From positions 13,793 through 67,929 of the forward strand of contig JAVRCJ020000036.1 of assembly GCA_034530875.2 (NCBI GenBank): DNA of 54,137 nt. Reading direction: 5' to 3'. This DNA is from Nostoc sp. DedSLP01 (GTDB lineage: Bacteria > Cyanobacteriota > Cyanobacteriia > Cyanobacteriales > Nostocaceae). The notes beneath the pieces are model-generated. The model was given only the letters and a program-made list of their open reading frames with translations. It had not been told where the DNA came from and searched no databases. Position 1 is the stretch's first letter, and each line of letters begins with the position of its first letter. This document shows positions 1-54,137 of this stretch, one piece after another. The translations under genes and the position numbers were made by a program.

Positions 1-1371
1 CCTCAAGAATCTTCTAATACAAATCCTAATAATCCATCAGCTTCGGGAAGAAAAATTGACTCAGGAAATCTGACATCATCGCCAGTACAGAAAACAGATG
101 AGTTCGGAAAACAGTCTCAAGAATCTTCTAATACAAATCCTAATAATCCATCAGCTTCGGGAAGAAAAATTGACTCAGGAAATCTGACATCATCGCCAGT
201 ACAGAAAACAGATGAGTTCGGAAAACAGTCTCAAGAATCTTCTAATACAAATCCTAATAATCCATCAGCTTCGGGAAGAAAAATTGACTCAGGAAATCTG
301 ACATCATCGCCAGTGCAGAAAACAGATGAGTTCGGAAAACAGTCTCAAGAATCTTCTAATACAAATCCTAATAATCCATCAGCTTCGGGAAGAAAAATTG
401 ACTCAGGAAATCTGACATCATCGCCTGTAGAAAAAACAAAAGACGATCCGATTCGCAGTTTCAATCAAAGTCAAGAAAACCAGAAAAATAATCCTACCTT
501 ACTTGATAGTGCCGTATACTCAAGTACCTTGAACTCCCTTTTAAAAAATCCATTTTCATGGCTGCTGTGGTTGCTCTTGCTGGGACTGCTGGTTTTGCTT
601 GTGTGCTGGTTCCGGAAACGTCGTCAGCAGCAGGTCAATCGGTACGTTGACCAAATCCTTGAGCAAAAGATAAGCAATAATGTCGGATTTATTATTAACA
701 AGATTGCTAATAAGCAAGAATTCAAGCATTATATCGACCAGTATGTAGTTCAGCAAATTGACAAAATATTTGAGCAAAAGATACAAAATTCCATTCCATT
801 AATAACTCACAACATTGTGAATGATAATGAGGAATTAAACCAGTACATTAACCAGCGCTTACACCACAGTGTCATCAACAACACTAAAATGAACAATGAG
901 ATTGTCAGGTTTGTTGCTAACAGTACTGAAATTAACAATAAAATTAATAAAGTCTACAGAGATATTGATATTAAGATAGAGAGCATCCACAACAATTGGA
1001 ATCAAACATTTATAAGTCTGGTTAGGCAGTACGTTGATGAACTGATCGATATAATTGGTGGCAAAGAGGCATTTAACATCCTGATTGCGAATTCGATGGC
1101 TGTTAAGCTGGATGAGCTTCTCAACCAAATCATAAGAACCAAGAACGAATTGATTGTAATAATGAACGATGCAGATAGACATCTCTATGAGTGGACTCTG
1201 GGAGAACTCATAGCAATCAAAGGCTGCTTAACCGACCGTCAGGTTCTTGTTGAGCAGCTTGTTTCTTTTAGTGTTGAACTTAGAACCAAGCTCGATTGTA
1301 CGCCCTGTGTAGACATCAACAAATTCGAGCGATTCAGACCTATCTCGATAGCTCCTAACCACCAAGAGTAG
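1..1371 (+). CDS. 5'-truncated membrane protein: N-terminal 38-aa Ser/Asn/Pro tandem repeats, one TM helix, helical C-terminal domain
   Basis: Frame 1 is open from base 1 (PQESSNTNPNNPSASGRKIDSG...), so the GTG at 313 is not the start. TM segment WLLWLLLLGLLVLLVCWF is followed by basic RKRR. Confidence 0.8.
   Translation, partial: PQESSNTNPNNPSASGRKIDSGNLTSSPVQKTDEFGKQSQESSNTNPNNPSASGRKIDSGNLTSSPVQKTDEFGKQSQESSNTNPNNPSASGRKIDSGNLTSSPVQKTDEFGKQSQESSNTNPNNPSASGRKIDSGNLTSSPVEKTKDDPIRSFNQSQENQKNNPTLLDSAVYSSTLNSLLKNPFSWLLWLLLLGLLVLLVCWFRKRRQQQVNRYVDQILEQKISNNVGFIINKIANKQEFKHYIDQYVVQQIDKIFEQKIQNSIPLITHNIVNDNEELNQYINQRLHHSVINNTKMNNEIVRFVANSTEINNKINKVYRDIDIKIESIHNNWNQTFISLVRQYVDELIDIIGGKEAFNILIANSMAVKLDELLNQIIRTKNELIVIMNDADRHLYEWTLGELIAIKGCLTDRQVLVEQLVSFSVELRTKLDCTPCVDINKFERFRPISIAPNHQE
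2..430 (+). repeat. 114-bp in-frame tandem repeat (38 aa), about 3.7 copies visible
   Basis: CTCAAGAATCTTCTAATACAAATCC recurs at 2, 116, 230 and 344; the units are near-identical. Confidence 0.95.
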
Positions 1372-1432
1372 ATTGCTGGTTCATAACGGGAGCAAAACGA
1401 CGAGCAAGGCAATTTAATTGAGTTATAAAACC

Positions 1433-2455
1433 ATGAAAAAAACCGGAAAACGTCTTGTAGTTTGCTGCGATGGAACGTGGCAACAGTTAACGAGTCCTTA
1501 CCCAAGCAATATAGTTAAGCTGGCTCAATCTGTGAAGCCAATTGCCAGTGACGGGGTTCCACAGATTGTGTTCTACGACGAGGGCATTGGAACCGAGAGT
1601 CAAAAAGTTTTAGGCGGAGCGATCGGACTAGGAATTGATAGAAATATAGAAGATGGCTACCGATTTCTTAGCCTCAACTATGTTCGTGGTGACGAAATCT
1701 ATCTGTTCGGCTTCAGTCGCGGTGCTTACACAGTCAGGAGTCTAGCGGGGATGATCTATTGTTCAGGTCTGCTAGACCGACCGCATATCACCAAAGCACA
1801 TGAAGCATACGAGCTTTACCGTAACGGAGGTGTGAAGCCAAAGGATCAGGAAGCAGTAGAATACCGTCAAAGTTATGGCGATCGCGTTCCGATTACCTTG
1901 ATCGGTTGTTTTGACACCGTTGGAGCGCTTGGTATTCCTGGGTTAGCTGTCTTCAAAAATTTTCACGACCAGCTCAATGAGCGCTACAGATTTCACGACA
2001 CTACTTTAAACAAAGATATCCAAAATGCACTGCACGCAATGGCGATTGACGAAATCCGTGAATCGTTTGATGTGACTCCCATGAAACCACATCCTGAAGC
2101 GGAAAACCAACGAGTGATTCAAAAGTGGTTTCCAGGTGGACATGGTTGCGTTGGTGGTGGAACTGAAGAACACAGCGGGTTATCTGATACTGCATTACAG
2201 TGGATAATTGATTCTATAGGTGATTTAGGATTGGGACTTGACATCGATACAAGTGTGATTCCCACAGGCATCAACCCCAATTATGAATGTGAATTTGAGA
2301 ACGATCCTGGATTCTTTAAACTGGCAGGAATCAAGCTGCGTGAGGTAGGTGATGTCATTGAAGATATCCATGACAGCACAATCAACCGTTTGAAAGGTCG
2401 CAAGGACTACCGACCCGAAAATTTAAAAAACATTATTGACAAATTATTGGATTAA
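1433..2455 (+). CDS. DUF2235 (Tle1-like) alpha/beta hydrolase, probable phospholipase/lipase
   Basis: KRLVVCCDGTW, YDEGIGT, nucleophile elbow GFSRGAYTVR, FDTVGALG, WFPGGHGCVGGG. ATG at 1433 preferred over TTG at 1418. Confidence 0.9.
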   Translation: MKKTGKRLVVCCDGTWQQLTSPYPSNIVKLAQSVKPIASDGVPQIVFYDEGIGTESQKVLGGAIGLGIDRNIEDGYRFLSLNYVRGDEIYLFGFSRGAYTVRSLAGMIYCSGLLDRPHITKAHEAYELYRNGGVKPKDQEAVEYRQSYGDRVPITLIGCFDTVGALGIPGLAVFKNFHDQLNERYRFHDTTLNKDIQNALHAMAIDEIRESFDVTPMKPHPEAENQRVIQKWFPGGHGCVGGGTEEHSGLSDTALQWIIDSIGDLGLGLDIDTSVIPTGINPNYECEFENDPGFFKLAGIKLREVGDVIEDIHDSTINRLKGRKDYRPENLKNIIDKLLD

Positions 2456-2530
2456 TTCGAGATTTTAAAATTCCTTGGCGATGGCTAAAAGCACAAGATT
2501 CTAGGTTCAACCAATACACAGGTAATAACT

Positions 2531-4165
2531 ATGGCTGGGAAAAGAGACACATCGAAAGACGGTTTAAGCAACAAACTTCAAACATTAGTTTTAACTAACT
2601 TTAAAGGTCTTTGGCAATTGATCCAAAGCAATGAATCTCTCAAACGTAAAGTTAACAAAACGCTGATCGATAGTCTCATCTACAAAATTCCTACTCGTCC
2701 CAATCCCTACAGTATGATGACTCTAGATGAGTATATTCCTGATACTAAAATTCCTAAGAAAACTGATACTTATACTTCCTGGGAATTACTCAACGATCGC
2801 ACTTATACCGGACGACATTTACCACCCGATCCCAAGTTAAACTCTGAGGGAAATTTACCAAAAGTTGAAGACCTAGCTGTTTTATTTCGCAAAAGAGATG
2901 GGAAAACAATTTACTCTCCCAAATCAACTATGCTGTTTCCCTATTGGGTGCAGTGGTTTACTGATAGCTTCCTCCGTATAGATCATAATAATAAATTAAA
3001 AAATACTTCCAATCATGAAATTGATTTGTGTAACGTTTATGGTTTAACTAGAAAACAAATACACCTTTTAAGAACCTTTAAAGGAGGTAAATTCAAAACT
3101 CAAAAACTCAAACGCCAAGATGGTGTAGAAGAAGAATATCCCCTGTTTTATTATGCCGACCCAGCGCAGGGTATAGTTGACCCTCAATTTGTTGGTCTTT
3201 ACGAACCCATCAATGATGAAAAAAGACAGCCAGCAGAGAAAAAACAATATCTGTTTGCGATGGGAGTAGAACGAGCGAATGTGCAAATTGGCTATGTCAT
3301 GCTCAATACTTTATGTATTAGAGAACATAATCGTCTTTGTGATGAGTTAGCACGAAATTATCCAGATTGGGATGATGAACGTCTCTTCCAAACTGCCAGA
3401 AATATTCTCATGGCAATTATTCTCCAAATCATCATGGAAGAGTATATTAACCACATCACTCCTTATCACTTTAAGTTGTTTGCCGACCCTGAAGCTTTTG
3501 TTAAAGAAAGTTGGCATCAACCTAATTGGATGGCAATTGAGTTTGACTTTGTTTATCGCTGGCATAGTGCGATTCCAGAAACGTTTATTTGTGACGGCAA
3601 ACCAACCCATATTACCGCATCTCTTTGGAACAATAAGATATTAATTGATAAAGGGTTGGGAGCATTGATGGAGGAAACTTGTTCCCAACCAGGTACAAAA
3701 ATTGGTCTATTCAACACGCCTGATATATTAGTTGAGTTAACCGAGTTACCCTCAATCAGACTGGGACGGCAGCTGCAATTGGCAAGCTACAACGATTATC
3801 GCGAATTGTGCGGTTTCCCTAGAGTGACGAGGTTTGAGCAAATTACTGGCAATGAATTTGCTCAACAGAAACTCAAAGAATTATATGGTCATGTTGATAA
3901 TATTGAGTTCTTTGTAGGACTCTACGCCGAGGATGGACGGGAAAATTCAACTATTCCTCCTTTAGTAGCACGTTTAATTGGGATTGATGCTTTTTCTCAA
4001 GCATTAAATAATCCTTTACTATCACCCAATATCTTCAATAAAGAGACTTTCTCTCCTGTAGGTTGGGAAATAATTCAAAATACAAACACTGTCTCAGATT
4101 TAGTTAATCGCAACGTTCCGCCCTCAGGCAAGAAGTACAAAGTTACTTTTGACCTTAAGAATTAG
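2531..4165 (+). CDS. Cyclooxygenase-like heme peroxidase/dioxygenase (animal heme peroxidase family; probable linoleate 10S-dioxygenase type)
   Basis: REHNRLCDEL, WDDERLFQTARNI, EFDFVYRWH (COX catalytic Tyr / proximal His motif), SYNDYRELCG, LYGHVDNIEFFVGL. Confidence 0.9.
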   Translation: MAGKRDTSKDGLSNKLQTLVLTNFKGLWQLIQSNESLKRKVNKTLIDSLIYKIPTRPNPYSMMTLDEYIPDTKIPKKTDTYTSWELLNDRTYTGRHLPPDPKLNSEGNLPKVEDLAVLFRKRDGKTIYSPKSTMLFPYWVQWFTDSFLRIDHNNKLKNTSNHEIDLCNVYGLTRKQIHLLRTFKGGKFKTQKLKRQDGVEEEYPLFYYADPAQGIVDPQFVGLYEPINDEKRQPAEKKQYLFAMGVERANVQIGYVMLNTLCIREHNRLCDELARNYPDWDDERLFQTARNILMAIILQIIMEEYINHITPYHFKLFADPEAFVKESWHQPNWMAIEFDFVYRWHSAIPETFICDGKPTHITASLWNNKILIDKGLGALMEETCSQPGTKIGLFNTPDILVELTELPSIRLGRQLQLASYNDYRELCGFPRVTRFEQITGNEFAQQKLKELYGHVDNIEFFVGLYAEDGRENSTIPPLVARLIGIDAFSQALNNPLLSPNIFNKETFSPVGWEIIQNTNTVSDLVNRNVPPSGKKYKVTFDLKN

Positions 4166-4198
4166 AGGAATATTTTCAATTAATTCTACATAAAAAAA

Positions 4199-5392
4199 AT
4201 GAAACTTTTTACTGAATATCCAGAAAAAGACGAAGCTAAATATTGCGCTCTCATGAGCGAGCTAGTCAAAAAGAACATGGACAATCTTTATGGAGGTGAT
4301 AATAAAAAAACTGCCAAGAGAGATACTCACTCAAAAACCCACGCTGCTGTTCAAGGTACTTTAGAAATCTTTGACTTTGATGAAGCAGCAATTAAGCAGG
4401 AATTGAGCAAATGCACCTCATTAACTGAAGCTCAACTTCAAGCAATTTCTCTAAAACAAGGTTTATTTGCCAAACCGAAACAATATCCGGTTTGGCTACG
4501 ATTTGCTAGTGGTGCTTTCTCCGTCAAAAATGATTATGAAGGAGATACGCGCTCTATGGCCGTAAAAGTGATAGGAGTAGAAGGAGAACGACTACCGCAA
4601 AGTCACGAGTTAAAAACCCAGGATATTATTGTCCACAATACCGAACTCTTTTTTATTAGAACCATCAAAGACTTTTACGGCTTTTTTTTGCAGGTTTATA
4701 GAGCAAAACTCTCTCCGTTTCTGATACCGTTCTTCCTTTTATGGCGAGCGTTGCATCCCTACGAATACACACTTCTAGAAACCAGTTTCAAACGGTTTCC
4801 CAAGACTTTGCTCATAGAACGCTATTGGAGTGCTTCGGCGTATTCTGTGGGACTTAAATCTGATTTTGACCCATCTCAACCAGGTCGAGTTCCTGTGGAA
4901 TATCCAGCTGTGATTAAATATGGATTTATTCCGGTTTCCAGTCAACCACCTCATCTACAGCTTCCTCTAGAGTCTAGACCAGAAAGTGAGCTAAGAAAAG
5001 TCAAAGCTTCAGGTTCAGAGGACAACTACTATCGAGAGGATATCATTCAAGCTTTAGCCAAGCCTGATGCTGAATACACTTGGGACTTTCAAATCCAATT
5101 TCAAACTAAACCAGAGATGTCCATTGATGATACTACCATTCCTTGGAATGAAGAAAAATCACCGTTCTTTACAGTTGGTCGTTTAACAATTAAGCATCAG
5201 AAGGTTGATTCTCCCCTAGAAAATGACTTTGGGGAAAATCTTAGTTTTGCTCCTGGGAATGGTTTAGCAGTGCATCGTCCTGTTGGTGCGATTAATCGGT
5301 TACGCAGCATTATTTATCCGATTGTTGCTAATGACCGTCACGAAAAACGAGGAGTCAAATATCAGGAACCAACAGTCGGGGCAAAATTTTAG
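4199..5392 (+). CDS. Catalase-related heme protein (probable fatty-acid hydroperoxide lyase / allene-oxide-synthase type)
   Basis: Distal motif RDTHSKTH with Thr before His, WLRFAS, proximal RPVGAINRLRSIIY; starts 33 bp after the dioxygenase. Confidence 0.85.
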   Translation: MKLFTEYPEKDEAKYCALMSELVKKNMDNLYGGDNKKTAKRDTHSKTHAAVQGTLEIFDFDEAAIKQELSKCTSLTEAQLQAISLKQGLFAKPKQYPVWLRFASGAFSVKNDYEGDTRSMAVKVIGVEGERLPQSHELKTQDIIVHNTELFFIRTIKDFYGFFLQVYRAKLSPFLIPFFLLWRALHPYEYTLLETSFKRFPKTLLIERYWSASAYSVGLKSDFDPSQPGRVPVEYPAVIKYGFIPVSSQPPHLQLPLESRPESELRKVKASGSEDNYYREDIIQALAKPDAEYTWDFQIQFQTKPEMSIDDTTIPWNEEKSPFFTVGRLTIKHQKVDSPLENDFGENLSFAPGNGLAVHRPVGAINRLRSIIYPIVANDRHEKRGVKYQEPTVGAKF

Positions 5393-5438
5393 CTAATTGC
5401 TCAACTATCGCAAAGTTCCTAATAAGAACAGCCATTAT

Positions 5439-6011
5439 TCAACGACCTTGAAAGATGTAAATAGCACCAACTCTGCGGAAGTGAGAATTATTTGCCCAGG
5501 CAGCAGTGCTAAATACCCATTCGCCATCGATGGGAGTGCAGAAACCGAAATAGTTTTCGTAATGCAAGTCTGTTGGTTGGAGTTTTTGTTTTTGCTGCCA
5601 CAAGCCTTTTTCTAGGTGGAAAACGCAAGCATCTCCGGTGTCGATTATTTTGGCAGAATTAGCACGGGTGGAACCAACGATCGCCATATCTTTGGCGATC
5701 GCCACCGTCGCACCAAAGAAGCCACAATATTTAGGATGCTGGGCTTGCAGTTTTTGTTTGGGTTGCCAGACTCCTTTTTCTAGTTGGTAAGTATAAACAC
5801 TGCCAGCAGATAGAACATTGCCAATTTTAGTACCAACTGCCCCGACAAAAGCGTGTTCTCCAGCAATGGCGACGGAGTAACCAAATAAATCTTTGCCATC
5901 GACTTGAGCAGATTGTAATTTCTGTTTGAGCTGCCAGACGCCATTTTCTAAACGGTATATATAAGCACCACCAAAAGGACGTTTGACATTAGCAGAGGCG
6001 TAGCGATCGCC
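5439..6011 (-). pseudogene. Start-less C-terminal fragment of an FG-GAP-repeat paralogue of the 6228..9842 gene
   Basis: Minus frame open 6011->5439: GDRYASANVKRPFGGAYIYRLENGVWQLKQKL...LQPTDLHYENYFGF...RVGAIYIFQGR, colinear with the C-terminus of the neighbour (GDRYTSASIKRPGGAYIY...RVGAVYVFASR). Confidence 0.85.
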
Positions 6012-6156
6012 TGCTGAACGATCATCTCCACCAGTCGTCTTTTGGCAACTCGTTGAGTCTTTCTTGCTCTAATTCTGGTGGCAGGTCTTTGTTCATTATT
6101 GTGATATTGCAACCTTTGTGTCGCTTTTGTCAATACTCCACCACCTGAATCCTTAC
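6003..6156 (-). mobile_element. IS66-like left-end remnant
   Basis: Minus-strand end GTAAGGATTCAGGTGG at 6156; ATG at 6096 gives MNKDLPPELEQERLNELPKD/(frameshift)LVEMIVQQAIA, resembling cyanobacterial IS66 transposase N-termini; truncated at the HIP1 site. Confidence 0.6.
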
Positions 6157-6227
6157 AATAAAACCATAAAGATGCCAAGTTTTAGTTAATACAAAAAGCA
6201 AATAACTTTTAACATTTACTCTTCCCT

Positions 6228-9200
6228 TTATCGAGATGCAAAAACATAAACCGCACCCACTCGTTTTGCTGTTGAAGTATTTGCCCAAGCAGCAGTTGTA
6301 AAAATCCATTCTCTATCTGTTGGGGTAGAAAAACCAAAGTAGCTTTCATAATGTAAATCGGTGGGTTGAAGTTTTTCTTTAAGTTGCCAGACTCCTTTTT
6401 CTAGTTTGAAGATATGAGCATCACCAGTAGCTTTGAGCTTGGATGAATCGGCGCGGGTTGAGCCAATTACGGCTATGTCATTGGCGATCGCTACTGTTGC
6501 CCCAAAGAAGGCACAATATTTAGGTTGGGATGGTTGCAATATTTGTTGTGGTTGCCAAACTCCTTCTATTAATTTGTATATGTAAACGCTTCCAGTACCC
6601 AAGATATTGGTGAGCGGGGTATTGACAGCTCCCACAAAAGCATATTCTCCAGAAATAGCGACGGAATAACCAAATAAGTCATTAATTCCAGGTTGTGGGG
6701 AATTTAGTTTTTGTTTTTGCTGCCATACCCCGTTTTCTAGGTGGTAGATATAGGCTCCTCCGGGGCGTTTGATGCTGGCAGAAGTATAGCGATCGCCACC
6801 GCCGATGATTGCCCATTCTGCTGTCATAGCGATGACGTTACCGAAGCATTGATTAACGCCTAAATCTTGTGGTTGCAGTTTTTGTTTTTGCTGCCATACG
6901 TCGTTTTCTAAATAGAATACATAAGCTGCGCCTGCATCTTGAATAGTCGTTGATTTGGCGTGAGATGCACCGATTATTGCCCAGTTTCCATTGATAGCAA
7001 TTCCCTTACCAAAAGAACTGTTGACTTTCAAATCAGAAGGTTGCAGTTTCTGTTTTTGTTGCCAGATTCCATCTGCTAATTGATAAATGTATGCAGCACC
7101 AACATCTTTAATAATTCCATAATCTGCTTTGCGTGCGCCAATAATTGCCCACTGTTGACTCATAGCGACAGCAGAGCCGAATTCATCGCCCACACGAGTA
7201 TCATCAGGCTGGAGTTGCTGTTTTTGTAGCCACATCTTATTTTGCAATTGAAAAATATAAGCAATCCCAGCATCTTGAATATCGGCTCTATCGGCTTTGC
7301 GTGCGCCTGCGATCGCCCATTCTCCACTTAAAGCTGTTTCTTCACCAAAGTATGATTCGCTCTTTAAATCCGCAGGTTGCAGCTTTTGTAATTGCTGCCA
7401 CTCATACTGAGGAATTACTGTTTTTGAATCAATTACAATAATTTTTGGCGATAATTCAGACTGTTTTTCTACGAATTGAGTATTTTTATGTTCTAATTCC
7501 GAGTTGTTCTGCTTGAGTTCCAATAATTTTTTATCTCGTTCAACATTGTTTTGTTCTGATGCAGCAAGTTTCTTATCTAGTTCAGTGAGTTGTATATTTT
7601 GTTGAGCGTTCTTTTGTTCTAACTCAGCAATTTTTTGAGCTTGGTCAAAATTTTTCTCCTTAAGTTCCGACAGTTGTTTGTCTAGTTCTGTATTCTTGTA
7701 TTTTGATTCAACAAGTTTCTTATCGAGTTGAGCATTTTTCTGCTTGAGTTTTGATAGTTGTTTAACTTGTTCAATATTTTTTTGTTGAGATTCAGCAACT
7801 TTCTTATCGAGTTCAGCTAGTTGTATATTTTGTTGAGCATTCTTTTGTTCTAACTGAGCAATTTGTTGAGCTTGGTCAACATTGTTCTGCTTAAGTTCCG
7901 ATAGTTGTATATTTTGTTGAGCGTTTTTTTGTTCATATTCAACAACTTTATTATAGAGTTCAGCATTTCTTTGCTCAATTTCTGATAATTTTTTAACTTG
8001 TTCAATGTTTTTTTGTTCATATTCAACAACTTTATTATAGAGTTCATCTATTTGTATATCTTGTTGAGCTTTTTTTTGTTTTAACTCTAAAATTTGTTGA
8101 ACTCGATCGATATTTTTCTGTTTAAGTTGCAATAGTTCTTTGTCCTGTTCAGCGTTCTTGTGTTCTGATTGAATAACTTTCTTATCGAGTTCAGCATTTT
8201 TCTGATGAAGTTCTGATAATTGTTTAACTTGTTCAGTATTCTTGTGTTCTGATTGAATAACTTTCTTATCGAGTTCAGCATTTTTTTGCTTCAGTTCTGA
8301 TAGTCGTTTTTCTTGTTCAGTGTTTTTTGGTTTCGATTCAGCAACTTTCTTATCGAGTTCAGCATTTTTCTGATGAAGTTCTGATAGTTGTTTATCTTGT
8401 TCAGTATTCTTTTGTTCTAATTCAACAACTTTCTTATCGAGTTCAACATTTTCATGTTCAAGCGCAAATGCTTTAGGTTGAGCCAGTATTTCGTTAATAA
8501 AGAATAGTTGGCAATCCCAAATAGCTCCAGTAATTTTGCCGTTATTACTACGGCTTGTAACATCCTTAACTGTAGTAGTAGAGCATTCATTTAAAGGCCA
8601 ATAACCAACTAATCCAGGCTCATTTCCTCTTAAACGGGTATACATACAATAGTTAATTTCAGCTTCAGAACGGATACAATTCCAAAGCCTAACTTCGGCT
8701 ATCTTGCCTTTAAAATTATAAGCTTCGTTATCATCTTGATAAACACCTATTCTTAAATTATTTTCAGGATTATAATTAATTTTATTAGCCGAGATTGCTT
8801 TTGTTGCTTTCAGAACTCCATTAACATAAACCTTCATCTCTTCACCGTTGTAAGTGCCTGTAATATGCTGCCATTGAAATAAAGTTAATGTCTGACTACC
8901 GCTACTAAGGTACTGGATTCCTCGCTTTTCCGGGGTGCAAGCAAAATTCACACCACTCGCACCATCAAGACACAAACCATATCCACTTTCTGTAAAACCT
9001 GTATCAAAAATATTGCCAAATATACCAGCCCACTGCTTTTGTTGTTCGGGATAAACCCAAGCCTCTACAGTCAGAGTTTTTTCAATTTTAAATTCTGGTT
9101 TTTTGCCGATATCAACGAGATCGTCTATACCATCAAAAAAGAGAAAATAAGCAGGAAGATTTTTATTAGTATCGGCTTGAATAGAGGTTTGTTGTTGTTC

Positions 9201-9842
9201 CCAAATAGCTCCAGAAATTATTGCTTGATTAATAATATTAAATTTGTCGTTGGCAATATTGCTAGTTCCCTCATTCAAAGGCCAATATCCTACCAATCCG
9301 GCTTCTTTACCTTCTAAACGGCGGTGTAAGTCTTGTTGCAGTTCTTGTACCGAACGCACGCGATTCCACAGACGTACTTCTGCCATTCGTCCGTCAAAAT
9401 AACCATCTTGTGTCCAGTTACTCCTACCGATGTAATTAAGACTCCGGTTAAGGTTTCCAGGAAGTTGAATTTTTCCAGATTGAATTTCTACACCGTTTTT
9501 GTAGAGTTTAGCATTACCAAAGCTATCAACTGTTGCTGCTAAGTGCATCCACTTCCCAGTTTCGAGGACGTTGTTAGCTCTAATTCTTTCTACTGTAATT
9601 TTTTTTATCTGTAAGATAAGTGTATTAGTGTTAGCCTCATTCGCAAATACGATGTTGTCTTTGTCTACACCATTACCAAAGTCAACGATACGCGACCAAA
9701 ACTTAAAGCTATTGTAATAAACCCATACTTCTATAGTGAAACCCTGTGAATAATCTACATTCATTTTAGACAAAACAATATGGTCGTTTTGTCCGTTAAA
9801 TTTAAGAAAGTAGGGTAAGTAATTTATTTGTTGATTTGGCAT
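6228..9842 (-). CDS. Large protein: two LamG/concanavalin-like domains, long repetitive coiled coil, C-terminal FG-GAP beta-propeller
   Basis: LKFNGQNDHI...WMHLAAT...MAEVRLWN...GLVGYWPLNEG occurs twice; ELEQKNTEQDKQLS-type repeats; repeated FG-x-x-VA..AIIGA..GAAYIF..WQQKQKL. Start ATG 9842 or 9866. Confidence 0.9.
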   Translation of the reverse strand: MPNQQINYLPYFLKFNGQNDHIVLSKMNVDYSQGFTIEVWVYYNSFKFWSRIVDFGNGVDKDNIVFANEANTNTLILQIKKITVERIRANNVLETGKWMHLAATVDSFGNAKLYKNGVEIQSGKIQLPGNLNRSLNYIGRSNWTQDGYFDGRMAEVRLWNRVRSVQELQQDLHRRLEGKEAGLVGYWPLNEGTSNIANDKFNIINQAIISGAIWEQQQTSIQADTNKNLPAYFLFFDGIDDLVDIGKKPEFKIEKTLTVEAWVYPEQQKQWAGIFGNIFDTGFTESGYGLCLDGASGVNFACTPEKRGIQYLSSGSQTLTLFQWQHITGTYNGEEMKVYVNGVLKATKAISANKINYNPENNLRIGVYQDDNEAYNFKGKIAEVRLWNCIRSEAEINYCMYTRLRGNEPGLVGYWPLNECSTTTVKDVTSRSNNGKITGAIWDCQLFFINEILAQPKAFALEHENVELDKKVVELEQKNTEQDKQLSELHQKNAELDKKVAESKPKNTEQEKRLSELKQKNAELDKKVIQSEHKNTEQVKQLSELHQKNAELDKKVIQSEHKNAEQDKELLQLKQKNIDRVQQILELKQKKAQQDIQIDELYNKVVEYEQKNIEQVKKLSEIEQRNAELYNKVVEYEQKNAQQNIQLSELKQNNVDQAQQIAQLEQKNAQQNIQLAELDKKVAESQQKNIEQVKQLSKLKQKNAQLDKKLVESKYKNTELDKQLSELKEKNFDQAQKIAELEQKNAQQNIQLTELDKKLAASEQNNVERDKKLLELKQNNSELEHKNTQFVEKQSELSPKIIVIDSKTVIPQYEWQQLQKLQPADLKSESYFGEETALSGEWAIAGARKADRADIQDAGIAYIFQLQNKMWLQKQQLQPDDTRVGDEFGSAVAMSQQWAIIGARKADYGIIKDVGAAYIYQLADGIWQQKQKLQPSDLKVNSSFGKGIAINGNWAIIGASHAKSTTIQDAGAAYVFYLENDVWQQKQKLQPQDLGVNQCFGNVIAMTAEWAIIGGGDRYTSASIKRPGGAYIYHLENGVWQQKQKLNSPQPGINDLFGYSVAISGEYAFVGAVNTPLTNILGTGSVYIYKLIEGVWQPQQILQPSQPKYCAFFGATVAIANDIAVIGSTRADSSKLKATGDAHIFKLEKGVWQLKEKLQPTDLHYESYFGFSTPTDREWIFTTAAWANTSTAKRVGAVYVFASR
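7500..8460 (-). repeat. Degenerate 42/84-bp coding repeats (14/28-aa coiled-coil units)
   Basis: GATTGAATAACTTTCTTATCGAGTTCAGCATTTTT recurs 84 bp apart (~8167, ~8251); ELHQKNAELDKKV repeats in the protein. Confidence 0.85.
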
Positions 9843-10128
9843 GGTGTAGTTAACTCCTATTTGCATTAGAACTAGTGCAAAACTCTAAACGAATACTTAA
9901 TCAACATAAGAAATATTTTATAAATATTAGCAACCTAGCGATTTCAGCTATTACAGTTTGAATTTGAATATTTGACAATAACAAAATAGCGAGAGTTTAA
10001 AGGTGTGGCCAAAGATAAAAATTCTGCAACCATTTCAAGATATTTACTTGGTTACATATACACTAACTAACATAAATAATATTTCTTTTCAAAAAGAATA
10101 ATAAATTAGTTAATTTTAACTGATTTAT

Positions 10129-10260
10129 TAAGTAGATAGGCACGATAAAACTAGACTACATCAATAAATATAAAGTAGGCTCAAACCTTGTTTGCACTTA
10201 CTTTTCGCTTATTGCCACTTCTTTTATTTTAAGTACAAATTTTAGCGCCAACCTACTTAA
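10129..10260. repeat. MITE-like element with TAAGTAG...CTACTTA ends
   Basis: Ends taagtagataggc / gccaacctacttaa; related ends at ~10484, ~16165, 18271-18395, 35503-35632 and 37417-37507. Confidence 0.55.
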
Positions 10261-10280
10261 AGTCCTTAAACATTTTGACC

Positions 10281-10330
10281 AAAAGTAAGAAAAGTATGGA
10301 AAGTAAGAAAAGTAATAAAAGTAGAAAAAT
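10281..10330 (+). repeat. 9-bp tandem repeat (AAAAGTAAG)x~5 in the divergent intergenic region
   Basis: aaaagtaag aaaagtatg gaaagtaag aaaagtaat aaaagtaga. Confidence 0.75.
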
Positions 10331-10694
10331 GAGATTATTAAAATTAGGATATTTAATATTACGTAGCTTGGCATGATACAATCAAACTATCTCAAGCTCA
10401 ATTAGGCTAAAACCCTGTTCTATCTTGCTTTTCGGTCTTGCGAGTTTGTTTATTTGAACTAGAAATTTTGACATCAGCCTACTTATATCTTCTTGAAAAA
10501 CTCCAGTTTTCAAGATGCACGAGGTTTAATATATTTCTCAAGATGGATAAGGTTTAGTATATTTTTATAATAGAAATATGATATGGTTTTTATGTTGATA
10601 TAATTTAAGCTATAGATATTTTGTGTTCTCTGTTATGTAAATAATTGCTGATAGAGAAAAATACTTTGTATATCACTAAAGAGTTAAACCTATC

Positions 10695-11090
10695 GTGGCT
10701 TCTACACCAATATCATCTAGTTCTAAGACCAACTCGAGTCGAACAATCAACACTTCTACCCAAGGTTCGACTTTGGCGGATATTCTGGAACGAATTTTAG
10801 ATAAGGGAATTGTAATTGCAGGTGATATTTCTGTTTCTATCGCCTCTACCGAACTTTTACATATCCGAATTCGGTTATTGATTTCTTCTGTAGATAAAGC
10901 ACGAGAAATGGGAATAAATTGGTGGGAAGGCGATCCTTACCTGAGTAGTAAAGCCCAGACTTTAATTGAGGAAAATCGACAACTCCAGGATAGACTACAA
11001 AGTATAGAAGCAGAAATGCGATCGCTTAAAGCTTTAGCTACTAGTCAAGTGGATTTTGGGATAAGGGAAGGGGAAGGGGAAGGTTTTTAA
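10695..11090 (+). CDS. gvpJ: Gas vesicle protein GvpJ (GvpA/J/M family)
   Basis: STLADILERILDKGIVIAGDISVSIASTELLHIRIRLLISSVDKAREMGINWWEGDPYLSS. Confidence 0.9.
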   Translation: MASTPISSSSKTNSSRTINTSTQGSTLADILERILDKGIVIAGDISVSIASTELLHIRIRLLISSVDKAREMGINWWEGDPYLSSKAQTLIEENRQLQDRLQSIEAEMRSLKALATSQVDFGIREGEGEGF

Positions 11091-11185
11091 ATAAGATTTT
11101 TGTACTTTGATTTTAGGAAAATTAGTTAAATATTTTGAGAAAAGGCTACAAGCGTTTTTAATTTAGAAATAAAATCAGTAAAATT

Positions 11186-11659
11186 ATGACGTTAGTTGGT
11201 AAGTCTTCAGAAAGTTCGGCTGAAAAAATTCTTAATGTTCAGAAACTGAACAGTAAAGCAGGTTTAGCTTCTTTATTGTTAACAGTGTTGGAAGTTATTC
11301 GCCAGTTAATGGAAGCACAAGTTATTCGTCGTATGGATGAACAACTCCTCAGCGATTCGCAGCTAGACGAAGCAGCAGAAAGTTTGCAAAAACTAGAAGA
11401 ACAAGTATTGCACTTGTGCCAAATTTTTGAAATAAAACCAGAAGATTTAAATATAGATTTGGGAGAACTTGGTACTCTTTTACCTGCACCCGGAACCTAC
11501 TATCCAGGGGAACCTAGTCAAAATCCTTCTATCTTGGAACTGCTAGACAGGCTTTTAAATATTGGCATAGTGTTACATGGTGATATTGATTTAGGTTTGG
11601 GTAATTTAAATTTAATTCACGCCAAGCTACGCTTAGTTCTGACATCAAAACTAATTTAG
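11186..11659 (+). CDS. gvpK: Gas vesicle protein GvpK
   Basis: GLASLLLTVLEVIRQLMEAQVIRRM...LNIDLGELGTLLP...ELLDRLLNIGIV. Confidence 0.92.
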   Translation: MTLVGKSSESSAEKILNVQKLNSKAGLASLLLTVLEVIRQLMEAQVIRRMDEQLLSDSQLDEAAESLQKLEEQVLHLCQIFEIKPEDLNIDLGELGTLLPAPGTYYPGEPSQNPSILELLDRLLNIGIVLHGDIDLGLGNLNLIHAKLRLVLTSKLI

Positions 11660-11697
11660 TTTTTTGTAAAACTTTAGAAAAAAGTTAGTAAATATTT

Positions 11698-12432
11698 ATG
11701 AGTTTAGGCATTTACCTATACGGAATTTTTCCCGAAGCTGTTTCTGAAAATGTTATATTAGAAGGATTAGATAAACAACGAGTTAAAAACTATTCTCTTG
11801 ATGGCTTTAACTTTTTGTATTCAGAAGCTAAACAACAAAAATATCTTGCTTCTAGACGTAATTTATTGTGTCATGAAAAAGTTTTAGAAGAAGCAATGAG
11901 TCAAGGGTTTTGTACCCATTTACCTCTACGTTTTGGCTTAGTTGTGAAAAGCTGGGACACAGTTAGCGAACAATTGCTTGTTCCATATAAAGAACAATTA
12001 GAAGCATTATTTCAAAAACTGGATGGACGCCGGGAAGTTAGCGTCAAAGTGCTATGGAATAGTCAGGAAGAAATCCAAGCATTGCTAGAGACAAATCCAG
12101 AATTGCGAGAAAAGCGCGATGCAATGGAAGGTAAAAATTTAAAAATGGAAGAAGTCATAGATATTGGTCAAATGATTGAAAAGGGTTTGCAAGTTCGTAA
12201 GAAAGCTATTATCCAAACTTTTCAAGATGAATTAAACGGTTTGGCAGAAGAAGTATTAGAAAATGTTCCGATGACAGAAGAGATGATTTATAATACAGCT
12301 TATTTAATTCCTTGGGATAGTGAATCTCTCTTTAGTGAAAAAGTAGAATCTATCGATCAAAAATTTAGCGCTCGCCTGCGAATTCGCTATAACAATTTTA
12401 CTGCTCCTTACACATTTGCCCAGCTTTATTAA
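11698..12432 (+). CDS. gvpF: Gas vesicle protein GvpF (GvpL/F family)
   Basis: GIYLYGIFP, YLASRRNLLCHEKVLEE, LPLRFG, IRYNNFTAPYTF. Confidence 0.92.
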   Translation: MSLGIYLYGIFPEAVSENVILEGLDKQRVKNYSLDGFNFLYSEAKQQKYLASRRNLLCHEKVLEEAMSQGFCTHLPLRFGLVVKSWDTVSEQLLVPYKEQLEALFQKLDGRREVSVKVLWNSQEEIQALLETNPELREKRDAMEGKNLKMEEVIDIGQMIEKGLQVRKKAIIQTFQDELNGLAEEVLENVPMTEEMIYNTAYLIPWDSESLFSEKVESIDQKFSARLRIRYNNFTAPYTFAQLY

Positions 12433-12446
12433 AGGAAATTAACCTG

Positions 12447-12692
12447 ATGTTGATGAAAATATTATTATTTCCAGTAATTGGCCCACTTGAAGGTATAACC
12501 TGGATAGGTGAACAACTCTTAGAACGTGCTAGTGGTGAGGTAGATGAAAATGAAAATTTGCACAAACGCTTGTTAGCTTTACAACTGGCTTTTGATATTG
12601 GCGAAATATCTGAAGAAGAGTTTGAAATTCAAGAAGAGGAACTTTTACTGCAAATTCAAGCAATGGAAGAAGAAGTAGAAGAAGTTGATTAA
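12447..12692 (+). CDS. gvpG: Gas vesicle protein GvpG
   Basis: LLFPVIGPLEGITWIGEQ...LLALQLAFDIGEISEEEFEIQEEELL. Confidence 0.92.
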   Translation: MLMKILLFPVIGPLEGITWIGEQLLERASGEVDENENLHKRLLALQLAFDIGEISEEEFEIQEEELLLQIQAMEEEVEEVD

Positions 12693-12724
12693 ATTTTCAA
12701 CTTCTTCTACATGATAATTTGTGA

Positions 12725-13081
12725 CTAAATATCTAAGTAAAAAGTCTCAAAATTATTGGAATCGGAAGCCTTGTGAGAACTATGAGAGCGAGTTTCGCTT
12801 GTATTATCGGTTGGAGTAACGCGCATAGTCTGAGTCGGGACGGAAGGTGATTGGCGCAAGTTTTGAATTGATAGTTCAGTTTGTTGTATTTGAGTATCTA
12901 AATCACTGAGATGCTGTTTCAATTGTTCCAAACGCTCAGTCATAAATTTCAGTTCTTGCTGGATACGCTGCCGGTCTGAGACCATCTTGTATAGCTTTAA
13001 TTGCTCAGATGTTTCAGATTTTATACGAGGCATTGTGCTGATTTTAGGTCTCTTGAGTCCCCGATTACCAATGTGCTTCAT
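12725..13081 (-). CDS. gvpV: Gas vesicle protein GvpV
   Basis: RPKISTMPR...QLKLYKMVSDRQRIQQEL; lies antisense between gvpG and gvpW as in Nostocales gvp clusters. Confidence 0.8.
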   Translation of the reverse strand: MKHIGNRGLKRPKISTMPRIKSETSEQLKLYKMVSDRQRIQQELKFMTERLEQLKQHLSDLDTQIQQTELSIQNLRQSPSVPTQTMRVTPTDNTSETRSHSSHKASDSNNFETFYLDI

Positions 13082-13213
13082 TATCTACTTTTAAAGGAAT
13101 TAGTTTTATTGTAAGTTGTCATTCACTCATTATTAATATAGAGAAAAATTTTTATTTATATTAATTTGTAATATAATTTAAACCCTCAAATTATTTAACT
13201 TTAAATATTAAGT

Positions 13214-13894
13214 GTGGAATTATATAATCTTTACGTTTATGCTTTTATAAAAACACCACTTGTTGACCTAAATTTACCTGTAGGCATCAGCAATATTGTA
13301 GTCCTAATTAGCAAATCTGGTGTTTCTGCTCTGGTAGAACCAGCCATTTCCTTAGAATCGTTGCAAAATAACGATGAAAGCTTAATTAACGCAGTTTTGT
13401 CTCACAATCGCATAATTTATGAAATATTTCGCCACACTACAGTTTTACCCTTGCGGTTTGGTACTTCATTTGCTTCACAAGAGAGCTTATTAAATCATTT
13501 AGAAACTCATGCTGAAGAATATCTAGAAAAGTTATGCCAAATCAAGGGTAAAAATCAATATATTTTAAAATTTATTCCTCGTACTTTAGATGAAATTAAT
13601 ACACCAGCAGTATCCGGGGGAAAAGAGTATTTATTAGCCAAAAAGCAACGCTACCAAGCACAGCAAGATTTTTACACTGCTCAAATAACAGAATGGGAAA
13701 ATGTAGCTCAGACAATTACTCAAATCCATGAATCTAAAATTGTTCAGAAAGAAGGTAAAGAAACACGAATTTATCTTTTAGTGAGTAGTCAAAATGAATC
13801 TTTACTAACAGCACAACTTTTGGCTTGGCAAGAAGTCTGTCCTCGTTGGGAGTTACAGTTAGGAGAAGCACTACCTCCTTATGACTTTATTTAA
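13214..13894 (+). CDS. gvpW: Gas vesicle protein GvpW (GvpL/F family)
   Basis: LYVYAF, AVLSHNRII, TVLPLRFGT, GGKEYLLAKKQRY, LGEALPPYDF. Confidence 0.85.
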   Translation: MELYNLYVYAFIKTPLVDLNLPVGISNIVVLISKSGVSALVEPAISLESLQNNDESLINAVLSHNRIIYEIFRHTTVLPLRFGTSFASQESLLNHLETHAEEYLEKLCQIKGKNQYILKFIPRTLDEINTPAVSGGKEYLLAKKQRYQAQQDFYTAQITEWENVAQTITQIHESKIVQKEGKETRIYLLVSSQNESLLTAQLLAWQEVCPRWELQLGEALPPYDFI

Positions 13895-13976
13895 CTATTG
13901 AATATGACCAATAGTGTCTGATATCACTTTTTTGAAATTAGAATTTTGGCTGAGTCTAGAATTGGAAAAATAAATT

Positions 13977-15899
13977 ATGATTCTTGAAAAGACACACATG
14001 AACTCAAATCTCAAAATTATTGATAGTATTCATCAATATGACTCACTGTACTTAACTATGTTTAGTGGTAAAGGTGGAGTCGGAAAAACGACACTTGCCT
14101 GTGCTTTTGCTCGACGTTGGGCTAGATTATTTCCTAATCAAAACATACTTTTAATATCCACAGATCCAGCCCACTCTTTAGGCGATGTGCTGCAAATAGA
14201 AGTAGTAGAACAAGCTTCGCCTTTACCCGATTTACCTAATTTAAGCGTTCAAGCCTTGGATGCTAAACAATTACTATTAGAATTTAAAGCAAAATACGGT
14301 AATTATTTAGAACTGCTAGTTGAACGCGGAAGCTTTGTTGAAGGAGAAGATTTAACGCCTGTTTGGGATTTAGACTGGCCTGGTATAGATGAAGTCATGG
14401 GTTTGCTAGAAATTCAAAGGTTGCTAGCAGAAAAAGCGGTAGATCGCATAGTAGTAGACATGGCTCCTTCTGGGCATACTTTAAATTTGTTAGGTATTAA
14501 AGATTTTTTAGATGTAGTATTAAACTCTTTAGAATTATTTCAAGAAAAACATCGAGCGATCGCAAAAAGTTTTAGCGGACGTTATATACCGGATGAAGTT
14601 GATGACTTCTTGGCTAAATTGAAATCAGAATTAGCAGAAGGCAAACGGTTATTGCAGGATGTGGATTTTACTGCTTGCTTAGTAGTTGCGATCGCAGAAC
14701 CAATGAGCCTGTTAGAAACCAAAAGGTTTTTAGATAATTTGCAGGAGCTAGAAATAACCTGTGGTGGTTTAATAATTAACAAAATATTGACAGGAAAAAA
14801 TCAAGATTTAGACCGTTACAGCGAACAACAAAACTTATTGAATAATTTTCTAGATATTTCAGCAAACCAATCTCTCTTTATCGTACCACAACAGACAACA
14901 GAACCTTTAGGAAGCCTAGCTTTAGATAATTTAATTAGCCAAATTCAAAAAATTGATACCGTCGCCATTGTCCCTTCACCTACTATACAATGGCCTGCTA
15001 AAACATCTCCTAATTTCACCGATTTTATAAACGAAGGCAAACAACTAATTATCATTGGTGGTAAAGGCGGAGTAGGAAAAACTACAGTAGCAGCAGCCAT
15101 AGGATGGTCATTAGCCAGCTATTATCCCGACAAAAATATTCGCTTGATTTCTATCGACCCCGCTCATTCTTTAGGAGATGCTTTTGGTAAGAAATTGGGA
15201 CACGAACCTACTCAATTAACTCCTAATTTAAGCGGTCAAGAAATCGATGCCAAAACCATTTTAGAACAGTTTCGTAAAGATTATCTTTGGGAATTAGCCC
15301 AAATGATGAGTGGTGAGGGAAGCGAACCAGGAGCAATCAAAATTGCTTATACTCCCGAAGCTTGGCGGCAAATTGTAGCTCAAGCTTTACCTGGTATTGA
15401 TGAAATGCTATCTCTGATTACCATCATGGATTTATTAGACAGTAAACAGCAAGATTTAATTATTTTAGATACGGCCCCTACAGGTCATCTTCTCCGATTT
15501 TTAGAAATGCCTTCTGCACTAGCAGAATGGTTAGCATGGATATTTAAATTATGGATGAAATATCAAAGTGTTTTAGGACGTATAGATTTTATGGGAAGGT
15601 TACGAAAATTGCGCCAACAAGTCATGCAAGCCCAGAAAAAATTACAAGACCCAAATCATACAGAATTCATTGGTGTGATTCAAGCAGAAGCAGCAATTCT
15701 GGCCGAACAAATGCGGCTAACTGAATCTTTAGCAAAAATGCACGTTTCTCAGCGTTATATTGTGCATAATCGCTACAGTCAAGAGATAGAACTTGATGAC
15801 AGTCTATTTGTCAATCAAACTATTATTCGCTTACCAATTTTACCCCGTTCCGTAGAATCGCAAGACCGGATTATCGGAGCAGCAAGATTATTATTTTAA
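13977..15899 (+). CDS. ArsA/Get3-family ATPase with two tandem ATPase domains
   Basis: FSGKGGVGKTT and GGKGGVGKTT, STDPAHSL/SIDPAHSL, DMAPSGH/DTAPTGH. Confidence 0.9.
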   Translation: MILEKTHMNSNLKIIDSIHQYDSLYLTMFSGKGGVGKTTLACAFARRWARLFPNQNILLISTDPAHSLGDVLQIEVVEQASPLPDLPNLSVQALDAKQLLLEFKAKYGNYLELLVERGSFVEGEDLTPVWDLDWPGIDEVMGLLEIQRLLAEKAVDRIVVDMAPSGHTLNLLGIKDFLDVVLNSLELFQEKHRAIAKSFSGRYIPDEVDDFLAKLKSELAEGKRLLQDVDFTACLVVAIAEPMSLLETKRFLDNLQELEITCGGLIINKILTGKNQDLDRYSEQQNLLNNFLDISANQSLFIVPQQTTEPLGSLALDNLISQIQKIDTVAIVPSPTIQWPAKTSPNFTDFINEGKQLIIIGGKGGVGKTTVAAAIGWSLASYYPDKNIRLISIDPAHSLGDAFGKKLGHEPTQLTPNLSGQEIDAKTILEQFRKDYLWELAQMMSGEGSEPGAIKIAYTPEAWRQIVAQALPGIDEMLSLITIMDLLDSKQQDLIILDTAPTGHLLRFLEMPSALAEWLAWIFKLWMKYQSVLGRIDFMGRLRKLRQQVMQAQKKLQDPNHTEFIGVIQAEAAILAEQMRLTESLAKMHVSQRYIVHNRYSQEIELDDSLFVNQTIIRLPILPRSVESQDRIIGAARLLF

Positions 15900-16360
15900 T
15901 GTAATCGTCACTCTAATCTAAATCAATGGTTTACAGCACTTTACAACTAAATAGATTTCTTGCAAAAGCCCTTCTTTGCGTTTTCTTCTCTGCCTCTCTG
16001 CGCCTCTGCGTGAGATAAAAAATTATGCAAGAATTCTTTTTTGGCGCGATTTTTCCGGCATCATACCCTTATCTGAGCGCCCATAAAATTCGTTACTTAA
16101 GTTGATGTCTTTTCAGTATTTATTTATCTCTACATAGTTTAGTTTATTCATACCCACCTACTTACATACTTCTGACGTAAGAGTAAGTCAGAGTACGATC
16201 TGGAATAAATCAACTCTGCGGAGGAAGAGATATTGGGGGATAAATCGGTATATTTCAGCAGAACTCCCTCAATAAACCAGAAAACTTCTCAATCCTTTGC
16301 CAGACGATCGCAACGCTTTGGTGAAAAAGAGCATGACTGCCAAAAAAAGGGAGGAATTTA

Positions 16361-18205
16361 ATGAGCGATTTATTCAAAGGTTTTGAGCAGTTACTAGAAC
16401 TAGCAAAAGCCTTGGAAGAAAAAATTGAAACTGGAGAAATCAAGGCAGATATGCAGTTTCGGACTCGTCCTCTTAGCAGTATACCTCGTACAACTGGCGT
16501 AAATCGTCCTGGTTTTGTCAACGTCCACGTCAGCAATACTAACTCTCGGACTCCACAACCGCCCAGCGATACATCTGCCCAAACGAATTACACATCCCCA
16601 AACCCAGTTACACCAGACTCCTCAGCAACCGCCTCCTTACAAGATATCGGTGGACTAAGGGAAGTTCTCAAAGAACTCAGAGAATTGATTGCTATCCCCT
16701 TAAAACGTCCTGACCTACTGGCAAAACTCGGATTAGAACCGACGCGCGGAGTTTTATTAGTAGGGCCTCCCGGAACTGGTAAAACCCTTACAGCTCGCGT
16801 CCTTGCAAAAGAATTGCAAGTTAACTATATTGCCATAGTCGGGCCAGAAGTTATTGGTAAATACTACGGCGAAGCAGAACAAAGACTGCGGGGAATTTTT
16901 GAAAAAGCTGCTAAAAGTGCGCCTTGTATAGTTTTTATCGATGAAATTGATAGCCTCGCCCCAGACCGCAGCAAAGTAGAAGGGGAAGTAGAAAAACGAC
17001 TAGTGGCGCAACTTCTGGGCTTGATGGATGGTTTTTCCCAAACTAAAGGGGTAATTGTCCTGGCTGCTACCAATCGTCCGGAACATCTCGACCCGGCTTT
17101 ACGTCGCCCTGGAAGATTTGACCGAGAAGTGCTGTTTCGCGTCCCAGACCGCCAAGGCCGTTTGGAGATACTAGAAATTCTGACTCGTGCCATGCCGAAA
17201 GAACCGACAGTAAATTTAGCAGAAATTGCTGATTTAGCTGTGGGATTTGTGGGTGCAGACTTGAAAGCTATCTGTCAAAAAGCTGCTTATAGCGCCTTAC
17301 GCCGTCAAGTCCCCTCAATAGAAGGGCCGATTCCCGACCAGATGACAGTGCAACACTCAGATTTTTTGCAGGCATTCAAAGAAATTAAACCTGCTGTATT
17401 ACGTTCGGTAGAAGTGGAATCTCCTAATGTAACTTGGGAAGAAATTGGTGGACTGGAGGAAATTAAACAAACCCTGCGCGAAGCCGTAGAAGGCGCATTA
17501 TTACATCCAGAACTATACCTGAGAACCAAAGCGCGATCGCCAAAAGGAATTTTATTGTGGGGGCCGCCCGGAACTGGCAAAACTATGCTAGCCAAAGCCG
17601 TTGCTTCCCAAGGTAGAGCGAATTTTATCTGTGTCAACGGCCCGGAATTACTCAGTAAGTGGGTGGGTGCTAGCGAACAAGCGGTGCGGGAATTATTTGC
17701 CAAAGCCAGACTTGCATCACCTTGCGTGATATTTCTCGATGAAATAGATACATTAGCACCTGCAAGAGGGCGTTATCATGGCGATTCTGGAGTAAGCGAT
17801 CGCGTTGTCGGACAATTGCTCACAGAATTAGACGGGTTGCCCACAGGTGCTACTATCTTGGTGATTGCCGCTACCAATCGTCCTGATGCCTTAGACCCAG
17901 CTTTATTAAGGGCTGGAAGATTAGATTTACAGATATTAGTAGATTTACCTAATTTAGAAAGCCGGTGGGCAATTTTGCAAGTTTACAATCAAGACCGTCC
18001 CTTAGAAGATGTGAACTTAGCTTACTGGGCAACACTAACCGAGGGTTGGAACGGCGCCGATTTAGCATTGCTTGGCGATCGGGCTGCGGTGGAAGCGATT
18101 CGTCGCTACCATTCCCAAGGAATGACCGATCCAGCGGCAATCAAAATTACAGACGAAGATTTTAACTATGCCCATCAAATTTTAATGCAACAGCGATCGC
18201 TCTAG
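16361..18205 (+). CDS. Cdc48/VCP-like double AAA+ ATPase (copy 1)
   Basis: D1 GPPGTGKT/FIDEID/RRPGRFD; D2 GPPGTGKT/FLDEID/RAGRLD; RBS GGGAGG upstream. Confidence 0.93.
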   Translation: MSDLFKGFEQLLELAKALEEKIETGEIKADMQFRTRPLSSIPRTTGVNRPGFVNVHVSNTNSRTPQPPSDTSAQTNYTSPNPVTPDSSATASLQDIGGLREVLKELRELIAIPLKRPDLLAKLGLEPTRGVLLVGPPGTGKTLTARVLAKELQVNYIAIVGPEVIGKYYGEAEQRLRGIFEKAAKSAPCIVFIDEIDSLAPDRSKVEGEVEKRLVAQLLGLMDGFSQTKGVIVLAATNRPEHLDPALRRPGRFDREVLFRVPDRQGRLEILEILTRAMPKEPTVNLAEIADLAVGFVGADLKAICQKAAYSALRRQVPSIEGPIPDQMTVQHSDFLQAFKEIKPAVLRSVEVESPNVTWEEIGGLEEIKQTLREAVEGALLHPELYLRTKARSPKGILLWGPPGTGKTMLAKAVASQGRANFICVNGPELLSKWVGASEQAVRELFAKARLASPCVIFLDEIDTLAPARGRYHGDSGVSDRVVGQLLTELDGLPTGATILVIAATNRPDALDPALLRAGRLDLQILVDLPNLESRWAILQVYNQDRPLEDVNLAYWATLTEGWNGADLALLGDRAAVEAIRRYHSQGMTDPAAIKITDEDFNYAHQILMQQRSL

Positions 18206-18270
18206 AAGCTTGACTAAATAAGCAAAAACTTCCCTAAACTTAATTCATGTTTCATGACGATCGGTAACTA

Positions 18271-18395
18271 AAATGGCGCAAAAAAACCGAAGTATATAAC
18301 GGAAAGTAAAGTTGCTCAAAAAGCTATTGAATTCTGGCTTATGTCCTCTAAATCCTACTTTTTTATAACGACAATTTTCAGCACTGACCTACTTA
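18271..18395. repeat. Dispersed MITE-like repeat, copy related to 35503-35632
   Basis: Shared AATGGCG.AAAAAA..AAGTAT.TAACG.AAAGTAAAGTTGC.CAAAAAGCT and ATAACGACAATTTTCA...GACCTA.TTA. Confidence 0.75.
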
Positions 18396-18506
18396 AGCTG
18401 TGCCAAACTTGCAAAATCATGGGGTCAAGATAAGTTATTTTTTATCTTGATTAATGCGTGAAGCAAGTATATACTTATTTCAGGGAAAGAGAGCTTGTTT
18501 TTAGTT

Positions 18507-19076
18507 ATGTTTTTCATCAAGAAAGAGCTAAAACTTAATAACAAAGAACGCTCCTTGATGTTCGGCATGGCTGGATTTAAGCGATTCTTTTACAACTATG
18601 GATTGGACTTAATCATAGCAAGTTGGGGTTTCAATCACATCCAAGCTGGAGATGTTAAACGAATAGATGCAATCAAAAAGGTTTATAAGTAAGTGCATTA
18701 TGGAACTAAAGTTGAAATAATTAATAGGTGGTTTCCTTCTTATAAAACCTGTCCAAATGCAGTCGTATTCAAGCGATGAATCTATCAGGTAAAATATTCT
18801 TTTGTCAAAAGTGCGATCGCACTTTTGACTGCGACAAAAATGCTGCAATTAATTTGAAGAATGCACCGTCTAAAGCAGTAAGTCAGGCTCTGGCTTAACT
18901 TAACGCCTGTGGACAAGAAGTAGCCGTCTACCTTGGTCGTTCGGTCTTAGCGTTCCCGTACCCCTGCTCTTAAGCAAGGCTGGGCGTAGCGTCTCCGTCA
19001 GGAGAAGGATAGCAGAAAGAAAACGCTAACTTAATTAAACTAGTTTGGTTAGGTTTAGGTAAGTTTTTTGGAGCAG
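18507..19076 (+). mobile_element. tnpB: Internally deleted TnpB (IS607/IS605-type) element remnant
   Basis: N-term KKELKLNNKERSLM..AGFKRFFYNYGL is joined at ~18690 to C-term HYGTKVEIINRWFPS.KTC...FCQKCDRTFDCDKNAAINL; right end ...GTAAGTTTTTTGGAGCAG. Confidence 0.8.
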
Positions 19077-19181
19077 CAGATGCTGTCACTAGAAAAGCTG
19101 AGAATTGCAGTTGCAGGTGTATCAATCACCTATCCCCTTCAGAGCGTCATCCCTCCTGCTAAAAGAACGACACAGCAGGCA

Positions 19182-21458
19182 ATGCCCTCTCAAGAAACTA
19201 TGCAGCAAATACCTCCGAGTGATTCTTTTCCTAACGCTCCCACATTTGATGGGGTAGATGACAAGTTAGACATGCCTTACACGCCCGAACTCAACCCTGC
19301 CAGTTTTACTGTCGAGATGTGGGTTATGGTTCAGGGTGGTTCCGGCTACCAGTCTATTCTGGCCTCAGTCGGAGGCTCACCGCTAGCAGGACGCAAGGGA
19401 TATCTTTTTTGCATCACACCTGCACGGCAATGGCAATTTTGGTTAGGCAATGGCGAACCAAAAGCATTCTGGCAGGTACTAGGTGGGACACAGGCAAAAA
19501 TAGGTGTTTGGACACATCTGGCAGGAACTTACGATCGCAACTCACAAACGATGGCTTTTTTCATCAACGGAGCAGAAGTGGGGCGAGAAATGGGCGTGCA
19601 ATACCAGCCCAACGATCGCAATCCTACCCGTGTCGGCGCAGGTGCTACAGAACAGTGGGGAGCAAGTCCTTGTTTTTTTCGTGGCAAGATTGCTGAAGTT
19701 CATGTTTGGGATCGAGTCCTAGCTGCTAAAGAGATTCAGGCACTTGCAGCCCAGCAGTCAATAGAAGTTCAAGCAGAACCTATTCAGGAAAACGGGGGGC
19801 AATGGGGGCAAGAGGGACAAAGTGTTGACCAGACTGAACAAACTACAGGTAATTTCTCTGGTCAAAAGGGACAAAACACAAATCCTTCCCCTCCACCACA
19901 ACCAAGTGTTGAAAAACCTTTAACTCAAGCGCCAGTAAAGGAAACACCTCTGATATCCAAGCAACCTGAGACAAACACTGCTGCTATCCCCGACCCCCAA
20001 ACCGTTCTTTGGCAAATTGGATCTCCAGGTCAAGCCGGAACGCCAGCCCCTGTAGGTGGATGGACAATTGAATATAACTACATAGTAGGCACAGATCCCG
20101 ATCCCCTCAATCGTCCTACCATTCCCTCTTGCTTAGTGCCTTATAATGCCAACAAAATTCCTAATTCAACCAGTCAACTAAATATTCACTTTGGTCTCCT
20201 AGAAGATTATACTGATGGACAATTAGTCTTCTCTTACGATCGCTACGGCTCTGGAGAAGACAATATATTTCTAGACGGACAACTCATTGCTAAAACGCCC
20301 GGTGCAGACAAGGGCAAACTTAAGCAGAGTCAAATCCCGTTAGGAAGTATTCGCCAAGGGCCGCATACGATTTCGATCGCAACAGCAAACGGTGCGGATG
20401 CCGCACACCTAATCGATTATCTGCAACTCCAAATCCATAAGCCTATGCTTTCCAACCTCACATCCCAACTTGGGGGACTGACTGGTGCTTCGTCAAAATC
20501 CAAAGGCAACCTATCAAATCCCCAGCAATCATCTGCTCAATCGGCACAAGCCACAGGACTCTTAGGTGGAGTATTAGATCCAGTAACAAGTGTCGCAGGA
20601 GGAGGTAGCAATGAGGGACTAGTTGGACAAGCCACAGGACTCTTAGGCGGAGTAGCTGGTCAACTTCCCGTAGCTGGGGAATTAGTCGGTAGTTTAACTA
20701 ATGAAAATTCAGGAGGCCCAGGAGTGTTAGGAGGATTACTCAATCAAGTCGGCGGATTAGCTGGAGGTCTACCTGTAGCTGGCGGATTAGTCGGTGGTCT
20801 AACCGGTCAAGGTGGTGGTGGCGGTGGATTAGCTGACGGACTAGTAAATCAAGTTGGTGGACTAGCCAGTGGTCTACCTGTAGCTGGTGGACTAGTCGGT
20901 GGTCTAACCGGTCAAGGTGGCGGCGGTGGATTAGCTGACGGACTAGTAAATCAAGTTGGCGGACTAGCTGGAGGTCTACCTGGAGTCGGTGGTTTAACAA
21001 GTCAAGTCGCTGGACTAGCTGGAGGTCTACCTGGAGTCGGTGGAGTAGTTGGTGGTTTAACAGGTCAGGGTGGTGCTGGCCAAGGAGGTCATGCCGGTGC
21101 ATCGGCTGAAGTTGTGGTACAACTAGCTGGATTAGTACAGCAACTTACTGTATTAGTTTCACAGCTAACTCAGCTTATCACTCAACTAGGGATAGCCAAT
21201 CAAGCTCATGGCGGAGTAGGGGGCGCAGCACAAACGCCAGGAGCAGGGCAACTCCCCGGAGGGAGTGTATCTTTACCCGGACTTACAGCAGCTCAAGTAA
21301 CCCAACTATCTACAATGACTGGCCTCTCAGCACCCCAACTAGCTCAACTTTCAGCGTTAACAAATCTCCCACCAGCACAACTATTACAACTACCAGCAAT
21401 GACAGGTCTCTCACCAGCTCAGGTGTTAGCACAACTACAAGCCCAACAACGTCGGTAG
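19182..21458 (+). CDS. LamG-domain protein with Q/P linker, beta-sandwich domain and long Gly/Leu-rich amphipathic repeat tail
   Basis: FDGVDD...FTVEMWV...WTHLAGTYD...GKIAEVHVWDRVL; TVLWQIGSPG...YIVG (resembles CBM-like lyase domain III); GGLAGGLPVAGGLVGGLTGQ repeats. ATG 19182 chosen because TTG 19068 lies in the TnpB element end. Confidence 0.8.
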   Translation: MPSQETMQQIPPSDSFPNAPTFDGVDDKLDMPYTPELNPASFTVEMWVMVQGGSGYQSILASVGGSPLAGRKGYLFCITPARQWQFWLGNGEPKAFWQVLGGTQAKIGVWTHLAGTYDRNSQTMAFFINGAEVGREMGVQYQPNDRNPTRVGAGATEQWGASPCFFRGKIAEVHVWDRVLAAKEIQALAAQQSIEVQAEPIQENGGQWGQEGQSVDQTEQTTGNFSGQKGQNTNPSPPPQPSVEKPLTQAPVKETPLISKQPETNTAAIPDPQTVLWQIGSPGQAGTPAPVGGWTIEYNYIVGTDPDPLNRPTIPSCLVPYNANKIPNSTSQLNIHFGLLEDYTDGQLVFSYDRYGSGEDNIFLDGQLIAKTPGADKGKLKQSQIPLGSIRQGPHTISIATANGADAAHLIDYLQLQIHKPMLSNLTSQLGGLTGASSKSKGNLSNPQQSSAQSAQATGLLGGVLDPVTSVAGGGSNEGLVGQATGLLGGVAGQLPVAGELVGSLTNENSGGPGVLGGLLNQVGGLAGGLPVAGGLVGGLTGQGGGGGGLADGLVNQVGGLASGLPVAGGLVGGLTGQGGGGGLADGLVNQVGGLAGGLPGVGGLTSQVAGLAGGLPGVGGVVGGLTGQGGAGQGGHAGASAEVVVQLAGLVQQLTVLVSQLTQLITQLGIANQAHGGVGGAAQTPGAGQLPGGSVSLPGLTAAQVTQLSTMTGLSAPQLAQLSALTNLPPAQLLQLPAMTGLSPAQVLAQLQAQQRR
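20540..21080 (+). repeat. Coding Gly/Leu-rich repeats (~34-35-aa units and shorter)
   Basis: GGLVGGLTGQGGGGG(G)LADGLVNQVGGLA occurs twice nearly identically; GLAGGLPGVGG twice; QATGLLGGV twice. Confidence 0.85.
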
Positions 21459-21728
21459 GTGATATTGGGTGAATGGCACGCTTGTTATCGGCAAATCCAA
21501 TATTCATAAGGATGAGTGGGTGTGGGGTGTAGTGGCGTTCTTTGCTACGCAACGAGTAGCAAAGAAGTTTATTAATGTTCGCACTTGTTTTTAATTTTCT
21601 TGATTTTTTCCCTACACCCACAAGAGCCACCCCCAACAAATAGCCCTGACGCTTGTTTCACGTTTACAAGCGTGACATTCGTCTCCCAGCACAGTAACTT
21701 TTCTCAATCCGAATCGACAGTCAAAACT

Positions 21729-23393
21729 ATGCGGACTCCTAGAACATCTGGGTATAAGCCTCTGTCACCAGTCCCCCATCCTGCTCCTTCCACAGAACCT
21801 GCTGTTAAGCCGTCATTACAAGCCGTGGGTGGCTTAAGGGAAGTGCTGGCACAACTGCACGATTTGGTGGCTTTACCACTAAAGCGTCCAGACTTGTTAG
21901 CCAAATTAGGATTAGAACCAACACGGGGAGTGTTGTTAATCGGGCCGCCAGGAACAGGGAAAACTTTGACTGTGCGTGCCATAGCCGAAGAACTCGGTGT
22001 CAACTACATAGCTATTGCTGGCCCGGAGATTATTGGTAAATATTACGGTGAGGCAGAGTTACGACTACGGCAGATTTTCCAAAAAGCTACCCTGTCAGCT
22101 CCTTGCTTAATTTTTATTGATGAAATCGACAGCCTCGCACCAGAACGGAGTAAAGTCGAAGGGGAAGTAGAAAAGCGCGTTGTTGCCCAACTTCTCAGCC
22201 TGATGGATGGCTTTGCTCAACTAAATGGAGTAATAATTTTGGGAGCAACCAACTGTCCGGATCGCATCGATCCGGCGCTGCGTCGTCCTGGTCGATTCGA
22301 TCGCGAAGTGTATTTCCGCCCTCCCGATCGCCTCGGTCGCCTAGAAATTCTCAAGATTCATACTAGTACAATGCCCCTAGATGGGTCTGTAGATTTAGCA
22401 GCAGTTGCCGATTTAGCAATTGGATTTGTCGGTGCAGACTTGCGATCGCTCTGTCAAAAAGCAGCCTACAACGCCCTGCACCGCTTCAATCCCCCTCTAG
22501 ATTCGCCCATACCAGAAGGACTTAGTATCAATCAGCAAGATTTTCTCCAAGCTTTAAAAGAAGTTAAACCCTCTATTCTCCGTCCAGTCACAATTGAAAC
22601 CCCCAACATCACTTGGGAGGAGATTGGAGGCTTAGAGAGCGTCAAAACCATTTTGCAAGAAACTGTTGAAGGTGCGTTGCTGTATCCCGAACTGTACCGC
22701 CAGTTAAAAGCAATATCTCCCCGTGGGATTTTACTTTGGGGCCCGCCCGGAACCGGCAAAACCCTGTTGGCCAAAGCTGTTGCATCCCAAGCGAGAGCGA
22801 ACTTTATCGCCATTAATGGCCCAGAATTACATAGCAAATGGGTAGGGGCATCAGAACAAGCAGTCAGAGAATTATTCACCAGAGCAAGACAAGTATCACC
22901 ATGTATAATTTTTATTGATGAAATCGATGCCCTTGCCCCCATTAGAGGCAGTCACGAAGGAGACTTTGGAGTAAGCGATCGCTTAGTAGGTCAACTCCTC
23001 ACCGAAATTGATGGCATCCAAGCTTGTACTAACATATTAATCATCGCCGCCACAAACCGACCCAACATCATCGACCCAGCCTTATTAAGAGCAGGTCGCC
23101 TAGACTTGCAACTGAAAGTAGACTTACCCGATGTCACCAGCCGATTTGAAATCTTGCGCGTTCATAACTGCGATCGCCCTCTAGCCGCAGACATCAACCT
23201 AGCAGCCTGGGCCGTCCGTACAGAAGGCTGGAACGGCGCAGAACTAGCCCTCCTCAGTAATCAAGCCACCATGCAAGCCATCCGACGCTATCGCCTCCAA
23301 GGATTTACCCAGACCACTGACCTTTGTATATTTGCTATTGATTATGAAATTGCTTATCAATTTTTACTAACGGGAGGGGGAAGGGGAAAGTAA
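21729..23393 (+). CDS. Cdc48/VCP-like double AAA+ ATPase (copy 2)
   Basis: Colinear with copy 1 (LKRPDLLAKLGLEPTRGVLL, GPPGTGKT x2, RSKVEGEVEKR, GVSDR); ATG 21729 preferred. Confidence 0.9.
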   Translation: MRTPRTSGYKPLSPVPHPAPSTEPAVKPSLQAVGGLREVLAQLHDLVALPLKRPDLLAKLGLEPTRGVLLIGPPGTGKTLTVRAIAEELGVNYIAIAGPEIIGKYYGEAELRLRQIFQKATLSAPCLIFIDEIDSLAPERSKVEGEVEKRVVAQLLSLMDGFAQLNGVIILGATNCPDRIDPALRRPGRFDREVYFRPPDRLGRLEILKIHTSTMPLDGSVDLAAVADLAIGFVGADLRSLCQKAAYNALHRFNPPLDSPIPEGLSINQQDFLQALKEVKPSILRPVTIETPNITWEEIGGLESVKTILQETVEGALLYPELYRQLKAISPRGILLWGPPGTGKTLLAKAVASQARANFIAINGPELHSKWVGASEQAVRELFTRARQVSPCIIFIDEIDALAPIRGSHEGDFGVSDRLVGQLLTEIDGIQACTNILIIAATNRPNIIDPALLRAGRLDLQLKVDLPDVTSRFEILRVHNCDRPLAADINLAAWAVRTEGWNGAELALLSNQATMQAIRRYRLQGFTQTTDLCIFAIDYEIAYQFLLTGGGRGK

Positions 23394-23481
23394 TACCAAT
23401 TCAAAATTCAAAATGAATAAAGCTTTACACAACAAGGGTTTGGGAGCGTGTATTTAGAACATTCTTTTTGGAAATTCGTAT
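23391..23481. repeat. Short MITE-like insertion with TACCAATT...AATTCGTA ends
   Basis: taataccaattcaaaattcaaaat ... ggaaattcgtataa, imperfect inverted ends with CAAAATT heptamers inside. Confidence 0.45.
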
Positions 23482-23539
23482 AATTTTCTCTTCCTTTGCA
23501 CTTGTGCGTGAAATAAATATTTGTATAAAAATAGACTTC

Positions 23540-24178
23540 ATGTATGAATTTTTACAAATTTTCCGCTATCAATCACCTGTAACAGTCCTCGGTCCCTACA
23601 AACGAGCCGCTATCTGGGTACAAGGCTGCGACTTTGCCTGTCCAGGTTGTATAGTCCCCGAATCTTGGGACAAAGCAGGCAAACAAACAATTTCCCAAAC
23701 CGAACTAGCAGACTGGATTTTGTCACAACCAGATATTGAAGGAATCACCCTCTCCGGTGGAGAACCAATGCTGCAAGCACCTGCCCTAGTAAACTTAATT
23801 GATAGAGTACATCAATTCAAAAACTTAGGTGTAATGTGCTATACAGGCTACCGCTTAGAACATCTGCAACAACACGGAACAGATGCTCAAAAATCATTAC
23901 TCAATCGCATTGATTTACTAGTCGATGGAACTTATATAGAGTCTTTACATGGGGACTTACTCTGGCGGGGGTCTAGCAACCAAAGATTATTGATGTTAAC
24001 ACAACGATATCGACAGATTTTAATCCAAGAATTAGCACAAGGCGATCGCTCAACCGGAATAGAATTTGGTATAGATGTCACTGGTGCATTTTACTTTACA
24101 GGTATTCCCGCCCGCAAAGGCTTCCGAGATGAGTTTGCAGCCAAAATGCAAAGCCGAGGAATTATATTCTCTAACTAA
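23540..24178 (+). CDS. NrdG-like radical SAM (4Fe-4S single-cluster) protein
   Basis: LGPYKRAAIWVQGCDFACPGC (CxxxCxxC), GITLSGGEPMLQ, YTGY, DLLVDGTY, WRGSSNQR; ATG 23540. Confidence 0.9.
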   Translation: MYEFLQIFRYQSPVTVLGPYKRAAIWVQGCDFACPGCIVPESWDKAGKQTISQTELADWILSQPDIEGITLSGGEPMLQAPALVNLIDRVHQFKNLGVMCYTGYRLEHLQQHGTDAQKSLLNRIDLLVDGTYIESLHGDLLWRGSSNQRLLMLTQRYRQILIQELAQGDRSTGIEFGIDVTGAFYFTGIPARKGFRDEFAAKMQSRGIIFSN

Positions 24179-24193
24179 AAATTACGAATTATT

Positions 24194-25477
24194 ATGAGTG
24201 GCAGTCCTAAGTTTTCAGAAGCAGAAATTGCCGAGTGGAAGCAAAAAATTTTAGAAGCTGAACGTCACCGTCGCGCAGAAATAGAAGCACAAAGACGTAA
24301 GGAAGCCGAAGAACAGGAACGACAACGACAACTAGAAGAATCCCGTTACCAAACTCAAATTCGCGTACAAAGATTGCTGTCAGATCTAAATTGGCAGTGG
24401 GAAAATTTTTATGTTCAAGAAGCAGTAGCATTACAATCTCGCTATCAAAATCAGCTTGAAGCGATCGCTCAAGCAAATTCAGAAAGCAAACTACTAGTAA
24501 TTTCCGAAGAACTAATTAAAATTGAACAGGCAATGCAAGCCGCATTGCAGCGCAAACGCCGCGACGAAGCAGAAAAACAAAGACGAAAAGACATTGAGCA
24601 ACAACAGTTTGAACTCCAAGAACTAGAACGGCGAGTAGCTCAAATTCCCGAAACAGAATCTCTAAAATTTGATGCCGCAGGTCGGCAACAATTACAGCGC
24701 ATCTTACAAACTTTACGACAAACTATTTCTTCTGGAAACCCGATAGCAGTACGCCGACCTCTAATAGAAGCAACAGCTTTAGTTCAAAAACACTTACGCC
24801 AAATTGTCCAGGGTCAGTCAAACTCACGCCATTCAGAAGCACAAGCAAATCGACAACTCACAGAGATCAAAATTATTTTGACAGGTTTGAAAGCCGATCC
24901 AGTAGTTATGCAATGGCAAGCAGCAGCAGTAACAGAAATAGAAACTCAAATCAATACGGTGCAACAAGCTATTACTAACGGTCAAAGCCAACAAGTAATT
25001 TCCCAGTTAACAGAAATTAGGCAGCGGTCGCAAACAATTGTCGAAACCGCCAATGCAGCCCAACTCCAAGCAGACAAGCGAGATTATATTGCTGATAGTA
25101 TTTCTCAAACTTTACAAGAAATGGGTTTCAGCATCACCTTTCATCAACCAGAGCATCCAGAACATCCCGCTACATCTATTATTTTAGGAGCCACGACTAA
25201 CACAGGTAAAGGAGTTAGCGTTAGTATTCCGATCGCCGGACAAGTGTTTTATGACGTAGATGGCTATGTCAAACACAGCATTACTACTGTAGATGGAAAT
25301 ACCTCCGCAGTCTGCGATGAAGCAGAACAAATGCTAACTGAGATGCACGATGTTTTAGAAGATAAATTTGGTGTCAAGATGGGTGAAGTATTATGGCAAG
25401 GTAAAGACCCCAAGCGCGTCCTTCGCAAAGCCGAGAATTTGCCAACTCAGAAGCGATCGCGTAGTCGTAGTATTTAG
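24194..25477 (+). CDS. Coiled-coil protein with a small alpha/beta C-terminal domain (DUF1257/DUF2997-like by eye)
   Basis: E/Q/R-rich helices; C-term ISQTLQEMGFSI...VSVSIPIAGQVFYDVDG...CDEAEQML; starts 15 bp after the rSAM gene. Confidence 0.75.
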   Translation: MSGSPKFSEAEIAEWKQKILEAERHRRAEIEAQRRKEAEEQERQRQLEESRYQTQIRVQRLLSDLNWQWENFYVQEAVALQSRYQNQLEAIAQANSESKLLVISEELIKIEQAMQAALQRKRRDEAEKQRRKDIEQQQFELQELERRVAQIPETESLKFDAAGRQQLQRILQTLRQTISSGNPIAVRRPLIEATALVQKHLRQIVQGQSNSRHSEAQANRQLTEIKIILTGLKADPVVMQWQAAAVTEIETQINTVQQAITNGQSQQVISQLTEIRQRSQTIVETANAAQLQADKRDYIADSISQTLQEMGFSITFHQPEHPEHPATSIILGATTNTGKGVSVSIPIAGQVFYDVDGYVKHSITTVDGNTSAVCDEAEQMLTEMHDVLEDKFGVKMGEVLWQGKDPKRVLRKAENLPTQKRSRSRSI

Positions 25478-25486
25478 CGGGACTTA

Positions 25487-25705
25487 GAGGATGTTTGAAA
25501 AGTTATCGAGGGTAAGATTTTATGCCAATCGCCTTATCATAATACGAATCATGGCGATGTATACAAATGTCTCTGCGGTTTGCTGGTAGTAGCTCGTAGT
25601 CTTTGTTCAACCTCTGGCATCAAGTTAGCCAGCCTAACTTCGCTCAACAACCCAACGTTTTGGTAACAATACAAACTCTCTACGTTCTTTTGGTCGTATA
25701 GGATT
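25487..25705 (-). mobile_element. IS5 (IS1031-group) transposase 3' remnant with terminal IR
   Basis: IR GAGGATGTTTGAAAAGT preceded by TTA; minus strand reads [39 protein letters not shown] with frameshifts. Confidence 0.85.
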
Positions 25706-25756
25706 GGGAATGGGAACGAGTTCTGAAGTATGCCACTAATCAATAGCTTTTGCTAC

Positions 25757-26358
25757 TTATTCCTGCATCGGATACCGCCGCATCATTTCCTGCAACCCTA
25801 CTGGTTCGCCATCCGAGGTATACACAGTTTCCCCCAACATCGCAATCACAATCCACTGCTTCCTCGCCCACTCAAACCAAGCAATCGTACTCCTATTAGC
25901 CTGCTGTAACTCCGGCTTCCTCCCCTCCTTACAAGCCGCAACAAACACAGCCTCCGGTGACTTGATTCCTTTCCAAGTCCGTATCGCCTCCTTCAAGTAA
26001 GCGATCGCCCCGGCACATTCTCCCAGTACCGCCGAACTGTACGTTGAATCTCTGCATTGAGCCGAAACTGTGGAGTACAGGGTATTTCTCGTAACTTTTG
26101 CAACACCTCCTGAACCTCTTGGTTACTGGGCTTTATTGATTTTTCTTGTCGCTCAAAAGCGCAATCATCATCACCAAAGTCTTCGTCACAAAAATTTGAC
26201 GCGGCAGGCGCGGCCCAAGAACGATCCTCATGAGTATTTGTCTCGGTAGTCGAATCAAGGGGTTCTATTCTTTCAACGAAGTGAGTATTTTCGGGTAACT
26301 CTGGTTCTGCGGTTTGACAAACCCCTTCCTGGTTGCAGTCCAAAATTTCGGTTTCCAC
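25757..26358 (-). pseudogene. Frameshifted C-terminal part of a plasmid/phage-type hypothetical protein
   Basis: The two ORFs join as YWENVPG-AIAYLKEAIRTW if one G is restored in GGGG next to the HIP1 site at ~26000-26012. Confidence 0.7.
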
Positions 26359-26762
26359 TGTAGTTCCTGAATTTGTTGTTGTAGCTGAGGGATTAGCTTG
26401 ACAGATTCTTTAGCAATGGTTTCGCATTGCAGAAAATATTTGCGGATCAGTCTACCTTGTTCGCTCTTTGAGAGCATTCCCATTTCTTTGAAGCATTCGG
26501 TTGTCAAATAAATTTTTTCGACTGGTCTACCCACTTTTGAATTTTCCTCACAAGTGATGAAAACTTGGTATGGTAAAGCTTCTAGCGATTCATCTTGGAG
26601 TTGTAGGAAATAATCGAAGTTTCGTTCAAAGTATGCACTCAACATCCTCTTAGCATTACTCTTGGTGCTATATCCCAACACTGACCAAGCTCAATCAAAA
26701 TCTATAATCTGGTTACTGTTATGCAACTGTTGAGCGATTTCGAGCGTAAATTCTGATGCCAT
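26265..26762 (-). pseudogene. AntA/antirepressor-like DNA-binding protein with premature stop
   Basis: ATG 26762 gives MASEFTLEIAQQL..IDFD*AWSVLGYSTKSNAKRML...GRPVEKIYLTTECFK..G...RKYF..CE; in-frame TGA at 26691-26693. Confidence 0.7.
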
Positions 26763-26865
26763 AAAATTATTCGTGGTAAAGGTTAATATTTGGCGCATGA
26801 AAATATCGGCAGCAGTTGAGCTATGCTGCATTCAGTTCTTTTAAAGATGTGAGTGCGAGTTCTAT

Positions 26866-28550
26866 TTACTGGTTTGTTTCTTGCCAGAACCGCAACTCAT
26901 CCTTGAAATACCTGTCAGTCTTTTTCGAGCGCTCTTTCCAGCAATCCCACGCCATCACTACTTCCTCACCTAAATCCTCTACAACTTCACCCCTTTCGAT
27001 ATACAGAGTGCGGTAAGGGTCGGTATGGGCAACGATAGAACCAACACCAATCGCAGCAGGTTGTTCAGCTTTTTCTAGGGCGGCAATTAACTCTGTCTCT
27101 TCGATGGTAAGTTCCGCCAAGTAGTCAAGTTTTATTACCTCATACTCCTGCGCCACATCCAAATAGTTAATCCATGTACATCCAGGTTTGGCTAACACTT
27201 GCCGAATGTCACTAACCGCTTGAGGTAACAGTTGTAATTGTTCGGTTCGATATGCGATCGCACTTTGTGTCGGCTCACTGCCCAAAATCAGAGCCGCAGC
27301 TTGCAGGGCTTGAGTATTGTTCATGGCACTGGCAAGATTACCCAAAGCAATACCCATCCCATAAGCCGTAAACACTCTTGGGCGTTTTCCTTCGGAGGTT
27401 CAAGAGCAAGCGATCGCAGGTCGAGTATTTTATCTAGAGCTTGCTTAACCTGCTTGTTCAGGGCTTTAGTTGCTTGCTTAGTAAGAGTATTGCCCCATTC
27501 TTGAGCAGGACGTTCTTGTACAGCATTTTCTAGTTCCTGAATACGCCCTTTTAGACGCTGGTTCTCAAGTTCCAACTGCCTCAATCCTTCCAACTCGAAC
27601 AGCCGTTGCTGCAACTGGATATTTTCTTCCTTCTGCTGCTGAAACAGGTTTTGTAAAGCGGTTAGTTGTTCAGTTACCTGTTGTTGTGCTGCTTGTGTGG
27701 CTTCTGTTTGCAAGCCAATCCTCAACTCTTGCTCCAACCGTTCCAATTCCTGCTGATGCTGTTGCTTGAGTTGTGCGATCGCTTCGGCGTATTCTGCGGG
27801 GTAGGTTCTTTCAGTAGAAAATGGAACGCTTGCAGCATCCAAATCAGCGTTATTGACCAGTTCCCTACTGCCATCAGCGAAGGTGACAATCTGCTGTCTG
27901 TAATTCGGGGGGTCTGCTTCGATGGTTCCTTCTTCGCCATACCTGAGATGAGATGGTGAGGTGACTTTAACTATGTTGGTTTTGGAAACCATTGGTTCCT
28001 CAAATTCTCCAACCACTGGTTCTTCAATTTTAGGAACCATTGGTTCTGTAGTTTTTTGGCGTGGTAGCCGAGGAACCACTTTGTTTGCAGCTGCGGCAAA
28101 GTCTGATTCGCTGGGGGAGGGATTTTCTTCAAGTGCGATCGCAACAGCAGCCTTTACCTTTAGCTTGTCTGGTTCCTTAACTAGCCGTAGCAGCGAACGG
28201 GCTTGACGCTCATTGTTTATGTGTTCGCCCAACTCATCAGCTGTGTCCTTAACTTTCTTGGCTCCCAGCAGTTGGTTAATTCTCCGGTAGCCGCCCCATA
28301 CAGATAATTCAGCTTGGCAGTATTGCTCAAAACTTTTATAGCCAGCCTCACAGTAAAGCCGTTGTTCTCGCATTTGGAGTATTTCATCGACGGCTTGCCA
28401 CTCGAATCGATCGATGGCAGTGAACGTTTCTTTGATGCTGCTGTTGAGAATGCTGTAGCTGGGTGCTGATGTTTTTTCGCGGTCTAGTGTCAGCATGATT
28501 ATTGCCCACGCTTGGTAAATGCACGAAAACAGACAGAAAATGCAATTCAA
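26866..28550 (-). pseudogene. Plasmid-type hypothetical protein split by a 5-bp duplication
   Basis: YKSFEQYC N-terminal motif, KOW-like segments and coiled coil; removing one ATGGG of ATGGGATGGG (27353-27362) fuses ORFs 27321..28550 and 26866..27375 as CLRLMGIALGNL. Confidence 0.75.
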
Positions 28551-28677
28551 CCAAAGTGAACATTCATGCTGGAGTTTGGACTATACCAAAAATGTGTCAG
28601 CATATATCTAGCTCACTTTGTTGCCCAACAATCTGAGTCGGCGATCGCATTGCTTGGTCGGCGGGCGATCGCTCTTA

Positions 28678-29037
28678 CTATGCAACAAATAAAGAAGCTG
28701 GAGATTGATTATCTGTTGAGTGCAGTTTTCTGGTTTGGTTAGATTGTTCAAGTTCAGTTTCACCTGGAGTCTCAGCTGGAGTTGGTGTCAGAGGATCTTT
28801 GGTGTAACTGATTAAATCTGTTGGTGTAATTTCACCTGTTAAATCTTGTGCCAGAAAATTCAGTGCATTGCATAGCTTATTTAATGATTCACCATCAAGT
28901 CGAGGCATGGTTTTAGCTTTTCGTAAATTAGCTATCGAGTTGTGGCTAACACCCATAGCTTTAGCAAGGTCGCCTGCTCTAATGTCATACCTTGCCATAA
29001 TTTCTTTTAATCTCCACCTAATCAAAGTCTGCATCAC
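28678..29037 (-). CDS. XRE/Cro-C1 HTH transcriptional regulator
   Basis: LIRWRLKEIMARYDIRAGDLAKAMGVSHNSIANLR...LNKLCNAL; GGAG RBS. Confidence 0.88.
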   Translation of the reverse strand: MMQTLIRWRLKEIMARYDIRAGDLAKAMGVSHNSIANLRKAKTMPRLDGESLNKLCNALNFLAQDLTGEITPTDLISYTKDPLTPTPAETPGETELEQSNQTRKLHSTDNQSPASLFVA

Positions 29038-29095
29038 AAAATCAACTCCTCCAGCTTACTTCTATCCAGACTATACCACAAATTTCAGAGTATTA

Positions 29096-29167
29096 CTGAT
29101 ATTTTTCAGCCCTAAACTGAAAAATATCAGCTCAGGCGTTGACTGCTGAAAAATTTCAGAGTAGACT
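29096..29167. promoter_or_regulatory. Three CTGA-N6-TCAG operator palindromes plus a rightward sigma70-type promoter
   Basis: ctgatatttttcag 29096, ctgaaaaatatcag 29117, ctgaaaaatttcag 29146; TTGACT(29139)-17 bp-TAGACT(29162). Confidence 0.7.
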
Positions 29168-29189
29168 TGTAATTACAAGGGATAAATAA

Positions 29190-29492
29190 ATTAACTCCGT
29201 TTTTCCCAAATGTCTAAAATGCTTGCAATTATTTACCCTGAACAGCGAATCTAATTTGACTGATTTAGGTGTAACAAAATAGGGGTACAGCCGGGATACC
29301 TGCAATTTGGGACACGTTGTAAACAAATGTTGCAGAAACCGATTTTGCGATTTACTAACTTGCCCAAAAATGGTATTTAAACATTCAAATTTTTGCACAC
29401 TAAAATCAACTCTTCAGGCGATTCAGTCCCTCAAACTTGCCCATAAATGACCTTTTTAGGGAATGTTTTGCTCTCTTGACAATACTGAAGTT
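29190..29492 (-). mobile_element. Probable internally deleted IS remnant
   Basis: MQKFECLNTIFGQVSKSQNRFLQHLFTT resembles cyanobacterial transposase N-termini; imperfect AACT ends. Confidence 0.35.
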
Positions 29493-29714
29493 GGATGTTG
29501 AAACATCGAATAATCAAGGGTTTTGAGACTCTGTATTACAAAAGTTTACAACGTGGGTCATTTTACACATATTTCGTCATACCCCCATATTATAACTTTT
29601 AGAAAGAGAGGGAATTGATTCGTTGTATATTGAACTAGAAACTGATCCAGAAAGAAACAAAAGAGAGCAAAAAGCAGCGAATAATTAAAAATGTTTCTTT
29701 TACTTATAATCAAC

Positions 29715-30386
29715 ATGAAAAATCAGACAGTTCTTATTGTTGGCGGAAGTTCAGGAATTGGACTAGCTTTAGCTCAACAAGTTAAACGACAAGGAAGTAA
29801 TGTGATTATTGCTTCCAAATCTGCTGAACAACAAGCCCCTGAATTACGAAAAATTAACAAGCTCAAAGAGTGTAAATACTTTTCGTTCGATATTACTAAA
29901 GAAAGTGAAATCAAAAAATTATTAGAAAAGGTAGGTTGTATCGATCATATTGCCATAACGGTGAAGTCTCCTTTAATTGTTGCTCCATTCTTAGAGTTAA
30001 ATACCTCAGATGTCCGTCACGCGTTTGAAACCAAGCTTTGGGGTCAATACAATATCGCTAAATTAGCTTATAAACAAATTAATTCGGGGGGGAGTATTGT
30101 CTTTTCTTCAGGAAGTTTGGGCATTCGTCCCTATTTAGGTTTTTCTACGCTAAGTATGATTAATGGTGCAGTGGAATCTTTATGTAAAGCTCTTGCCTTA
30201 GAAATCGCTCCGATTAGAGTCAATGCTGTTTCTCCAGGGTTTACAACGTTAAAAGAAATGGAAGACAAAATTCCTCTAGGACTAGGAAAATTCTCACAAA
30301 TAGCGGAAGCCTATTTATTTCTAATGAACAATAGTTATCTAACAGGGACTACCATTCTTAGTGATGGTGGTGCAATGTTAATTTAA
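29715..30386 (+). CDS. SDR family oxidoreductase
   Basis: VLIVGGSSGIG, GGSIVFSSG, LALEIAPIRVNAVSPG, YLTGTTILSDGG. Confidence 0.9.
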   Translation: MKNQTVLIVGGSSGIGLALAQQVKRQGSNVIIASKSAEQQAPELRKINKLKECKYFSFDITKESEIKKLLEKVGCIDHIAITVKSPLIVAPFLELNTSDVRHAFETKLWGQYNIAKLAYKQINSGGSIVFSSGSLGIRPYLGFSTLSMINGAVESLCKALALEIAPIRVNAVSPGFTTLKEMEDKIPLGLGKFSQIAEAYLFLMNNSYLTGTTILSDGGAMLI

Positions 30387-30562
30387 ACCTTAAATTCATA
30401 TTCATAACGCCTTATGACTTCCAATACAAAACCCTCTCAAACTCTCTCATCCCCTCCTAGTAACTGTAGCGAACTGCAAACAGAGAGCGATAAAACTGCA
30501 AACAAGGCGATTTTGAAACCACATTCTCTGCAAATAAGGGTGGTCTCAAAACCACAATAATG

Positions 30563-31129
30563 GCATCCGTGAGAGGTTAAGGTAATTACTGTACAAATCT
30601 TCCCTGCCAACTGTCCTGTCTTCAAGTCTTCCAAGCTTTTAAGCTTGCGGAATAAAGCCTCTAATGTTGAGCCATCAGCTATCCAAATCCTTTCAAAATT
30701 CTTGAGGGTAAATTTAACACTATCAGGAAGTGGTCGTCTCAACCTTTGCTGCCAATTTAGTTGTAACTGCGGTAGTAAATCTTTAAATACTCGCTCAAAC
30801 AATTCAGATGGAAATACTAAAAATCTTTCTGAAAGTGATTTTTGAGCAATTGTTGTGGCACGACACCACAATAAATCTTCCCTTGCTAATAATCGAGTTA
30901 ATTCTTGTACGCCAGGAACTTGCCGCCACAAAAGTGTTAGCACTACTGCTACCATCAAAGATAAATTGAGAACTCTATCTCGCAATCCTAATTGCTTATA
31001 ATATTTTTGTTGAGCAAAGATAGCAGGAGTTAATAAAGCTTCTAATTGTTGAGAGATAGCTTCATTATTTATGCTAGGAGTGTTGTGCCGTTATGCATGG
31101 TCAGAGTTTCGTTTTGCAGCTTTAGGCAT
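30563..31129 (-). mobile_element. IS4-family transposase pseudogene (premature stop, internal deletion)
   Basis: MPKAAKRNSDHA*RHN...LGLRDRVLNLSLMVAVVLTLLWRQV...IWIADGSTLEALFRKL...GKICTVI runs straight into the end sequence CATCCGTGAGAGGTTAAG (30563). Confidence 0.85.
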
Positions 31130-31576
31130 GGTAGTAAACTCAGTTTTCTATTACCTGGTTTGATTACTGAATTTACCTAACAATGTGGTTCAATTATCCC
31201 CAAGTTATTGTGTTGTTACAATACTTTTTCGTTCCATATTTTATCTGCTAAAAATTTTAATGATAATGATAATCAAAAACAGGGGGGAAGGAGGCGAGCG
31301 GCGCTCGCCTCCTTAATTGAGTGTGGCCTATCTGCCCAATTGAATTGCTTAGATAAATCTATCAAGTTAGTAAAATGCTGGGGAATGTCTAAGCTAATTT
31401 TCCAGAATGATAGCAGCTGCCTAATTACCTCGGCAGCAGGAAGTCTTTTAAATTCATCTTCAAGAAGAGTACGCTTCTCCTTAACAAGAAATACCCATGC
31501 TAGTCGTTCCAATGCTGCTTGTTGCAAAACAATAGCTCCTTGGGACTTCCAATAAATAAAATACCCAATATTTAAG

Positions 31577-31589
31577 AATGATAATCATT
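31577..31589. promoter_or_regulatory. Fur-box-like palindrome
   Basis: AATGAT-A-ATCATT; second GATAATGATAATCA array at 31262. Confidence 0.4.
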
Positions 31590-31599
31590 GTAGAGTGGT

Positions 31600-31641
31600 G
31601 GGAAGTCAGGGCTGCCGTCGGCAACCCTGACTTCCCTTTTT
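31600..31641 (+). terminator. Strong GC hairpin plus U-tract
   Basis: gggaagtcagggctgcc-gtc-ggcaaccctgacttccc-ttttt (17-bp stem, 1 mismatch). Confidence 0.65.
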
Positions 31642-31684
31642 GTAGTAAGTTCAATATATGGTTCGAGTTTTGGGGTGTGTTGGA

Positions 31685-31790
31685 GTGTCGATTGAATTAA
31701 CTGACTCATTAAAAAGTCTGCTTCAGGAAACCGCAACTCAATTGAAAGGAGCAGCTAGACGACGTTTTCAAGGGCAGACTGTTATGGGAT
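31685..31790 (+). mobile_element. ISAzo13-family transposase 5' fragment
   Basis: IELTDSLKSLLQETATQLKGAARRRFQGQTVMG, cut off by the ISAs1 IR. Confidence 0.65.
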
Positions 31791-32461
31791 CAGGGCGAAC
31801 GCATCTTATTTACTAATAAAAACTAAGAAAGATTACAAAATGACATAGATAATTCTAAAAATTAATGGAACGATAAGCAAAGTAAATCAAACTTGTTCTG
31901 AAAATATCAATTAGTTTATCTTCATCTGAATGAGCAATTCATTAATAAGAAAACAATTCAATTAGGGGGTACATAAAAGTATATTTACTCAGAAAATAGA
32001 TAAATCTTTAATATGAAATATTCAATTCAAGTTTTGATGTACTATTTTAAGCTAACGCTAAAACTCTTAGTAAATAGTCGTTATCCATCGCTGCGAGGAA
32101 CTGTTTATTTTTGATTCCTCGTTTTACACGTTTCTCTTTACCTAAAAGGTTGACTGCAATCTGTCTTAGTGCAGCCATACAGTTCAATTGCCACCCAACT
32201 GTCCGCTCCACATATCACCGCACAAATCGCAATAGTCAAAATATCAATTAACTCGTGTCGCTTCGTGCGATCTATTCTTGGATCTGACATCTGTGCAAAA
32301 TGGTCAGCAATGGTGATTTTAGGCTTGAGTTTCACGCTTTGTTAGGGCTAGGCTCTACTTTTACTATGACTCTACCATCAATGAGCGATCGCTCAACCTC
32401 CCTGAGACACGCGAGCTAACTTTTTTAGTAAGCATGTATATATTTAGATGCGTTCGCCCTG
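31791..32461 (-). mobile_element. Internally deleted ISAs1-family element with both IRs
   Basis: Perfect 16-bp IRs CAGGGCGAACGCATCT (31791) / AGATGCGTTCGCCCTG (32446-32461); fragment SDPRIDRTKRHELIDILTIAICAVICGADSW. Confidence 0.9.
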
Positions 32462-32528
32462 CTACTGTGACACTAAGAGTAAAAATTCTCAAGGATAAAT
32501 TTAGTCAGAGTTTAGGGCTACCTTTTAA

Positions 32529-32777
32529 GAGGATGTCTGAAAAGTTTTTAATGGGTGATTTTAATCACGCAAGTTGTTTGAGCATCAGACGAATCATCGC
32601 AATGTAAACAAAAGTTTCTGTTGTTTCTGGTAAGATTTCATAATCCTTACTTAATCGCCGACACCAGTTAAACCAACCAAAAGTCCTCTCAACAAGCCAG
32701 CGTTTAGGTAATACGACAAAACCCTTCTGTTCTTTACGGTGGGTAACAACACTTAAAATCCATCGATTTTTGAACAA
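32529..32777 (-). mobile_element. IS5 (IS1031-group) 3' fragment with IR
   Basis: [48 protein letters not shown]. Confidence 0.88.
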
Positions 32778-33128
32778 TCATGATATTAAATTAGCAAGAA
32801 AACTGTACAGTTTTCTTAAACCAAATGATGTACTTTTAGGGGATAGACCTTTTTGTGCTTATGCCGATATGGTTGCTATTACCAATTTACTGAATTTTCT
32901 TCCTAAATTAGAAACTGCTCACTCTCAAAAACGCATCCGACTTTATCGTAGTTTGCTGAAAATTATTGTTCACAAGGTTGTCCCCAACCGTCCTGCACGC
33001 AGCGAACCACGAGTCACCAAACGCTGCCCCAAAGCCTACCCCAGATTGACCAAACCTCGGCAATAATTACGTCAACAATTGCAGACTGCTTAATCGATAA
33101 GCGTTTCCGCTTTTCTTAGTGCCATTCG
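32770..33128 (+). mobile_element. IS4-family transposase fragment with right IR
   Basis: DVLLGDRPFCAY...RPARSEPRVTKR.PK.YP; end CTTAGTGCCATTCG at 33115-33128; degenerate left end GACACTAAG near 32469. Confidence 0.75.
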
Positions 33129-33247
33129 GTAAGGGGGAAAGGGAAAAGGGGGAATCTTTCTTTGCCTTTCCCCACTAAATCTTGTATCCCTACAGATGTT
33201 AAAGCAGAAACGACAAAATTTCTGATATGATAAAAGTCTCTCTCATT

Positions 33248-33280
33248 AACTACGGTAGACCTATAAGTTTACCGTAGTTT
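33248..33280. promoter_or_regulatory. 33-bp palindrome, copy 1
   Basis: AACTACGGTAGACCTATAAGTTTACCGTAGTTT; 26/33 identical to 36052-36084. Confidence 0.55.
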
Positions 33281-33286
33281 AACTCG

Positions 33287-33652
33287 CTAAGGAACAACAT
33301 TTCTGCCAAATCCATCTAGTGTATTCTTAACAGCATTGATATATCCTTTGTCATTTAAAACTTCTGAGGGCAATCTATTAGTTTTGACTGCACTCCGAAC
33401 AATGTCTTTAGCAGTAATTTCTTTTGTTTGATAACCCACAATCAAGTTATTGTAACCAGGAATACCTTGTTGTTCAAAGTAACCTTGATAAGCCAGACCA
33501 ACAAGATTAAAAGGTTCTATCCCAGTTGTAGAAAGGGAGTTGTTAGCTATATCTGTAGAACCGATCGCAATTTTTTCCGATGCGAAAACAGGTGCGGTGG
33601 CTGTAGATATCAACACTAAAGATAAGGTACTAAGAATTAAACGTTTCATCAT
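33287..33652 (-). CDS. Small secreted cyanobacterial hypothetical protein
   Basis: Signal peptide MKRLILSTLSLVLISTATAPVFA; PFNLVGLAYQGYFEQQGIPGY motif. Confidence 0.8.
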   Translation of the reverse strand: MMKRLILSTLSLVLISTATAPVFASEKIAIGSTDIANNSLSTTGIEPFNLVGLAYQGYFEQQGIPGYNNLIVGYQTKEITAKDIVRSAVKTNRLPSEVLNDKGYINAVKNTLDGFGRNVVP

Positions 33653-33832
33653 ACAATTCCGTAAGATTGAGTAGGATTAAGTAAAGTCAAAGACAAGCTT
33701 TGGCGTACCTGTTCCTATCTTGTCATCGTGGCGATCGCGAAACGTCTTTCTCTAGTAGGTTATTTCTAAGTCATTGAGTAGGAAGATTTTTAATCTAGAT
33801 ATACTTCTGGCGAATAGTTCGGTGGGGATAAA

Positions 33833-33879
33833 ACAAGAATCTCCCGCTAACCCTTGCGGGTTTAGCGGTGAGGTGTCAA
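33833..33879 (+). mobile_element. Solo IS200/IS605-type right-end hairpin
   Basis: AAGAATCTC-CCGCTAA..TTAGCGG-TGAGGTGTCAA: subterminal hairpin ending in TCAA. Confidence 0.5.
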
Positions 33880-34039
33880 ACAAAGGAGAAGCAATTGAGG
33901 GAGGCAGTCCAGATGAAGCAAGTTTCACAAGCGTTACATGAAAGTGGTCTTTTCCGTACTCCCCACTTTCAGTCAGAGGTCAGTTTTCCTCCTGCCTCCT
34001 GCCCTCTGCCTCCTGCCTTCGCTGATAAACAACGATAGT

Positions 34040-35068
34040 TTAGACGAACTTAAAGTCTACATTGAGACTGATATTGATGGAATCTTCAACAATACCAATT
34101 CTCTCCTTACCACTGCTAGCAAGATAGTAAATTTCAGTGTCTTTAGCTGCTGTACCAATTCCAGTAACGCTCTTGAATTCCAGCAGATATTTAGCCTTAT
34201 CACCCCTTACTACAACCCAGTCGTCGGGTTGGCTCCATTTTTGAATAATGGCATATCCATCTCCAGGCTCTACGTATGAAACGCCCCAACTACCTCCCAG
34301 GATGAAGTAATCGATTCCTGCTCCTCCTTCGAGCTTGTCAAACTGAGAAACAGTATTGACGCTGGTTCCATAACCGTTGAGGGTGTCCCCACCAGCACTA
34401 CCTACTAGCAAATCGTTGCCAAATCCACCAATGAGAGAATCGTTCCCACTGTCACCATACAGAGAGTCATTGCCATTGCCACCAACTAAGGTATCGTTAT
34501 CGTCACCACCGTAGATTGTATCGTTGCCATCACCACCAGTCAGAGAATCCTTGCCGCTGCCACCCGATAGGTAATCCTTGCCATTGCCACCAATTAAGGT
34601 ATCGTTATCACTCTCGCCTAAGATTCTATCGTCGCCATCACCACCATTTAGAACATCATTACCAGAATAACCATACAGCGTATCATTCCCTGCACCTCCA
34701 ATCACGGTATCGAAACCATACCAACCGTCGAGGTAGTCATTGCCTGCATCTCCTCGTAAATAGTCGTCCCCATAATCTCCGAATAGCCTGTCATTGCCGG
34801 TACCAGCGTAGATCCTATCGTTGCCGTAACCTCCATTGAGAGTGTCATTTCCGATCTCATCGTGATAGCTTTCAAACCCCAGGGTATCGTTACCATCTCC
34901 ACCATATAGGGAGTCGTTGTCCCAACTGCCGATCAAAATATCGTTACCCACGTTGCCGATGAGAGTATCGTTACCATAATCCCCGTAAACCCAGTCATCT
35001 CCTGCTAAAGCATCGATCCTATCGTTTCCCAAAGTACCGAAAATGTTGTCATTAAAAATGGTTGCCAT
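34040..35068 (-). CDS. RTX/hemolysin-type calcium-binding protein
   Basis: More than 20 GGxGNDxLx nonapeptides. Confidence 0.92.
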
Positions 35069-35502
35069 AATTTTTACTCGTTGGTTACAAATGCTAGTCG
35101 GACGTTAGATCGCAATTTCTCTAAAGCGATAAAAAAGAGCGATCGCAAACTGTCAAAATCCTAAAATGTATATTCCAGAAGTATTTTAAGTATTTGAAGT
35201 ATGCTGTAACACAGATTGTATAATAGAAAAATTCAAATTTTAACAGCTAAAGTTATACCCAGTTCTAGTTAATTTCTGGGTTAATCGTGTAGTATTAGAT
35301 ATATTTTTTACATAAGTTGCGGAGGTGAACCGCAAAATAAGAATAACATCACATATAATTAGATGTTTTCAATATTACCGCCACTAAAATTAATATCAAC
35401 TGCCACAACATATTATATGAACAGTTTTTTCCTCTTGTGAGAAATCACAATTCAAGCTCAGGGTAATTATTAGTATTAGTAGCAAGCAACTTTGATTACA
35501 AT

Positions 35503-35632
35503 TAAGTAGAATGGCGTAAAAAAATCAAAGTATGTAACGAAAAGTAAAGTTGCCCAAAAAGCTCTTCCCTCCTGCTTTCTGTCCTCTGCCTCCTGCCTTG
35601 CCATAACGACAATTTTCAATACCGACCTATTT
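35503..35632. repeat. Dispersed MITE-like repeat (copy related to 18271-18395)
   Basis: taagtagaatggcg...gacctattta, with CTGCCTC heptamers inside. Confidence 0.7.
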
Positions 35633-36051
35633 ATATAGCGATCGCCCCTATAAGGATATTTTTACAACTAATGCACTATTTTAAGCTTGCCGCCCCAGTA
35701 GGGTGCGTTACGCCATGTTGTTTATTTATCTCTTGACTTTCGGTTTTTACTTTTAATCGTTATCCTCAATCAGCTAATTTGATGATGTATCAATTAATTT
35801 GATGGGATATTAGTTAAATTATCCTAAATTTTGCTAATTTAAATAATTTTCCTCAGTTTTGGAAAATCTAGCTTTAATTGAGTTGCTGTTTTTTGGAGGG
35901 AATTTTTGAGTTAATCAGTTAATTATACAGCAAAGTGCTGTTAGCGGTGGCGCAGCTCGCGATTTAGGTAACAAATTCATTCGTGGCGAAATAAAGAAAT
36001 ATTGATTTGATTTTTGCAGCCCATTATAAAGATGCTATGCTGATTTTAATA

Positions 36052-36084
36052 AACTACGATATGTCTATCAGGTTACAGTAGTTT
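36052..36084. promoter_or_regulatory. 33-bp palindrome, copy 2, upstream of the organosulfur operon
   Basis: AACTACGATATGTCTATCAGGTTACAGTAGTTT, just downstream of a possible TATGCT -10. Confidence 0.55.
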
Positions 36085-36109
36085 ATACTGTCGTATTGCA
36101 TTGATATGG

Positions 36110-36236
36110 CAATACAGTTGAGTTAAGCTTTTTGTCCCCCCTGCTTCACGGCAGTTGCTACAACGCGGAGAACCCGCGCAATGCAATGCCTCCCCTGCCT
36201 ACCTTAACAGATAAATTTCCTTAACTAACCGTATTG
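36110..36236. mobile_element. MITE with CAATAC..GTTAAG IRs and a 10-bp target duplication
   Basis: CAATACAGTTGAGTTAAG / CTTAACTAACCGTATTG; flanks ATTGATATGG / ATTAATATGG. Confidence 0.75.
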
Positions 36237-36291
36237 ATTAATATGGCTGCTGCTTCAACTCCGAACCATTGACATGAAGGAATAAATTGCG

Positions 36292-37365
36292 GTGAATTAT
36301 TTAAAACAGCACAGCTTACGCGATCGCCAAGTGTATTCTGGCAATAAAATCTTTTTAGTTACTGTTTCATGTCTGAGTTTGATAGCTTCTGGTTGCAGTC
36401 AAAAGCCATCAGTTAATGTTGCAAGTAACTCCAATTCTGCATCGCAAGTTGTCAGTAACAATCAAACTACTGCAAAAAGTAACGTCATTCGTTTAGGCTA
36501 CCAAAAAGGTGGAATTATTCCCATCTCACGCCAGCGCGGTGACTTAGAACGCCAGCTATCAGCGCAAAATATTAAAGTTGAATGGACTGGGCCATTTGAC
36601 CGTTGTGCCACACTTCTAGCTGCTCTCAATGGTAATCGTTCGGACATTGCCGGGTGTGGTGATATTCCTACCATCTCTGGAATTGCAGCGGGGCAACCGT
36701 TGTGTATTGGTTACGTACAAAGACCAAGACCAGAATCTTTGGCCAGTGCCATCTTAGTTCGCGGTAATTCTTCTATCCGTAAACCAGCTGATTTAATAGG
36801 TAAAAAAGTAGCTGTTAATCAAGGCGGTGCAGGTGAATACTTGTTATTAAAAGTATTAGAGAAAGAAAATATCCCCAAAGAAAAAGTCCAGCGAGTGTAC
36901 TTATCGCCAAATGATGCTGCACCTGCTCTCTACCAAGGTTCTGTAGATGCTTGGGCAGTTTGGGAACCTTACATTTCCATTGCAGAATTAGAACATCAGG
37001 CGCGACGAATCACGACAACACATCCTGCACCCACCTACGGCATTCTAGTTGTGCGTGGCGGTGCTGCTCAAGAAAATCCTGTTGCAGTCAAATCTGCTTT
37101 GGCGGCTTTGAGCCAGGATGGTGAATGGCTAAATCAAAATACTGATGCTGCGGCAGATTTTATGGTTAAGGAATTAAAAGTTTCTCCAGCTGTAGCGAAG
37201 CAAGCAACTAAAAATCGAGGCAAAGAGTCTTATGTCTTTCCTAATGCACAAGATATAGCCAATCTTCAAAAAACAGCTGACTGGTTACTAGAGCAAAAAA
37301 TTCTTCCTCAAAGAGTCGATATTGCAGCTTCGGTATGTCCTTTAGAAACTACTGCGACAAGGTAA
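36292..37365 (+). CDS. Aliphatic sulfonate-type ABC substrate-binding lipoprotein (SsuA family)
   Basis: Lipobox IASGC; IRLGYQKG, KKVAVNQG, GSVDAWAVWEPY, LQKTADWL. Confidence 0.88.
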   Translation: MNYLKQHSLRDRQVYSGNKIFLVTVSCLSLIASGCSQKPSVNVASNSNSASQVVSNNQTTAKSNVIRLGYQKGGIIPISRQRGDLERQLSAQNIKVEWTGPFDRCATLLAALNGNRSDIAGCGDIPTISGIAAGQPLCIGYVQRPRPESLASAILVRGNSSIRKPADLIGKKVAVNQGGAGEYLLLKVLEKENIPKEKVQRVYLSPNDAAPALYQGSVDAWAVWEPYISIAELEHQARRITTTHPAPTYGILVVRGGAAQENPVAVKSALAALSQDGEWLNQNTDAAADFMVKELKVSPAVAKQATKNRGKESYVFPNAQDIANLQKTADWLLEQKILPQRVDIAASVCPLETTATR

Positions 37366-37652
37366 TTTTATCTAGGTTTCAGAGTTTGAATGTGTTGGCG
37401 AGTTTTAGAGAATTGGTAAGTAGACCGACATAATTAAATGTAAAATCCAAAGCAGCAAAACCTTTTACTGTTGAGGGTTGTACCTTCTGTCTCTTGCCTT
37501 CTACTTATTAGTTGCGATCGCGTTAGTTTAGATAATAAGTACACCGCGATAATGAAAAATAGCAAGCGTTGCTGAGATCGAAAACTACACCAAACGCCGA
37601 GCCAAGGGGAGAATGCATAAGTCTTAAACCAAAACCTCACACCCAAAATCTT

Positions 37653-38294
37653 ATGACTCACACAACTGTTCTCGAATCCTTAGAAGCAGACGAATGGTTT
37701 GTTAATAGCCCTGACTTACGCGAGTTTGTGGCTATTACTAAAGAAATTAGCTCTAGTACAACTGATGACCGCAAACAAACTCTCAATGCCCTTGTACCCC
37801 ATTTTTCCGCACTCTTGAAAAAACAAGATTGGCTACCGCAAGAATTTGCGCAACCAAATCTCAATAGCGTTTTGGGAGAAGGGATTGGGCAATGGTTGCT
37901 GTATCGTTCTCAGGATCGTTCGCTTAGTATCTTTAGTTTGGTTATTTCACCTAATTCCATTACTACTATCCACGACCATTTATCTTGGGGACTCGTCGGC
38001 TTATATAAAGGCAGACAAGAACAAACTTTGTACCGTCGTGTAGATAATGGGGAATTAGAAGGACGCGCTCAGTTACAAAGTATCGGTGTTTATAAAGTCA
38101 AAGTTGGCGATATTTACCGCCTATTGCCTCCAGATGCAGACATTCATTCTGTAAAAGCGACGACGGTATTTAGTCCCGCCATCTCAATTCATGTCATGGG
38201 AAACGATACAGGGATCCTTTTGCGACACCAATATAATCCCGAACAAGGAAACGTCAAGTCTTTTCGTTCTGGATATTCCAACGCACCATATTAA
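37653..38294 (+). CDS. Cysteine/thiol dioxygenase-family cupin
   Basis: TTIHDHLSWGLVGLYKG and DIHSV (3-His site), SIHVMG, FRSGYSN; ATG 37653. Confidence 0.82.
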   Translation: MTHTTVLESLEADEWFVNSPDLREFVAITKEISSSTTDDRKQTLNALVPHFSALLKKQDWLPQEFAQPNLNSVLGEGIGQWLLYRSQDRSLSIFSLVISPNSITTIHDHLSWGLVGLYKGRQEQTLYRRVDNGELEGRAQLQSIGVYKVKVGDIYRLLPPDADIHSVKATTVFSPAISIHVMGNDTGILLRHQYNPEQGNVKSFRSGYSNAPY

Positions 38295-38312
38295 AGGAAT
38301 CAAGGGAAAACA

Positions 38313-39074
38313 ATGCCAAGATTCGATAGACCCCAACCACCAGTTTTTCAACGAGTTGAAGAAGAACGCCTTCACCGCAAACAACGCCTTGCTGCTGCCT
38401 TCCGCTTATTTGCTCGTTTTGGTTTTAGCGAAGGTATAGCAGGTCATATCACGGCTCGCGATCCGGAATTTACCGACCATTTTTGGGTGAATCCCTTGGG
38501 AACATACTTCGGTCATATTCGTGTTTCCGACTTAATTTTGGTCGATAGAGAAGGCGAAGTAGTTAAAGGAGATGCTCCCGTCAATCGTGCCGCCTTTGCT
38601 ATTCATTCCCAGGTACACGAGGCCAGACCCGATGTAATTGCAGCAGCACACGCTCATTCTCTACACGGCAAATCTTGGTCAAGCCTTGGTCGTTTGCTCG
38701 ATCCCCTAACTCAAGATGCTTGTGCTTTTTATCAAGACCATAGCATATTTAACGATTATAAAGGTGTAGTGTTAGATACTTCCGAAGGTAAAAGAATTGC
38801 TGAAGCATTAGGAAATAAAAAAGCTGTCATCCTTAAGAATCACGGCTTTTTGACAGTTGGGCATACAGTAGACGAAGCCGCTTGGTGGTATATAACTTTC
38901 GAGCGATCGACCCAAGCCCAACTTTTAGCCGAAGCAGCAGGTAAACCGATTCCCATCGACCATGAAATCGCTACTTTAACCCATAGCCAAGTAGGAACCC
39001 ATTCTGGAGGCTGGTTTAGCTTTCAACCTCTCTACAACAAGATTGTGCGCGAAGAGCCAGATTTGTTGGAGTAG
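38313..39074 (+). CDS. Class II aldolase/adducin family protein
   Basis: EGIAGHITARDP, AFAIHSQVHEARPDV, AHAHS, ILKNHG. Confidence 0.92.
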   Translation: MPRFDRPQPPVFQRVEEERLHRKQRLAAAFRLFARFGFSEGIAGHITARDPEFTDHFWVNPLGTYFGHIRVSDLILVDREGEVVKGDAPVNRAAFAIHSQVHEARPDVIAAAHAHSLHGKSWSSLGRLLDPLTQDACAFYQDHSIFNDYKGVVLDTSEGKRIAEALGNKKAVILKNHGFLTVGHTVDEAAWWYITFERSTQAQLLAEAAGKPIPIDHEIATLTHSQVGTHSGGWFSFQPLYNKIVREEPDLLE

Positions 39075-39081
39075 TTGAATA

Positions 39082-39250
39082 TTGGGCATGGGGCATTGAG
39101 AGGTGTGGGGAGTGTGGGAGGTGTGGGAGGTGTAGGAAGAGAGAGGGGCATAAATTCTCTTTCTCCCCACACTCCCCACACTTCCCCATCTCCTCATCTC
39201 TCCCTGCTCCCTCTGCTCCCCCTGCCCCTGTGCCTCATCACTTCTCCCAA
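39082..39250. repeat. STRR-type short tandem repeats in inverted arrangement
   Basis: GGGCATG, GTGTGGGAG runs facing CCCCACACT, CTCCCCTG runs. Confidence 0.85.
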
Positions 39251-39252
39251 TG

Positions 39253-39552
39253 GCGATCGCAGATTTTCTCTGTTGGCTGCAAAAGTCCCAAGACTGGCGC
39301 GAATCGAATCTCAAACAGGGATCGAAAAGTTACGCAACTGCCATCAATGTTGATGAAGAGATTGTTTACAAGGATGCACGGGAAGGACAACAACAGCGAC
39401 GTCAAGAATTACTTCCCGCATCTGATGAAGCGATCGCATCTCAGCAAAAAGTTGCTGATACCTTTTTCCAAGCAGGTGTAATTCCGAAAAAAGTTGATGT
39501 CAAACAACTTTGGGACGCAACTTTTAACGAAGATATCGCTAAATGTAAGTAA
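39253..39552 (+). pseudogene. C-terminal fragment of a second SsuA-like binding protein
   Basis: AIADFL...EAIASQQKVADTFFQAGVIPKKVDVKQLWD is an SsuA-type C-terminus; the fragment begins exactly at HIP1 39253-39260. Confidence 0.75.
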
Positions 39553-39708
39553 AAATTTTTCTCCATGACATTAGTCACGGTTCAACTAATTACGTTTTTC
39601 ACTGGTCTAGAGCTTTTTGCAATCCTATTATTTACTTGTCCAAGAGGTTAAGATTTGATGAAATTTTAATCTCTGCGATATTTACATTAATAGAAGGAAA
39701 GTTTGCGA

Positions 39709-39963
39709 ATGAGTATTAAAAGAATGCTTGCTAGCGCAGCACTGATTTTACCAATTGCTGTTACCTTTATTCCTTCCCAAGCTGAAGCCCAGGTGAGACG
39801 GCAAATTATTATACGACCAGTTCCAGTTAGAGTAATCAGACAACCCGCACGAATTAGAGTTCATACACCTATTCAAGCGAGAAGGAGAATATTCGTTCCT
39901 GGACGTTGGGTGCAAACAAATCGCGGCCGTCAGTGGATACCTGCTCGTTATCTATATAGATAA
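39709..39963 (+). CDS. Small secreted Arg-rich protein
   Basis: Signal peptide ending SQAEA; C-term FVPGRWVQTNRGRQWIPARY. Confidence 0.7.
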   Translation: MSIKRMLASAALILPIAVTFIPSQAEAQVRRQIIIRPVPVRVIRQPARIRVHTPIQARRRIFVPGRWVQTNRGRQWIPARYLYR

Positions 39964-39965
39964 AC

Positions 39966-40110
39966 GGGTATAGGGTATAGGGCATGGGGCATGGGGCATA
40001 GGGCATAGGAATGGGGAAAGATTAAATTTATTCCTTTTCCCTTTTCCCTTTAACCTTTTCCCCTGCTTCTCATGCTTCCCTACTCCCCACTCCCCACTCC
40101 CGATTCCCTT
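39966..40110. repeat. STRR repeats between convergent genes (possible bidirectional terminator)
   Basis: GGGCATA/GGGCATG runs and CCCCACT / TTTTCCC runs. Confidence 0.75.
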
Positions 40111-41169
40111 TTACACTAAAGCAACTGCTGCTTGTTGCCAGCGTCCGACTGCTTTACCAATGACTGCTAACTCTTGCATTAAGTTATCAAAACGGTCTGG
40201 TGTCAGCGATTGGGGACCATCGGATAAGGCTTTGGGAGGATTGGGGTGAACCTCAATCATTAAAGAATCTGTACCAGCTGCGATCGCAGCCATTGCCATT
40301 GATGGCACAAACTCAGACCAGCCTACACCGTGGCTGGGGTCAATCATAATTGGTAGGTGAGTCAGCTTTCGCAATACTGGCACTACTGATAAATCCAGCG
40401 TATTTCGGGTGTACTGGCGGTCAAAGGTGCGTATTCCTCTTTCACACAAAATAACATTGGGATTGCCAGCTGCTAAAACATATTCGGCTGCCATCAACCA
40501 ATCTTCAATTGTAGCTGCCATTCCCCGCTTTAAAAGCACTGGTTTGGGCTGCGCTCCTACTTTTTTGAGCAAGGAGAAGTTCTGCATATTCCTGGCGCCG
40601 ACCTGAATCACGTCTGCAATCTCAGCAATTTTTTCCAGATCGACGGCATCCATGACTTCTGTAATAATACCTAGCCCGCTGACTTCCCGCGCCTTTGCTA
40701 ATAATTCCAAAGCACTCTCGCCGTGTCCTTGGAAAGCATAAGGTGAAGTCCGGGGTTTGTATGCGCCTCCGCGCAAAAATTTCGCTCCTGCGGCTTTGAC
40801 GCGTCGCGCTGTCTCGACAATCATTTCTTCATTTTCTACGGAGCAGGGGCCGGCTACGACTACCACGGGATGGTGTTCGCCAAATACCACTGTTTCATTC
40901 GGTAGGTTAACCACCACCTCTGAAGCTTCCCCATGACGGAATTGCCGACTAGCGCGTTTGTAAGGCTGCTCTACCCGCAATACCTGCTCAATCCAAGGGC
41001 TAAGTTCTTGAATTTGTAGCGGATCTAAGCTGGCCGTTTCACCTACTAGACCAATAACTACTTTGTGTTTACCAACAATTTTTTCTGGAGTTAATCCCCA
41101 GCTACTTAGTTCCTCGTCAATGCGCTTTATTTCCGCATCTGGGGAACCACTTTTCATTACTATAATCAT
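40111..41169 (-). CDS. aroF: 3-deoxy-7-phosphoheptulonate (DAHP) synthase, class I-beta
   Basis: AGPCSVE, LRGGAYKPRTSPYAFQG, GARNMQNF, LCERGIRTF, DPSH. Confidence 0.96.
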   Translation of the reverse strand: MIIVMKSGSPDAEIKRIDEELSSWGLTPEKIVGKHKVVIGLVGETASLDPLQIQELSPWIEQVLRVEQPYKRASRQFRHGEASEVVVNLPNETVVFGEHHPVVVVAGPCSVENEEMIVETARRVKAAGAKFLRGGAYKPRTSPYAFQGHGESALELLAKAREVSGLGIITEVMDAVDLEKIAEIADVIQVGARNMQNFSLLKKVGAQPKPVLLKRGMAATIEDWLMAAEYVLAAGNPNVILCERGIRTFDRQYTRNTLDLSVVPVLRKLTHLPIMIDPSHGVGWSEFVPSMAMAAIAAGTDSLMIEVHPNPPKALSDGPQSLTPDRFDNLMQELAVIGKAVGRWQQAAVALV

Positions 41170-41257
41170 GTAAATTTTTTTGTAAATGGACGTAACTTTA
41201 TTGTTGCGTATCTGCTTAATGAGGAATAGTTAAAACTAAATTTATTTACAAAATAAA

Positions 41258-41430
41258 GGAGTCATGAGTCATGAGTCAGGAGTCAGAATTCAGAATTCAG
41301 GAGTCAGTAGTCAGAAGTCATAATGGTTGAAAATCGATGTTTGTATGCCTAGTTGATTCTGTTTAATTCATCAACTTTGAGCATCCAAGCTTTATTAATT
41401 CTGAGTTCTGAGTTCTGAATTCTGAGGTCT
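41258..41430. repeat. Heptamer STRR repeats (GAGTCAG/GAATTCA and inverse)
   Basis: gagtcat gagtcat gagtcag gagtcag aattcag ... ttctgag ttctgag ttctgaa. Confidence 0.75.
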
Positions 41431-41904
41431 TCAAGAATTTTTTTGCCGAGTTTCGCGCCAAACTGCTACCATTCGTCCCCAGTTGACGCCAAATTCACTC
41501 AAACCTAGCAGACCCCCGGCTCTTTCTTCATCCCAAGAGGCAGAGAGAACGCCATAAGTTATCCCTAAGACTCCCAAACCAAATAGCCCCATGTTTGCTA
41601 ATAATACGGCAATGGGAGCTAGTTTAATGTTGGCATAGGTGGCAAGTAAATAGCTGGCAACCAAGGTACTAATGCCCAAGGCTGTTGGTACACCGCAGAA
41701 GAAAGCCACCCGCCGAATCATCCGCTGGCTGACTACTTTGGGTATAGCCATTTCTTCTTTCGTGTAAGGCAGCTTTCTCTCGGCTTGGTTACTAGATTTC
41801 TCTGGCTTTGCTGCTGGTTGACTTTGAGTTTTTGCAGGTTTTTGCTGTTTTTTGGCTGGCTCAAAGGGCAAGCGACCGCGTTGAGATTCTTCTTCAGGAG
41901 GCAT
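41431..41904 (-). CDS. pam68: PAM68 family photosystem II assembly protein
   Basis: LPFEP, IPKVVSQRMIRRV, GITYGVLSASWD; downstream of rpsO as usual. Confidence 0.92.
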   Translation of the reverse strand: MPPEEESQRGRLPFEPAKKQQKPAKTQSQPAAKPEKSSNQAERKLPYTKEEMAIPKVVSQRMIRRVAFFCGVPTALGISTLVASYLLATYANIKLAPIAVLLANMGLFGLGVLGITYGVLSASWDEERAGGLLGLSEFGVNWGRMVAVWRETRQKNS

Positions 41905-41916
41905 AAGCGATCGCCC

Positions 41917-42186
41917 CTAACCCCGAATGCCAAGACGAGCAATCAAAGCTAAATACTTCTCGCGGTTTTCTTTCTGAATATAAGCTAGAAGACGCTTGCG
42001 CTGACCAATTAGCTTTAACAGTCCCCGCCGGGAAGAATGGTCTTTTTTATTTGCTTGCAGGTGTTCGCTAAGACGGTTAATCCGTTCAGTTAACATTGCA
42101 ACCTGAACATCCGCCGAACCAGTATCGGTTTCGTGGACTTGGTAGCTGGAAATTATCTCTTGTTTTCGTAGTTGCGTCAGAGCCAT
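41917..42186 (-). CDS. rpsO: 30S ribosomal protein S15
   Basis: [37 protein letters not shown]. Confidence 0.98.
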
Positions 42187-42669
42187 AATTGAATTTCTAG
42201 TTTTTCAAAATGTATGCAGCAGTTTCCCATAATATCACAGCCATTAAGGTGATGTGGAATCATCTAGGGGAAAAGGGGGCAGGGGGAGTGTGGGGGGAAA
42301 TAGAATTTATGCTTCCTCCTTCCACACTTCCCAATGCCCTCTGCCCCTGTGCGTGTCATTTTTAAAGTGAAATGGTATTAGGGGAAGTAGCGCCAGGAAA
42401 TTTTTTGATGTTCAATTACTTATAAAGTTTTTGACTGATTGAGTATATTTAACTAAGTATTAATAAACTCAAGTTACTAATCAACCATAAAGCGCTACAG
42501 TGCTAAATCCAGGCCACACAAGCACTTCTGTTTAATTCTACCCACTTAATTGAAAGTTAAAAAAAAAGCTTAAAAGATTTAGATAAGAGCAAAATAAGTA
42601 ATTGAATAAATGAAATAATTAGGGGATAGTTAATAATATTAATCAAATAACAGGTTTATAACTAGCGGC

Positions 42670-44085
42670 ATGAAACCACAAAAGATTACCCGGAGTCGGG
42701 GAGTTGTGCTGAGTTCTGTCGGTTTAAAGCGTCTAGAGGCAGCTATATTGGCTGTGGAGATTGAGGAGAACAACGGTCAGCGGTTTACTTTAGACCAGCT
42801 AGGCGATCGCATGAAAATCTCCAGCAAAACACTGAGCCGATTATTATCATTAGATATAGGTGTAGACCAGAAAACTCTCAAACTTTGCTTTAGCGCTTTT
42901 AACCTAGAATTAGCCGCGGAAGATTACACAGCGCTAAAAGAACCGGAACAGATTGAAACTTCCCAATTAATTACGGCGAATTTGTCTAGCAACAACCAAA
43001 CTTCCCATCAAATACCGCTAGAATCATTTATTCAGGAACAGCCTGACGAATTTGAAAGTTTTTGGCCTTACCCAGATGGGCCGGTACCTCTGGATTCTCC
43101 TCTTTATGTCGAACGTCACCCGATTGAAGAAATGGTTTATCGGGAAATAATTCAACCAGGGTGTGTGATTCGGATTAAAGCACCCAGACAGATGGGTAAA
43201 ACTTCTTTGGTGCTGCGACTGTTAGCGTTTGCCCAGAGGCAAGGCTATCACACAGTGAATTTGAATTGCTATCAAATCGATTCTGACTCTTTAACTAACT
43301 TAAATAAGTTGTTGCGTGGTTTTTGCTGGCATGTTGCTAAAGAATTAGGCATAGATCCCAAATTGAATGAGAGATGGGATGAAGAAATTGGCTGTAAATT
43401 GAGTTGCAGCTTTTATTTCCAAAACTATTTGCTCAAGCACAGTCAAAATCCAATAGTTTTAGTCTTGAACGAAGTCGATCGTTTTTTTGAATATCCTCAC
43501 ATTGCTCAAGAATTTTTTGCATTGTTGCGTTCCTGGTGTGAGGAAGCACAACAAAATCCGAATTGGCAGAAGTTGAAGCTAGTAGTGGTTTATTCTACAG
43601 AAGAGTATGCTGCCCTAAATATTAATCGCTCTCCGTTTAACATTGGACTGCCTATTCGGCTTAGCGAATTTACCCAAGAACAGGTAGAAGACTTAGCAAG
43701 ACGGCACGGATTAAAGTGGAATTCTGGCAGAGAAACCAACAAATTAATGTCATTTGTCGGGGGTCATCCAGCATTAATTCGGATTTCGCTCTATTATCTT
43801 TACTATCGAAAAGTAACTCTCGAAGAAATGATTGAAGAAGCGATCGCCAATGGTGGTATTTACCGCTATCATTTATGGCGACTCTGGGTACAGCTACAAG
43901 AAAAAGTTAATTTAGCAAGGAGTTATGCCGAACTTTTGATGGCAGAAGATAGTTATGTTCTCGATCCCATTGATACTTACAAACTTGATGGTTTGGGCTT
44001 GATTCGCTTTCAAGGCGATCGCATTTTACCAAGTTGCGAACTTTACCGCATTTATTTTGCCAAACAACTATCAATAATTGTTTAA
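42670..44085 (+). CDS. HTH + AAA-like (AAA_35) domain protein
   Basis: RSRGVVLS..G N-terminal HTH; GPVPLDSPLYVER, KAPRQMGKTSL, VLNEVDRFF, SPFNIG. Confidence 0.88.
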   Translation: MKPQKITRSRGVVLSSVGLKRLEAAILAVEIEENNGQRFTLDQLGDRMKISSKTLSRLLSLDIGVDQKTLKLCFSAFNLELAAEDYTALKEPEQIETSQLITANLSSNNQTSHQIPLESFIQEQPDEFESFWPYPDGPVPLDSPLYVERHPIEEMVYREIIQPGCVIRIKAPRQMGKTSLVLRLLAFAQRQGYHTVNLNCYQIDSDSLTNLNKLLRGFCWHVAKELGIDPKLNERWDEEIGCKLSCSFYFQNYLLKHSQNPIVLVLNEVDRFFEYPHIAQEFFALLRSWCEEAQQNPNWQKLKLVVVYSTEEYAALNINRSPFNIGLPIRLSEFTQEQVEDLARRHGLKWNSGRETNKLMSFVGGHPALIRISLYYLYYRKVTLEEMIEEAIANGGIYRYHLWRLWVQLQEKVNLARSYAELLMAEDSYVLDPIDTYKLDGLGLIRFQGDRILPSCELYRIYFAKQLSIIV

Positions 44086-44866
44086 ATGCGAAATTATTTG
44101 AAATTCATCAACATTTATACAATTACTTCTTTTTTTGGGTTCATATCGCCAATTTTGCCCAAATACTGCTCAAACCTAGTGTTTTCATCAAAAACTAAGG
44201 AAATTTAAGAGACTGAAGCAGACTGTTAATTTGAGATTGAAAAAAGTAACAGCAAATTAAGATAGTTAAAATAGTTAAACGAAAAATCAACAGATTGTAT
44301 ACTTAACGAAGTGATACAATCCAAAGTTAAATTCGCGATCGGTGATTCAATTATCGCTTATTAAGTATATGGTGAGGAATGAGAGCACAAGATCGGGACT
44401 TGGCAGCCTTTGCCGTAGATGGTTTGTGGGTTGCGTCGGTGTTTAACGTTTCGTTTCATAGACCCACCAACACCTACCACTAACTTTTGTGAGGGACTAT
44501 GACTTAAGAATAAAAATATGACCAAAGAAAAAGGACAATTGTACCGTGATGCGTCAGCACTAGGTGCAAAAAGTCCTTGCTTAAAGTACCATTATTTATT
44601 TATGAAAATTTTATGTCGTGAATTTTGAATTCTCCGTTCGCGTAGCGTCTCGGACAGAAAAAGTTGACTTCTTGCTGATAACTATTGAATAAAAGCTGTA
44701 GAATTAAATATTTTGACTTTTAGCAAAACATCTATAACAATCCGGCATCATTACTGAGAAACAAGTTTCCCGGCTGATTACCAGAAGTCGGGATTCTGTG
44801 TCTTGCAGCGATCGCAAATCAAAGAGGATTGCTAAATGAATCTATTTTTTGTCATCAAACTGTGAT

Positions 44867-47800
44867 ATGAGATACCAAGTAGGGGGTAGCCTTCGTAGTG
44901 ACGATCCCACGTATGTTGTTCGTCAGGCAGACGAAAAACTTTATGAAAGCCTAAAAGTCGGCGATTTTTGTTACGTCTTAAATTGTCGGCAGATGGGTAA
45001 ATCATCTTTACTACAGCGCACGAGTTATCGTTTAACCCAAGAAGGCTATAGCTGCGTTTACTTGGATATGACCCGCTTAGGTAGCGAAGATACTACAGCG
45101 GAACAATGGTACAAAGGTGTGATTCTCAGCTTGTTCTACAGCTTCAATTTGGGGGAAAAGGTCAACTTTAAACAATGGTGGGAGATGCAAACAGGCATTT
45201 CCTCTGTGCAAAAATTAGATCGGTTTGTAGAAGAATTGTTATTGCCAAAGCTCGAGGGCGATTCTGAAGGCGGAACAGCCAAAAGAATTATTATTTTTAT
45301 TGATGAGATTGATAGCTTATTAAGTTTAAATTTTCCTGTCAATGACTTTTTTGCTTGGATTCGTCATTGTTACAATCAGCAAGCATCTGACCCAAATTTC
45401 CAACGATTAGGATTTGCGCTATTTGGAGTAGCCAGCCCATCGGATTTAATAGCAGATAAACGCCGCACACCTTTTAATATTGGTACAGCAATTGAGTTAC
45501 AGGGTTTTAAATTAGATGAAGCCAAACCATTACTCAAGGGGTTAGAGCAAATCATTAGCCAACCAGAAGTAGTACTTAGAGAGATTATTTATTGGACGGG
45601 AGGACAGCCATTTCTGACCCAAAAACTCTGCCAAATAGTTGCCCAAACTGCCTCGAAAACATCTACCAGAACAATCTCATTACTTCCTGGAACTGAAGAA
45701 TTTTGGATAGAACAATTAGTGCGATCGCAGATTATCGAACATTGGGAAGCAAAAGACGAACCAGAACATCTGCGGACAATTCGCGATCGCCTACTCTACC
45801 ACGAACACCGAGCAGCAAGATTACTCGGACTTTATCAACGAGTGTTGGAAGCAGAGGGGGAGGGGAGACAAGGAAGTGTGGGGAGTGTGGGGAGCGAGGG
45901 GGGAAAGATTTCTTCGCCATCCTCCCACACCTTCCACACCTCCCCGCTTGCCCAATGCCCAATCCCCACGGATGATAGCCTAGAACAGACGGAACTGTTG
46001 TTATCTGGCTTAGTAGAGAAACACAACGGCTATCTCAAAATTAAAAATCCCATTTATCGCCATGTTTTCAATGCCGAATGGGTACTCAGACAGTTAGACA
46101 ACCTCCGTCCTTACTCGCAAACATTCAACGCTTGGGTAGCATCAGCTTATAAAGATGAATCGCGTCTGTTGCGAGGAAAAGCTCTCAAAGATACCCAAAA
46201 TTGGGTTCAGGGCAAAAGTCTTAGTGATTTGGATTATCAATTTTTAGCTGCTAGTCAAGAATACGAACGCAAAGCACTGCAAACGGCAATGGAAGCAGCC
46301 CAAGCTAGAGAAGTGGAAGCAAGACTAGCACAAGAGAGGAAGGCTGCAAAATTGCAAAGATTTCTTTTAATTACAGTAGCTATTGCCTTATTCGTCTCTA
46401 GTGGGTTGGGAATCGGAAGTTTTATTTTGTACCGCCAAACTCTCAAAAGCGCATACGAAGCAAGAAGCAGTGAAATCAAAGCCCTGGTATCTTCTTCTGA
46501 GGGTTTATTTGCCTCAAATCGTCGATTAGATGCGCTTATACAAGCAATCAAAGCCAAGGGTAGATTAGAAAAACTAGGTAAACCAAACGCAAATATCGAG
46601 CATCAGGTAAATGCTGTATTACAGCAAGCAGTTTATGGAGCAGATGAGTACAATCATTTTTCTGGTCATACAGCAGCTGTTATCGCAGTAGATATCAGCC
46701 CTGATAGTTCTTTAATTGCCTCAGGCAGCATAGATCGAACAATTAAGCTTTGGCGAAGAGATGGTACAGAAGTTGCAACTCTCAAAGGTCATACAGGAGC
46801 AGTGAGGGCGATCGCTTTTAGCCCTGACGGTCAGATACTCGCCTCGGCCGGTGAAGATGGCAGCATTAAACTTTGGCAGCGAGACGGCACTTTGCTCAAC
46901 AGTTTCAAAGCTCACACCGCTTCAATCTGGGGAATAGCGTTTAGTCCCGACGGTCAATTCCTGGCCTCTGGCAGTTGGGACACAACTGTGAAAATTTGGC
47001 AGCGAGATGGTACTTTGCTCAAGACCTTTCAAGGTTACAAAATCGGGTTTTTCGGAATCGCCTTCAGCCCTGATGGTCAAATCCTTGCTGCGGGCAATGG
47101 AGATGGGACAGTGAAACTCTGGAAACGAAACGCTTCGCGCTGGCAAAACGCCCAACCTCTAAAACCTCTAAAAGGTCATACTGCTTGGGTTTTGAAAGCA
47201 GTTTTTACTCCTGATGGTCAGATGATGGCTTCAGCCAGTGAAGACAAAACTATCAAACTCTGGAAGCGAGACAGCAAAAATGGCAGCTACCGCGAGTATA
47301 AAACTCTTAAAGGTCACACTGCGGGTATTTGGGGAGTCGCCTTCAGTTCTGATGGTCAAACTATTGCCTCCGCCAGTCTCGATAAAACAATTAAACTTTG
47401 GAATATTGACGGTACGGAGCTGAGGACGCTTAGAGGACACAGTGCCTCAGTTTGGGGCGTGAGTTTGAGCAAGGATAACAGCTTTATTGCTTCGGCTGGT
47501 GCAGAAAACGTTGTCAGGCTGTGGCAGAAAGAGAATCCATTCCAGAAAAGTATTATTGCCCACGAAGCCGGGGTTTGGTCAATTGCGATCGCTCCAGACA
47601 GTTCCACTATCGCCACAGCTAGCCACGAAAACACTGCTAAACTTTGGAGTCGTCAAGGCAAATTGCTCAAAACTTTCGCTCAATCTGGCGGTGCAATCTT
47701 TGAGGTTTCATTCAGCGAAGATGGTAAATTAATTGTGCTTCGCTCCTACGATAATACGGTAAAACTCAAAAAGCCAGACGGCAGTACGGTCGCCACTTAC

Positions 47801-48517
47801 AAAGATTCTGTCACCAAACTCTTAACAGCAGTATTAAGTCCCAACGGTCAAACAATCGCAATGGGAAATGTCGAAAAGGTTGTGCAGATCTGGAAACGCA
47901 ATCGACCCAAACCGCAGATTCTCAAAGGACATCAAGCCGAAGTCTGGGAAGTTGCATTTAGTCCAGACGGTCGCTCGATCGCTTCAGTCAGCGGCGATGG
48001 TACTGCTAAATTGTGGACGTTGGATGGTAAGTTACTTAAAACCCTTGTGGGACACACCGCAGCAATTTGGAGAGTTGCCTTTAGCCAGGACAGTAAAACG
48101 ATCGCAACTGGCAGCGGTGATAATACTGTCAAGTTGTGGACGCTTGATGGCAAGTTACTTAAAACCCTCAAAGGTCACACAGCCGCAATTTGGGGAGTTG
48201 CTTTTACTCCAGACGGCAAAATAGTTGCTTCTGGCAGCGTAGATACTACCGTTAAACTCTGGAAGCTCGATGGTAAAGAACTGACTACCCTTAGAGGACA
48301 TACCGCAGCGATTAGGAAAATTGCCATCAGCCGCGATGGGACTTTGCTAGCTTCTGGGGGTGACGACAACACGCTGATTCTGTGGAATTTGCAGCGAATT
48401 CTCAACCTAAACGCACCAACTTATGCTTGCGCTTTGGTACGGGATTATTTGAAAACGAATATAGCATTGGAACAGAGCGATCGCTTTCTTTGCGAACCAT
48501 CGAATTTCAATAAATGA
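44867..48517 (+). CDS. AAA_35 NTPase + TM helix + ~14 WD40 repeats
   Basis: YQVGGSL...YVVRQAD, RQMGKSSL, IFIDEIDS, RTPFNIG; repeated LKGHT..VW.VAFSPDG..ASGS.D.TVKLW. Confidence 0.92.
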   Translation: MRYQVGGSLRSDDPTYVVRQADEKLYESLKVGDFCYVLNCRQMGKSSLLQRTSYRLTQEGYSCVYLDMTRLGSEDTTAEQWYKGVILSLFYSFNLGEKVNFKQWWEMQTGISSVQKLDRFVEELLLPKLEGDSEGGTAKRIIIFIDEIDSLLSLNFPVNDFFAWIRHCYNQQASDPNFQRLGFALFGVASPSDLIADKRRTPFNIGTAIELQGFKLDEAKPLLKGLEQIISQPEVVLREIIYWTGGQPFLTQKLCQIVAQTASKTSTRTISLLPGTEEFWIEQLVRSQIIEHWEAKDEPEHLRTIRDRLLYHEHRAARLLGLYQRVLEAEGEGRQGSVGSVGSEGGKISSPSSHTFHTSPLAQCPIPTDDSLEQTELLLSGLVEKHNGYLKIKNPIYRHVFNAEWVLRQLDNLRPYSQTFNAWVASAYKDESRLLRGKALKDTQNWVQGKSLSDLDYQFLAASQEYERKALQTAMEAAQAREVEARLAQERKAAKLQRFLLITVAIALFVSSGLGIGSFILYRQTLKSAYEARSSEIKALVSSSEGLFASNRRLDALIQAIKAKGRLEKLGKPNANIEHQVNAVLQQAVYGADEYNHFSGHTAAVIAVDISPDSSLIASGSIDRTIKLWRRDGTEVATLKGHTGAVRAIAFSPDGQILASAGEDGSIKLWQRDGTLLNSFKAHTASIWGIAFSPDGQFLASGSWDTTVKIWQRDGTLLKTFQGYKIGFFGIAFSPDGQILAAGNGDGTVKLWKRNASRWQNAQPLKPLKGHTAWVLKAVFTPDGQMMASASEDKTIKLWKRDSKNGSYREYKTLKGHTAGIWGVAFSSDGQTIASASLDKTIKLWNIDGTELRTLRGHSASVWGVSLSKDNSFIASAGAENVVRLWQKENPFQKSIIAHEAGVWSIAIAPDSSTIATASHENTAKLWSRQGKLLKTFAQSGGAIFEVSFSEDGKLIVLRSYDNTVKLKKPDGSTVATYKDSVTKLLTAVLSPNGQTIAMGNVEKVVQIWKRNRPKPQILKGHQAEVWEVAFSPDGRSIASVSGDGTAKLWTLDGKLLKTLVGHTAAIWRVAFSQDSKTIATGSGDNTVKLWTLDGKLLKTLKGHTAAIWGVAFTPDGKIVASGSVDTTVKLWKLDGKELTTLRGHTAAIRKIAISRDGTLLASGGDDNTLILWNLQRILNLNAPTYACALVRDYLKTNIALEQSDRFLCEPSNFNK
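45853..45970. repeat. STRR inverted-repeat element inserted in frame in the WD40 gene
   Basis: GAAGTGTGGGGAGTGTGGGG...CCCACACCTTCCACACCTCCCC..CCCAATGCCCAAT, translated as GRQGSVGSVGS...SHTFHTSPLAQCP. Confidence 0.8.
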
Positions 48518-49046
48518 GACTCGCTAAGAGTCCAGTTTAATCGAGATTTTAGACTCTTGACTTTTGATTATCTAAAATATTACAATCATCTGCCGCCTTA
48601 AATGCAGATAGCTGAAGACAGCGATCGCTGCATTAACACGGGATAAGGAGTGGCTGATTGGATGTGAGGAACCCACGAAGTAAAAACAAGGGTTTCAAAC
48701 ACACTAATGTATAAAGATTTGTGTCAGCAAGTACAACAGATACAAGATATGTTTAACAGAGGATTTGAACTTGATGAGGTACGCAACCTGAGTTCTGTAG
48801 CCGGAAATCAAGCTTGTCCTAGTTGGCAATTAATCAATTTTGCTGCATTACCGACTAATGGAGTTAAAATAACACGGAAATCATAACTGCCAGTTCCATG
48901 CCATTTTGTCACCTTGTCTTATTCTTAACCTCGAGTTTATGTTTTGCGGTAATAGAATTAAGAATGAAGCCCTTGTAATAGCTTTCAACTATCAAAAGGT
49001 AGAAGCTACAATAGCAGATTTGACAAAATTAGAAAAACAAAAATCT

Positions 49047-49060
49047 GTATCCAAAAATAC
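49047..49060. promoter_or_regulatory. Possible NtcA box
   Basis: GTA-TCCAAAAA-TAC, 15 bp upstream of the argZ ATG. Confidence 0.45.
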
Positions 49061-49075
49061 GCTTGTAAAATTTTT

Positions 49076-51187
49076 ATGACTTCCCGGATTCGCTTTTTGA
49101 TGTGTCCCCCCGATCACTACGATGTAGACTATGTGATCAATCCCTGGATGGAAGGGAATATTCACAAATCATCGCGCGATCGCGCTGTAGAACAGTGGCA
49201 GGGACTACACCACATCCTCAAAGAACACGCCATTGTAGACTTAGTAACACCAGAGAAAGGTTGGCCGGATATGGTTTTTACAGCCAACGCTGGTTTAGTA
49301 CTAGGAGATACTGTAGTACTTAGTCGGTTTTTACACAAAGAACGCCAGGGAGAAGAACCTTACTTCAAACAATGGTTTGAGGCAAATGGTTATACAGTCA
49401 ACGAACTTCCCAAAGATTTGCCTTTTGAAGGAGCAGGAGACGCACTGCTAGATCGAGAAGGACGCTGGTTATGGGCGGGATACGGTTTCCGTTCGGAATT
49501 AGATTCTCATCCTTACCTAGCTAAATGGCTGGATATAGAAGTACTGTCTCTGCGGCTGATAGACGAACGTTTCTATCACTTAGATACCTGTTTTTGTCCG
49601 TTAGCAAACGGCTATTTGCTCTACTATCCAGGTGCTTTTGACTCTTACTCCAACCGCTTAATTGAAATACGAGTTGCACCAGAAAAGCGAATCGCCATTG
49701 CCGAAGCTGATGCAGTCAACTTCGCTTGTAATGCGGTGAATGTGGATAGCATCGTCATCATGAATAAGGCAAGTGACGCCTTAAAGTCCCGCCTTGCAGA
49801 AGTCGGTTTCCAAGTGCTGGAAACGCCGCTGACCGAATTTCTCAAAGCTGGCGGTGCGGCTAAATGTTTAACTCTGCGGGTGACAGAACCAGTTAGAGAA
49901 GAAGTCCATGCCAACGTCTCGGTAGAAAGCCGCATCATTCGCATGGAAGGACACTTGCTAGACGCTGGTTTGATTAACCGCGCTTTGGATTTGATTGTCG
50001 ATGCTGGTGGAAGTTTCCAAGTTTTGAATTTCAACTTGGGGGAACAACGCCAAAGTACATCTGCTGCGGAAGTGAAGGTATCAGCACCATCCCACGAAGT
50101 GATGGAAGAAATCATTTCGCGGTTGATTGATTTGGGTGCTGTAGACTTACCCGAAGATGAGCGAGACGCTAAACTAGAGCCTGTAACCCAAAATGGCGTA
50201 GCGCCCGATGATTTCTACGTCAGTACAATTTATCCCACCGAAGTGCGGATTAAGGGTCAGTGGGTGAAAGTAGAAAATCAACGCATGGATGGGGCGATCG
50301 CCATTACTCAAACTGCCAATGGCTTCAGAGCAAGGTGTAAAATATTACGCGATTTAGAAATTGGCGAACAAGTCGTTACAGATGTGTTAGGTATCCGCAC
50401 CATCCGCAAAACCGAGTCGCGGGAACAACGCAGTACCAATGAATTTAGCTTTATGTCGTCGGGAGTTTCCAGCGAACGCCGCGTGGAATTAGTTGTGGAG
50501 CAAGTCGCTTGGGAATTGCGTAAAATTCGCGATGCTGGCGGTAAAGTAGTTGTCACTGCTGGCCCGGTGGTGATTCACACTGGCGGCGGCGAACACCTAG
50601 CGCAACTAATTCGCCAAGGATACGTACAAGCGCTACTCGGTGGCAATGCGATCGCTGTCCACGACATCGAACAAAATATCATGGGCACCTCCTTGGGTGT
50701 GGACATGAAGCGGGGCGTCGCCGTCCGTGGCGGACACCGCCATCACCTAAAGGTAATTAATACCATCCGCCGTTACGGTAGCATTGCCAAAGCCGTGGAA
50801 GCGGGAGCAATCAAGAGTGGCGTCATGTATGAGTGCGTCCAGAACGATGTGCCTTTTGTACTTGCCGGCTCGATTCGGGATGACGGCCCTTTACCTGACA
50901 CCCAAATGGATTTGCTCAAAGCCCAAGAAGAATACGCCAAAAACTTAGAAGGTGCAGAGATGATTTTGATGCTCTCATCAATGCTGCACTCCATTGGCGT
51001 AGGCAATATGACTCCGGCAGGGGTAAAAATGGTATGCGTGGATATTAATCCAGCTGTAGTAACAAAACTGAGCGATCGCGGTTCTGTAGAATCAGTGGGT
51101 GTAGTCACAGATGTGGGATTATTCCTCAGTCTTTTAATACAGCAGTTAGATAAATTAACAAGTCCTTATGTTAGTAAGGTAAGTTAA
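49076..51187 (+). CDS. argZ: Bifunctional arginine dihydrolase / ornithine cyclodeaminase (ArgZ/AgrE)
   Basis: Amidinotransferase domain (YVINPWM, PDMVFTAN, FEGAGD, FYHLDTC, GGAAKCLTL) plus LOR/SDH C-terminus (GSIRDDGPLPD, DINP); 703 aa. Confidence 0.95.
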   Translation: MTSRIRFLMCPPDHYDVDYVINPWMEGNIHKSSRDRAVEQWQGLHHILKEHAIVDLVTPEKGWPDMVFTANAGLVLGDTVVLSRFLHKERQGEEPYFKQWFEANGYTVNELPKDLPFEGAGDALLDREGRWLWAGYGFRSELDSHPYLAKWLDIEVLSLRLIDERFYHLDTCFCPLANGYLLYYPGAFDSYSNRLIEIRVAPEKRIAIAEADAVNFACNAVNVDSIVIMNKASDALKSRLAEVGFQVLETPLTEFLKAGGAAKCLTLRVTEPVREEVHANVSVESRIIRMEGHLLDAGLINRALDLIVDAGGSFQVLNFNLGEQRQSTSAAEVKVSAPSHEVMEEIISRLIDLGAVDLPEDERDAKLEPVTQNGVAPDDFYVSTIYPTEVRIKGQWVKVENQRMDGAIAITQTANGFRARCKILRDLEIGEQVVTDVLGIRTIRKTESREQRSTNEFSFMSSGVSSERRVELVVEQVAWELRKIRDAGGKVVVTAGPVVIHTGGGEHLAQLIRQGYVQALLGGNAIAVHDIEQNIMGTSLGVDMKRGVAVRGGHRHHLKVINTIRRYGSIAKAVEAGAIKSGVMYECVQNDVPFVLAGSIRDDGPLPDTQMDLLKAQEEYAKNLEGAEMILMLSSMLHSIGVGNMTPAGVKMVCVDINPAVVTKLSDRGSVESVGVVTDVGLFLSLLIQQLDKLTSPYVSKVS

Positions 51188-51916
51188 AAAACGAATCGTT
51201 GCTATCGAAAGTTAATTTAGCGATCGCCATTGTGCGTAACAAGCTTAATAGTAGGGTAAGTGTTTACTACCCTACTATTTTTTATTTTCAGGGAACAGGG
51301 AAGAAAAAACAGACTTATTTGAACTGTATTGCCAGAAAATATTGCACATATAGTGAAAATAGCACGTATAGTACAGTTTTCTGCATAAGAGAACACACCA
51401 TCATGTAATTACAAGGTAAAAATTATGCAATCGACTGTGCAGAAAAGGTGAATGCATTACCAGGTCTTTTTATTTAATCTAAGTGTTATGTAAAAACTCA
51501 AGCTTTAACAAACCACTCAGACAAACTACTTAGGGCAGCAATTATGCAACAGTTAACAAGTTTCAATGGGGCAGGCAGCACGCATACCGAAAAAGTACTG
51601 GCTCTGGACTTTTCTGCTTCTGAAAAACGCTCTCAACAGTTAGAAGTTGTACAGTGCCAGAAAGCGCAACAAGGAGAATATGTTTCTTGTTGTATCCAAG
51701 CCTTGGAATATTTAATTGGTAAAAAGCAGCGATTTGATTCACTCAAAAAAATTTGGAACTAGACATAAAAAAAGGTCACTGTTTAACGCTGTTCAACGAG
51801 TTGCAATTACTAGTTTCGCCATACTAGGAATGATTGCAGTTTTGAATGGAGTATTACAGCCAAAAAATCAATCAGCAGCGCTAATTGCTCCATCAGGAAT
51901 TCATCAAAAATAGAAC

Positions 51917-52210
51917 TTATGCCTATCCCCAATCTTGCTGTTTGCTGGTAGTTTTTGTGTCGGCATTTTGATTTATAGCGACTGATGGAACTTCCAAATC
52001 CGCGATTTCTCTTCAATTTAGCGCCAATCACTGACACAGTTCTTCAAAAGTCGCATGGTCTACAGGTTTGCCTGTCAGGAAGCTGCTAACTGTTGCTAAA
52101 GCTAATCCTACCTCCTGAGCCAAAATTCTTTGACTGGGATACCTATTACGCCTGACTGCCAATTTGACTTTCTCAATGCGATCGCTACGAACTTTGAGAG
52201 ATCTAGGCAT
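51917..52210 (-). pseudogene. Decayed 5' end of an HTH-NB-ARC/NACHT-type gene
   Basis: MPRSLKVR...SQRILAQEVGLALATVSSFLTGKPVD...ELCQ*LALN*REIADL...KQQDWG*; stops in frame, and QDWG normally precedes the NTPase domain. Confidence 0.65.
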
Positions 52211-52350
52211 AGCTAATTGCTGGCAACTATCTCGATTTTACACGCTCAAGTCACTCATAAATCAAAACAACTCAGGAGTTCTCACTCTGGAATCCAGTAA
52301 GCAACAAAGTTTGATGAATATATACCTTTAAATCTCAAAGGGCACAAAAC

Positions 52351-52797
52351 ATGACTTTCAAATCACTTTGGGCCGGTGTATTTGGGCTAGCTTTACTCAT
52401 AAATGGCAATATCTTTGCCTTTGGCCAAGAGCAACCCACTCAAAGGCTTTCAGTCTCATTTTCGGATGGCGTTGTTAGTGGTACGACCAACAAGGCTGTT
52501 AACAGTATTGGGAATTTACTTTGGCATTTTTACACAAGCGAGGAAGACACAACTTATCTGACTTATAACGCCATTAGTATTGGCGGCCATAGCTGCCAAA
52601 GGGACTTTACAAAATTACTTAATATTGCAAGCTACTGTCTGCGAATACCGCCACAAGTTACCCAACCTGTGCGTGTACTTGATTTACAAAACCACCTTGC
52701 TCAATTGAAATTACCGCGTAACGGCACGCCTACTGGTCGTACTCGAGGGGGGGCAACACGTGCGTACTGGAACTCAATACCCACAGCTAAAAACTAA
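52351..52797 (+). CDS. Secreted hypothetical protein ending in a DUF928-like PxxGxPxGRxxGGxR motif
   Basis: Signal peptide; LKLPRNGTPTGRTRGGATR. Confidence 0.55.
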   Translation: MTFKSLWAGVFGLALLINGNIFAFGQEQPTQRLSVSFSDGVVSGTTNKAVNSIGNLLWHFYTSEEDTTYLTYNAISIGGHSCQRDFTKLLNIASYCLRIPPQVTQPVRVLDLQNHLAQLKLPRNGTPTGRTRGGATRAYWNSIPTAKN

Positions 52798-53115
52798 ATT
52801 TTTTAGCAGTACAGGAAGCTGGCGGTCAGCTCCATCTGAATCGAATTGTCAAAGACATTTTGCAATAGTGGAACGTACCAAAGCACCCAATCCTTGTGAT
52901 GTTGGTCAAGCGTGCCAAATCATCGCTAAAGATAACCTTGAGTTATGAGGCAAGGGTAGGTGCTTCAAGGTTAACGCTTGTTAAATAATAAGCAATGGCA
53001 TTGTGCCAGTTGCGTAAGTCCTGCATACAAAAATACTAACGATCGATTTAACCAAATGCTACGTTAACCTTTATGATGACGATAGCAACAAGCAAAAATC
53101 GTACCTGTTAAGTCA

Positions 53116-53958
53116 ATGAAATGGATCTTAACAACTGCTCTGATTTTGAGCAGCACTACCCAATATTCAGCACAAGTAACAGATCGAGCTCAACAACCAG
53201 TTACTAATAAACAGCCTGCACAACCAGTTAAAACACCTGCTTCACCTCAACGACCTACTTCTCGACCAGTTTTTATTTTGCCAAAAGCACCTGCTTCATT
53301 AAGTCCTGTATCTGGACGTAGAGCAGGAATGGGTAGTCGAGATAATTGCCCTGCGGTTTCAACCCCGCTCACTGCCTTAGTACCATTTCAAGAGGAACAA
53401 AAGGTTGGCAAACAGATAAACAAGTCAATTATCGGAACTGTAGAGGGACTAACCACTTTAGAACGGCCTACGTTTTGGTTTTACATTCCCTACACGAAGG
53501 ATTTGTCTAACTCAAGTGCTGAATTTAGCTTACAGGATAGCGCCGAAAATGATGTTTATAGAAATGCGATCGCCTTACCTTCAAAGCCAAGTATCGTTGG
53601 TATTTCTCTCCCTAGTACTGCTTCATTAGAAGTAGATCGGACATATCGCTGGTATTTAAAAGTACGTTGTAACAAAGAGACAGCAAGCATTCCTGTATAT
53701 GTAGAAGGGGGCATTAAAAGAATCAATTTAGACGATGGTGTTATCCAACAATTAGAAGCTGCAAATGAGCCTCGACAAAAAATTATAATCTATGCTGAAA
53801 AAGGGATTTGGTTTGACGCTTTAAATATGCTAGTACAACTACGCGTTTCTAATTATAATGATGCATCTATTGAAAAAGATTGGCAAAGTTTATTGCAATC
53901 AGTCAATTTGGATAATCTTGCTATGATGCCTCTAATAAAATTACCAAGGCGTTATTGA
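53116..53958 (+). CDS. DUF928 domain protein
   Basis: GRRAGMGSRDNC, LTALVP, PTFWFYIPY, YRWY, YAEKGIWFDAL, WQSLLQSVNL. Confidence 0.92.
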   Translation: MKWILTTALILSSTTQYSAQVTDRAQQPVTNKQPAQPVKTPASPQRPTSRPVFILPKAPASLSPVSGRRAGMGSRDNCPAVSTPLTALVPFQEEQKVGKQINKSIIGTVEGLTTLERPTFWFYIPYTKDLSNSSAEFSLQDSAENDVYRNAIALPSKPSIVGISLPSTASLEVDRTYRWYLKVRCNKETASIPVYVEGGIKRINLDDGVIQQLEAANEPRQKIIIYAEKGIWFDALNMLVQLRVSNYNDASIEKDWQSLLQSVNLDNLAMMPLIKLPRRY

Positions 53959-54137
53959 AGAAGAATTCAGAATTCAGAATTCAGCAATCTTTCAGTGGGG
54001 GATTCAGATCCGCCACTGATTGAAGACCACCAAATCTACGATTTAGTGGGGGTCTAAGATCTGATTCGTAAAGAAAATCTCAAGAGACAGTGGATGAGTG
54101 GGAGTGGATTTTAAGCTAGATCGAGTTGCATAATTGT

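Follow-up and report, generated by a model that had tools for sequence, protein, structure and literature searches.

A complete second gas-vesicle gene set in Nostoc sp. DedSLP01 belongs to a distinct lineage with a possible ATP-driven remodelling arm

Gas vesicles are made by the proteins GvpA, N, J, K, F and G. The locus described here raises the question of what gas-vesicle assembly genes serve when the shell genes gvpA, gvpC and gvpN are not found beside them. The window, by which we mean the whole analysed stretch of 54,137 nt, is from Nostoc sp. DedSLP01 (GCA_034530875.2, contig JAVRCJ020000036.1, here C36, positions 13,793-67,929 of the forward strand). The original prediction described gvpJ-K-F-G-(V)-W-ArsA-Cdc48 without gvpA/C/N. 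These genes are intact, but the absence holds for the window only: gvpA, a gvpC-like gene and gvpN are located on the same contig, on the - strand, 6.4-8.4 kb before the window start, with gvpA divergent from gvpJ at a distance of 17.1 kb. The shell genes thus sit elsewhere, as had been offered as one alternative. The window contains the right arm of a full gas-vesicle gene cluster that belongs to a distinct, rare lineage; the gvpA-C-N arm of this cluster lies 17 kb upstream. The features are listed below, those of the left arm in C36 positions and those of the window in window positions.

C36:485-2257, + strand: kinase-FGE
C36:2498-4519, + strand: ClpB-D2-like ATPase, matching ClpB/ClpA D2
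C36:5433-6368, - strand: gvpN, AAA+ ATPase (TIGR02640, 396 bits, cut-off 267)
C36:6359-6814, - strand: gvpC-like gene, between gvpA and gvpN
C36:7146-7364, - strand: gvpA (NF006874, 135 bits, cut-off 100)
Left arm of C36: two small conserved ORFs of 62 and 90 aa
6228-9866, - strand: protein with two LamG domains, coiled-coil repeats and FG-GAP (PF13385, PF14312)
9867-10694, no strand: AT-rich divergent intergenic region, 828 bp, upstream of gvpJ
10695-11090, + strand: gvpJ (PF00741, E 2e-16; 69% to its paralogue on contig C28)
11186-11659, + strand: gvpK (PF05121 and PF00741)
11698-12432, + strand: gvpF (PF06386, E 6e-63)
12447-12692, + strand: gvpG (PF05120, E 3e-22)
12725-13081, - strand: gvpV (52% over 83 aa, E 2e-25, to a gene of Nostoc sphaeroides plasmid p4)
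13214-13894, + strand: gvpW, GvpF/L family (PF06386, E 3e-30)
13977-15899, + strand: tandem Get3/ArsA-family ATPase (TIGR00345, 345 bits, cut-off 135)
16361-18205, + strand: Cdc48a, tandem-AAA ATPase without the Cdc48 N-domain
19068-21458, + strand: LamG-GL, LamG/Gly-Leu protein (PF13385; likely start ATG 19080)
21471-21681, no strand: 211-bp dispersed repeat, 91% to a copy on contig C50, absent from this place in L042 and L043
21585-23393, + strand: Cdc48b, second Cdc48-like ATPase (likely start ATG 21729 in this genome)
23468-24178, + strand: rSAM, small NrdG-like radical SAM protein (PF13353, E 3e-33; likely start ATG 23540)
24194-25477, + strand: CC, coiled-coil protein of tandem helical bundles followed by an alpha/beta domain at the C-terminus, in which a Cys-Asp is conserved

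A 7-N scaffold gap (C36:13786-13792) separates the left-arm gvp genes from gvpJ. The divergent gvpA-C-N/gvpJ layout occurs on one contig each in genomes G041, G042 and G601, and the fetched G041 and G042 loci contain no N. A one-off rearrangement or a scaffold error was rejected as the cause of the split, because these three genomes share the layout and gvpA and gvpJ are divergent in most extended loci. The stretch upstream of gvpJ, predicted to be about 850 bp of AT-rich non-coding DNA, contains no ORF of 60 aa or more, has a GC content of 31% across 10001-11000, and is 86% identical in L042. Its divergent neighbour is a LamG protein, as anticipated. In Nostoc-like versions of the locus this LamG/FG-GAP protein separates one gvp arm from the other, with homologues likewise placed in G041, G042 and G601; it was not seen in other extended loci. 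A promoter/terminator consensus scan was uninformative and gave 44 promoter-like sites against 33 ± 4.7 in shuffles, and 15 terminator-like sites against 15.4.

The linked GvpA is identical to that of Anabaena flos-aquae (8GBS) at 65 of 71 positions and evolves under purifying selection (dN/dS 0.03-0.11), so the proposal that a Gvp-chaperone module builds a different structure without GvpA is not supported. Glu52/Glu59 and the alternating hydrophobic face are retained. Position 28 is L, V or I in all 15 GvpA proteins of the lineage and Ala in others. GvpN is, we presume, MoxR-like. PF01304 (GvpC) has no match in the genome, and gave none in control genomes either. GvpC is characterised by 33-residue repeats. 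The gvpC-like product aligns with an annotated GvpC (30% over 116 aa, E 8e-7), and one complete repeat motif in it follows the published L/F/L/R/L/F spacing (PMC9994262). The 90-aa gene was dropped as a GvpX candidate; its homologue in G157 and G174 is located upstream of gvpA, and these genomes have a different J-like gene between gvpJ and gvpK.

The assembly factors GvpJ, K, F, G, V and W are all intact, with dN/dS of 0.06-0.28 for gvpJ, K, F and W. The N. sphaeroides p4 counterpart of gvpV is annotated and has the same position and orientation. A genome search identified a second, genus-typical full gvp cluster on contig C28, 33-73% identical outside GvpA. The locus is a complete second gas-vesicle gene set, paralogous to the C28 cluster, so the suggestion of a paralogous gvp set was sound.

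The Get3/ArsA-family ATPase and Cdc48a are standard companions of this cluster type; the former holds the same position in non-extended clusters. It passes the broader Get3/ArsA subfamily cut-off and not that of the arsenical-pump ArsA equivalog (TIGR04291, 200 against 650). Downstream, LamG-GL, the second Cdc48 paralogue, rSAM and CC are open reading frames with the stated domains, all on the + strand as predicted, as are gvpJ, K, F, G, W, the ArsA-like gene and Cdc48a. Cdc48a and Cdc48b share a short N-terminal helix, and both rings of each contain Walker A/B motifs, pore loops and Arg fingers. Neither has a Cdc48 N-domain: they match TIGR01243 with 658 and 646 bits, under the cut-off of 802.65, and the first 175 profile positions are unmatched. 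Cdc48b forms its own clade in a quick tree (11 rows, SH-aLRT 100; dN/dS 0.08-0.12) and, by this phylogeny, appears to be an ancient paralogue of the gvp-linked Cdc48. In this genome the 211-bp repeat has replaced the intergenic DNA and the first codons of Cdc48b; it contains a terminator-like hairpin (21538-21566) from the consensus scan, in which such sites were overall no more frequent than in shuffles.

LamG-GL is composed of a LamG domain with a pentraxin/CBM40-like fold, a CBM-like β-sandwich, a Gly/Leu/Val/Ala-rich region, an amphipathic helix and Gln-rich helical repeats. The amphipathic helix is conserved in an alignment of 19 homologues. Hydropathy revealed no signal or membrane segment, and dN/dS is 0.17-0.23. 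The model of the whole protein has a low-confidence pLDDT of 41 and is usable for domain layout only. The reading of LamG N-termini as GvpA/GvpK-like hairpins was rejected (hhalign probability 0.43% and 1.7%). Predicted as a complex, Cdc48b and two portions of LamG-GL scored 0.00, which gives no answer either way.

The rSAM and CC genes belong to a cassette with the kinase and the ClpB-like ATPase, which lie 33 kb away in this genome. All 26 rSAM rows have the CxxxCxxC and GGEP motifs, and the match to the NrdG equivalog TIGR02491 (107.7 bits) is under its cut-off of 126.1. CC marks the cassette. Its model has a pLDDT of 91, and its homologues fall into 391 clusters at E<=0.001, with no Pfam, NCBIfam or PADLOC family. 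Atlas fold matches were below 0.9 and unnamed, Foldseek returned none at E<=0.001, and VIA gave generic helical bundles. A suspected resemblance of the C-terminus to DUF2997/DUF1257 had no Pfam match behind it. The cassettes of relatives also contain vWA and FHA genes, for which no orthologues were found in this genome. With these not found and the N-terminal helix of Cdc48b lost, this genome's copy is eroding.

About a dozen filamentous cyanobacteria have gas-vesicle clusters extended in this way, and at least six gene orders are seen among them. All 14 genomes with full-length LamG-GL carry gvp genes. The two are within ~40 kb on one contig in 11 of them, the other three being split drafts, and the extended locus is the sole gvp set in 12. 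In G000 and G041, two gvp clusters exist side by side. Cdc48b directly follows LamG-GL in 13/13 genomes with continuing DNA and in 2/2 long metagenome-collection loci. The rSAM gene comes after gvpA-(C)-N in G043-G047, G315, G391 and L128; a LamG paralogue lies between gvpV and gvpW in G043, G045, G046, G047, G315 and L128, and forms a single ORF with gvpW in G391. G043, G045, G145, G162, G315, G601 and G613 have a short gvpC copy that separates CC from the kinase. In G315, gvpA-C-N is followed by rSAM, LamG, the second Cdc48, the coiled-coil gene, mini-gvpC and the kinase, with gaps along the arm of 57, 2, overlap, 79, 80, 17, 43, 112 and 56 bp, mostly <120 bp. The extension was absent from all 16 gvpK-centred clusters of one set, and 17 of 20 in another lacked LamG, the three bearing it being G145, G162 and a short G195 contig. 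Eleven extended clusters form one clade (100/100; tree of 39 rows). CC and the ClpB-like ATPase of extended loci form single clades (100 and 99.8), and rSAM two separate ones (98.1 and 97.5), both kept inside the locus. The extended loci are not independent, because all descend from one event. All 16 genes tested have dN/dS of 0.03-0.32. In other genomes, too, synteny with gvp genes is seen for LamG, the second Cdc48, rSAM and the coiled-coil gene, and the locus does not hold this genome's only gvpJ-W genes, so the refuting condition set in the original prediction does not apply. The original prediction treated rSAM and the coiled-coil gene as gas-vesicle accessories, but they form part of a separate cassette found mostly without gvp.

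We tentatively favour, at a little under an even chance, the explanation that this lineage combines a complete gas-vesicle cluster with LamG proteins, a second Cdc48 and the kinase/radical-SAM/ClpB-like cassette as a likely co-expressed, ATP-driven arm that remodels or clears vesicles. The basis is the gene content, the linkage across many genomes and the single ancestry, together with purifying selection, catalytic motifs that are intact and a lack of membrane segments. The arm was probably captured and is probably co-transcribed with the gvp genes, and its physical coupling to the cluster is suggested. In a possible history, gvpC, a LamG gene and Cdc48 were duplicated from an ancestor's cluster and the cassette was captured; the block would then have moved between filamentous cyanobacteria and reached this Nostoc as a second set in addition to its genus-typical cluster. 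We speculate that Cdc48b, which lacks an N-domain, uses LamG-GL as a scaffold or adaptor for substrates and could extract Gvp subunits or strip short GvpC, and that the soluble lectin-tailed kinase with FHA/vWA gates remodelling, for example at hormogonia settling. Nostoc gvp genes are induced in hormogonia (PMC5702739).

It is also possible, with a probability of about one third, that the locus is a hitch-hiking island, in which an ordinary gvp cluster and an unrelated conflict or signalling cassette were joined once and shuffled together, sharing promoters and not function. The cassette is widespread, usually without gvp genes: of 14 genomes with a distant CC gene, 12 have no gvpK and in the other two the gene is unlinked to gvp, and G613 has intact CC and kinase genes and no gvp genes. 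By such gene content, the cassette apparently works without gas vesicles. Pointing the same way are the single origin, a sister-type gvp cluster on a plasmid, decayed remnants in G065, G169, G218, G195 and G247, and further cargo, namely a triad of lipase, peroxidase and catalase, pairs resembling toxin-antitoxin systems and a lipoxygenase-like gene; LamG-GL was not found in the plasmid collection, and its LamG subtype is also present in G846, a genome without gvp genes. In the fetched G048 stretches, rSAM, CC, the kinase and the ClpB-like ATPase were all unseen. None of the fetched extended loci yielded the PP2C phosphatase of the cassette, so the switch looks incomplete; both points weigh against the remodelling reading. 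Against the hitch-hiking view, the parts stay interleaved through all these gene orders with the proteins sharing only 50-80% identity, the cassette contains duplicates derived from gvp genes (mini-gvpC, Cdc48b), and LamG-GL is broken in both gvp-less genomes carrying it, as a deletion chimera with Cdc48b in G613 and a 144-aa fragment in G347.

An elaboration of the remodelling arm, which we consider rather unlikely, is that the gas vesicles are actively controlled: a phosphorylation-gated cassette, two unfoldases and a radical enzyme, docked by LamG adaptors and mini-GvpC on a shell with an altered inner face, would build or destroy vesicles on signal. For benthic and symbiotic filaments this may be a way to disperse or to respond to infection. 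Coupling to defence is improbable. The cassette would sense an invader or stress, and its ATPases would collapse or build vesicles, or vesicles would scaffold lectin-fold decoys; the affected filaments or hormogonia would thereby float away or sink. Kinase-FGE, vWA, FHA, rSAM and AAA+ recur in cyanobacterial conflict systems (PMC7159879), and in G329 the middle domain of LamG-GL is fused with the shell protein of a type 2A encapsulin, so it can be carried by a protein compartment; against this, the genes are conserved and not fast-evolving, and PADLOC 2.0.0 matched only generic kinase, AAA and, weakly, rSAM, leaving CC, LamG-GL and the 90-aa protein unmatched. That Gvp chaperones assemble a non-gas structure with LamG proteins as cargo is very improbable: the bulky GvpA residue 28, the much shortened GvpC and the paired clusters of G000 and G041 would fit it, but GvpA is otherwise conserved, the locus is usually the sole gvp set, and the suspected GvpA-like hairpin in LamG-GL has 0.43% probability.

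To our knowledge, no machinery dedicated to regulated gas-vesicle turnover has been reported. For its study, the extended lineage supplies named candidates, complete loci and a genome that naturally has two clusters, and it bears on the retention of gvp genes by cyanobacteria of soil, lichens and mats. It also gives a first way into the function of the rSAM/ClpB-like/kinase cassette, which is widespread and undescribed, and a natural variant of GvpA that is paired with minimal GvpC and may differ in acoustic or collapse properties. The main texts of the open literature yielded no work combining gas vesicle, Get3 and ArsA, or gas vesicle, LamG and cyanobacteria; no description of the cluster type was found there, judged by titles and abstract openings, nor any of the rSAM/CC/ClpB-like/kinase/vWA/FHA/PP2C cassette in the literature.

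The cassette resembles conflict systems of the vWA-MoxR ternary type (PMC7159879; Kaur et al. 2020), which share vWA, AAA+, FGE/FGS lectin-fold and FHA components and occurrence in filamentous cyanobacteria, with a radical SAM protein in one FtsH subtype; the cassette ATPase is ClpB-D2-like, not MoxR. The terms 'gas vesicle' and 'CDC48' are absent from that paper. The window Cdc48s have two AAA rings with intact motifs like Cdc48/p97/VAT unfoldases, their best NCBIfam match being TIGR01243, but match below cut-off and only from profile position 176-178, a short N-terminal helix replacing the N-domain. The gvp-less cassette has orthologous rSAM, CC, ClpB-like ATPase and kinase-FGE and shares vWA and FHA with the extended loci of relatives, in which, by contrast, it is merged with gvp genes, PP2C was not found, and LamG-GL, Cdc48b and mini-gvpC are added. 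All core genes are in common with the cyanobacterial gvpA(n)-C-N-J-K-F-G-V-W clusters (Anabaena PCC 7120, PMC7204071; N. sphaeroides p4, which also has ArsA and AAA genes), and typical clusters share the reversed gvpV and the Get3/ArsA-like and Cdc48-like ATPases after gvpW. The extended lineage differs from them in that gvpA-C-N is divergent from gvpJ in most members, there is mostly one gvpA, with L/V/I28, GvpC is 124-168 aa long with at most one full repeat and is accompanied by a 73-125 aa copy, and the LamG proteins, second Cdc48 and kinase/rSAM/ClpB-like cassette are interleaved with the gvp genes.

The genome of the window (G000; other G numbers denote compared genomes and L numbers loci) is 8.57 Mb in size and 99.8% complete; the window covers positions 13793-67929 of its contig C36. 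It contains two gvp sets, recognized from six PF00741 and four GvpF/L matches in the whole-genome search for a second set. The eleven open reading frames of the original prediction are all present and open in the window, with gvpV on the minus strand. The reported lack of gvpA, gvpC and gvpN is an artefact of the window, as gvpA, a gvpC-like gene and gvpN are located outside it on the same contig, C36, followed by genes for a soluble kinase-FGE protein and a ClpB-D2-like ATPase. The gvpA and gvpJ genes of C36 are divergently oriented and 17,122 bp apart.

Gas-vesicle genes of the genome outside the window, with two small neighbouring genes
C36:7146-7364, minus strand: gvpA
C36:6359-6814, minus strand: gvpC-like gene, 151 aa
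C36:5433-6368, minus strand: gvpN
L007:4841-5113 (contig C36): conserved 90-aa gene after gvpN
L007 about 5250-5436 (contig C36): conserved 62-aa gene after gvpN
C28:39339-52007: other gvp set, with gvpA, gvpC-like, gvpN, J, K, F, G, V, W, ArsA and one Cdc48

The GvpA paralogues of C36 and C28 are 93% identical, and the others 27-73%. A single gvpK copy is present in each of 13 of the 24 congeners; 11 of these carry the C28-type cluster (79-100% identity), and the other two a canonical A-N-J-K-F-G-V-W-ArsA-Cdc48 type just 50-75% like the window's genes. This distribution suggests that the window's set is likely a later gain. The genus-typical C28 cluster adjoins a chemotaxis operon, and its GvpC-like protein (L008:13328-14008) has a C-terminal winged-helix domain (weak match) and lacks the canonical repeat motif.

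Pfam searches with the 90-aa and 62-aa proteins gave no family over the cut-off. Since a homologue of the 90-aa gene also adjoins gvp genes in the canonical clusters of G030, G157 and G174, this gene is a candidate for an as yet unnamed gas-vesicle gene. Divergent from gvpA, L007:8338-13149 encodes a 1603-aa protein that begins, as judged by eye, like a vWA domain, lacks any convincing Pfam family and is conserved in G041 and G042. The window also encodes a membrane protein with tandem repeats (313-1371), whose gene runs across the 7-N scaffold gap that immediately precedes the window, and a tandem Tle1-like lipase, animal-type haem peroxidase and catalase-like gene (1418-5392). This triad, which presumably resembles cyanobacterial dioxygenase/catalase pairs, is likely an oxylipin pathway; it accompanies the extended locus in G042, G043, G047 and, partly, G045. 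Minus-strand unannotated reading frames and an HTH gene directly after the coiled-coil gene (25993-29037) resemble mobile-element genes and may mark an island edge.

In the extended clusters, gvp genes are interleaved throughout with genes for a LamG/Gly-Leu protein (LamG-GL), a second Cdc48 (Cdc48b, the standard gvp companion being Cdc48a), and a cassette including a radical SAM enzyme (rSAM), a coiled-coil protein (CC) and the ClpB-like ATPase; these labels, and mini-gvpC for a short gvpC copy, were coined in this analysis. The most compact form, that of G315, has two arms: gvpA-C-N-62aa-90aa-rSAM-LamG-GL-Cdc48b-CC-mini-gvpC-kinase, followed by an inserted gene, ClpB-like, vWA and FHA, and gvpJ-K-F-G-V-LamG paralogue-W-ArsA-Cdc48a. 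At least six gene orders exist (G000/G601, G315, G043/G047, G145/G162, G048 and L130). In G042 and G601, the vWA gene comes after gvpN and the two small genes, an arrangement reminiscent of MoxR-vWA pairing. In one case, G391, the LamG paralogue and gvpW form a single 801-aa reading frame, possibly from a lost stop. G601 encodes a third gvp-type Cdc48 flanked by kinase and ClpB-like genes (L104:8841-10577). A decayed second set of G065 (L088:9393-13111), in which gvpJ-K-F-W lies between fragments of ClpB-like and vWA genes, is likely a relic of the extended type. A complete canonical cluster with ArsA and Cdc48 is carried by a 36-kb Nostoc sphaeroides plasmid (L140:2848-13584).

The LamG-GL query of GTDB genomes identified eight loci, from two Nostoc, Scytonema, two Rhizonema, Iningainema, an uncultured bacterium and Cyanobacteria J06592_8, and the CC search contributed G145 and G162 from another family. 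Searching 389 family genomes with the LamG-GL middle domain gave 26 matches, including seven known loci, two remnants and three new full-length proteins (G315, G391 and G601). Another 13 had 35-51% identity; the three of these inspected were unrelated proteins, with no gvp genes found nearby. Fourteen genomes, counting this one, thus encode full-length LamG-GL, and all 14 have gvp genes: 12 the extended set only, G000 and G041 two sets. In 11 of the 14, a single contig carries LamG-GL and gvpJ/K no more than about 40 kb apart; in the other three, the draft assemblies G043, G045 and G046, the locus is split over two or more contigs. The same link is found in two metagenome loci, the long true homologues among 12 (three others are short and seven are weak LamG matches). 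Further homologues came from a protein search, under the names Aerosakkonema, Oscillatoria, Brasilonema, Hassallia and Microcoleus. The LamG-GL type is rare; its LamG domain was matched (E<=1e-40) in only two of 401 phylum genomes, G000 and a gvp-less genome whose protein has a different build. The middle domain also occurs fused to a type 2A encapsulin (SrpI-like) shell protein and a B-lectin domain (L119:8896-10803, G329), and, with LamG, to a lipoxygenase-like region identified by eye (L122:2039-4573, G583).

In the GvpF+N+K tree (39 rows and 690 columns, rooted at the midpoint; the later-found G315, G391 and G601 left out), the 11 extended clusters group in a single clade (100/100) that is sister to the canonical type. 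In a quick, midpoint-rooted Cdc48 tree of 42 rows, Cdc48b forms one clade (100) and extended-locus Cdc48a another (99); their common N-terminal helix indicates that Cdc48b derives from the gvp-linked type. In fast trees, extended-locus ClpB-like proteins form a single clade, as do the CCs, which take in remnants from gvp-less G169, G218 and G613, and the rSAMs come from two clades. Position 28 of GvpA is L/V/I in 15/15 extended sequences and Ala in 34/34 others, as well as in the two plasmid copies and the two PDB chains (G043 and G046 GvpA, not recovered, are excluded; one row is misprinted). Strand alternation would place this residue facing the gas lumen (PMC9994262). Comparison with G041, G042 or G601 gave dN/dS of 0.03-0.32 for each of the 16 genes examined.

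CC was matched in 23 and gvpK in 62 of 251 order genomes, and the CC family comprises 391 clusters at 50% identity. Distant CCs occur in 14 genomes; in the 13 loci inspected, the ClpB-like gene always adjoins CC, rSAM is visible nearby in 11, and gvp genes were not found near CC. Just two of the 14 genomes have gvpK, on a different contig or 244 kb away. PP2C is present in three gvp-less cassette loci and was not found in any extended locus inspected. The cassette predates its merger with gvp genes.

The gvp set is complete and under selection, and the accessory arm is conserved and encodes soluble proteins with intact catalytic motifs. According to PMC9994262, PMC10185304 and PMC11445434, the vesicle shell is formed by GvpA, to whose outer helix GvpC binds; GvpN drives elongation and GvpF/G are GvpA chaperones. 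Work by others cited in PMC5702739 found gvp expression of Nostoc increased in early host contact, and gvpA required for motility. We hypothesize that LamG-GL and Cdc48b represent a duplicated LamG-Cdc48 unit that would target vesicle proteins under the control of the kinase cassette. The locus is very probably a complete vesicle cluster, and a functional tie of LamG-GL/Cdc48b to vesicles is somewhat favored; one of the rSAM/CC/ClpB-like/kinase part is considered less likely than not. The proposed coupling is most firmly supported by the gene interleaving and by LamG-GL being broken in both gvp-less carriers, G613 (a deletion chimera with Cdc48b) and G347 (a 144-aa fragment); its main weakness is that the extended loci share one origin. 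The locus represents an apparently undescribed gas-vesicle cluster lineage that has joined with an ATPase/kinase cassette, itself undescribed.
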